This document shows positions 1 to 64,000 of a DNA stretch of 64,000 nt, piece by piece. The number at the start of each line of letters is the position of its first letter. Within the stretch, counting starts at the first letter, position 1. The notes beneath the pieces are model-generated. The model did not search any database and was not told where the DNA came from. It saw only the letters and a program-made list of their open reading frames with translations. This DNA is from Haliotis cracherodii (lineage: Eukaryota). The stretch spans positions 17,112,001-17,176,000 of the forward strand of contig NW_027266270.1 in the NCBI RefSeq assembly GCF_022045235.1, written 5' to 3'. Made by a program: the position numbers and the translations under genes.

Positions 1-571
1 ATACCTAGTCGATGCCTTTTTTGAAAGCTTGACCATTGTTTCTGCTGGCTGAATATTATTATCACTGACCTGTTTTCTATTACTACTGCTATTGCATTTT
101 ATACTTCAATTGAATATTGTACTGCCACTCTATTGTTCACTGCCATTGCAATTATTTTGCAGTAATTTGTATGGATTTGTAAACATGGTTAATGTTATAA
201 TACAATTGTTTCATACAAAATTCTCTTAGGCATATATTTCTGGGTTAACTTATTGTTTCAATTTTGAAGTCGACATGTAACAATGTCCTACTTCGATCAA
301 AGGAAATAAAATATAAAATAATTAAAAGCTCAAGATAGCAGAAGGATGTTTGAGTTATTTTAGGGGAAAAAAACTCATCCTGATCTGAAGTGAAGTCCCT
401 AATGTTTCCCTGTCTGTTGTTCCTCATTAAGGAGATAAAATAAGGACTGTTCGGCTCGGAGTCAGAAAACTGTGCCTGAGTGGGATTTTCATTATAAAAC
501 TGCAGCTTGTCATTTCAGTGGGTTAGCCCTATAAGACCAACAACAGTCCGGACCAGTAGACGTACACTACA

Positions 572-607
<36 letters not shown>

Positions 608-1577
608 CACATTCACACGTTCATTTCACCTCACCTTCACCATTGGAATGTGATATAAACATGAAACGTCAATGCAAGAGAATAACGAGTCTAGATTATC
701 CGCCAAACTTCCGTTCCAATAGCCGTGGAAATTTTATGAATGGACCACTGAAAATCAGTGATGACACCAGGTGTTCGGCAACAATTGTAAGCATGGCCGT
801 GACGCCACACAGTAGTACTCCTGTACATTCTCAAACTCTTGATAGCACACAGCACCAGGTCAATACCTAGGTGATATGTGTCAGAAAGAAATAATGATTG
901 TATATTTACCTTTAAGTGACCGACAATTTGATATTCAGGTGGACGGGGTTGGATGGGGTAGTTTTTTTCTGTCTTGAGGCTAGGCATTTTCAGCTACAGC
1001 ACCAGAACCAATTTTGTTTTTAATAACAACTATGGGTCTGAATAAAGTTCGAATAAATACGCCTTGCATCAATGTCATTTCTTTGTCAGGTTCTTTTTTT
1101 CAACATTCTAAAGCATAATTATATTTTCCAAGACTCTTCTTGAACAATTTATTTTTTATCATAAAATCCCATGTCCCCCGAGAATATGAAATGGTCTCTA
1201 ACTGCCCACATCTAATATTGCTACCTTCGCTATGCAGAATTGCCTCCTTTTGCTGCTCCAGGATCTGATGATCATGGATTCGGATCCCAAATTCGCACTG
1301 ATTTTTCAGCACCAAAGTCATGCTCGTGCAAAGTGGTAAACGTCTGAGACTTACAATACTTCGGGTTTTCCTGACACGCCTTGACAGAAGTGGAATATTT
1401 TCAAAGCGGCGTTAAACTCCACTCACTCACTTACTCACTCACTTACTCACTCGCTCTGTTTGTCAGCACCATGAGATGTGTTTTACTAATTTCATATGCA
1501 ATAAAATATCACTCAGAAATGTTTCAGACACTTTATTGTTACAAGTCAGAATGTTTGTCGAGACATGTTGTCTCGAG

Positions 1578-2527
1578 CTACTCAGCGCCTTCTGCCTGTT
1601 TCTTTGCCTCTTTCGCGGCCAACTTCTGGTTAATATCGTCCAGGGATACGTCATAGTAATACAACCCGGTTGAAGAATAATCTACCTGAAAAACAAAATA
1701 GTAAAATCAAAAACTTTTGTCACCTATTCAGCGTCACCAAACTAGCTGTATAATTACACACCAAAGTACTTTCTTGTCAATGTTTAGATGACTGTAAGGC
1801 ACTAACATAAAACTGAAATAGACATGGAGGCTTATTGTGCTGCAGTCACATCTAGGCACCGTAATATGTAATACTCCAATCCTGTTCCATATATTTGTCA
1901 GCCATTTAGGTTAAATAATAAGTCACTCACTCTCTGAAGACTCGTTTGCGCCTGTGTTCTTGTGGCAGGAGAACTGCTTAGTGGTGTCAGGCAACAGACA
2001 TTTACTTTTTTATGCACATTGTGTGAGTGGCGGGTGGTACCGGTCGGGCAGGACATGCTTACCCTTTCCGCGAACGCCTGGTGTCATCACTTATTTTCAG
2101 TGATGCATTTATACGGTTTTCTCCGCTATTTTCCCCTTTACACCAGCCCGCCGGAGTCTATCGTGTTGGCTTAACGAGACTGATTACTACTCATGTTCAC
2201 GATCGACAATGTCTTCATACAACATGTGAAACTATAGTTTATAACTGTACACATTAAGTGCAGAAATAAGTTACTCACGTATCCATAGTCCACCACAGCA
2301 CCAACTGCGTACAAGCCGTAGTCATCATAGTTGTATCTGGCGTAGTAATATTCATAATCTCTCTTGTCCTTGTTGTTCTGCTTATCCACGTCGTTTGCAG
2401 AGGCGATGATTGATTTAGCGGCGTTCATGACGTTGTCGCCATTATTCTTGTTTGACCTCTTGGCCCTGGTTAGGGTTCTGGCGGAAGCAACGACAACAAC
2501 GACTGCAAGGATGACGAGGACCTTCAT
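1578..2527 (-). CDS. Gene A copy 1: secreted Tyr/Asp-rich prepropeptide, 118 aa; join(complement 2279..2527, 1578..1685); non-coding exon 1 about 2932..2960
   Basis: Signal peptide MKVLVILAVVVVVASA; RAKR and DKR sites; core DYEYYYARYNYDDYGLYAVGAVVDYGY; donor GTGAGT in phase 0; acceptor TTTTCAG; last exon VDYSSTGLYYYDVSLDDINQKLAAKEAKKQAEGAE then stop; AATAAA on - strand at 1532-1537; exons conserved in three copies. Confidence 0.88.
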
Positions 2528-2931
2528 TCTTGGATCTGTGAATATACATGTTGTAGTCAAAGGTATGGAGGCATGCCAAATAATTTAAATTGGATTCTCA
2601 ATTCTCACAATATCATAAACAATATCACAGTATTATTAACATTTACTGTATATATGTTCAGAAGTTACAAAATCGTCCGGTGCATCAAAACAATGAAAAT
2701 ACATACACAGTGTGGTCAAACAGGTAATGGCAAACTGACCTTTAGGAGTCGTATTGCAAACCTTCTCACCACAATTATTATTCTGACAATCAACGAAAAA
2801 TCATCACAATAGAATTTAAATATTTTTGTTTTCGTCAGAGACAATTATTTCGGGTTTGCTTCAAACTTTACTAAGGCCTTGAATGTAACCCTGAAAAGAA
2901 CTTTTGAGCAAGAGTCGTATAGCATACTTAC

Positions 2932-3235
2932 TTGCAGAGAGCACACGTTGATTTTCCGGTAATTGTACCAAAGTATGGCACCGTTTATATACACTGTGTA
3001 TACCATGTGCCTTCACATATCAGACTTCTGTGTTCACCAAAGATCGGGATAGATAGACACCTCCATCAGTGGGGGGTATCAGTGTCTCGTCTTCTCGGGT
3101 TTCTTCGGTTTCATCAACTACTGTATGGAACGTGGAAGTATTGCAGGATTAAATATCACGGCGCCAAATATAAGCCCTGGCTGAATTGTGATTGTCACTC
3201 ATTCACTGTAGAGGATCGCAAGCAGCTCATATCAG
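2932..3235. promoter_or_regulatory. Bidirectional promoter plus the two non-coding first exons, cassette 1
   Basis: Minus-strand TATATAAA at 2984-2991 with donor GTAAGT at 2926-2931; plus-strand TATAAG at 3169-3174, Inr-like TCATTC at 3199-3204, donor GTATGT at 3236; block conserved in all three cassettes. Confidence 0.72.
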
Positions 3236-3991
3236 GTATGTTCAGTGTACATAGGTTATGAATACCTTTTCTTATTACTTTACACTGATTAATCTAGAAT
3301 CAGTTCTCATATTGATTTTTAGCGTATTTCCAGTACCAATATTTTCGTTTTGAAAAATAACTTGAGAGTGTAACACTCGTGTTGATTATAGCCACAACCT
3401 GCGAATATCCCTGTTCTATATATCCCGGCCTGTAGACAAGAAACACAATCCAGTGATTGATATTTTGAGCAACGATCCACACTATCAACCAAGTCCCCGA
3501 CTCTGACTACCCGGTCCACCAAGTCGCCCCTAACGAGCAGCACGGGTTGATGGAGACCTGGTCTAACCCGGACCAACTCCTGTACTCCCTGGTTATATTC
3601 CCCACGAATACCATCCCTTGTCTCAATCATATTAAGTACCTACTGAAACAGGCAGAAGGAGGAAAATACCATTTAATTACTAAAATAAAATGCACACTCT
3701 GCCAATGGGGTGAGAAAGGATTTGAACTAAACCTAACATGTTTAAATTGAATTTGCTTTTCAATAGGCCAAGCTTGGGAACAAAAACAACATTATCTCGG
3801 TTGTGTACAATACATGTGATAATGTTAAAACCTGGAAAGAATATTTCATAAATTTTTGTACAAATCTCCAGATTTTGTGTTTTTACCTCACCATACTGCT
3901 CTGTAAAGGTGTTTATGAGATTGTAATAATGTTTCCACATCCATACAGTTTTGTATGATCAATACTTGACTTGTATCTCTAAGTGTAAATA

Positions 3992-4255
3992 GACCCGTGA
4001 AGATTCCGGGGTAGAATAGGTCTTCAGCAACCATGCTTGTCGTAAAAAGTGACTATGCTTGTCTTAAAAGGAGACTAACGGGATCGGGTGGTCAGGCTCG
4101 CTGACTTTATGCATGTCATTGATCCCAATTGCGTGATTCGATGCTCATGATATTAATCACTGGTTGTTCTGGTCCTGACTCGATTATTTACATACCGCCG
4201 TCATATAGCTGGAATATTGCTGAGTGCGGCGTTAAACAACAAACCATCCAACCAA
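3992..4255 (+). mobile_element. Non-autonomous retroelement family 2 (GACCCGTGAAG...TCGTAAGAGGCGACTAA...GGCGTTAAACAAC)
   Basis: Repeated at about 3384-3578 (-), 8495-8690, 15283-15551, 23997-24243, 31300-31494, 53058-53155; 3' end resembles SINE family 1. Confidence 0.75.
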
Positions 4256-4936
4256 CTAAGTGTAAATATATTTCAGGTCTTTTCAGTTAAACTCTCACTC
4301 TTACACTGTTGTCTGCACCATCAGCACTATGCAATGAAGTGCATATGACGATCTCACTAAGAGCAAATCTGATTTTTTTGTCAACGGTGGGTTAGCCTTG
4401 TGGTTAAAGCGTTCGCTCGTCACGCCGAAGACCCGTGTTCAAATCCTCACATGGGTACAATGTGTAAAGCCCATTCCTGGTGTATCTCGTCGTGACATAA
4501 CTGGAATTTCACTTCTCCACTACTACACCTGACATGTTAAAACTAAATTTGCTTTTTAATAGCCCATAATTAGCAACAAAAAGAAAATTATCTTGGTTTT
4601 ATACAGTAATAATGATAAATGATAATGTTAAAAGCTGGAATGAATATTTTAAAAATTGTTCTACAAATATCCAGAATTTGTGATTTTACCTGATCCTACT
4701 GATCTGAAAAGATGTTCATGAGATTGTAACAATGTTTTCATGTGCAAACATTTGACTTGTACCTCTGACGTCGCTGCTGAGTGTAAACATAGTTCAGGTC
4801 TTTTCATCCCTCTTAGTCGACTGGGCCACCAGAGTACCACCACCCCCACAAAAAAACGACCCCTCTTTGCAAGAATCTTTCCATACGAAATATAGAGCAG
4901 TAATGAATGATGATGTTCACCATATTTCCTCACAGA

Positions 4937-6090
4937 ATGAACGTCACCTGTGTCTTCCTGTTGGCGCTACTCGTCGCCTTCACCTTGGCTACACCTCGTG
5001 AGTCGAGAATGAACGCCAGAAAACAGGACCGACAGTCACAGCAGTCCAAGGCCGCGCCCGAGAAGTCACAGCAGTCCAAGGCAGCGCCTCAGAAGAGGGA
5101 CGATTTAACCTTCCTCGATTCTGACACGACTTACGGTTCCTCCTCTGTAACTGGATATGAAGATCATGGTTATGTGAGTAGCTGCGAATGAGTGAGTGAG
5201 TGAGTGAGTGAGTATGGTTTTACGCCGCTTTTAGCAATATTCCAGCAATATCACGGCGGGGGACACCAGAAATGGGCTTCAAACATTGTACCCATGTCGG
5301 GAATCGAACCCGGGTCTTCGCGTGACGAGCGAACGCTTTAACCACTAGGCTATCCGACCGCCCCTAACTGCGAATGAAGTGAGTGACTTAAAGTGTAGAA
5401 GTTGACATCACATCAGCGGTTTTCAGATAAGTCATGTTTGGTCGTGAAGAACATTTCGTTTACCAACATTTTTACGATTCTGCTGCCGTTACTGGTTACA
5501 AAGATAGTGGCTACGTAAGATTCTCCGCGTTTAGTAATTAATCACCTCATAAGAACTTATCGATTTAGGTGGACGTTTTCTGAAAATCACTCATTGTTTT
5601 CTTTCGAAAGGGTCAGAAAAAGCGGAGAGGGGGTAGTTTACACTTTTCAATTTGGCATGTTTAAATGGGGTGGGTAAAGGGTTGAGCTGTTCACTCATCA
5701 CACTCAACTTCGTATTGTACAATTTCATATACCAACTAATTGTTCCACAGTTTAACGAGTGGGACTAAAGCATGATGTATGTATGTAAGAAAAAATCGCT
5801 CTCCACTGGTCCCCCACGAGACAGTTGGACAACTTATATTATTAACTGCTCGGTTCACATGTAGTTCCTTGTGATAACATGTACCTGCCTTCACGCCATA
5901 CAACAAATGTACAATGACGAGTGACATCAGACACCCACCATTTGTTCCACAGTATAACCAGTATGACTACGGGTATGGATGGCTCGAGTACTACAACAAA
6001 GATGAGGAGCAACAGGAAGCCAAGCAGGAGACGCAGCAGAGACGCCGTCGTCGTAGAAGGGCAGTTCCCGTTGTCAGACGAGTACAGTAG
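4937..6090 (+). CDS. Gene B copy 1: secreted Tyr/acidic prepropeptide with poly-Arg tail, 124 aa; join(4937..5173, 5953..6090)
   Basis: Acceptor CACAG just before ATG; signal peptide MNVTCVFLLALLVAFTLA; KR then DDLTFLDSDTTYGSSSVTGYEDHGY; phase-0 GTGAGT donor; acceptor TTCCACAG; last exon YNQYDYGYGWLEYYNKDEEQQEAKQETQQRRRRRRRAVPVVRRVQ then stop; AATAAA at 6125. Confidence 0.88.
5192..5364 (-). mobile_element. tRNA-derived SINE family 1, full-length with target-site duplication CTGCGAATGA
   Basis: A/B-box tRNA head GGGGCGGTCGG..TAGTGGTTAAAGCG..GGTTCGATTCC and (ACTC)n tail; other copies about 4385-4510, 7350-7590, 16515-16620, 27770-27900, 31091-31217, 55666-55793, 58160-58270, 58810-58918, 61407-61496. 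Confidence 0.85.
5473..5520 (+). pseudogene. Relic duplicate of the 3' end of gene B coding exon 1 (YDSAAVTGYKDSGY plus GTAAGA donor) inside B1 intron
   Basis: About 34/42 nt identical to the B2/B3 exon end; no in-phase acceptor found. Confidence 0.6.
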
Positions 6091-6205
6091 ACATGGAGCT
6101 GTAACACAACTGTAACGTTATTGAATAAACCTTGGAATCTATTTGCTTGTCTATCATTGCTCGAATATTGCTTTAAACTCACTCACTCGTTGTATTTATA
6201 TAGAA

Positions 6206-6488
6206 GTGAGTGAGTGAGTGAGTTGAGTTTAACGCCGCTTTTAACAGTATTCCAGTTATGTACGGCGTGTCAGCTTAATGTGGGAGGAAAGCCCCAAGTG
6301 TATGCAGGTCTCAGACATTTACCACTTCGGTGAAACCCACGAGCACGGGTATGGTGCTGACAAACCTAGAAACATAATCGGGGCGAACCGGAATTCGAAC
6401 CCACAATCATAGGTGTCTGGCGTGCCCAAGGGACGCAACTCTGCACAGCGAATCGCGGCGCCTTTGACGACTGGGCCACCCGTGCCCC
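6206..6488 (-). mobile_element. tRNA-derived SINE family 3
   Basis: Head GGGGCACGGGTGGCCCAGTCGTC..GGTTCGAAT; copies about 19885-20120, 25091-25370, 30675-30952, 57047-57320. Confidence 0.8.
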
Positions 6489-8735
6489 GGTATTTATATA
6501 TAAGGTATGATGCACTGAATATGTGCGGTAAGGGGGGTGCAGTAAACTTTTTTGTTTCTTCTTCTCGTCAACTACCGTTTTCTCTTGAGCCATGTATATT
6601 AAATAACTTCATTCAACTAAGGAGAATCTGTTTATTTACAGAGGTAGAATCATCATATTACTGTAGAACCGTATGTGTCAAGATGAGTTATCCATAGTTT
6701 GAGACAAGCGGAACACTGGTATTAGCCCCTGATAATCATAATCGAGGTACGATTTATGAGTAGTAGGGAATGTATCATCACTGATAAAATATAGAAATGG
6801 TACATGATACGCATTAAACATAACAGAACTGAAATGATCGTCAATGACCCTTTCTTTTCATAATTACTGTAGAAAGGTGCAATGTATTATACATTGTTGT
6901 TTCGTTTTATTTGGGGAGAAAGGAAGATTTAGATTTAGATTTAGGAGATACAAAGATTTGATACCTGTAATCTCGGTTCTAAAACTGGTTATGACCAGAC
7001 GAGTAGCATGCCCTTGTTGGCACGGTTGATTGCCTATATGTGCGCATGAAGCGCCCAGTTGTACATGGAAAACTCCCTAAACTGATGATGACACAATGAC
7101 CATATAAACCTGGATTACAATAAGTGATCAGTTGAGTCCAATATTTTCAGTTGGTTGGATTGTCGAATTCACGGATCCAAAACGATCGCTTGTAACAGCG
7201 TATGTTTGCTTTCTTATATTCCAACCAGACATGTATCACTTCAAAATGACACAATAACATCAACTAGAACAGATGCCAAGTAGGTCTTATTCAAATTGTT
7301 GACCTTGACGAAAACCAAGCGACCCTTGCAACGTTTAGGTCTTCAGTACAGGGTGGTAGGGTAGCCTAATGGTTAAAGCGTCAGCTCGTCACGGCAAAGA
7401 CCCGGGTTCGATTCCCCATATGATCACTATTTGCAAGTTGTGGAAGGCAAGACGTTTCTGTTATCAAACAACTTGGATGAGATGTTTTAAGCAACAATTA
7501 TCTTAATTGCAAATTCACTTCTGGTGTCCCCTGTCGTGATATTGCTGGAATTATTGCTAAAAGCGGAGTAAACCCATCACGTACTCATTCCTCATGTGCC
7601 GACGCTTCTCGGCCTAGAATGCACGGAGAAGGTCGGCCAACTCAGAAAGTGGAATAGTAATTCCGGATATTTTCTCGTCTCTGATGACCAATCGGTAAAA
7701 CAGGTAGGCAAGTTATTTGTTTTGTTTTTTTTAAATTTAAGTTTCTTTCCTTACCTTTTTATGTTTTATAGTTTCTCAAAATCTAAGTTTTTCTCTCGAT
7801 ACGATAGTGAATCGGGTTTTTGATCAGCAGCGGTCGCTTCGATCTGCGTCAGCGGCCACATCTAAGCAGGGAACGACATTGTTTTCATTGATGCTAGATT
7901 CCTGTCATTTCCGAAAACAAGGCATCAACGGGTACGTCAATATCCCTCAATCAATCAATTTCGTTCACCCCAGAAATTTTACCGAATTCAATTTCTTTAC
8001 TTGCGTAATTAGTATTGAAAGATGGCCATTCCATATCCAATCACCGTGAGGACAATTTAATCCATTTTGTTTCATCAAGCAGCTAGGAGACATTAAACAT
8101 CGGAACTAAAGCATTTATTTATTTTCAAGTCAGATTAAATGTTACAAGACAAGGGAAATGCTAAATTAATTATATTCCTGATAAATGCAGGGATTAAAAA
8201 GAAAAAAAGAAGAACGAGTTGATCGTAAACACCGATCGAGAAATCGGAGAAACCCCGGAAAGTAGTTCCGGCAAAAGTTCACACGATCAATTTGACAAAA
8301 AAATGTTCACATCGTGTGAACTTTCAGTCTGTTCACAGGAGTGTGAACTCCAAATATCAGATCACGTGACTACATATTCAGCCAATCGGCGAGGATTATG
8401 GAAATGGTTTTGTTGCTTTTATTTCCATCTCACACAAGACTGTGACTTCTACAGCAAATTCACTTCCCCACGAGCCGAGGGAATCGACCTCATTGTCGGA
8501 AGAGGTGACTTACGGGATCAGGTCAGGCTCACTAACATGGTTGACGCATGTCGTCGTATCCCAATTGTCTAGATCGATGAGCATGATGCCAATCAATGGA
8601 TTGTCTGGTCCAGACTAGATTATTTAAAGACCGCCGTCATATAGCTGAACTATTGCCAAGCGCGGGGTTAAACAAGAAACAAACCTAACTGCGTAGATCT
8701 ATGCATGTTATGTTAATCATTGGTGTGTCTCTGTT

Positions 8736-8781
<46 letters not shown>

Positions 8782-8829
8782 TCTTAGAAATACCACCAAC
8801 GGCGGTACAGGAGAAAACATTTCTTAGCA

Positions 8830-10190
8830 TGATAATATGTTGTATGTAACAAGATGTCGGTTATACTGCACAAATCTTTCGCGACATTTAAACATTTTGT
8901 ATGAACAAACCACATACATCAACAAGCCAGTATACAGATTCAGCACACATATACAGTTTCACTCAACGGTACTTATCTATTGTACATATGAATTTGGCAA
9001 GGTTCTTAATTTCTTTTACAATTCTGGTACTCAATTTTTGTTGTAATGTATGATATTAGGAAACTGTGTATATCTATTTGAGATAAATTTGGATCTGGAT
9101 TCATGGGGAGCTTCATAATTAAACAGGTAGTTGAATTCAACGGGTTTACCTGGCGACATAGACAGTTTACATGTCCTACATTCTCTGTCTATACTAGGTG
9201 AGGTGAGCTGAAATGGGGTTTAACGTCGCGTCCAAGATGATTGCACTTATATAGCCACGTGCATGTACGTGTGTGTGTGTGTATGTGTGACTGCTTGTAC
9301 TGGTCCGGACTGATGCTGATTTATAGTGCTAGCTCACTGAGATACCATGCCGCAGTTTAACATGAATACCCCACTCAGACACAGTATACTGCCTCCGAGC
9401 CGACCAGTCCTTGTTTTAGCCCCTTGATGCCGAGCGCCAGACAGGGTAACAACAAGTACCATCTTTTAACGTCTTTTGGTATGACGCGGCCGCTGTCTAT
9501 ACTACGTCAACGGCCAACTTTAACAGTCAGATTATGGTTACAGGTTCTCTGTTTTAGAATAGGATTGTAAACTTGTTTTGGTAGGAGAAGAAAGGTTTCA
9601 AATCACGGGATAACTTATGACAATGTATAACAATATCCCTTTGTCGACGTCAGATTGGCAATTTTGATAACACTGACCTTTTAATTATTTTCTATCTGAG
9701 CCGTTAGCCCCTGTCTGGAAACGCTTTGTGGGTCATAAAATATACATAGGGCAGACCACAGTAATAAAGTAAATGCCTCACATTTCTTATCCAGGCATTT
9801 TGTTCATTATTAGACACAAATTGCAAATGAGCCCACTGATAGATGAGTCGCCAACATTAAGGTGCAGTTCCGGGTTTACAAAGTTTATGCCAGACACTAC
9901 CCGTTCAGCTGTCCAGTAAGATGATTCTACCTAGTTTTCCATAAACCATAAAATTTGGGGTTGCATTTCTAAGACCACAGGCTAGTTTAAGTAATTTAAA
10001 AAGAAGTTTTTTCAATGATGTTACTATTTTCGTATGCCCAAGTTTCACAGCCATTTAATAATATTGGTAATATAATTACATCAAAAGCCTTAAGTAAACA
10101 ATCCAAAGGAATATTATATTTTCTAGATTTTTTTAGAAGACAGAACATGGCCTTTCATGCACTCTCTGATAAATATTTTATTGTTGACTT
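8830..10190 (-). mobile_element. Degenerate LINE 3' region interrupted by a SINE
   Basis: AFDVIILPILLNGCETW motif near 10030-10090 on - strand. Confidence 0.45.
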
Positions 10191-10831
10191 TCTGTACCTA
10201 TATAAATTGTGTGAGTGGCGGGTGCTATCGGTATGGCAGGATATGCTCACCCTTTTCGCGAACATCTGGTATCATCGCTGATTTTCAGAGATCCATTAAC
10301 ACAATTGTCACCGCTATTTTGCCTTTTACGTCCAATGAAATCTGTTTCTTCGGATAATCGAGACTGGTCGTTCTTTGGTGTTGACGTTTTATATTTCACT
10401 GCGGCTCTTATCTCAAAGATGGCGGATTGGAAAATGGCGCTCGAACAAGCCAAAGACTGATCTGTCATCACTTTTCCTGCTTTCAGACGAGTGGACCTTT
10501 GTCATGATGTGAACTACTTTTTTCTTTCGTGTTTTGGAATATGATTTCTGGCCCCCGCCATTGTCAGACAAAGCAATGCTAACCTCAGCACCATTGCATA
10601 AACGAACCACACTCATTCCTAAAGCTAAAAGAGCTGACAACAAATGAACCTTCAACAGTTTCTTCGATGCTAAATCCATGTAGTGGGGTACAAAATCCCC
10701 CCTGGCACCAGAATGGCAACGATACTCAGCCAGACGTGAACTAATCTGGTACGCGTTCAAAACACACGTGTTCGATGTTTGACGCTAGCTCAAAGCACTG
10801 ATGTCATTCGCGCATGCTCCATTGCTATCTC

Positions 10832-11004
10832 GGGGCGGTCGGGTAGCCTAGTGGTTAAAGCGTTGGCTCGTCACGCCGAAGACCCGGGTTCGTTCCCCGA
10901 CATGGGTACAATGTGTGAAGCCAATTTCTGCTGTCCCCCGCCGTGATATTGCTGGAATGTTGCTAAAAGCGGCGTAAAAACCATATTCACTCACTCACTC
11001 ACTC
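10832..11004 (+). mobile_element. SINE family 1 copy
   Basis: Full tRNA head, body and (ACTC)n tail. Confidence 0.85.
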
Positions 11005-11125
11005 CATGCTATCTCACTGATCACACAGAACCAAACTGAAGAAAACACGTTTCAGACATTTTATTGGAATAGGTAAGAATGTGTATTAGGAAGGACAAAT
11101 GAAACCCAGGACATCTTGTCGCGAG

Positions 11126-12044
11126 CTACTCCACGCCTTCTGCCTGTTTCTTTGCCTCTTTCGCGGCCAACTTCTGGTTAATGTCGTCCTGGGATACGTC
11201 ATAGTAATACAACCCGGTTGAAGAATAATCCACCTGAAAAACAAAATACCAAATAATAACACTCAAATTTTGTATGAAAATATTGGGCAAAATATAAAGA
11301 TGTTCTCACATTATGTGTATAAAATATGATAAACATTACAGCTTCTGGTTTCAAATTTGAAATTTTCCCTAAAAACAATTTACTTGAGATCATGTACCTA
11401 CTGTAACTGGTGCATGCAGGCAAAGATGATGTAAGCAAAGATCATATTTTGGAAATCTACTTTATCACTCTATGTAGTTACGATCCCAATTGCGTGGATC
11501 GATGCTCATGATATCACTCATGTCTGGTCCATGTGAGTGCGGCGTCAAACAACCAACCAACACTCTCAGCAAGTTCTCGGTACCAGTATTTCGACTTGAT
11601 GCGAGAGCTCCTCATCCCTATAGTTAGCTAGGTATACAACACTGGGAAGAATAAACCTCCTTCGTAAACTTTCGATCATGAACTTGGTGGTTATATTGAT
11701 GTCCATAACTTCCTTTCGTAAACAGCATTTAATCTGTGAAATTGGTACACCAGTACCTGCTGTTTAACAATCCGGTTTTGATATAAGTTACTCACGTATC
11801 CATAGTCCACCACAGCACCAACTGCGTACAAGCCGTAGTCATCGTAGTTGTATCTGGCGTAGTAATATTCATAATCTCTCTTGTCCTTGTTGTTCTGCTT
11901 GTCCACGTCGTTTGCAGAGGCGATGATTGATTTAGCGGCGTTCATGACGTTGTTGTCATGATTCTTGTTTGACCTCTTAGCCCTGGTTAGGGTTCTGGCG
12001 GAAGCAACGACAACAACGACTGCAAGGATGACGATAACCTTCAT
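11126..12044 (-). CDS. Gene A copy 2, 118 aa; join(complement 11796..12044, 11126..11233)
   Basis: Same exon lengths and splice sites as copy 1; core peptide identical; tail DVSQDD...EGVE. Confidence 0.88.
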
Positions 12045-12868
12045 GTTTGGATCTGTGAATATACATAAAATATATATCAAAGGTATGAAAAATAATCTCG
12101 TTAAGTAGTCAAAAATAAAAAAAATATCCCAATAACATTGACTTCTACCATAAAATATGACAAAAAACTTAAATGTATTTTAAATCCTCCAAATACGATT
12201 TATCTTAAGTTATGTTTGCCACTTTGGATTAGTTTAAGAGATATGATTAAACATGATATACGTCAACGATAGTCACAGCATGTAATTATATAAACTCGAG
12301 CTTCACGTTATGGAACGTCACTTGTATTTAACTCCAACGAGAAATAAGTTGACCCTCATCAGCGGATGGACCGCTCGGGTAACCAGGATGAGCTGTGGCC
12401 TGCACCCTTATTGTAACGAGTTGGGTGTACGGGGCTTTCAAGAGTACATGTATTTAAAAAATATAACCGCTTGTGAGCCTAATGTGAGAGAGAAGCCCGA
12501 AGTGATGAAAGTCTGTGTGACGTTGACCACTTTGGAGTAACCTTGAACAGAGGTATGAAAGTTCCGCTTTCAAATCCAAAGGGGTACAAATCAACTGGAG
12601 CAGTCTCCATTATATTAATATAAAATGTCACTATATTCTCTAAGAACCTGAACCAAACAAACACAATATGCACATATGTACATTTGCAACATTGTTAAAT
12701 AGAGTAATAGTCAAGAGAATGTATGAATTCAATACGCCAAGAACGAGGTGAAAATATATTTTTAATTTGTTAAGATATTTGTACAAAATTCATATTGCAA
12801 ACATAGACTGTTCCTGACCAGGGAACAATGCTATAATATAGCAAATGTAACAATGAAACTTTACTTAC

Positions 12869-13172
12869 CTGCCCAGTTGATATCTCGACATTCACACAGA
12901 CTATTTTGATAAATTGCTAAACTATAAAAGCATTTATATTACTATGAGCCTCCAAATATCGGACTTCTTTGTTTACTGTAGATTCCGACTGATAGAAATA
13001 TCCTTTGACCGTGCAGGTCAATGAAAGGGTATCCGTGTCGCGTTTTCTCAGCAACTACTGTATGGAACATGGAAGTACTGCAGGATTAAATATCAAGACA
13101 CAGAATATAAGCCCTGCGTGAATTGTGAATGTCATTTCTGTACTGAAGAGGATCCCAAGCAGCTCGAATCAG
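12869..13172. promoter_or_regulatory. Bidirectional promoter plus non-coding first exons, cassette 2
   Basis: Minus TATAAA at 12933-12938 with donor GTAAGT at 12863-12868; plus TATAAG at 13106-13111 with donor GTACGT at 13173. Confidence 0.72.
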
Positions 13173-13754
13173 GTACGTTCTGTGTAAATTAGGAGAAAAA
13201 CCTATTCTGTTATAAAATATACGGTGGTTCATCGTTGATCAAATACGGCTAAATATAACCACCTCAAAATTTAAAAACAGAATGTTTATCTACATTCTAC
13301 AAAAACTAAAATGCGTTTTTTAACGGATTCCTTTTCTTGCGGACGTATTTACCGCAGTGATGCATTCAGTAGTGATGCGTTTATTAACATTAACCAATCA
13401 AATTTGATCATCCTTCAATAGAATAAGTAATGTGCACCTTACTTATCCCCATAAACCTAGTCGGTAAGGTAGCCAATGGTTGAAGAGTTTGTTCTTGTTG
13501 AATAGTTGCAGAGTGAAAAAGGTTGCTGTGTTGTGGTCTTGTGTACACAAGTAAGGCAAAGAAGCATTGTTTGCGGAGAGTCGGTGGATGGGTGGCCGTG
13601 TACGGCAGCTTGACTTCAGAGAGTTTCTTTGTCTTTGGTCCTGCCCCACATGTAGCTAGCACATGCGGTGTCTTCTTGGGCAAATGACTTTGTTCAAAAT
13701 ATGTTTCATGGTCACCCAGCAGTAAATGGGTACCCGGCAGGATGGGATGGTATT

Positions 13755-13928
13755 GTGAGTGAGTGAGTGAGTGAGTATGGTTTTACGCCGCCTTTAGCAA
13801 TATTCCAGCAATATCACGGCGGGGGACACCAGAAATGGGCTTCACACATTGTACCCATGTCGGGAATCGAACCCGGGTCTTCGGCGTGAAGAGCAAACAC
13901 TTTAACCACCAGGCTACCCGACCGCCCC
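13755..13928 (-). mobile_element. SINE family 1 copy
   Basis: Full length; flanking repeat GGATGGTATTGTGA. Confidence 0.85.
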
Positions 13929-14579
13929 TGGATGGTATTGTGACTGTTAACTTTGTAGAGCCTCACAGGCAGCTTGGGTTGTATACTCTGAAGTGAGAAT
14001 GAGAGTGTGAGTGCACACGGGTCCAATGACCAGGGAGAAAATAAAGCAGCGCTTCGAGTATACACCAGCTGTTTGAAGTTATATTCCATCACTCACGCCC
14101 TCAAAACCAGCATCAGATTGAGGTTATTCAGTACAGCAAGCTGCAAAAACCATTACTTATTACCGCGAGTGATTACAGGCTATATCACATATTACTCTAT
14201 GTCGGTCGCAAGGCTCTTCTTAACTGAAAACTTGACCGGCGCCGCCATTTTGATTATAAATATTATGATAAGTGGAATCTGATTTGTCAATAGAAGGGAC
14301 ATAACTCGTTATTGTCACTGGTGGCGCTACACTCTAGCCGCGAAATTCCAGCTTAGTTCGGCAAGGGTGAAACTGAACTTTTACAGTCAGTTAACTCACT
14401 TACCTTAGGAAGATGCTTAGTGGGGATTGACAGATTAATTATAGTATTACTAATATAAGTGAGTGAGTTTGTATTTACGCCGCTTTTAGCAATATTCCAG
14501 CAATATCACGGCGGGTGACAGTAAGATGAAAGAATTGGGGCTTCTTTAATTTCTTTTGGGTAATTTAGATGGAGTGACA

Positions 14580-14625
<46 letters not shown>

Positions 14626-14788
14626 AACTACAAAACTGGTTACAGTTCATGCGAACAATATAGAGTTCAACTGGCTTTAATATATTACAATGATTATCAT
14701 GGAAATTGCAGAATCATGAGAATATTAGACATAAAGCAATAACTGTAGCATACATTTCGATGAAAGGTTGGATATATTTCTCCACAGA

Positions 14789-16360
14789 ATGAACGTTACA
14801 TTTGTCTTCGTGGTGGCTTGCCTCGTGGCCTTGACCTTGGCTACACCTCGTGACGCGAGGAAGAACGATAGAAAACAGGACCGACAGTCACAGCAGTCCG
14901 AGGCAGCGCCCGAGAAGAGGGACGCTTTAAACTTCTTCGATTATGACACGACTTACGGTTCTTCTTCCGTTACTGGTTACGAAGATCATGGTTATGTGAG
15001 TATTTGAGGTGAACGATTTCTGAGTATTTCGCAGTGCAGGATTTTTGCACCATTATAATGACGTCACGCTATAGCTCTTGCAGTTGATTCAGAGCCAGGA
15101 ATTCACTGGCCATTCAAACGGTTAAAAGGGCTAATTATAAGTATATGTAATTCTACATTTAATGTGCACCAAACTGAACAGAAAAACATGTGTATCATGT
15201 GGATACGATCGAGGTATGTCAGTTAAACTCATCTTCTTATGATATACGCGTACCATGACGTCTGAATCACACCATCTTCTCTGGACCCGTGACGATCCGG
15301 GGTAGAATAGGTCTTCAGCAACCCATGCTTGCCGTAAATGGCGACTATGGTTGTCGTAAGAGGCGACGAACGGGATCGGGTGGTCAGGCTCACTGACTTG
15401 GTTGATACGTGTCATCGATCCCAATTGCATGGGTCGATGCTCATGATATCAATCACTGGATTGTCTGGTCCAGACTCGATTAATTACATACCGCCGTCAT
15501 ATATCTGGAATATTGCTGAGTGCGGCGTTAACAACAAACCAACCAACCAACCGTCTGTGCAAGACAAGTTAAGACTGTCAGCTATGGTCAGCGCCTCGTT
15601 TTTCTTGCCGCTGCAACTGAACTTGGAGTTTCCCCGACTTCCCAGATCTTTAAGGCACGATTAAAGACTCACCTTTTCTTGTGCGCTTCGAGTATACATT
15701 GCGTAAGGAGTTGTGCGCCTTACAATTAATTAAGGTCATTATCTTAAATGTCGGATTCTGATTGGCCGATTCTATTCTTTTTAATGAACCCTGCATGCAT
15801 ATAAGGTAGTTTTTTTATTTTCCCCGCTCGAATTTCCAAACTGTTGGCGTTACATTTGCAACATACCAATTGCAGTTTTGTATCTCGAATGAATCATGTG
15901 AGAAGCCATTCTCATGATATATACGTTATTTACGTATGGCATATCCAGGGGGAGTAACTCTTAGTATGTTTTCAGTCTGCTATTTTTGGACTGATTTGAA
16001 ACAATGAACAAAACGAATAAATTCCTAACTCATATTCTTACCTGATTCGGACTCTTGCATGAAAGTAGATAAGATAAATTCGTTGTCTATTAGTTTCCCT
16101 CCCTTATATTATTAACTGCTCGGTTCACATTTAGTTCCTTGTCATAACACCTCCCGGCCTTCACACCATACAACATGTGTACAATGACGAGTGACATCAG
16201 ACACCCACCATTTGTTCCACAGTATAACCAGTATGACTACGGGCTGGGATGGCTCGAGTACTACAACAAAGATGAGGAGCAACAGGAAGCCAAGCAGGAG
16301 ACGCAGCAGAGACGCCGTCGTCGTAGAAGGGCAGTTCCCGTTGTCAGACGAGTACAGTAG
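14789..16360 (+). CDS. Gene B copy 2, 114 aa; join(14789..14995, 16223..16360)
   Basis: Signal peptide, KR-DALNFFDYDTTYGSSSVTGYEDHGY, same splice sites as copy 1, last exon YNQYDYGLGW...RRRRRRRAVPVVRRVQ. Confidence 0.88.
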
Positions 16361-17002
16361 ACATGGAGCTGTAACACAACTGTAATGTTCTGCAATAAAC
16401 CTTGGAATTATTTTAGTCAACGACAAACTGATTATTTGTTCTTCCTATAATCCAGTATGCATGATGTAACCGGGATTGTGTTGGTATCAAAGAAGACCAG
16501 ACACTGGCTACGGAGCCGCTTTTAGCAATATTCCAGCAATATCACGGCGGGGTACCCTAGAAATGGGCTTCACACATTGTACCCATGTCGGGAATCGAAC
16601 CCGGGTCTTCACCGTGACGGACAAGGCAAATACTTCATACTAACGCACATGTTGTGATGAACGTTACAGCACATTACATGATGTAGTTGAGACCTAGAAT
16701 GAATGAATGAATGAATGAATGAATGAATGAATGAATGAATGAATGAATGAATGAATTTCCTCCAGAAGTTCCATCAGAAGATTGACAAAATCTCTGATAT
16801 TCACAAAGCATATATATATATATTCGTCATTAACTAAATTTTTTGTACACAAGTGAACACTATTACGATACAACAGATTAATCTAATACATTTCTGAAAT
16901 TTGAGACATATTCTCAGAATATTAATGATATGTCTTCCCATGTACACTGGTTCATAATTCCAAATTGTAAGTGGGCATTTAATACATTACTATTGAACTA
17001 CT

Positions 17003-17495
17003 ACTGTGCCAACTATTTCATATTTTACATGACATATACATGCCAATACAAATACTTACTTGTCTTTACCAAGCCAGTGTGCCCACTATTTCATATTTTA
17101 CATGAAATATACATGCCAATACAAATACTTACTTGTCTTTACCAATCCAGTGTGCCCACTGTTTCATATTTTACATGACATATACATGCCAATACAAATA
17201 CTTACTTGTCTTAACCAAGCCAGTGTGCCCACTGTTTCATATTTTACATGACATATACATGCCAATACAAATACTTACTTGTCTTAACCAAGCCAGTGTG
17301 CCCACTATTTCATATTTTACATGAAATATACATGCCAATACAAATACTTACTTGTCTTTACCATGCCAGTGTGCCCACTATTTCATATTTTACATTACAT
17401 ATACATGCCAATACAAATACTTACTTGTCTTTACCAAGCCCGTGTGCTTACTATTTCATATTTCCAAGAAATATACATGCCAATACAAACACATA
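17003..17495. repeat. 73-bp minisatellite, about 6.5 copies
   Basis: Period seen in sequence and in staggered ORFs 17060 and 17133. Confidence 0.9.
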
Positions 17496-17849
17496 TCTTC
17501 ACGTATAACCAGTGTACATCTATTATGACATATACAAAATGATACTAAAATTTAAATAAATGAGTCTTTAAGCGAAAAAGATCGATAGAAAATTGAATTT
17601 ATGAACGTATTAGAAAATCAGAATGAAGCCTGCCTTACAAATTAGAATTTAGAATTTATTTTCTTAGTTGTTTTGTTTTGATTTTTTTAAAACATGCCTT
17701 CACCTCAGCTTAAACTGAACGGTAATTGTGACTGTCAATATATCCTAAATCTCAGACTAACTGAATCTCACATAATTACCCACCCCAAAACAACCCCCCA
17801 ATACATAACATAAACAGAAGGACGAGCATTTTACCAATAATTTTGTGGT

Positions 17850-18170
17850 CGCCAGACACGACCACGCCTATCAAGTGCAAACTGAAAACTCATCTGAAAA
17901 CATGACACGTGACCAGCGATGGACTAAGGGGCGGAACAACACGTGGCCGTCGAGTATGGAGATGAACTGCATGAAGACGATTCCTCGTCGTCTGACCCAT
18001 AACTCGCCTGATGAAGGTTTGCAACAATTTGATTAGCCATGTGAGCTCGATTTCGTAGAGATGGTTTCGGATCAATCGATCCTGTACTCTTGTCGTTGAC
18101 CTGGGACACCCTGAATGGGATCGATCGTCATTATTTTGGTTTGTTGGTACCTGTTCCATAGTCTGCTAAT
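17850..18170 (-). mobile_element. Tc1-family transposase N-terminal relic
   Basis: RSHSGCPRSTTRVQDRLI...TTRNRLHAVHLHTRRP resembles the Tc1 HTH region. Confidence 0.65.
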
Positions 18171-19079
18171 CACAGACCGTGAAGCATTGAATGTTTCAGC
18201 CACTGCACACTGACTTCTAGTCCTGCACCATGACCGTGGAATATATTTATTTTATGAAAAAATAATAATCTAGAAATGCATACAAAAGCAAGTCTAGCCA
18301 GCTCAAGCTAGCTCTATTCCACAAATCAGCATAGGGATTTTTTTATTTTTAGAGTCAAGAAGGATATTGTGTAATATAAGATTTCAGAGACTAAATGTTA
18401 GTCTAACTGACTTCCGAAAGCTTGCCAATAACCCGGAGATGATCCGCGCGTTGCAGACGCGGTTCATACACAAACTATGAATTAAATCAAGTAAATCACA
18501 ACTGTTTGAAAAGAAGAATCAATGAGACAGTAATAATGGTCCACAGAGATTAGTTGACCTACCTTGCAAGTGTCAAAATTAGGAGTGACACCCAACGCAC
18601 CTGTTGGCGCTACTAAATTATAGGATGTGTTTTGGTGTTAAGTCTTACCCGACATAAACGCTCTTGCATAGGCTGTTTGTCGTCAACAGTTATCCATGTT
18701 GCAATACTTGGTATTATCATTTATATGTTATGATCCCCTTCCTTTTTGAAGAGTGATGTAAAGAAATCTAACACATTATTTACAGTTGTACAACTGGATC
18801 AATGCCACTTTGACTACAGTGACATGTCCACTTCAGCAGATAAGTCTTTGTAAGGATAAGAATTTATGGATGAACAACTTCTTTATTACAATTAAGAGCG
18901 ACGTTTCGGTGTAGGTTCATCCATAAATTCTTATCCTTACATAGAACTCCAACTTCTAAATGCCTATCAAAGAAGATAAGTCTTTTGTTGTTTCTGGGTT
19001 GATTTCTCCCAGGACTTCATGATGGCAGATTTGAGCCTATGACGAAACTCTTCGGCTTTCCGGGGGCATGGGTGGCACA

Positions 19080-19436
19080 GTTGCGCTGATCATGATATCA
19101 CTTTTCAATTCAACCCTATATTTGACTTGTAACCCTGATTGAGATTTGCTCCTGGTTTTCTTAGCGGTATGTATTGTCACGGATAACAAGCAAAGACCGC
19201 CAGGCAAACACGTGTACTGAAACAGTTTTCCTTTCCCCATAAACCTCAGATACTGTTTATGGCAAAGAATAGTAAGCATCTTTCAGGTCAACTGAAACAG
19301 CCCGACACGAGACTTGAAATGATGATATACCACTTGTGTCAGCCAAATGTGGGAAGAAAGCCCAAAGCAAATCTCAATCAGGGTTACAAGACAAATATGG
19401 GTGTTATTTGAAAAGTGATATCGGAATGAGCGCAAC
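19080..19436. mobile_element. Inverted-repeat element with about 70-bp arms
   Basis: 19080-19150 is the imperfect reverse complement of 19366-19436. Confidence 0.65.
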
Positions 19437-20704
19437 CCACATCCCTGGACAATTTAATGTAGTGGCGGAATTGACATCTTAGAGGTTTGATGTTCAGAAT
19501 AAATTGAGGTGTTTGATAAAATGGATTTTACACTGAGGAAAGTTTGTCATTGATGTGTTTGCTTCCAGATTAAACTAACAAAAAGATTTGTGTAGATATC
19601 ACGTAAATGCATTTTACAGCAGGCTTTAGAAACATAGGTTTTTATGCCTTTCCTTTCAGTGTAATTGAACAGTGTATGACAAGATGGCGGGGAGAGGGTG
19701 CTAATCGTACCTGTGGACAACACAGTCCTATACCCGAGGCTGCTGAGTATGCTAGCGGACTCCCCAACTGTGTTGCAAAGGATGCAGAAGTTGCAGGCAT
19801 TGTCTTGGTCAACAAAACTACTTCTACTGAGTAGTTATTGTAGTTGGTGGCTTATCCGCTGTCAGGAGCAGCCTCGAAAGCCGAAGTGAGTGAGTGAGTT
19901 GGGTTTTTACGCCACTTTGAACAGTATTCCAGTTACATCACGGTATGTCAGCTTAATGTGGCAGGAAAGCCCGAAGTGATTCAGGTCTCAGAAGTTTACC
20001 ACTTCGGTGACACCCACGAGCTCGGGTATGGTTCTGACACATCTAGAAACATAATCAGGGCGCATCGGGATTAGAACCCACAATCATAGATTCCTGACGT
20101 GCCCAGGGGACGCAACTTGCAAATATTGTGCAAGAGTCTCAAACTCATCTTTCATCGCGTCTCTTATCTCTAAGATGACGGAATGGAAAATAGCGATCGA
20201 ACCAGACAAAGACACAGCTTGTCGGCCGTCACTTTTCCTGCTCTCGAACGAGTTGTTCTTTATTTGTGGTTGGTTATTTGACTTCTGGCTCTCCTCACTG
20301 TCAGACAAAGCAATGCTAACCTTGGCTTGCGCCATAGTTTCATGCACCGTTGCATGAAAGAACCACATTCACTTTTAAAATAAATTAACCTTCAACCGTT
20401 TCTTCGATGCTAAATCCATGTACTGAGATACCAAATTTGTCCCCTGGCACCAGGACGACAACGTTTATCAGACGGACGTGAACTAATGTGATCCGCGATC
20501 AAAACACACGTCTTCGATGTTTGACGCTAGCTCTAGGCGCTGATGTCACTCGCGCATTCTCATTGCTCTGTCACGGATCACTCAGAACTCATTAAGTGCT
20601 TACAACAAACTATCACAACTGAAGAAAACACGTTTTGAGACATTTTATTGGTATAGGTAAGAATGTGTGTCAGGAATGACAAATGAAACCCATCTTGTCG
20701 CGTG

Positions 20705-22560
20705 CTACTCAGCGCCTTCTGCCTGTTTCTTTGCTTCTTTCGCGGCCAACTTCTGGTTAATATCGTCCTGGGAAACGTCATAGTAATACAACCCGGTTGA
20801 AGAATAATCCACCTGAAAAACAAAATGCCAAATAATAACTCTGTAGTGAACGTGATATGTCATTTAATCATCACCCTTTCTCCCCCTCGCTGCAGTTAAT
20901 AGTGTTTGAAGCGGTGTAAATAAAAGCGACAGAACCCTTTCCATATCCAGATGAAATCTCTGCCAAAAACATAGATCACTGTCCGATTCCGACTATATCA
21001 TGAGCATTTGTTTATGACTCGCTATCAAATAGTGATGATACCAGGTGTTCGCCCATCAGTGGCACCTGTCACAAACACATGCAAAGGCAAGTCAATTGAA
21101 TTCACTCACAATGGCTCCATATGCACATGTAACTGAAATATGCATTATAATATGAGGAAACCTAGAGTTATTATAGAATAGAATAGAATTTTTTGCACAA
21201 GACGCCCTCGTTGGGGCATAGAACAAGCATAATACATTTGGTACATTTGAACAACACACACGTACACATTCATGAACACACACACACTACTACTACTGTA
21301 ACGGGCTTGTAAGACGAAAACATATTGGAATAATTTATAGTCAAAACTAGTCACTCAGATGTACTAGTCACTCTGATGTACTAGTCACTCTGATGTACTA
21401 GTCACTATGATGTTCTAATCACTCTGATGTACTAGTCACTCTGATGTACTAGTCACTCTGATGTACTAGTCCCTCTGATGTACTAGTCACTCTGATGTAC
21501 TAGTCACTATGATGTACCAGTCACTCTGATGTACTAGTCACTCTGATGTACTAGTCACTCTGATGTACTAGTCACTCTGATATTCTAATCACTCTGATGT
21601 ACTAGTCACTCTGATGTACTAGTCACTCTGATGTACTAGTCATTCTATATGTACATGCAACCCGTTAATTCACGTGGAACGTATTTTAGTACGATCCAGT
21701 TGAATGACAAAAACAAAAATGTTAAATACTATTGCGAAATACGTGATATACCTGATCCTATTGGGAACCCATGGGGTAATATTAGACGACAATACTAACC
21801 ACATATATATAGTGCTTATACGTGAATTTACAATAGAGCTGAGTATAAATATTAGGACTTGGTTTTCGATACCTTATCAGCGTGATAAGGCAACTCCTGC
21901 ATCCTCTTTAAGACAAGTTTAAGGAACATCCAATTTTATCTGGGTTTTTAAAAAAAATACAAATGTGTTTTGCTACTTTTTTCAGATAATGTGTATAAAA
22001 CCTGAATATGTCTCTAAAAATATACATAAAACATTTACCAACTGTGACTGATGCGGTATGTTAGCAAAGATACTTTGTCTCGCTATTTAAATTCTTAGCG
22101 AGAACATAAATACATTCCTAATCCCTACGTTTACGCTAGTTATACAACACTTGAAAAATTGCCCGCCTTATAAACTTACGTTCATGAATGCATGAATGCA
22201 CTTGGTGGATATGAATTCCTTTCGTACACAACATTCAATTTGTGAAATTATTTGAAAATGCTACAACAGTGCCTGCTGTTTAACAATCCGGTTTTGATAT
22301 AAGTTACTCACGTATCCATAGTCCACCACAGCGCCAACTGCGTACAATCCGTAGTCATCGTAGTTGTATCTGGCGTAGTAATATTCATAATCTCTCTTGT
22401 CCTTGTTGTTCTGCTTATCCACGTCGTTTGCAGAGGCGATGATTGATTTAGCGGCGTTCATGACGTTGTCGTCACGATTCCTGTTTGACCTCTTAGCCCT
22501 GGTTAGGGTTCTGGCGGAAGCAACGACAACAACGACTGCAAGGATGACGAGGACCTTCAT
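20705..22560 (-). CDS. Gene A copy 3, 118 aa; join(complement 22312..22560, 20705..20812)
   Basis: Intact frame with the same exon lengths; core identical at protein level with synonymous changes only. Confidence 0.88.
21345..21650. repeat. 17-bp minisatellite (GTACTAGTCACTCTGAT)n in gene A3 intron
   Basis: Direct inspection. Confidence 0.92.
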
Positions 22561-23234
22561 GCTTGGATCTGTGTATTAACATATTGAAGTCAAGGGTATG
22601 GATATTAATCACGTTAAGTAGTCATAAATCAAAAGTATCTCAATAACATTGACATTCACTATATAATATTACAAAAAAACTAATGCATTTTAAATCCTCC
22701 AAATATGATTTATCTAAAGTTATGTTTATAAGTTTAAGAGATATGATTAAACATTTAATGATAATAGGTTAAGCAATGTAAACTATACCCTGCACCCTTA
22801 TTGTGACGAGTTGTTGTAAGAAGCTTTGAAGAATACTTTTTTTAAATATCACCACCTGTACGCCCAATGTGAAAGGAAAGCCCGAAATGATGAAGGTCTA
22901 GACTTTGGGGTAACCCTTGAGCCGAGGTATGAAAGTTCTGCTTTCGATTTCCTATGGGGGAACAAATCCCAGTCTTCATGATATTACTATAAATATGTAC
23001 ACTTCTTTTCACAAACATCAACCAAACAAACCAAATACACAAATTTATATGTATGCAACATTGTTAATAAAGGGAGTAATGGTCAAGAGATGTTATGCAT
23101 TCAATACACGAGGTTAACGAGGTAAAACTATATCTGGATTTGTTATGACATTTTTATATGATTCATATTGGAAAATGACTGTACCCTGCCAGGGTATAAT
23201 GGTGTAATATAACAAATGTGACAACTTTACTCAC

Positions 23235-23558
23235 TTGCACAGTTGAAACCTCGATATTCACACAGAATACAATGTATGTTACATTGCTAAACTTTAATAG
23301 CATTTATATTAACATGAACCTCCAATTATCGGACTTCTGTGTTCACTGAAGATTCCGACTGATAGAAATATCCAGTCACCGTGCCTATCAAATTGAGGGT
23401 ATCCATGTCTCGTCTTCTCAGGTTTCTTCAGTTTCAGCACCTAGTAGATAGAACATGGAAGTATTGCAGGATTAAATATCAAGGCACAGAATATAAGCCC
23501 TGGGTGAATTGTGAATGTCATTCCTGTACTGTAGAGGATCCCAAGCAGCTCGAATCAG
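23235..23558. promoter_or_regulatory. Bidirectional promoter plus non-coding first exons, cassette 3
   Basis: Minus TATAAA at 23303-23308 with donor GTGAGT ending 23234; plus TATAAG at 23492-23497 with donor GTACGT at 23559. Confidence 0.72.
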
Positions 23559-24450
23559 GTACGTTCTGTGTAAATTAGGAGAAAAAACTATTCTGTTTTA
23601 AAATATACGGAGGTTCATCGTTGATGTTACACTTCGCGGAGTCAACAATGAACCTCAAAGTTAAAAACAGAATAGGTTTATCTCCGTTATACCACGCCTT
23701 TTTAGACGGACTTTATTTTTTGGGTCAGTGCAGTGATGCAGTCAGAAGTGGTTATCGCTCATTGTATTTTTTTTTATTTCGATAAACATAGTGAGTAGGG
23801 TATCCAAGTGGGTAAAGTGTTCGCTTGTCCGAGTTCAATTCTCCACATGGGTACAACGTTGGTCACTCCCGGTTGCAACTCCCGCTTCCTCCGATTACAG
23901 TTTTTACACAACGAGTGCGTCGCCAGATCTCGGTAAGCTCATACTAATTTAGGGTTTACCAACATGTTTACAAATGTAACTTGCAATATGTGGGAGACAC
24001 GTGAAGATTCCGGGGTAGAATAGGTCTTCAGCAACCCATGCTTGTCGTAAGAGGCGACTAACGGGATCGGGTGGTCAGGCTCGCTGACTTGTTTGATGCA
24101 TGTCATCGATCCCAATTGCGTGGATCGATGCTTATGTTGTCAATCACTGGATTGTCTGGTCCAGACTCGATTATATACAGACCGCCGTCATATAGCTGGA
24201 ATATTGCTGAGTGCGGCGTTAAACAACAAACAAACAAACAAACTGCAATAGGTGGGTTTTCCGTAATACACTGATAAAATAAACGCATCATGACATCACT
24301 GAATTTTGCAGTAATCGTGTGATCAGTAAGCCAAAGTCACCTATCAGAACGCAGTAGAAAATGTCTCGAAAACAATGAAAACAGACTGTTTTCTTATAAT
24401 GTAATAGATTTTTAACCCAACTATTTATCCATATAATGTCCGTTGTCATA

Positions 24451-24845
24451 GGGGCGGTCGGGAGGCCTAGTGGTTAAAATGTTCGCTCGTCACGCTGAAT
24501 ACTCGGGTTCGATTCCTGACATGGGTACAATGTGTAAAGCCCATTTCTGGTGTTCCCCGACGTGATATTGCTGGAATATTGCTAAAAGCGGCGTAAAACC
24601 ATACTCACTCACTCCGTTGTCATGATATTAATCGCCGGTTTCACAGGTCATGACTCGATTGGTTACAGGCCGCGGTCATATAGCTGGAGTGAGAGTATGG
24701 TTTTACGTCGCTTTTAGCAATATTCCAGCAATATCACTGCGGGGGACACACATGGGTTTCACACACTGTACACATGTGGGGATTCGAACCCGGGTCTTCT
24801 GCCTGACGAGCGAACGCTTTTACCACTAGGCTACCCCACCGCCCC
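24451..24845. mobile_element. Two SINE family 1 copies in inverted, tail-to-tail orientation (24451-24614 +, 24688-24845 -)
   Basis: Both match the family consensus. Confidence 0.8.
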
Positions 24846-25567
24846 TCATATAGCTGGAGTATTGCCGAGTGCATTTTAAAGTACATTAAAGACTTCTGAT
24901 GCGTTACGTATTTATCAACTTAATTCAATCGTGTGTTATTAAAACTTCAACTTTCTTCACAGCATTGTCACTATCAGAGGCGTAAAACACTACTCACTCA
25001 CTGAAAGATTTGTCTACATTTTGAAACGTAGCATCCTAGTGGGAATTACCACACCAACCCAACCCGGAAAATAAGTGTTGTCAGGCTCGGTGAGTGTGAG
25101 TGAGTTGGGTTTAACGCCGCTTTTAACAGTATTACAGTTATATCAAGGTGTGTCAGCTTAATGTGGGAGGAAAGCCCGAAGTGATGCAGGTCTCAGACGT
25201 TTACCATTTCGGTAAAACCCACGAGCACGGGTATGGTGCTGACAAACCTAGAAACATAATTGGAGAGAACCGGGATTCGAACGCCCAATCATAGGTTTCT
25301 GGCGTGCCCAAGGGACGCAACTCTGCTCAGCGAATCGCGGCGCCTTAGACGACTGGGCCATCCGTGCCCCCAGTCAGGCTCGGTGACTTGGTAGATACTG
25401 ACATCATGGCTGGGAGTGTCCTTCGTAGTGTTACTCTCTGATGTGCCTTGCCCAGACTTGATTATGTACAGAAAATGGCTTTCAATATATAAGAATTATT
25501 ATCACGAAAGTCGCCAGATGTCAGATGGTTCGATGGTGGATGACATTGTTAGATATTTCTCCACAGA

Positions 25568-40500: not shown

Positions 40501-42690
40501 ACCACCACTGCCATCACCACAACCACACACACACCCCTCCCCCACTGCCATCACAAAAACCTCCACCACTGACATCACAACCACCACCACCACACCCCAT
40601 CCCACCACCACTGACATCACAACCACCACCACCACACCCCATCCCACTACCACTACCACACTCCGTCCCACCAGCAGTGCCACCACAACCACACACACAC
40701 CCCTCCCCCACTGCCATCACAAAAACCACCACCACCACCGCACCCCATCCCACTACCACCACCACACTCCATCCCACCACAACTGCCATCACCACCACCA
40801 CCACCACACCCCATCCCACCACCACTGCCATCACAACCACCACCACACCCCATCCCACCACCACCACCACACCCCATCCCACCACCACTGACATCACAAC
40901 CACCACCACCACCACACCCCATCCCACTACCACTACCACACCCCATCCCACCACCACTGCCATCACAACCACCACCACCACACCCCATCCCACCACAACT
41001 GCCATCACAACCACCACCACCACACCCCATCCCACTACCACTACCACACCCCATCCCACCACCACTGCCATCACAACCACCACCACCACACTCCATCCCA
41101 CTACCACCACCACACCCCATCCCACCACCACTGCCATCCCACCACCACCACCACACCCCATCCCACTACCACCACCACACCCCATCCCACCACAACTGCC
41201 ATCACAACCACCACCACCACACCCCATCCCACTACCACCACCACACCCCATCCCACTACCACCACCACACCCCATCCCACTACCACCACCACACTCCATC
41301 CCACCACCACTGCCATCACCACCACCACCACCACACCCCATCCCACCACAACTGCCATCACAACCACCACCACCACACCCCATCCCACTACCACCACCAC
41401 ACCCCATCCCACTACCACCACCACACTCCATCCCACCACAACTGCCATCACCACCACCACCACCACACCCCATCCCACCACAACTGCCATCACCACCACC
41501 ACCACCACACCCCATCCCACCACAACTGCCATCACAACCACCACCACCACACCCCATCCCACCACCACTGACATCACAACCACCACCACCACCACCACAC
41601 CCCATCCCACTACCACCACCACACCCCATCCCACCACAACTGCCATCACCACCACCACCACCACCACACTCCATCACGACTAGCGCTGCCATCACAACCA
41701 CCACCACACACAATCACGACTAGCGCTGCCATTAAAATCACCACCACCACCACCACTACTACCACACACCATCCCGACCACCACCACCACCACCACACAC
41801 CATCACGAGTAGCGCTGCCATTACAATCACCACCACCACCACCACCACTACCATCACAACCACCACCACTGCCATCACCACAACCACCACCACCGAACTC
41901 CATCACGACTAGCGCTGCCATCACAATCACCACCACCACCACCACACACCATCACGACTAGCGCTGCCATCACAATCACCACCACCACCACCACACACCA
42001 TCACGACTAGCGCTGCCATCACAATCACCACCACCACCACCACACACCATCACGACTAGCGCTGCCATCACAATCACCACCACCACCACCACTACCACAC
42101 CCCATCCCACCACCAGTACCACACTCCATCCCGACCAACACTGCCATCCCCCCCCCACCACCACCACCACCGCCACACCCCATCCCACTACCACACCCCA
42201 TCCCACCACCACACCCCATCCCACCACCACCCCCCCCCACCACCACCACCACCACCGCCGCCGCCACACACCATCCCATCACCACTACCACACCCCATTC
42301 CACCACCACTACCACACCCCATCCCACCACCACTACCATCACAACCACCACCACTGCCATCACAACTACCACCACCACACCCCATCCCACCACCACTACC
42401 ATCACAACCACCACCACTGCCATCACAACTACCACCACCACACCCCATCCCACCACCACTACCACACCCCATCCCACCACCACTACCACACCCCATCCCA
42501 CCACCACTACCACACCCCATTCCACCACCACTACCATCACAACCACCATCACTGCCATCACATCTACAACCACTACCACACCCCATCCCACCACCACTAC
42601 CACACCCCATCCCACCACCACTACCATCACCACTACACCCACACACACACCTCTTCCCACATCTCCAGCCTGACCCCACTGCACACACCC
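37520..42690. repeat. About 5.2-kb CAC/ACC-rich low-complexity satellite built from units such as ACACCCCATCCCACCACC and ACTGCCATCACAACC
   Basis: Directly visible; long ORFs in several frames on both strands are by-products. Confidence 0.93.
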
Positions 42691-43283
42691 CAAGAATTCA
42701 TTGAAAAAGCAGTTAATCGTTAGATCTTACCTCACACATCCCTTGACGTTGGTCACCAGGTCTGCCAGATCAACAACCTACCTCCCATATGTCTGACTTC
42801 CGAGACGAAAGTATAAATACTCATGCCATTAATAAATACGTAATGTGTTCTTTTCATTTCGAGACAGGGTTCCTTGTCAAATATCGTTGCAACTAGAACA
42901 TGAGGGGCTCCCCCGCTGATCTCATCAAAGTCTGATTCCTTAAACGAACGCACAAATCGATCGATATTGGTCAGCTTATTCTATAAAGACGAAAGCGCAT
43001 TTGCTTAAATGTAAATTCTGTCATTATCTGTCTGTATTAGCGGTGAACCGAACCTACATGCACCTCATTATCAGCCTTAAGCTTGACGCACTTTTATTTT
43101 ATCTTGGAAACGTAAGGTAATGAGCATGACGTTTTCTTTACATTTAAAGGCTCGCAGGCATCGTGCTGACTTTATTACTAAACCTGTTACATGAGTGTGG
43201 TATATCCCCTGGCACCAATGGTTACAAATGATGGATGCGCGTGCACTGGCTGCGAAGTTGCTGGTCATCAAAACAGCAGCGAA

Positions 43284-43395
43284 ATGAATTATTTGATGAA
43301 CATTTCTGAATGGGACAGACTGGTTTTGGAGAACAAAATTCGCCCTTTGACATCGGCTGGCTACCTCGGAACAGCCATATATCTTACTGTAATAG
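43284..43395 (+). CDS. Upstream duplicate of opsin coding exon 1 (MNYLMNISEWDRLVLENKIRPLTSAGYLGTAIYLTVI-G); possible alternative or original first exon
   Basis: Near-identical to 47338..47449, open frame, phase-1 GTAAGT donor compatible with the exon at 50866. Confidence 0.7.
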
Positions 43396-46054
43396 GTAAG
43401 TAGTTGATACACAATAATTTTGAATAGTTTCTTATACACATATTTAAGGATAGTTACATTTGTCAAAAGTTTAAGGAATTTAATCATTAATCAGGACACT
43501 GTCATTGTGTATTGAGGACACACTGCAGTCTTAAATTATTAAAGTATGCATGTATTAATAAGTAGTTATATTCATATTCTTATCCAGATCAAAATCGCAA
43601 TGACAGATCAATGTTCAGTCATCTCGTCTCATTCATCTTCAACCTTGACTGACAAAATCTAACTAGTATGTTTCAAACTTTTAAAATTGAGAATCATTAC
43701 AGGTCTCAATCAACTATAGAATTGTTTATATCAACTATATCTTCAGCTACTTTGCTTTGTACGGTTCCAAGTCTGGAAAACCTATTGATAGCTATATTCT
43801 TAAATGCTTTACGGGAGGTAGTTTTCGCCCCTTTCAGTTTGATATATATCCCAAACCCGAACAGCACATGATTTGGATGAGAATACAATTGTTATAACAG
43901 AGATTGTCATGGTACATACTACATGAGGATAGTGTATACCTTTCTTGGAATAAGACCTTCGCGCATTGCAATAAGTTTCAACTAAGATTGTAAAACTTAT
44001 CACAAAGACGACGTATATAAAGCTTATATGTTGCACTTTCACCATTAACTGTAGCATTAGGTGTCTGGAGACATGTCTCTAGTTGACATATACTGGGTCA
44101 GGACAAGCTTACTCTTGTCGCGAACACCTGGTCTCAACACTGATTATCAGTAATCCATTCTTATAAATTTCACCGCTCTTTTGCCTTTTGCGCCTTTGCA
44201 GATAATCGAGACTGGTTATTCTCTGGCGTTGACGTTTTATGTTTAGTTGCCACCAAATCTCCCTTTCTATTTTTCAAGTCTCAAATCTCCGAACCATATA
44301 GAAATATGGGTTGAACCATGATCCATACTTTCCTGTTTTTCAATGAGAACAATTTACTTGCCTTTGCATGTATTTATGACGGGGCCTTCGGTGGGGCAGG
44401 ATATGCTCATCTTTTCACGAACGCCTGGTATCATGACTATTTGATAGTGATAATAAACACATGCACATGATAGAGTGAGAATCTTACAATGAAATTTGAT
44501 ATTAGTGGAGAAAGTTATTATGATAATGGAAATGTAGCTTTTATTTGTATTTGGGTGTCACATATTTTAAAAGAAAAAACGTGAAGCTTGACTGTCTCAG
44601 TCTCCCAACGAAACAGATTTCATTGTGCCTATAAGGAAAAATAGCGGTGAAAATAATATGAATGGATCACTAAAAATAAATGGAGACAGCAGGTGTTCGC
44701 GAAAAGGGCAAGCATGTCTACAGCTCTTTTCTGTCTGAGTGTAACCATTATTTGCTTAGAGTTTTAAGCTTGTGTTACTGGTGGCAAACTTAGGACATAG
44801 CTTACATAGTCAGCTGAAGTTCACACAGGTTGGAAACTGAGGCTAGGAGAAAACCGAACACATTACAGTAATTACTTATGCTTCTGAAATGGAGACATCA
44901 ATCAATTTAAATGTCACGCTAAATGTAGCGACAACAACAAAGTAATAAGATTATCGAAGTCTTAATAATCGCGATGGAAGAGAGGGTATAGAGTGAAGTA
45001 GATCAAAGTGGGTAAAGCGTTAGCTCGACATGTCGAAGGTCCGACTTCGATTCCCCACGTGGGTATAAATTGTAATGTCCCCCACCGTTATTTTGTTAAA
45101 ATCGGCATAAAACCATAATCACTCATTTGCTTTGTGTGAGACTGTAAACATAGCTATGTATTAGATTATTGAAATAGGAATAGTGTCGGTGGTTATATTT
45201 TTGTAATCGACTTTTTTTCAAAAAGGAAACAGTTAGTCTACATGTTTGTTTATCTGTTTGTTGTTTAACGCCGCACTCAGCAATATTCCAGCTATATGAC
45301 GACGGTCAGACTCTGAAAAAAATCCGGCCCTTTATCTTATTCCCTTTTCTATTCCAGGTATATTAATAAGTCGCTAATTGGATACATAACGGTATTTAGT
45401 TAGTGTTAAATTCTACACGGCTGCGTTTCTTTTCTTCTTGTGTGACAAAAGCATCAGTTACTGTTTCTGTTATGGTGATCCAGATTGCATCAAATTTGCC
45501 TCCTTGTAAACAAGTGCTAAAAGTATACTCTAACAGAAATTATCTCGGTTTATGTATCATATTTATCATATTTTTATCGATGCCCAGAAGAAGCATTCCC
45601 TCAAAGAAATAGCTACCCATCTGCAGTAAACACGTTACAGTCAGACCGTAAAAAAAATAAGTGACTAAACCTTTCAGTCATTTAGTGAACTGACTGAAAT
45701 AACATTATCCATCTCAGATCAAACAACACACGCTAATTACTTTAATTAGCTGTAGATTGTTAATTAGTCTGGGCCATAAGCATGAACCGGCTTCGTCTAT
45801 TTCCTTCAAAACAGATAGACCAGGTATGGTCAGATATTATGACAGGTGGTGAGGGAATTATTCTTCTTGTGCCAACCTCCAGTGTTGTTGTTGGTTCTGT
45901 GTCCTTCATTGGCATAATATAAACTTTTTAAATCTTCAAAACAAGTGCTCTACTTGCAAAACTCCACACTCCAAATCTTAGCTATGTTCATCCGTACTTC
46001 CAAGTAAACGTCTCCGCGGTCTTAGTTACTTAATTCACTAACGGTTCTTAAATG

Positions 46055-46300
46055 AAAAAACTGTAATTAATCTTATCCCATTACTAAGCGTTTGAATGTG
46101 TTATCTGCTATAAATATCAATATTTTCAAACTATCTTAGTTCAGTTACATTTCTTAATAGAAAAAAACTGTGATTAATCTTATCCCATTACTAAGCGTTT
46201 GAATCTGTTATCTGATATAAATATCAATATTATCAAACTACCTTAGTTCAGTTACATTTATAATAGAAAAAAAACTTTAATTAATCTTATCCCATTACTA
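46055..46300. repeat. 107-bp tandem repeat, about 2.3 copies
   Basis: Units recur at 46061, 46168, 46275. Confidence 0.8.
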
Positions 46301-46429
46301 CTTATTAGAATAAATACATTGCTATTGATCTCTTTATTGGTGTTCTCAAGATGTCCAATCCAAAACACCCTAGGCTCAGTGACAGTCTCTGCCAACCAGA
46401 TTATAAGTGTCAGTGACTGCATGGATTGC

Positions 46430-46587
46430 AGGGGTAGCCCAGTGGTTAAAGCGTTCGCTCGTCACGCCGAAGACCCGGGTTCGATTCCCGACATTGACAC
46501 AATGTGTGAAGCCCATTTCTGGTGTCCCCTGTCGTGATATTACTGGAATATTCCTAAAAGCGGCGTAAAACCATACTCACTCACTCA
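46430..46587 (+). mobile_element. SINE family 1 copy
   Basis: Consensus match. Confidence 0.8.
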
Positions 46588-47337
46588 TGGATTACACTGA
46601 GCCTAGAGAAACCACTCATTCATGGTTAGACAACCGAGGCATTGTTAGATCACCAGGGTTGTAATTCTTTTCACGTGGCTGTATGATCTACACGTCACTG
46701 CGAACACCATAATTTTGTCCATTATACACACGATTCGTTATGAGAAATACACATTAACTGATATTGATACAGCACTGACCCAGTCTGACATAGACGGCGC
46801 ATATGAAACTTGGTGTGACATAGTAAAGTCCTAGTGTGAGATATTTGATAAACTCACCCCCAAAACGGTAACAAAATTGTTTCTTACTACAATATGTGAC
46901 ATATACAAAATAACATTATTGACAACATTTCGAGACAGGGTTCCTTGTCAGAACATAATGCTCCCCCGCTGATCTCATCAAAGACTGATTCCTTAAACGA
47001 ACGCACAAATCGATCGATATTGGTCAGCTTATGTCCATAAAGACGAAAGCGCATTTGCTTAAATGTAAATTCTGTCATTATCTGTCTGTGTTAGCGGTGA
47101 ACCGAACCTACATGCACCTCATTATCAGCCTTAAGCTTGACGCACTTTTATTTTATCTTGGAAACGTAAGGTAATGAGCATGACGTTTTCTTTACATTTA
47201 AAGGCTCGCAGGCATCGTGCTGACTTTATTACTAAACCTGTTACATGAGTGTGGTATATCCCCTGGCACCAATGGTTACAAATGATGGATGCGCGTGCAC
47301 TGACTGCGAAGTTGCTGGTCATCAAAACAGCAGCGAA

Positions 47338-50300
47338 ATGAATTATTCGATGAACATTTCTGAATGGGACAGACTGATTTTGGAGAACAAAATTCGCCCT
47401 TTGACGTCGGCTGGCTACCTCGGAATAGCCATATATCTTACTGTAATAGGTAAGTAGTTGATACACAATAATTTTGAATAGTTTTCTATACACATATTTA
47501 AGGACAGTTAAATTTGTAAAAAGTTTAAGGAATTTAATCATTTTAGGATAACATTATTGACAACACACTAAATTAAAAGCTAATTAACAAATCATGACCA
47601 ATATATACATAACTACTCCCTACTACAACAATAATAAAAAGAGACGATACAAAAAGCCTTGGTGGAATGGACATTGGGCTGAGTTATGAAAAATATGTGA
47701 GTGGCCGAAAAGAACTGGTTAAAAGAGTGGCGTCCATAAAAAAGTTTAAACCTCTATATGTAACAAAACGAAAGGGTTTCGATAGGTGTGTTCATTTACT
47801 GTTCAACGTTGTAAACGGCAACATGTAGATAAAGTGCAGACAGATATTACTGAGGCCGCTAATGGAGACTGTCATTAATTTCTGGAAAGCTATAGGTTAA
47901 GTTCGAGTTGGTAGTGAGCGGTGCAGGGCCGTACCTATGGAGATTATATTACCTGATGGTACTGCCTCTACTTCCTATTCAGAAGTTACGGATAAATGAG
48001 GAGGACATAACAAGTGATGACTTGTACACGGCAATGTCAAAGGTCAAAAATGGGAAAGCCACGGGACCCGATGACATTACTATTAAGTTTTAAGGAATAA
48101 TAACACTGTGCTGTTCTTGTGAAATTGTTTAATATATGTTACAGTACACAGAAGATCCAGGAAATGTTTCCAAGAGCATAATTAATCCCATACTGAAATC
48201 TAACACCTCATACCCTAGAGATCCCCTCTCATAAAGGGGGATGTTTAGTTTCGGTGTTAAAATTGTACTGTAATGTCCGAATAACAGATTAACATTTTGG
48301 GCGGAAAACACAGGTTTTATTGCGGAAGAACAAAATGGCTTTAGAAAGGGTAGGAACATTATAAACCAAGTAAGCATAAGATATATGGATGAACAACTTT
48401 ACCATTTAGGAGCGACGTTTCGGTATAGGTTCTGACACTGTTATCAAGGAGGTGACGAGTTGATGGTACAGGGGCTATGTAATCGCCTTGATCACGGCTG
48501 GGATTGTCACGGAAGTGGTCCGATAGTTCCAGCATCTAAGGGGACAAAATCAAAGCCCTCATGGCCAACCTCAAAGTCTTCAAGTTAAAAACAACTACAA
48601 GAAGACTCAAACCTTCTATGAACCGTGATCAAGGCTATTACATACCCCCGGCGTACCATCAACTCATCAAAGACCCTAATCAGTCATGATTCTTTTGTTG
48701 ATACTGCTGGCTTCACCTGTTAAGATGTGTACCTTATCTACCCCTTTTGTGTACATAACAGGCTTCTCCACTCCAGTGTAGCTACATCCCAATCTATTGA
48801 ACTGTAAACACTGCCTCATACCTGTATATATGCTTGTCAACTGTCCCAACACTTGCTTGATAAAGGTGTCTGAACCCAACCAACTAAAACCACACAATCC
48901 TTCCGACTCCCAAACAACCAATCAATATTCACGGCAGAACTAATGGGCATGGCCTCAGCCCTCCATAATCAAGAATCCAAAAAACAAAACAAAATCCTAA
49001 TACTTACCGACTCCCTAAGCGGACTGCAAGCCCTCCAAAACAAAAATACCCAAAACCGATCTAAATTAATAAATCAAATACTTAAAAGCTCCAACGACCT
49101 AACTAAGGCAGGCAAACAAATAACCTTCTTGTGGATACCCGCCCACGTAGGAATATACGGTAATGAAAACGCCGATAAAGCAGCTAAACTATCCCTCAAA
49201 ATCCCAGAAATAAGCTTAAACTTACCAAACTCAAAATCAGAAATTAAAAGCGTAAACAAGCAAAAAATCACCAAAAAAATGGCATAACCTTTATCTAAAC
49301 TCAAATAGCCAAATCAAAAAAGTACTGAGCAAACCACTAACCAAACCAAAAGTTCTCCATCCATCAAAAAAAATCGACAGAGTAATCACTAAACTCCAAA
49401 CAGGACACACCAACCTAAATAACCATCTAAACAAAAATTAAAAAAAACATACTAAAGGTAACTGCCCACACTGCAAACAACTAGAAACCCCAGAACACGC
49501 ACTCATCCACTGCACACACTACCTAACACATCGAACCGCATTACAAACCACCCTCAATCTAAACAAGGCTCTCACTCTAGAAGCAATACTAAACCCACAA
49601 AATAAACTAGAAAACTTCAAGGCCTTAGGCGTATTCTTAATCAAAACGGAACTAATAAAACGCATCTAAAAACACTATAATCTACTAAATCAAAATTACA
49701 TAAACAAACAAACATCCACCATACCCAGCTCCCTTAGTTCTCCTCCCCAACCCCATCGGCATCTATTCGGAGTTCTGTTTGAATCATAAAATTTGTGAAA
49801 AATGTGATATTCTTGTGTGTCTTTTGAAATCAACTGTGAATGATGTATGGAAAATATGGGCGTATCGACAGTCCGTTTCTTGGTATCGTTTATTTAAAAC
49901 AAAATATGGAAAACTACGTAAAAGCTTTAATGCCTGGTTTAGAAGCGCCCTTTCTCAATTTAGGTGCGGTGTTGCTCCCATTCGAATTGAAACTGGGCAA
50001 TATGATAATCTTCCTGTCCATCAATGTATATGCCCCTATTGTAATAACACTGTGATAGCTATATATATAGAAAACGAAGTCCATGTTTTATCGAATGAGC
50101 CTGTTTACGATGACTTACGTTTTAATCTTTTGCAAACTGCATGTTATTGAAATAGTTCATTTAAAAAATATAGAAAGCTAGAGCAGCTATGCTTTTTATT
50201 GTCCAGTGAGTATAAGCCAAAAAATCTGCTTTCATATTCTACAGCGACGGAGGAACATGTTTTGTCAGTGACAGTAACAGTATTTGTACATGGATTATAT

Positions 50301-53300
50301 ATTATCTTTTACAACACTCTCATAATTCCATAAGGAATGGCCCAAGTATTATCATTCAAAGCTATCATTCTAATGTAATACTGTGTATAGTACACTGTGT
50401 ACATCGGTGTGAGATTATAATAAATAATTTATCTGCTATCAACCAAATCACCGAACCTGACCACCTGATCCATTAAACCGCCTCCTGACCCCTGACTTTT
50501 GACCGGTCTGTTTGATGGTTGTGGAGGTTCTTAAACTTAACTGGAATGTCATTCTTAGTGACCAGAGTAGATGGACACCCAATGGTATGATGTAGACTCT
50601 TCCAATATGCACTAATAACACAACTTGATTGGTGATCAAAACCTTTCAAGGGGATAGGCGTTCACTCAAAATTCAACTGTCAAATGTTAACTTCAGCTTC
50701 TAAGCTTTTGGGCTAACTAGTTACCTTTCTGGAACAGACTATAATCCCCCAGCCCCATGCCCTTAATCCTCCCGGATTTCAGTTTGGAGCTAACAAGGAA
50801 GATCCCGTTCTAATTGGGAATCCACACCGGACTTAAAAGGCAATCTACCACCTTTCTGTTTTCAGGATTAATTGCAACAATCGGCAACGTCTTAGTGCTG
50901 GTTGTGTTCTACAAGCATAAGAAGCTGAGGAAGAATCCCCACAACCAGCTGCTTCTGAACCTCGTTATCTCCGACCTAGGCATCTCTCTGTTTGGCTACC
51001 CGCTGACAACATCGTCTAATTATGCTGGCAGATACCTGTTTGGGAAAGTTGGTTGCGTCATACAAGGCTTCTTGACTTTCACCCTGGCACAGACCGACAT
51101 GAATACACTGGCTTGTTTGAGTGTCTATCGTTTCATTGCAGTGTGTATGCCGGGGGATGGTAAGAGTTTGTCTTAAAGCCCTTAAAACACGTGGTAAATA
51201 TATATTACCCAAAACAAATTAAACAACACCAACTATTGGAAGACTGTGTTGCAATACCACCAGCCATGAAAGATTAACTAAAGTCTTATGAAAACGATCG
51301 GGTGTTCTTTAACTTCTTAAAGTAGTATACATGTATATTAATTTTGTTAACATTACATTAGTAAGTCTGCATTCAGCTTAACATAGGCTAGAGATATACT
51401 GGAGTCTAGTTAATCGGCATTTTCTTTTTACGACACTTTTAAATATACACAACGTTTGTTTAGGAAACGGTGCAACCTCGTCCATCCGGATTTTTTGCAT
51501 ATGTTCAAAATCTGTCCGTTGTTAAAGTGATCACGTACCAGGCAGACCGACTGCAAATGTGGGTATCATTTCGAAGATGCTTTCCATTTTCTGCTTACCT
51601 GCGGAAACCACGCAAATATTAGAAATAACATGTATTTTACACCTATGGATAACAACAGATGACAACAGTTTTATACGACAGATCTTCATTCAGCGGTGCA
51701 AACGACATTGAAATTCTTAAATCAGTCCACGATTTTACTGTAAAAAGTAACAGATTTGAATAGTAATTATAATAATCTGAATACATTTTTGATAAAATAT
51801 TGAAATTGAGATACTTCATGCCTTTAACTCAGACACGACCAGCTCTCACTTACGGTTACAGCTTAATTTATGTTTTGTACATAGATATTCAACATGACCA
51901 TATTTATATAATGTCACCAACTGTATTCTGTATTTCCTGGCGCGGTATTTATATAAGTAATGTTTTGCATGTTTACTGATCCAGATTTCATTTAAGAAAT
52001 AAAAATATGAACACAATGTCATTTAGAAAGTGGTCAAATGTAACAAATGTTTTTATCTGGGATAACACTTTAAGTGCCTCACTCTGGCGGCGTGGGTTCG
52101 AATCCCGGATGGGACTCAACCCCCCAAAAGTACGAGAATCTGTACTTTTACAAAGAAAGTGTTATCCCAATTATAATTTTTTTTACATTTGACCACTTGC
52201 TAAATGGAATTGTGTGTTCATATTTTTCAGCAATGTTAGCCGGGCCAATTTACACTTGTCAGAGTGTCGTACTTTCATTTTTGTGGAAGCCTCGGTGGTA
52301 TAGGGGAGGTTTGCTCGGGTCCAGAATCAAGTGGATAAAGGTGGTTCTGGTGAGACTGGAAGACGTTTGACCGATGTTTTATTAGGAGGGAACAACAGGG
52401 ACATATGAGGAGCGTCTCAAAATTAAAAATAAATTGACCCATCCGAAGTTGGTCTTTCAGGAGTTGGAATTTAGCCTCTCCATGTCAGTTTTTCTTCCAC
52501 TTTGGGGCCCGCTTGCCGCCTACCTCACATTGCACGTGTAGTGTTGCGTTGGTCCAAATTCTGACTTTTATAACATTTCAACCAAATTCATATTCACAAG
52601 AAATAAAGAAAGACATTTTATTAGAGTGTTTCATCATAAACTACAATTTGCACAACACCCGAAACATTTAAAAAAAATATATAATCATAAATGGTTACCC
52701 TGAGCTGTCATTGACTGTCGATAACGGGCGACGCAGATCTTGATCAGTAATTGCCAAGATGTCTATGCATGTTTGGTTTTGTTACATCTGTAGCTGAAAC
52801 TTTCGAAGCACAATATTTTGCCTCCACGATATAAAGGCATAATACTGCAAGTGATGATAACAAATCCGAATTACCAAGACGTAAGAAACAGTGCGCCAAT
52901 GTATCTTTACCAGTGTTTTATGAACATTTGAAAAATGCAAGTCTTTGAAGGGCATTTAGAAATGATCCACATACGGAAGAGAATACTATAAGCGCTAATT
53001 TACTGTTAAGTGTTGGCTTCGACCAATCATTGCTAATTACGTATCAGTGCCAATTATCCCCGTGAAGATCCGGATTAGAATAGGTCTTCAGCTTGCTTTA
53101 AAAGGCGACTAACGGGATCGGGATTGGTTGATGCATGTCATCGATCCCAATTGCGTCGACACCCACTCACAATAAAGTCACACAGCAATTCAAAATCAAC
53201 ACCTCAACACTATGTATCTATCTATGTATTAGTACAAATGCCATTTCTAATTTGTGTTACAAAATACAAATTCAAGCCTGGAATCAGTGACACCTCCATG

Positions 53301-55371
53301 TTTAACTTCAGTTCACCGCCTAACCCGTTCTGTGACCATCAAAGTGATAATATTCCTGTGGGTGTATTCCCTTTTATGGACCGTCCCTCCGCTTCTGGGC
53401 TGGAGCGCCTATACCTACGAACCCTTCGGGACCTCCTGCAGCATAGACTGGGACGACGAGGACTCTGGAGCTGTCGCTTACACATGGTGCCTTATTGTCT
53501 ACTGCTACCTCCTCCACATCATCATCATAGCCTACTGCTACTACAAGATCGCCATGAAGGCCAAGGAGGTCCACTCAAGGCTCAAGCATTTTACCATTGG
53601 GGGAATATGCAACTCCGATTCCATGTGCCTGCGACGTGTTCAAATGGAGCGGAAATCAAGCCTTGTAAGTTCATTCATTCATTCATTCATTCATTCATAA
53701 AAAAAACTGCCTTTTTATAACACTCTGCTAGTTGCGCATGTACAGTAACTGTACACGTCACTTCTGTGTTCACGAATGGCCTAGTCGTCTTAGGCGCCGC
53801 ATTAAACTATGCAGGAATCAGAAACCCATGATCGAATCCCGGGCCCCGATTGTATTTCTTGGTTTGTCAGCACCACTCACTCACTCGCTCGCTCNNNNNN
53901 NNNNNNNNNNNNNNNNNNNNNNNNNNNNNNNNNNNNNNNNNNNNNNNNNNNNNNNNNNNNNNNNNNNNNNNNNNNNNNNNNNNNNNNNNNNNNNNNNNNN
54001 NNNNNNNNNNNNNNNNNNNNNNNNNNNNNNNNNNNNNNNNNNNNNNNNNNNNNNNNNNNNNNNNNNNNNNNNNNNNNNNNNNNNNNNNNNNNNNNNNNAC
54101 ACAATACAAGGGTTGATATAAAAACAAGTTCAATGAAACGGTCAGTTTGTTAAATGTATGGGTGTGTAAAAAATTACAAGTAAAGTCTTTGTTCGTCAAA
54201 TAATATTGAAAATTCAATAATTTCCCCAAAATATGTAATCAACGCAGGCATGTTTAAAACAATATGAACCAAATTGATTTCAATTCATTACCTGTTTTAC
54301 ATCTTAAACCATGATTTTGACTACTATGCGATTCCCTCCCGTACATACTGAATTTGATAAACAATATCTTTCCCCAGTAAATGAGCACAGTTGCCTGTTC
54401 AGGCCGAAACTAATAAAATCCGTATTAAATAATAAAAATGCTTGTACTGTCAATTCAATTATTCATGTGAAAGTCATGTTCCAAAAACGAATTATTACAA
54501 ACAATTGACAAAATTAGAAATGCATGGATTTTCTTTAAAATTCCCCAAATAAACCACGGAGGCAGAATAACCTGCTTGGAATTTTTAGTTTAATTAAGCA
54601 TACGTGCGTCTACGACTGTCATAACTTTACGATATGTTTGTTTCTATTGTTAAACGTCGCCCCCGCAATATTCGGTTACATCTTGATCGGTCGAATGTCA
54701 AGACTGAATTTGATCTGATCGGTCAAAACCCGCTTGAGCGTATTCCACCCTGATCGGTCGAATGTCAAGACTGAGTTTGATCTGATCGGTCAAAACCCGC
54801 TTGAGTGTATTCCATCCTGATTGGTCGAATGTCAAGACTGAATTTGATCTGATCGGTCAAAACCCGCTTGAGCGTATTCCACCCTGATCGGTCGAATGTC
54901 AAGACTGAATTTGATCTGATCGGTCAAAACCCGGTTGAGTGTATTCCACCCTGATCGGTCGAATCGGTGTGGCTGACCAGGCTTGACGGCCTCCAGGGCC
55001 CACTTGCACAAAGCGATCTTAGCGCTACAACTATTGTAAGCCTACAATGTATGTTAAAGTATGGGAGTTACGATCATCATATTCTTCATATCTCAGTGCT
55101 CCCTAAGTGAAAAAAATCAATTTAAATAAATTAAATATGAATAGGTGGCCGAAGTCGTATTATGTGATGGTTTATATTTGTTATATTTGTTTGTATGTTT
55201 TTGAAGGAGAATACCCCAATTTCTTGTTTTCATATAATTCTACGTGAGTAGAGGCAGATGGTTTGATGCCCCGCGCTATTGTATTTCCTGGTTTTATTAA
55301 GATGCGTCTTACGTTTCAACATTAGGTTGAAGCGGTCGTTAAACTCCAAACTACTACAACTACTACTACTA

Positions 55372-55403
<32 letters not shown>

Positions 55404-58400
55404 GTTTCAACATTAAGCACGATGGCTAATTCAGTGTATCAGATAGGCTTGCCATGGAGGTTTTATGTATACCATAAACAGCTAAGAGAAGGCGTGGATC
55501 AATGAGAAGACCGAAAGATAGACTCAGAAATATGAGATTACTGCCTTGGAATACACGGATTCCGTTGCGAACATGATAGGCGTGTGGGATTAAACTGCCC
55601 ATATCTCCCGTTATTGGTGTAGTAGTTAGTTTGCTGTTCGTGTTTTCCCTACTTAAGAAAAAGTTAGTATGGTTTTACAGCTCTTTTAGCAATATCACGA
55701 CGGGGGACACCAGAAATGGGCTTCACACATTGTACTCATCTGGGGAATCGAATCCGGGTCTTAACCGTGTTGACCACTAGGCTACCCCACCGCCACCCCC
55801 TTACCCCTTTCGACGTAAGAGAGCACAATTCTGTCCACTCTCTTGCTAGCTAGTCTCCGAGGTCCGTGCTTCACGTTTTAACAGCTCAGCGTGCCAATGT
55901 AGTCAAGTCAGACAACGCCTATACAGTAAAACAAACGGCCAACATTCTAGCTGAGCACTTCTAATCAGTCTGCAGCACAATTTGCAGCACAGAATTCCAA
56001 CAGGACAAAATGCTTATGTCTAAGGTATCAAATCAGCCGCACGGCAAGCATGTGGTGTACAATATGCCAAACACTTACCAACCTATCTCACTCACTTCAA
56101 ACATGTGCACAGCTATGGAAGCCATGGTTACAAAAAGGGTCATCCACCATCTTGAAACCTTACAAACATCAAACCTGATGAAAGCGGCTTCAGGGGGGAG
56201 ACTTAAGTCTAGATCATATACTAAGACTGGAAAATGAATAAAATCGGCTCAATTAAACAGACAATACTTAGTCGCAGTATTTCTGCACTTCAGCATCGCC
56301 TACGACATGGTATGGCATGACGGAGTCCTCCCCAAATTAGCACAAAATGGAGTAGAAGGGTACATGGCAAACTTTATAGACAGCTTCCTGCAAGATAGGT
56401 CGCTATCAGTGATGCTCTGTCAATGAACCACGCCACTCAGCATCAAATACTGTCTTGAGCTACCTCGACAGGATACGATACAAAGCCCTTAAGCTGGCCA
56501 CAGGTGCAACAACAGGTACTTCACTTGAAGCAATACAATTAGAAACAGGAGAACTCCCACTGAAAGCAATAATAGTGCAGGCAGCATGATATCGTTCTGG
56601 AGACGAACATCAAACCCTTTGGTTTAAAAAGATATGTTATGGCAAAAACACCCGAGATGAAGCCCTAGCTTTTGAGGGAAAGATCCCTCACAAAAGCTGA
56701 GATAGTAGTACGTGAACTCACCCGAAGTCACAATTGTGTTGGGATTCAGGCTCCAAGAAGTCTCTACAAAGAATTACATACCCCCTTGGACTATACAAAC
56801 TCGAACAGTTGACACTGCTTTAAAACCAGTAGTCACTAAAATAGAAAACCCAAGTTGAACTTTAATATGATGTGTAGCTGTCACTTAACTTCAAACTACC
56901 TGGGACAGATGGGCCCATTTATACTCCAATGGGGGATATTGAGCTAACTGGAAACTAACCGCTTAGCCAACCTTTGTGATAGCTTGTATACAGCTGCTTG
57001 CTGCTTGTACACTCGTTCATTGATTATTCATCAGTGATCATTGTATGTGAGTGAGTGAGTCGGGTTTAACGCCGCTTTTAAAAGTATTCCAGTTATATCA
57101 CGGCGTGTCAGCTTAATGTGGGAGGAAAGCCCGAAGTGATACAGGTCTCAGACGTTTACCACTTCGGTGAAACCCACCGGTTTTGTGCTGACAAACCTAG
57201 AAACATAATTGTGGAGAACGGTGATTCGAACCCACAATCATAGGTTTCTGGCTTTCCCAAGGAATGCAACTCTGCACAGCGAAACGCGGCGCCTTAGACG
57301 ACTGGGCCACCCGTGTCCCCTTTTATTTTTTAAACATACAATTTGATTTCAAACATTTAATAATAAAAACAAAACCTTTTCGCATATTACACAACTGCTG
57401 ATAGGCACCTTAGACATGTTATCTTTGCAAATCCTTAAATTTGCTTTTTTGGGGGACAAATTTACATTTCAAACAGTAGGGGCCAGTTGATTGCAAATTC
57501 ATTTCTTACCCCAGTCTTAATTGAACTAATTTAATTTTACAAAAACATGCCCAGCTACAGATTACTTTTTACAAACAGTTGCAGGAATTAGTGATGGTTA
57601 AATAGACATAATCAACTTTAACAACAGCTCTTTCAACTTTCAATTACATAAACAATAAATTTGGTATACTCTCTTTTCCCTCGTCCCCAGTTTATAACCG
57701 TAAGTGGTTATAACTTTCTTAATAAGGTAACTAGAGGAAAAGTACTCTGCTTTATATTTGTCACTTGATATGGTGTAAGAAACAATATATACATCTTTGA
57801 TCCTCTTTGTTGAAATTCTAATAACTCAATATCAAAGACTCCTCGTGAGAATATTAATCCATTTTCAATATTTACTTTAACAAAAATGAACGAATAGAAG
57901 TTTAATGCAATAGAAAAGAATGAATAACGGTTTGTACGAATTCTCAAAAAGGCAGTGTCAAGTCTTTCTTTTTCTGTAGGCGATTGTTATGTGTGGTATT
58001 TGCAAGGCAGATAGTGTAATTAGGTTGCCGATATTTTGACGTATGTATAATGGACAAATAATCTAGTTACACAATCATTTAGAGCTAGATATGCCACAGA
58101 ATCGATATCACAGAACACCGTCGCATACGAACTGACAGATTTACCCAGGGTTACAGAGCGGTGGGGTAGCCTAGGGGTTAAAGCGGTGACCAGGTGTACA
58201 ATGAGTGAAGCCCATATTGCCGTGATATTGATGGAATATTGGTAAAAGCGGCGTAAAACTATACTCAATCACACAGTGTTTAAACCCGGGTCGACTACCT
58301 TTTTAGAGCTACACCATGCCTGGGTTGTTGAACCATGCATGAGCGGTTTCTCAGTGCAAACCATGTAGTCACCGACCCGTATAATCTGTTTTGGAGAGAC

Positions 58401-61400
58401 CGTCTGTGGACATAGGGGCGTTTGGGTAGGGACAACGTGAATAGCAGTGTATTTAATTCATATTCTTAGTAATGGGATAAGACTAAAATAAAGTGGGGTT
58501 TTTCAATCAAGAAATCTCAGTGAAATATGACAGTTTGACAAAATAGATATTAATAGTAGAAAATAGATTCAATTTTAATTTCGTGCACCCCTGTTCACAG
58601 TAAAATGGGTTGATCCACATGCCTACTTTGACCAACAATATCTAAATTCATTGCATAATCTACATTTCGAATATCTTGAGTCCCCATTTGAATTATTGTA
58701 AACTTGGTTTTGTTGTGCCCTTGAGACTCACGTGAATGATCTCTGATGTAGTTGATATACATGTCGCGTCGTTCAAATATAATATTTGTAAAACAAGTTA
58801 GATATTCAAGTGAGTGAGTATGGTTTTACGCCGCTTTTAGCAATATTCCAGGAATATTACGGCGGGGGACACCAGAAATGGGCTTCACACATTGTACCCA
58901 TGTCGGGAATCGAACCCGTGTCATACCAAGTAACGTTAAAAGATTGCATTTGTTGTTACCCTGCCTGGCGCTCGGCATTAAAGGGAAACAACTTTTAAAG
59001 GTTTTGAAATATTGCTCGGAAGTTTCTTCTCGGATTCAAAACTTGGACAATAATCTCTACGGGTTTGACTTGTGTTCGGCGCTATTCTCGCTGGGCTGCG
59101 TGAAGCAGCATCTATCGGAGGATCGAACAATGAGAAGCCGATACAATGGATATACAATAAAGAGCTGCACCCAAACTGACATTTGTTTTTGTTGTTGAGT
59201 AATATATACACGATTTGAAAGACTAACGCTATCGGTCAACATTATATTATGCACAGTACAAAATACGCAGTATTACTTCAGAGAATTCAGGTAAACGAAC
59301 AGGTGCACGTGATAACAAACTTGGTCAATAAAAAAACTGAAATAGAAATTTCAGGTACAGTATCACTAGACATGATGATTGATCGTTTAATTGTATTTTC
59401 TGTTCTGTTAGACATTGTTTTAAACGCAGGGATTAAGATTACCTTAAATGATTACCTCGTAAATTAAGCCGGAACTAACAAGAAGCTGTACACACCTGTT
59501 CTCCTAATATCCCGATGGGAGTGAGTGAGTGAGTATGGTTTTACGCCGCTTTTAGCAATATTCCAGCAATATCAAGGCGGGGGACACCAAAAATGGGCTT
59601 CACACATTGTACCCATGTCGGGAATCGAACCCGGGTCTTCGGCGTGACGAGCGAACGCTTTAACCACTAGGCTACCCGACCGCCCCCCCGATGGGATATC
59701 AAATACCCAATAATATAACTCCAAAGAATTTTGATGCAATGATCTTAGGAATTGTATCTGAAACTATTATTTTATCAAAAATAATATATTCCAATATCGA
59801 GTTATTAGTTGCAGCTTTTAGTATATAATATTCAAATGATAATTACCATAAGCGTAGCACTTTGGAACAACTTATTGTTGTTGCCGGATATGTTTTCGTA
59901 GGATACAATTTGATTAATCGCCGTTTCGGCCTCCTGCATTCTTGCTACAGCAAATGGAAGAAAGCAAAATGCGAATATCGTAATGGCAACCGACAAAAGT
60001 TATGTGTTTTATATCAGGGAGTTGCCTTGTACGTGGAATGTATCCGTCAACATCCAGTTAAAGGAACAGTATCCTTTACATCTGAAGCTGTACAAAGAAA
60101 CATGTTCGATGCCACCTGTGTTTGTGACCATCTAATATTTCAATATGCTTGATTGACTCAATTACTGACAGGCAGCACAAAAACATATGTCAAGTTTTAA
60201 ATTCTTCTCGTACATATGTCAAGTTTCAAATTCTTCTCGTACATATGTCAAGTTTCAAATTCTTCTCGTACATATGTCAAGTTTCAAATTCTTCTCGTAC
60301 ATATGTCAAGTTTCAAATTCTTCTCGTACATATGTCAAGTTTCAAATTCTTCTCGTACATATGTCGTTTCAAATTCTTCTTGTACATATGTCAAGTTTCA
60401 AATTCTTCTCGTACATTTGTCAAATTTCAAATTCTTCTCGTACATATTTCAAGGATTTGATCAGATTTCGAATTCTCGATTAAGTACGTATCATATACTG
60501 TTTGTACCTTTTTCCATGATATACAGAAGGTGTGTTGTGATACCTAATTTACTTTGAATATCTTTTTTTTAACCAGATGTCTCTGGCCTTAACAGCAAAC
60601 TTCGTAGTCCTCTGGTCCCCGTATGCCTTCGTTTGCCTATGGTCGGTTTATGACCCAAATCTTCCTAACTGGATCACCGTGTGGCCTACAATGTTTGCTA
60701 AGTTCACCTGTACACTCAACCCTATTTTGTACTTCATGACGCATCCGACTTTCAAGCGACACGTAATGGCATTGTTTCCTCAAGCAAGAGACCGACCTTC
60801 AACAAGCGGCCAAGAAATGCGCCCCCTGAGGTAAACTCTCCTTCATATGAACCAGACAATCACTTTGGTTTGCAGATCAGTCAGTCACGCTTTAGTCAAT
60901 ATCCAAAACAGAAAATACTTGTGTCCAGTATCTATTCAGTACGGTGGCCTATAAGGGACAAAGAGTCAATATTTTGATATTTCACCTACTTTTTCAAATT
61001 AACACAATTTGTCAGGCCTTTTCGTTTATGTTTTTGACATTTTCGTTTTTGTTTTTGACATTTTCGCTTCACTTTTCAGCGATTCAATATCTACTTTATA
61101 CATGATTTATCACATATTTGTATGACAAATCGTGTTAATTTGCAAAAGGTTACGATAAAAGTAAGTGAACTATCAAAATATTGAAAAACAGACCCCATGT
61201 CCCTTATGGGCCACCGTAATTCAGAGAGAGAATGAATGGATGTCAACTTCTTTATCATGAGGAACAAATTGTACCAGGCTACATGATTACTCCTTCATCG
61301 GGTGAATGAATGCTATGAAGCAGTGAGCATACATGTGATAAGATGTGATAAAAGTAATAAGATAGCACAGGTGGAAACATTAACAATCGAAGTCAACATC

Positions 61401-62259
61401 TATCGATGGGTACAATGAGTGAAGCCTATTTCTGGTGTCCCTTGCCGTGATATTCCTAGAATATTGCTAAAAGCGGCGTAAAACCATACTCACTCACACA
61501 GTGACCGGGTCGTCTAATTTTTAGAGCTTCGCTACGCCTGGGTTGTCTAACCATGCATGACTGGTTTCTCCGTGGCTCGGCGTAATCCGTGGAGTCACTG
61601 ATCCGTATAATCTGTTTGGGAGAGACTATCTATGGGCATATGTGTGTTGGGACAACTTATATTTTAAGATGGATATTAAAAAACAGCGTAGTTATTCAAA
61701 TTCTTTGTAATGGAATACAATTAATTAAAGGTGTATTTTTCAATAAAGAAACATTAGTGAAAAAAGATAGTTTGACAATATAGAGATTAATAGTAGATAA
61801 TAGAATTTTTTTCTATATGACTCCTTGTAAGTGCAATACTTCACACCACAGGTAGGTAGACCGGATTTACTTTATTTTTCAATAGCCACTGTGGATGTCA
61901 CATTATCCTCCTATACTACGATAAATTAATCAAGCTGGCTTCCATTTATCCATTGCTAATTACCAATTATTTTAACTTGTACCAAAACACATGTGCAAAC
62001 AAATTCAACTTGAATAATTATTTATTAAACTGGCAGTTGGATTAAGGAAAAGCGAGTACCGGAACGTGACAGTCAAGCGTTCGGCCACTTGGCCAATGAA
62101 AACTTCACATTAAAAAAGTATTTTGTGGCAATTTTCAAGGTTTTATAATAAATTTCTTTTTTTTATATCTTTTTTTTCAGAGCAAGCAGAGTATTTACAA
62201 CGGACCGGAACAAGGAAGATGTTTATACGGGGAAGAAACATCATCTACAAGACATGTAA
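47338..62259 (+). CDS. Peropsin-like (group-4/tetraopsin) opsin, about 363 aa; join(47338..47449, 50866..51159, 53312..53664, 60577..60830, 62181..62259)
   Basis: 7TM class-A motifs GNxLV, NLVISDLGISLFGYP, GC, YEPFGTSCSIDW, WSPYAFVCLW, PTMFAK (retinal Lys296 equivalent), NPILY; intron phases 1,1,0,2 give a continuous frame of 1092 nt; start codon and last exon are less certain. Confidence 0.85.
48371..48880. mobile_element. Penelope-like retroelement fragment
   Basis: GIY-YIG C-terminal-like KPSMNRDQGYYIPPAY at about 48600-48670; inverted pLTR-like pieces with CTTGATAA...CGAAAC. Confidence 0.55.
48900..49670 (+). mobile_element. 3' fragment of an I-group LINE with RNase H and Cys/His knuckle
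   Basis: ILTDSLSGLQAL and FLWIPAHVGIYGNENADKAAK; downstream CPHCKQLETPEHALIHC. Confidence 0.85.
51290..51990 (+). mobile_element. CR1-type LINE 3' relic in opsin intron 2
   Basis: CKCGYHFEDAFHFLLTC motif near 51550. Confidence 0.5.
52001..52227. mobile_element. Fold-back/MITE element with about 45-bp imperfect terminal inverted repeats
   Basis: AAAAATATGAACACAA..TTTAGAAAGTGGTCAAATGTAA versus TTACATTTGACCACTTGCTAAA..TGTGTTCATATTTTT. Confidence 0.7.
53895..54098. other. Assembly gap (204 N) in opsin intron 3
   Basis: N run. Confidence 0.99.
54684..54963. repeat. 67-bp minisatellite, about 4 copies
   Basis: TGATCGGTCGAATGTCAAGACTG... recurs every 67 bp. Confidence 0.9.
55890..56860 (+). mobile_element. 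Degenerate LINE RT fragment (I/Nimb-like)
   Basis: YQPISLTSNMC, AYDMVWHDG, ALKLATGA motifs with stops. Confidence 0.65.
59520..59686 (-). mobile_element. SINE family 1 copy, near-consensus
   Basis: Flanking repeat CCCGATGGGA. Confidence 0.85.
60183..60455. repeat. 29-bp minisatellite (TACATATGTCAAGTTTCAAATTCTTCTCG)n
   Basis: About 9 copies, no spacers. Confidence 0.92.
60940..61218. mobile_element. MITE with terminal inverted repeats and TA ends (Tc1/mariner type)
   Basis: TACGGTGGCCTATAAGGGACA ... TGTCCCTTATGGGCCACCGTA (20/21 match). Confidence 0.8.
62181..62259 (+). CDS. Probable terminal opsin exon (ASRVFTTDRNKEDVYTGKKHHLQDM stop)
   Basis: Strong polypyrimidine tract plus CAG at 62180; phase matches AG|GTAAAC donor at 60831; alternatively the protein stops at TAA 60832-60834. 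Confidence 0.5.
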
Positions 62260-62559
62260 TGCTACCCTCTCTCTTTGGTGCAACGCACTCCGGATATAAC
62301 GAACCTCTGATATTCCGAACTCATAGTTATGAAGGTTATCAGGTATTTTCAAATTAATAAGAACTAAACTTTGTTCATTTCAACAACTCAATCGTTAGGA
62401 CTTTAGACAACACTAAATACATGGGTAAGCATGTCCAAAAAGGCTAATTTGAGAGGTTTTCATGGACTTCCTAAGTCTGTCATACAGACCCTGAAACACA
62501 TATATCCAGTCGAGCTCATGTATTATTTTAATGTACTGATTGATTTAAAAAAAAAAAAA

Positions 62560-63670
62560 CAGCAAAGAGGGTTTGGGTGACCCTGGCACAGTCAGGCTGG
62601 TGAGGCTAATCATTAAATCAGGGCCTTGCCCCCTATACACGCAGCACAGACAGCGAATGGGACTTCTCCCAGGAAACGCTGCCTAGTCAAACCCACTCAG
62701 GACTTTTCGTTTAATGTGAAGACTCCCCAACACTGCAGCCTTCTGCATTACCCAGATTGTCAGAAGGACTGTATTCCTGGTAGCAAACCCGGATACTATC
62801 CCAATGTCAGTCAACAGATTGGGAGGTACCAAACCTAAAGCATCAAGAACAATGGGGAGTCGGATAACTTGGTACTTTGGATACAAGCGTGACATTTCGA
62901 AAGTGAGTTCCGCAAATGTTTTTCCTAAATCTTGTCATTCACATTAGTGTCAAAAAGAACAGAAAATGCAATGATATTTCATTGGATTTATAAAAAAAAG
63001 GACAAGATCAGGTTTGTTGGATATATACGGGCCTATTGCAAAGCATTTTGTATTTATCATTTCCATGACGCCCTCTACATATTCCGGGTCGTGCTATGGA
63101 TGGACTTCTGTGTCAAAACAGCAAGCATAGTCTCCCCTTGATTCTGGGCCGATTTGACACGGCACTTCTCTTTGTTGACATTCATTTCTGTACAGTCCAG
63201 CAGTACATAATTATCAACAAAATAAACATTGACACTGAGATTCAATCACATTAAAATCAGATCTTAGTTCTCGCTGGCGCTATACAAAGATCAGAGGACA
63301 TCCCATTACAGGTCACGTCAGACCGACCTTTCGCGAACTCTGACCGACCAATGGAATTACTGACAAGAAGTTGATATTAGCCAATCAGAAGGCAGCTTTC
63401 TCGTGCTTTACGGCACTAATTTCAAATTGGCGACTACGCTTCGAAACATATTTATTAAACGTGATTATCTTGTTTCGTCCAATCAACAACACCAAAAGAA
63501 TATGAAAGGACGGGTACATCATAAATATTAGTGGCTTTGACCATTTTGTGAGCGTTCAGCTCTGAACTCCAGATTTTCTTAACTCTAAGTTTGTACTGTG
63601 CCCGAAGTGTTTCCATGTTATGGGCATTCTGGCGTTTTTCCCTAACCTGCATCCCTAAGTACGAATATGC
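62560..63670 (-). mobile_element. Fragments of an R4/Dong-like non-LTR element (RT end and restriction-like endonuclease end)
   Basis: RVKKIWSSELNA...PVLSYSFGVVDWT (63455-63652) and PIVLDALGLVP...QKAAVLGSLHIKRKVL (62683-62895). Confidence 0.6.
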
Positions 63671-64000
63671 CTGACCTTCACCGAGATGGCCAATAACTCC
63701 TATCCCAGATATACTGACTAATCCTCCCTATTCTACCTTGCCACTGTTTGAATGAGAATGTTGCATTTCCCGAGTCCAAATGACACGCCCATATCACAAG
63801 AAAAGGACTCGACAATGAGAATCTGTATTTTAGTGTGGAATCTCCATTGGCAATAAGTTCAAGGTCACCTGCAGTACCGCCAGATCTGTTGTCTGACATT
63901 GGGAGAGTACCCGGGTTTGCTGATGATGAGCCTAACAATCATGAATGTGCCAGTATCACCCAAATCCTCTTTGCTGCATTTATTTATTTTGATCTGTAAA

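What the first reader, a model, noticed from the sequence alone, without database searches (positions are those of the whole stretch)
2279..5173. A and B are cryptic paralogues with an identical Gly register and intron position
Seen: A YGLYAVGAVVDYGY|VDYSSTG aligns without gaps to B YGSSSVTGYEDHGY|YNQYDYG, giving YG-x3-V-x4-D-[YH]-GY, a phase-0 GTGAGT intron at the same residue, then Gly at +7. Both have the same 3-exon layout and a later EAK motif. Inference: an old inverted duplication made the pair. Gly turns spaced 11 and 8 residues suggest matching beta-meanders that could pair as a hetero-sheet or fibril. The Lys-rich helical tail of A (QKLAAKEAKKQ) and the Glu-rich tail of B (DEEQQEAKQE) are charge-complementary.
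Basis: partly seen in the sequence, partly recalled or inferred. Interest (0 to 1): 0.75.

Follow-up and report, generated by a model that had tools for sequence, protein, structure and literature searches.

The report
Abalone head-to-head paralogous secretory gene pairs
Abalones carry three tandem copies of a back-to-back pair of small, unnamed genes that are very likely distant copies of one ancestor and are predicted to release short acidic, tyrosine-rich secreted peptides, probably ingredients of an external material, in a gene layout that recalls silkmoth eggshell genes.

Summary
The window is Haliotis DNA, most likely H. cracherodii. A (minus) and B (plus) are spliced genes annotated by RefSeq as 'uncharacterized', set head-to-head with TATA boxes about 180 bp apart; the pair is repeated three times. 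Common ancestry holds up. Of 222-232 ungapped offsets, the best is the one that superposes the introns (3 of 3 pairs; anchored p 1-3e-4). A mixed A+B profile found an unnamed protein, P0012, with an A-like propeptide and a B-like exon-end motif. Sequence-only tests are weak (BLASTP E 0.07, HHalign 1.9%). The structural story is not supported. Only 3 of 4 (A) and 3 of 5 (B) core glycines are in register, EAK is four residues off and lost in B3, and both predicted mature peptides are strongly acidic (-7, -11). B's real C-terminus is an invariant Arg7 block. Best reading: co-regulated, dosage-amplified prepro-proteins, likely cut by convertases into 6-7 kDa Tyr/Asp-rich, largely disordered peptides for an extracellular material. 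Tissue and function are untested. Relatives were found only in Haliotis and on two unnamed contigs; no paper in the library held the gene ids or six motifs searched.

The parts
1578..1685 (-). A1 exon 3 CDS (35 aa + stop): Tyr-rich stretch, then predicted helix; AATAAA 41 nt after the stop
   Evidence: splice seen as loose ends in X1 and X3
2279..2535 (-). A1 exon 2: ATG at 2527, hydrophobic signal-like N-terminus, RAKR and KR dibasic sites, Tyr/Asp-rich start of the mature peptide, shared 14-residue motif (2320-2279), phase-0 GTGAGT donor
2932..2960 (-). A1 non-coding exon 1 (5' end approximate; inferred)
   Evidence: donor at 2931 and TATA at 2984-2991, matched in units 2 and 3; not shown by RNA
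2984..3174 (.). Putative bidirectional promoter: opposed TATA boxes about 180 bp apart (173-189 bp in the three units)
   Evidence: mean column identity 84% over the three aligned regions
3197..3235 (+). B1 exon 1 (5' end approximate), donor at 3236
   Evidence: RefSeq models P0010 and P0014 read the matching exon
4936..5173 (+). B1 exon 2: ATG at 4937, signal-like N-terminus, propeptide with a 10-aa internal duplication, KR site, shared motif (5132-5173), phase-0 GTGAGT donor
5472..5519 (+). Decayed copy of the B exon-2 end with its GT donor inside B1 intron 2 (81% to B2 and B3); no in-frame acceptor upstream
5725..5767 (+). Decayed copy of the B exon-3 acceptor and start (79%), with a stop after five codons
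   Evidence: and the sequence
5953..6090 (+). B1 exon 3 CDS: Tyr-rich, Glu/Gln-rich predicted helix, Arg7 block and invariant 9-residue tail; AATAAA 34 nt after the stop
   Evidence: splice joint in X1 and X3
11126..16360 (.). Unit 2: A2 CDS 12044-11796 and 11233-11126 (-); B2 CDS 14789-14995 and 16223-16360 (+)
   Evidence: A2 is identical to XP_071099448.1
20705..27504 (.). Unit 3: A3 CDS 22560-22312 and 20812-20705 (-); B3 CDS 25568-25774 and 27367-27504 (+)
   Evidence: A3 is identical to XP_071099449.1

Best explanation
A and B are spliced head-to-head genes, repeated three times as a pair, that very likely descend from one ancestral gene, are probably co-transcribed from a shared ~180-bp promoter, and are predicted to encode secreted precursors whose acidic Tyr-rich peptides likely serve as bulk ingredients of an extracellular material. 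Shown: gene structures, tandem triplication, exon 2-3 splicing of both genes in the same two runs, conservation of the motif, absence of Cys from the predicted mature peptides, net charges. Strongly inferred: common ancestry by an old duplication with inversion, followed by tandem amplification of the whole pair. Inferred from family knowledge: the signal peptide is removed, furin/PC-type convertases cut at RAKR and KR (A) and at KR and Arg7 (B), and 62-aa and 54-aa peptides are released (14 and 9 Tyr; net -7 and -11), largely disordered with a C-terminal helix. Least certain: after secretion the Tyr would be cross-linked (di-Tyr or DOPA) or sulfated and the acidic residues would bind Ca2+; B's Arg7 tail would neutralise the acidic cargo in the granule until it is cut off. 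A defined A:B heterodimer is not required.
For: Ancestry; bridge P0012, propeptide like A (p 0.003; against B p 0.63) and exon-end motif like B (p < 5e-5), Val right after the motif as in intron read-through of all six window genes. Same layout: ATG 1 and 8 nt into exon 2, KR-Asp 25-27 residues before the intron. Selection on the motif: B1 against B2, 6 synonymous and 0 non-synonymous changes in the last 14 codons of exon 2, with 4 non-synonymous in the 11 codons before; the motif is kept in 5 of 5 A and 5 of 5 B RefSeq proteins aligned; differences listed in A's motif in runs X1, X7 and X11 are synonymous. Co-regulation: conserved promoter region; spliced contigs of both genes in X1 and X3, two studies. 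Bulk product: copy amplification, and contig depths in the thousands in X1 and X3 against 4-5.5 for A in X6, X7 and X11 (a poor measure of expression, a hint only). Analogy: silkmoth chorion A/B pairs (PMC4639761, passages).
Against: Unanchored similarity is weak: BLASTP E 0.073, HHalign probability 1.9%, mature-region local alignment p 0.065 for A1/B1 and 0.0066 for A3/B2; the A and B propeptides do not match each other (p 0.26). P0012 was found with a mixed profile that favours mosaics (A-only E 0.04, B-only E 240), its regions were chosen after seeing it, its motif does not match A directly (anchored p 0.055), and its organism and DNA were not seen. No tissue is known. Six motifs were absent from the 27 supplements of an H. 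laevigata shell proteome, which speaks mildly against nacre or prism matrix, though that species may be too diverged for exact motifs. Cleavage and modification are not observed. The 9 residues after Arg7 are invariant, which is odd for a discarded piece.
Confidence: 0.5

Rival explanations
1. The genes are paralogues, but they encode signalling peptides (hormone, neuropeptide or water-borne pheromone precursors), perhaps Tyr-sulfated; the conserved 14-residue motif would be the receptor-binding core.
For: Prepro layout with dibasic sites; purifying selection centred on the motif; 5 of 14 Tyr in A and 5-6 of 9 in B lie in an acidic context by a simple rule; sub-threshold Pfam Conotoxin match to B's signal and pro region only (E 2e-4, 22.6 bits under the 25.1 cut-off).
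Against: No amidation signal (Gly before basic residues) and no repeated short peptides in the sequence; no passing Pfam family; six motifs absent from the one supplement of an H. discus hannai ganglion transcriptome and peptidome paper; not HGAP, which has nine conserved Cys.
Confidence: 0.2
2. One reading: the A and B cores form matching beta-meanders that pair into a hetero-sheet or fibril, held by charge-complementary helical tails.
For: G(-13), V(-9), G(-2) are kept in A, B and P0012; A's core is beta-prone (mean Chou-Fasman 1.14) and AlphaFold puts two short strands there (low confidence); the head-to-head layout would fix the ratio.
Against: Register only partly shared and B's core is polar (1.03; no strand in the model); both peptides are strongly acidic and the A tail is about neutral; EAK is off register and not conserved.
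Confidence: 0.1
3. A defence secretion: convertase cleavage frees B's 16-residue cationic tail (net +9) as an antimicrobial peptide, with the acidic parts as inhibitory pro-regions or carriers.
For: The tail is invariant in 3 of 3 window copies and 5 of 5 aligned RefSeq proteins; net +9, with Val-rich end; tandem amplification is common in immune genes (own knowledge).
Against: Arg7 is itself a convertase site (own knowledge), so little cationic peptide would survive; A has no such tail; invariance is unlike fast-evolving immune peptides.
Confidence: 0.1
4. A and B are unrelated; two Tyr/Gly/Asp-rich secreted precursors resemble each other by composition, and the intron match is luck.
For: BLASTP E 0.073 and HHalign 1.9%; no DNA similarity beyond 15-nt words; propeptides unrelated; low-complexity sequences inflate shuffle tests; P0012 could be a recombinant of neighbours.
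Against: Shuffles keep composition and still give p about 1-3e-4; best diagonal equals the intron register; an in-frame A/B mosaic is easiest to explain if both share one layout.
Confidence: 0.07

Closest known systems
RefSeq 'uncharacterized protein' models: H. cracherodii XP_071099444-449; H. rufescens LOC124111266, -267 (A) and -268, -286, -289, -290 (B)
   Same: These are the same genes or their orthologues; A2, A3 and B1 are letter-for-letter identical to XP_071099448.1, -449.1 and -447.1.
Silkmoth chorion A/B gene pairs (PMC4639761 and PMC13409908, passages read)
   Same: Two diverged branches of one superfamily in head-to-head pairs with a short shared promoter between TATA boxes (330 nt for HcA/HcB), tandemly repeated, with a small exon 1, encoding small secreted structural proteins.
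   Different: No sequence link (no Pfam pass); three pairs, not 44; three exons, not two; dibasic pro-regions and acidic Cys-free products; tissue unknown and co-expression not shown at cell level. At most a convergent layout.
Haliotid growth-associated peptide HGAP (PMC11108583, passages)
   Same: Abalone-specific, small, secreted, with a predicted pro-cleavage site.
   Different: HGAP is 96 aa with nine conserved Cys; mature A and B have none.
Abalone sperm FITZAP/sp6 (recalled, no call)
   Same: Small, disordered, acidic plus basic blocks, processed precursor; a model for B's zwitterionic layout as a packaging aid.
   Different: FITZAP is recalled as fast-evolving with poly-Asp; A and B are 88-99% identical between copies and species and Tyr-rich.

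Membership tests
A and B as one gene family | Intron at the same aligned codon and phase | tested here: met
   Best ungapped diagonal equals the intron register, rank 1 of 222-232, in 3 of 3 pairs; all phase 0.
A and B as one gene family | Significant unanchored sequence or profile similarity | tested here: inconclusive
   BLASTP E 0.073; HHalign 1.9% with shallow profiles; mature local p 0.065 and 0.0066.
A and B as one gene family | Intermediate sequence linking both | tested here: met
   P0012, E 9.7e-7 with the mixed profile; propeptide like A, motif like B; its DNA and organism were not seen.
Silkmoth chorion A/B proteins | Conserved alpha or beta central domain | tested here: not met
   No chorion family among the Pfam matches for the four exon translations.
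Silkmoth chorion A/B proteins (works like) | Head-to-head paralogue pairs, short shared promoter, tandem repetition | tested here: met
   against.
Silkmoth chorion A/B proteins (works like) | Coordinated expression in one secretory tissue and incorporation in one structure | tested here: inconclusive
   Spliced contigs of both genes in 2 of 4 runs laid on both; tissues are coded, no protein data.
Neuropeptide or hormone precursors | Signal peptide and dibasic cleavage sites | tested here: met
   Read from the sequence; no dedicated predictor was run.
Neuropeptide or hormone precursors | Known family motif, or detection in a ganglion peptidome | tested here: not met
   No passing Pfam family; six motifs absent from the supplement of PMC6523705.
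Haliotis nacre or prism shell-matrix proteins | Peptides detected in the shell matrix | tested here: inconclusive
   0 occurrences of six motifs in 27 supplements of PMC6003135; a different species, exact matching only.
Functional hetero-amyloid | Cross-beta co-assembly of A with B | not testable with these tools
   Needs ThT, CD, EM or fibre diffraction; single-chain models are low confidence.

The most novel reading that the evidence does not exclude
Abalones independently evolved a silkmoth-chorion-like system: one ancestral secreted gene split into A and B branches locked on a bidirectional promoter, amplified as a pair to deliver a fixed-ratio, two-component material whose setting is triggered by convertase removal of B's Arg7 counter-charge, with Ca2+ and Tyr cross-links or co-fibrils hardening it.
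Probability: 0.15. Interest if true: 0.7.

Novelty: new member of a known kind. Interest (0 to 1): 0.4.

Why it matters
It joins two sets of 'orphan' abalone proteins into one family, a link that BLAST and profile comparison miss but intron position and an intermediate reveal. It is a clean small example of how mollusc lineage-specific secreted proteins arise by duplication and fast divergence. If the products form a material, two peptides of 54 and 62 residues are easy to synthesise, so a two-component marine biomaterial becomes directly testable, and the chorion-like gene layout would be a case of convergent genome design.

Tried and rejected
Complex prediction of mature A with mature B: no answer, score 0.00 against a mark of 0.34, alignment not used, controls not folded; not evidence either way. 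A:A and B:B could not be run (one job). AlphaFold2 of A (mean pLDDT 43.3) and B (54.6): too low for a fold search, none run. ESM Atlas: best scores 0.83 and 0.81, under the 0.9 lead level. PDB sequence search with A4: 0 hits. Pfam: no A or B match passed a cut-off. Full-length shuffle tests (z 5-6) were set aside because shared signal peptides inflate them. No RNA holder is listed on record; the runs are RNA by guess, and I rely only on their spliced contigs. Exon 1 of A2 and B2 had no joint or cover in 4 of 4 runs; A had no cover in X9 and X14, and B exons none in X14 and next to none in X6: none of this counts as evidence. The 5505-5953 joint was read as the ordinary B exon 2-3 splice laid on the relic copy, not as use of the relic. 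No whole genome is held, so no genome-wide background for donor sites and no search for further paralogues. Literature: six LOC ids 0 papers, six peptide motifs 0 papers; keyword searches gave nothing on these genes in the listings. PMC2989941 passages: no match. PMC6262867 passages: no sulfotyrosine in limpet pedal glands, so no support for a sulfated pedal-mucus role. Supplements of other abalone papers and subscription journals were not seen and may hold these sequences. Earlier scan notes: nothing near or alike.
Full report
Setting. The window is abalone DNA. Three of its six predicted proteins are identical to H. cracherodii RefSeq 'uncharacterized' models, and H. rufescens has close orthologues. 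No whole genome is held. The A/B pair occurs three times in tandem, each time A on minus and B on plus, head to head. Opposed TATA boxes lie 173-189 bp apart in a region with 84% mean column identity across the units. Each gene has an AATAAA 34-61 nt after its stop.

Gene structure. In 6 of 6 genes exon 2 ends in Gly-Tyr with a phase-0 GTGAGT donor. Contigs of runs X1 and X3 (two studies; RNA by guess) join exon 2 to exon 3 for both A (loose ends at 1682 and 2276) and B (joint to 5953). B exon 1 is supported by RefSeq models P0010 and P0014, whose N-terminal extension is the translation of that exon. A exon 1 is inferred from a TATA box and donor only; one search showed no joint. In both genes the ATG sits within 8 nt of the start of exon 2.

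Is the resemblance real? Plain tests are weak: BLASTP E 0.073, HHalign probability 1.9%, local alignment of mature regions p 0.065 for A1/B1 and 0.0066 for A3/B2, and no DNA match longer than 15-nt words. The intron gives an anchor that is independent of the alignment. Among all ungapped offsets of the full proteins, the best is the one that superposes the introns: 1 of 232, 1 of 222, 1 of 222. Anchored at the intron, with the best window allowed in the shuffles too, p is 0.00034, 0.0001 and 0.0002; the exon-3 side alone over 29 residues gives p 0.004-0.011. The three pairs are near-copies and count as about one test. MAFFT reaches the same register unaided.

The bridge. A mixed A+B profile run over 1,835,955,588 representatives returned 4 proteins: A, B, an A exon-3 orthologue (P0013) and P0012 (E 9.7e-7). 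P0012 comes from an unnamed 451-bp contig. Its propeptide matches A (p 0.003) and not B (p 0.63); its exon-end motif matches B (p < 5e-5) and only marginally A (anchored p 0.055). The motif is followed by Val and then by sequence unlike either exon 3, as intron read-through gives in all six window genes; the intron itself is inferred, since its DNA was not seen. Caveats: the mixed profile favours mosaics (A-only E 0.04, B-only E 240), the regions were chosen after the fact, and P0012 could be a recombinant. A further search with P0012 included found 6 of 3,937 candidates: five Haliotis A or B proteins and P0012 itself. I put common ancestry at about 0.9.

Selection. B1 against B2 has 6 synonymous and 0 non-synonymous changes in the 14 motif codons, and 4 non-synonymous changes in the 11 codons before. 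The motif is kept in 5 of 5 A and 5 of 5 B RefSeq proteins aligned, with H or Q at -3 in B; these cover only two closely related species. In P0012 only the aromatic residue at -14 and G-13, V-9, G-2 of the shared pattern remain.

Core glycines stand at -13, -8, -2, +7 in A and -13, -7, -2, +7, +9 in B. The first seven residues of exon 3 alone are not significant (p 0.15-0.18). EAK is four residues off register and absent from B3 and P0003. The predicted mature peptides are both acidic (-7 and -11), the last 20 residues of A are -1, and the strongly cationic part is B's own Arg7 tail (+9), which the finding leaves out. AlphaFold models are low confidence: helical N- and C-terminal parts, two short strands in A, none in B.

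Mechanism. From the sequence and general knowledge of convertases (not tested), signal peptide removal and cuts at RAKR and KR (A) and at KR and Arg7 (B) would give 62-aa and 54-aa Cys-free peptides with 23% and 17% Tyr. Pair-wise amplification and a shared short promoter suggest co-ordinated bulk output. Contig depths in the thousands in X1 and X3, against 4-5.5 for A in X6, X7 and X11, point the same way but are a poor measure. I favour an extracellular material, set by Tyr cross-linking or sulfation and Ca2+ binding, with the Arg7 tail as a removable counter-charge (0.5 overall). Rivals are signalling peptides (0.2), a defined hetero-sheet (0.1), a defence peptide (0.1) and convergence (0.07). 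The tissue is the missing fact.

Comparison with what is known. No Pfam family passes, there is no PDB relative and no Atlas lead. The closest layout is the silkmoth chorion locus, with head-to-head A/B pairs from two branches of one superfamily on short shared promoters (PMC4639761 and PMC13409908, passages); A and B work like that in layout but are not members. They are not HGAP (PMC11108583, passages). Six motifs were not found in the supplements of PMC6003135 (27 files) or PMC6523705 (1 file). Gene ids and motifs gave 0 papers; supplements of other papers and subscription journals were not seen.

Verdict. A real, apparently undescribed family link and gene arrangement, with function inferred. 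New member of a known kind; interest 0.4.

Noticed in passing
window 5472-5519 and 5725-5767 (+): B1 intron 2 holds decayed copies of the exon-2 end with its donor (81%) and of the exon-3 acceptor and start (79%): the remains of an internal duplication, not found in B2 or B3. A contig in X1 covers 5448-5868 with 38 differences.
   Followed up: partly
P0012 (unnamed 451-bp contig): A third family type, or a distant orthologue, with an A-like propeptide and a B-like motif; its exon 3 and organism are unknown.
   Followed up: partly
window 50814-60834 (+): Three exons of a rhodopsin-family GPCR (Pfam 7tm_1); the helix-7 Lys suggests an opsin (label recalled, not tested). It lies about 23 kb beyond the cluster.
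   Followed up: partly
window 32824-36780 (+): Broken LINE-like element with endonuclease- and reverse-transcriptase-like ORFs in several frames (label from recall).
   Followed up: no
window 37481-42723: About 5 kb of CAC/ACC-type simple repeats with extreme strand skew, giving long spurious ORFs.
   Followed up: no
window 5193-5365, 4057-4244, 6205-6488 and many copies: At least three abundant short interspersed repeat families, some starting at a TGAG microsatellite; up to 26 matches in the window. One sits 20 nt after the B1 donor.
   Followed up: no
window 3726-3950 and 4522-4753: A 230-bp direct duplication (79%) inside B1 intron 1; B1 also has a 10-aa duplication in its propeptide.
   Followed up: no
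window 23515-23558 (+): B3 exon 1 has an in-frame ATG that would add 15 residues before the signal peptide (RefSeq P0014); B1 lacks this ATG, so it is probably not the real start.
   Followed up: partly
window 17005-17495, 21346-21654, about 53900-54100: Two short tandem arrays between the units, and a run of N in the GPCR gene region.
   Followed up: no

What the first reader, a model, noticed from the sequence alone, without database searches (positions are those of the whole stretch)
2932..3235. Compact conserved bidirectional promoter coupling A and B
Seen: in each cassette two outward-facing TATA boxes lie about 170-185 bp apart (2991/3169, 12938/13106, 23308/23492). Each is followed by a short non-coding exon ending in a GT donor, and matching acceptors sit just upstream of each ATG. 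The intervening block (CAGACTTCTGTGTTCAC, GATAGA, TGTCTCGTCTTCTC, GGAAGTATTGCAGGATTAAATATC) is conserved and TE-free while flanking introns are not. Inference: shared cis-elements enforce co-transcription. Established: most described bidirectional promoters are TATA-less; TATA-TATA divergent pairs are known from histone H2A/H2B and silkmoth chorion A/B pairs, which encode co-assembling products.
Basis: partly seen in the sequence, partly recalled or inferred. Interest (0 to 1): 0.78.

Follow-up and report, generated by a model that had tools for sequence, protein, structure and literature searches.

The report
Shared two-way promoter, abalone gene pair
A 300-base stretch between two back-to-back genes for small secreted tyrosine-rich abalone proteins looks like a compact two-way promoter with a TATA box on each side, a tidy but not unprecedented arrangement.

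Summary
Window 2932-3235 lies between two head-to-head genes, A on the minus strand and B on the plus strand. They encode small secreted Tyr/Asp-rich proteins found only in Haliotis. A fourth, inverted cassette lies just upstream of the window.

Cassette 1 and cassettes 2/3 belong to types that predate the split of two abalone species. Between them the flanking introns are no more alike than shuffled sequence. The block is 74-88% identical, and most conserved next to B.

The B splice (3235 to 4936) is supported indirectly. Annotated proteins of two species carry a 15-residue N-terminal extension encoded by cassette 3's first exon. The A splice (2932 to 2535) rests on conserved splice sites and one contig that leaves the genome at the acceptor.

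A and B family transcripts are both deep in 2 of 4 RNA-like runs and both near zero in the other 2.

Start sites were not measured, and coupling through shared elements is not shown.

Verdict: a real TATA-TATA divergent promoter. It resembles the silkmoth chorion A/B pairs and is a new member of a known kind. Interest is moderate to low.

The parts
1578..1685 (-). Gene A exon 3 coding part (35 codons plus stop). An AATAAA lies about 40 nt downstream.
   Evidence: Sequence. The junction ...VVDYGY|VDYSS... is present in annotated proteins P0001, P0008 and P0009. Loose ends at 1682 and 2276 in runs X1 and X6 show this splice in contigs.
2279..2535 (-). Gene A exon 2: 8 nt of 5'UTR, ATG at 2527, signal peptide, propeptide ending KDKR, and the start of the Tyr-rich part. 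It ends GGATAC|GTGAGT.
   Evidence: It is 95-96% identical to the other 3 copies. Only Haliotis proteins match.
2536..2931 (-). Gene A intron 1, a 5'UTR intron.
   Evidence: The acceptor CACAG|ATCCAA is conserved in c1-c3. There is no similarity to c2/c3 beyond about 34 nt. The X5 contig (record 9) stops fitting at 2538 with 11 letters left over. The X7 contig (record 25) reads on to 2626, so it is unspliced there.
2932..2961 (-). Gene A exon 1, untranslated. The 3' end at the donor CAA|GTAAGT is read from the sequence. The 5' end is inferred as about 30 nt downstream of the TATA.
   Evidence: The donor is conserved at the same alignment column in 4 of 4 copies. The start site was not measured.
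2984..2991 (-). A-side TATA box, TATATAAA.
   Evidence: It matches TATAWAAR 8 of 8. c2/c3 have TATAAATG with 1 mismatch, displaced about 11 nt in the alignment.
2996..3165 (.). Core block between the two TATA boxes, with conserved islands around 3020-3036, 3052-3057, 3086-3099 and 3134-3158.
   Evidence: It is 74-76% identical between c0/c1 and c2/c3, with 13-16-nt indels in the middle. c0-c1 are 94% identical and c2-c3 84%. z = 36-62 against shuffles. No Rfam match lies in the block.
3134..3158 (.). Best-conserved element, GGAAGTAtTGCAGGATTAAATATCA. From memory, untested, it contains a GGAA (ETS-like) core and GGATTA (TAATCC, a K50-homeodomain-like site).
   Evidence: 24 of 25 columns are invariant in 4 copies. 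The 17-mer occurs exactly 5 times in the genome: the 4 cassettes plus one site with unrelated surroundings.
3169..3174 (+). B-side TATA box, TATAAG.
   Evidence: It lies within the invariant run AATATAAGCCCTG. It matches only 5 of 8 positions of TATAWAAR (read).
3195..3204 (+). Initiator-like sites: TCACTC (A at 3197, +28 from the TATA T, 1 mismatch to TCAKTY) and TCATTC (A at 3201, +32, exact).
   Evidence: Read. c2 has TCATTT and c3 TCATTC, with the A at +28. The consensus comes from Table 7 of PMC2670823.
3200..3235 (+). Gene B exon 1, untranslated in c1. The 5' end is inferred at about 3197-3201. The 3' end is at ATCAG|GTATGT.
   Evidence: It is 78-83% identical to c2/c3 and 100% to c0. 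The homologous exon of c3 encodes the first 14 residues of annotated protein P0004.
3236..4935 (+). Gene B intron 1, a 5'UTR intron full of repeats.
   Evidence: There is no similarity to c2/c3 after about 20 nt except shared repeat families. Repeat-derived depth is very high at 3368-3531 and 3860-4515 in all 4 runs.
4936..5173 (+). Gene B exon 2: ATG at 4937, signal peptide, propeptide ending PQKR, and the start of the Tyr-rich part. It ends GGTTAT|GTGAGT.
   Evidence: It is 100% identical to residues 1-79 of annotated protein P0003.
5953..6090 (+). Gene B exon 3 coding part (45 codons plus stop). An AATAAA lies at about 6125.
   Evidence: It matches the C-terminus of P0003. There are 4 copies in the genome.
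12869..13172 (.). Cassette 2 copy of the block, from A exon 1 donor to B exon 1 donor.
23235..23558 (.). Cassette 3 copy of the block. Its B exon 1 holds an in-frame ATG at 23515.

Best explanation
Window 2932-3235 is the common 5' region of a divergent gene pair. The pair exists as four copies on one abalone chromosome.

The region holds two outward-facing TATA-type core promoters about 178 bp apart, with predicted start sites about 240 bp apart. Each drives a short untranslated first exon, about 30 nt for A and about 36 nt for B. Each first exon is spliced over a 5'UTR intron (0.4 kb for A, 1.7 kb for B) onto an acceptor 8 nt (A) or 1 nt (B) before the ATG.

The DNA between the TATA boxes carries the tissue-specific activator sites. 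The strongest candidate is the GGAAGTA-TGCAGGATTAAATATCA element, 10-35 nt upstream of the B TATA. Because both core promoters sit within 200 bp of these sites, one set of bound factors most likely switches both genes on in the same cells.

Shown:
- the anatomy and its conservation in 4 of 4 copies;
- constraint on the block relative to the introns;
- the B-type exon 1 to exon 2 splice in the annotation of two species;
- family-level co-occurrence of A and B transcripts.

Inferred:
- the exact start sites;
- use of A exon 1;
- that the elements are shared rather than private to B.
For: Anatomy. It was read, and the four copies are aligned.

Copy number. The genome holds 4 block matches, 4 A exon 2 matches and 4 B exon 3 matches, always together.

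Constraint. For c1 versus c2/c3 the introns score z about 0, the core block z 36-62, and B TATA plus exon 1 z about 40. The two B types (MNVTC... and MNVTF...) both occur in H. rufescens proteins, so this divergence predates that species split.

B splice. P0004 and P0013 carry an N-terminal extension that equals the translated c3 exon 1.

B core promoter geometry. The distance from TATA to donor is 67 nt in 3 of 3 window cassettes. An initiator-like TCAKTY lies at +28/+32.

A side. The TATA matches the consensus 8 of 8. Donor and acceptor are conserved. An X5 contig leaves the genome at 2538 with 11 letters over.

Expression. In X1 and X6 contig depth is in the thousands on the A exons and in the hundreds to thousands on the B exons. 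In X5 and X7 A is at 0-26 and B at 0-10. In the two expressing runs no contig of depth 1 or more covers 2548-3367, so no deep transcript crosses the block from further upstream.

Not something else. The block has no Rfam match, and indels of 13-16 nt break its one long open frame in other copies.
Against: - No start site was measured. All runs were contigs, and first exons of about 30-36 nt are too short to be laid or were not among the listed loose ends.
- The contigs carry other letters relative to cassette 1 and come from coded organisms. Expression is therefore shown for the A and B families, not for cassette 1 itself.
- One low-depth X7 contig (record 25, depth 4.3) is spliced at intron 2 but runs 91 nt into 'intron 1'. 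Intron retention or a start nearer exon 2 therefore exists.
- Conservation is concentrated on the B side. The A core promoter region is 44-66% identical between cassette types.
- In the young pair c0-c1, A intron 1 (97%) is more alike than the core block (93.5%).
- The coding exons show mosaic low synonymous divergence (pS 0-0.13). Gene conversion therefore operates here and could have helped keep the block alike.
- The B TATA fits the 8-mer consensus only 5 of 8, and A has no initiator match (best has 2 mismatches).
- Four runs, selected partly through these very genes, make a weak test of co-expression.
Confidence: 0.65

Rival explanations
1. There are two independent promoters that merely abut. 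The conserved DNA is B's own proximal promoter and 5'UTR. A is driven by its own, faster-evolving core promoter and by elements elsewhere. Co-expression, if real, comes from the shared chromatin neighbourhood rather than from shared sites.
For: The identity gradient runs 82-88% for 3111-3235, 65-69% for 2996-3060, and 44-46% at the A TATA zone. The distance from A TATA to donor varies (60, 70, 75 nt), while B's is fixed at 67.
Against: The conserved elements lie only about 150-230 nt from the predicted A start, well within reach of a proximal activator. All 4 copies keep the pairing and no solitary A or B exists in the genome. A and B families are on together and off together in 4 of 4 runs.
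Confidence: 0.22
2. The block serves B only. A's real start lies inside the supposed A intron 1, close to exon 2, and the A 'exon 1' with its donor is not used.
For: X7 contig record 25 is spliced at intron 2 but is collinear with the genome to 2626. AT-rich TATA-like strings exist 45-60 nt upstream of 2535. No join from 2932 to 2535 was listed.
Against: In the two deeply expressing runs the depth in 2548-2711 is 0 (X1) and 2 (X6), against 4400-4700 in 2384-2547. The X5 contig leaves the genome at the acceptor. The CACAG acceptor and the GTRAGT donor are conserved in cassettes whose introns are otherwise unalignable.
Confidence: 0.08
3. The block's similarity among cassettes is a by-product of duplication and gene conversion, not of selection on regulatory sites.
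For: There is a mosaic pattern in the coding exons. c0's A exon 2 is nearest c3 (pS 0.037) and its B exon 3 nearest c2 (pS 0), although c0's introns match c1. The young pair c0-c1 shows no excess conservation of the block.
Against: The block is more diverged (12-35%) than synonymous sites of the converted exons (0-13%), so it was not recently converted. Even so it stays alignable where both flanking introns are at shuffle level. Its edges coincide with the two splice donors. The homologous c3 first exon, and its counterpart in H. rufescens, is demonstrably part of an annotated transcript.
Confidence: 0.05

Closest known systems
Silkmoth (Bombyx mori) chorion A/B gene pairs with a common promoter between two TATA boxes
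   Same: Two families of small secreted structural-type proteins are paired head to head and divergently transcribed from a short common region bounded by two TATA boxes. The pairs are repeated in a tandem array. The inter-TATA region is conserved among pairs (>90%, >80% or <50% by class in the chorion locus; 74-94% here). GATA-type sites (WGATAR) are present in both systems. The chorion facts come from passages of PMC4639761. Gene conversion among chorion copies is my recollection; here it is suggested.
   Different: There is no sequence relationship: Pfam finds nothing above cut-off for A or B. This is a mollusc, not an insect. Both genes here have a wholly or mostly untranslated first exon and a 5'UTR intron. 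There are only 4 pairs. Co-assembly of A and B is untested. Conservation here is strongly skewed to one side.
Maize defensin-like Def1/Def2 embryo-specific asymmetric bidirectional promoter (PMC5301941)
   Same: A short intergenic region between two small secreted-protein genes drives tissue-specific, unequal expression in both directions. I saw only the search listing, that is the title and the highlight.
   Different: It is a plant system and was functionally dissected with reporters. Nothing here has been tested at the bench.
Typical animal bidirectional promoters (divergently paired genes with start sites under 1 kb apart)
   Same: Head-to-head orientation, predicted start sites about 240 bp apart, and co-expression expected. 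The definition and co-expression come from passages of PMC2670823.
   Different: In fly and human those are mostly housekeeping genes and lack TATA boxes, with CpG islands in human (PMC2670823 passages). This block is AT-rich (window GC about 0.39-0.40 here), has a TATA box on both sides, and serves lineage-restricted genes that are on in some samples and off in others.
Histone H2A/H2B divergent pairs
   Same: Divergent genes for partner proteins share a short intergenic promoter. This is recalled, and the pair is listed among examples in PMC2670823.
   Different: PMC2670823 lists H2A/H2B among TATA-less examples. The products here are unrelated to histones, and these genes have 5'UTR introns.

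Membership tests
Bidirectional (divergent) promoter / divergently paired genes | Two adjacent genes on opposite strands, head to head | tested here: met
   A is on the minus strand and B on the plus strand in c1-c3, and mirrored in c0. Annotated proteins exist for both.
Bidirectional (divergent) promoter / divergently paired genes | Transcription start sites less than 1,000 bp apart (definition in PMC2670823) | tested here: inconclusive
   The first-exon donors are 304 bp apart and the TATA boxes 168-184 bp apart, so the predicted start sites are about 240 bp apart. No start site was measured, because the contigs cannot show them.
Bidirectional (divergent) promoter / divergently paired genes | Correlated expression of the two genes | tested here: inconclusive
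   Both families are deep in 2 of 4 runs and both near zero in 2 of 4. The sample is small, the runs were chosen partly through these genes, contig depth is a poor measure, and the result holds at family level, not cassette level.
Bidirectional (divergent) promoter / divergently paired genes | Cis-elements in the intergenic region needed for both directions | not testable with these tools
   This needs reporter deletions. Only conservation is available.
Chorion-type TATA-TATA paired gene families | An outward TATA box on each side of the common region | tested here: met
   A side: TATATAAA or TATAAATG. B side: TATAAG. This holds in 4 of 4 copies (sequence).
Chorion-type TATA-TATA paired gene families | Pairs repeated in an array, with the inter-TATA region conserved among pairs | tested here: met
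   There are 4 pairs within about 45 kb. The core block is 74-94% identical.
Chorion-type TATA-TATA paired gene families | Products homologous to chorion A/B proteins | tested here: not met
   No Pfam family is above cut-off for any of the 4 exon translations. Only Haliotis relatives were found. This locus is an analogue, not a member.
Chorion-type TATA-TATA paired gene families | The two products assemble into one structure | not testable with these tools
   Both have a signal peptide, a dibasic-ended propeptide and a Tyr/Asp-rich body. Tyr is 23% of 62 residues in A and 13% of 70 in B, and Asp+Glu is 19% in each. The destination and partners are unknown.
A and B as paralogues (inverted duplication origin of the pair) | Significant sequence similarity and shared exon structure | tested here: inconclusive
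   BLASTP gives E 0.002 at 24% identity, with the intron after GY at the aligned place. Profile-profile comparison gives no support (probability 1.5%, 10 columns). The same three-exon layout and phase-0 intron were read.

The most novel reading that the evidence does not exclude
A and B are the two subunits of one secreted, tyrosine cross-linked abalone material, for example a tanned matrix. The TATA-TATA block would then be a molluscan counterpart of the chorion system. A single activator platform sets the ratio and timing of both partners. The pairs evolve in concert by gene conversion, and the pair arose by inverted duplication of one gene around its own promoter.
Probability: 0.2. Interest if true: 0.55.

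Novelty: new member of a known kind. Interest (0 to 1): 0.33.

Why it matters
If start-site mapping confirms it, this would be a clean invertebrate example of a tissue-regulated bidirectional promoter with a TATA box on both sides. It comes with four natural variants that differ by small indels and substitutions. That makes it a ready-made series for asking which elements act in both directions and how the output ratio of two partner genes is set.

It would also flag a Haliotis-restricted pair of very highly expressed secreted Tyr-rich proteins of unknown role.

The principle is already known from chorion genes and plant defensin-like pairs, so the gain is an additional case in a phylum with few dissected promoters. 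My literature searches found no description of this pair or of such a promoter in abalone or oyster. Those searches cover only the held library.

Tried and rejected
Tried without result:

The cross-species test of the block is therefore missing. The only cross-species evidence is at protein level.
- Read laying did not list a join or loose end at 2535/2932 or 3235/4936. The first exons are short and 1,917 loose ends and 472 joints were not shown. This is no evidence either way.
- The listed join 5505 to 5953, with 9 letters between, is a c2/c3-type B transcript. It fits a relic exon copy better than c1's own exon 2. It is not a new splice of cassette 1.
- Rfam found two chance-level rows in A intron 1 (E 0.42 and 0.82, far below gathering) and nothing in the block.
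- The 109-codon open frame across the block is rejected as coding, because 13- and 16-nt indels break it in other copies.
- Inverted symmetry of the block, expected if it arose by inverted duplication, appears only as short arms. The best is a 10-nt perfect pair in c2 that is absent from c1.
- The conserved 17-mer is not a genome-wide element. There are 5 exact sites, 4 of them the cassettes. With up to 1 mismatch there are 14 sites, against 5 for the reversed control. The extra exact site has no similar context.
- Function of A and B: Pfam gave only sub-threshold rows, including Conotoxin at 22.6 bits against a cut-off of 25.1 over the signal/pro region of B. The Atlas gave scores of 0.81-0.83, within chance. 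The representative search found only P0001 itself and a 51-aa fragment. Paper searches gave nothing on this family.
- The search of earlier findings by words gave nothing.
- The global c2-c3 alignment mis-set A exon 3 (48.5%, against 97-98% by BLAST). I disregard that row.
- In one search my cassette 0 row was the wrong piece of L006. I ignore it and count c1-c3 only.

Limits on sources:

- I did not ask for supplementary files. Supplementary Figs 8-9 of PMC4639761, which hold the chorion promoter alignments, and the RefSeq transcript records with their UTRs, could bear on the comparison and on the 5' ends.
- Spliced models were searched exon by exon, and the joined step was left out. Full-length searches used the database record P0001.
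Full report
WHAT IS THERE

The window is abalone DNA. The exon translations of both genes match only Haliotis proteins. B exon 2 is letter for letter the first 79 residues of a protein annotated in Haliotis cracherodii.

Positions 2932-3235 lie between two head-to-head genes.

Gene A is on the minus strand:
- an untranslated exon 1 ending at 2932 (CAA|GTAAGT);
- exon 2 at 2535-2279, with the ATG at 2527;
- exon 3 from 1685 to the stop at 1578.

Gene B is on the plus strand:
- exon 1 ending at 3235 (ATCAG|GTATGT);
- exon 2 at 4936-5173, with the ATG at 4937;
- exon 3 at 5953-6090.

Both products (118 and 124 aa in the annotated records) have a hydrophobic N-terminus, a propeptide ending in a dibasic site, and a Tyr/Asp-rich body. 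After the dibasic site A has 14 Tyr in 62 residues and B has 9 in 70.

No Pfam family reaches its cut-off. A search of 1.84 billion representatives with the annotated A protein found only that protein and a 51-aa fragment. I searched the spliced models exon by exon and left out the joined step.

COPIES

The genome holds four.

The 304-bp block has 4 matches in 1.18 Gb. The fourth, c0, is 95% identical, inverted, and lies about 7 kb before cassette 1, outside the window. A exon 2 and B exon 3 also have exactly 4 matches each, always flanking a block. There is no solitary A or B.

- c0 and c1 are a young pair: their introns align at 80-97%.
- c2 and c3 are a second pair: A intron 1 is 79% identical, and most of B intron 1 is unalignable.
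- c0/c1 versus c2/c3 is old. The two B signal-peptide types (MNVTC... and MNVTF...) both occur among H. rufescens proteins.

CHECK OF THE OBSERVATION

The outward TATA boxes are 178, 168 and 184 bp apart. The donors and acceptors are present and conserved in every cassette examined.

The block is conserved where the flanks are not. For c1 against c2 or c3, the 300 nt of intron next to either first exon score like shuffled sequence (z -0.6 to 0.4). The core block scores z 36-62, and the B TATA plus exon 1 scores z about 40.

The block is not a repeat. The introns carry elements with enormous contig depth in every run and many copies in the window.

Three qualifications apply:
- A TATA octamer by itself means little: 21 matches against 16.7 expected, and 20 of 100 shuffles reach that number.
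- The young pair c0-c1 shows no excess conservation: core 93.5% against A intron 1 at 97%.
- Conservation is lopsided. Between cassette types, 3111-3165 is 82-87% identical, the B TATA-initiator zone 82-88%, and B exon 1 78-83%. The left third of the core is 65-69%, and the A TATA zone as aligned is 44-46%. The A TATA is displaced by about 11 nt.

CORE PROMOTER ANATOMY

B side:
- TATAAG lies inside an invariant 13-mer.
- The distance from the TATA T to the exon 1 end is 67 nt in c1, c2 and c3.
- Initiator-like TCAKTY sites lie with their A at +28 (c2, c3; 1 mismatch in c1) and at +32 (exact in c0/c1).
- These were read. The consensus comes from PMC2670823 Table 7.

A side:
- TATATAAA is a perfect TATAWAAR in c0/c1, with one mismatch in c2/c3.
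- No initiator match is better than 2 mismatches.
- The distance from TATA to donor is 60, 70 and 75 nt.

Predicted start sites are therefore about 2960 (-) and about 3197-3201 (+), some 240 bp apart. These are predictions, not measurements.

EVIDENCE FOR THE SPLICES

B. The annotated protein P0004 (129 aa) begins MSFLYCRGSQAARI, then R, then MNVTF... The first 14 residues are the translation of c3 23515-23556. The R codon spans the last two letters of exon 1 and the first letter of exon 2. The rest is c3 exon 2. The gene model behind it therefore joins 23558 to 25567, the exact counterpart of 3235 to 4936.

A H. rufescens protein, P0013 (129 aa), begins MSFLFYRGSQAARIR. The same join is thus annotated in a second species. 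These are gene models, not reads. However, a 44-nt first exon 2 kb upstream is unlikely to be chosen without transcript support; that judgement is my inference.

In c1 the first exon has no ATG. In c2 the same frame stops after 5 codons. The extension is therefore probably an upstream ATG and not a real N-terminus.

A. No listed join covers this splice. The indirect evidence is:
- The donor is one of the few conserved islands left of the block.
- The acceptor is conserved in c1-c3.
- An X5 contig that is spliced at intron 2 stops fitting at 2538 and has 11 more letters.
- In the two deep runs the depth falls from 4,400-4,700 in 2384-2547 to 0-2 in 2548-2711.

Against it, one X7 contig of depth 4.3 runs on to 2626.

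EXPRESSION

All four runs were contigs from coded organisms, laid at 90% likeness. They report on the gene families, not on cassette 1.

| Run | A exon bins | B exon bins |
|---|---|---|
| X1 | 2,126-4,674 | 514-994 |
| X6 | 4,428-6,269 | 407-2,737 |
| X5 | 2.7-5.2 | 0-10 |
| X7 | 0-26 | 0 |

(All values.)

So 2 of 4 runs have both families on and 2 of 4 have both off. This fits co-regulation but is a small sample, and the runs were partly chosen through these genes.

In X1 and X6 nothing of depth 1 or more lies on 2548-3367. Neither gene is therefore fed by a deep transcript crossing the block.

EVOLUTION

Synonymous divergence of the coding exons is low and mosaic. For A exon 2, pS is 0.037 for c0-c3 but 0.073 for c0-c1. 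For B exon 3, pS is 0 for c0-c2 but 0.13 for c0-c3. This conflicts with the intron relationships, which suggests gene conversion among the cassettes.

The block is more diverged than those synonymous sites, yet it remains alignable where the introns are not. I read that as constraint, possibly helped by older conversion.

BLASTP gives E 0.002 with the intron at the aligned spot. Profile comparison gives nothing.

MECHANISM AND RIVALS

Most likely (0.65) this is one compact divergent promoter. It has two TATA-type cores, and activator sites between them are close enough to serve both genes. The best-kept element is GGAAGTA-TGCAGGATTAAATATCA, just upstream of the B TATA. Its resemblance to ETS and K50-homeodomain sites, and that of GATAGA to GATA sites, is recalled and untested.

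The rivals are:
- two abutting promoters with no sharing (0.22);
- A starting next to exon 2, so that the block serves B only (0.08);
- similarity by conversion alone (0.05).

COMPARISON WITH KNOWN SYSTEMS

The closest system is the silkmoth chorion locus. [quoted passage not shown] Typical fly and human divergent pairs are housekeeping genes and lack TATA boxes (passages of PMC2670823). The maize Def1/Def2 promoter is a further analogue, seen in a search listing only.

The abalone proteins are unrelated to chorion proteins. This is an analogue by architecture, not a member of that family.

Searches of the held library for Haliotis or oyster with 'bidirectional promoter', and for one gene identifier, found nothing on this pair.

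VERDICT

The B splice is independently annotated. The A splice and both start sites remain to be measured. The coupling claim is plausible but unproven, and conservation weighs towards B. This is a new member of a known kind, of moderate to low interest.

Noticed in passing
G000:C7:17107799-17108103 (about 3.9-4.2 kb before the window start); loci L002, L005, L006: A fourth A-block-B cassette (c0) lies just outside the window in inverted orientation, tail to tail with cassette 1's gene A. Its block is 95% identical to c1 and its introns are 80-97% identical.
   Followed up: yes
window 2279-2527, 5953-6090 and their copies: The coding exons of the four cassettes have low, mosaic synonymous divergence that contradicts the intron relationships. 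For example, c0's A exon 2 is nearest c3 and c0's B exon 3 nearest c2. This suggests gene conversion among cassettes.
   Followed up: partly
window 5440-5514: A relic copy of the 3' end of B exon 2 (...VTGYKDSGY followed by GTAAGA) lies inside B intron 2 of cassette 1. Contigs of c2/c3-type B transcripts fit it better than the real exon end, which produces a spurious 5505-to-5953 join in the read tables.
   Followed up: partly
window 5192-5365: A SINE-like element begins with (GAGT)n and is flanked by a 10-nt direct duplication. It is inserted about 10 nt after the B exon 2 donor. The same family occurs at least 8 times in the window and has enormous contig depth in all runs.
   Followed up: no
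window 23515-23558: Cassette 3's B exon 1 holds an ATG in frame with the main ORF. The annotated protein therefore gets 15 extra N-terminal residues ahead of the signal peptide. Cassette 2 has a stop after 5 codons and cassette 1 has no ATG. It is probably an upstream ATG and not a real extension. A H. rufescens copy has it too.
   Followed up: partly
window 12887-12896 and 13124-13133: A perfect 10-nt inverted repeat links A exon 1 and the B TATA-initiator zone in cassette 2. It is 9 of 10 in cassette 3 and absent in cassette 1. It may be a trace of an inverted-duplication origin, or chance.
   Followed up: no
window about 37500-42200: About 4.7 kb of strongly C-rich sequence on the plus strand (GC 0.60, GC skew -0.9) is made of more than 100 degenerate units spaced by multiples of 3 (18, 21, 24, 27, 42 nt). 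It looks like a long repetitive coding exon on the minus strand.
   Followed up: no
window 21278-21697; 16932-17515; 54676-55010: Tandem arrays with 17-nt, 73-nt and 67-nt units lie in intergenic or intronic DNA.
   Followed up: no
window 53895-54098: A run of 204 N. It was left untouched.
   Followed up: no
window 4937-5083 (B exon 2, residues 1-49): A sub-threshold Pfam row for Conotoxin (22.6 bits against a cut-off of 25.1) covers the signal and propeptide region. It most likely reflects the generic signal-pro layout of secreted mollusc peptides.
   Followed up: no
window 2276-2626: One low-depth contig (run X7, depth 4.3) is spliced at A intron 2 but collinear with the genome through 91 nt of A intron 1. 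It reflects intron retention or a minor start nearer exon 2.
   Followed up: no
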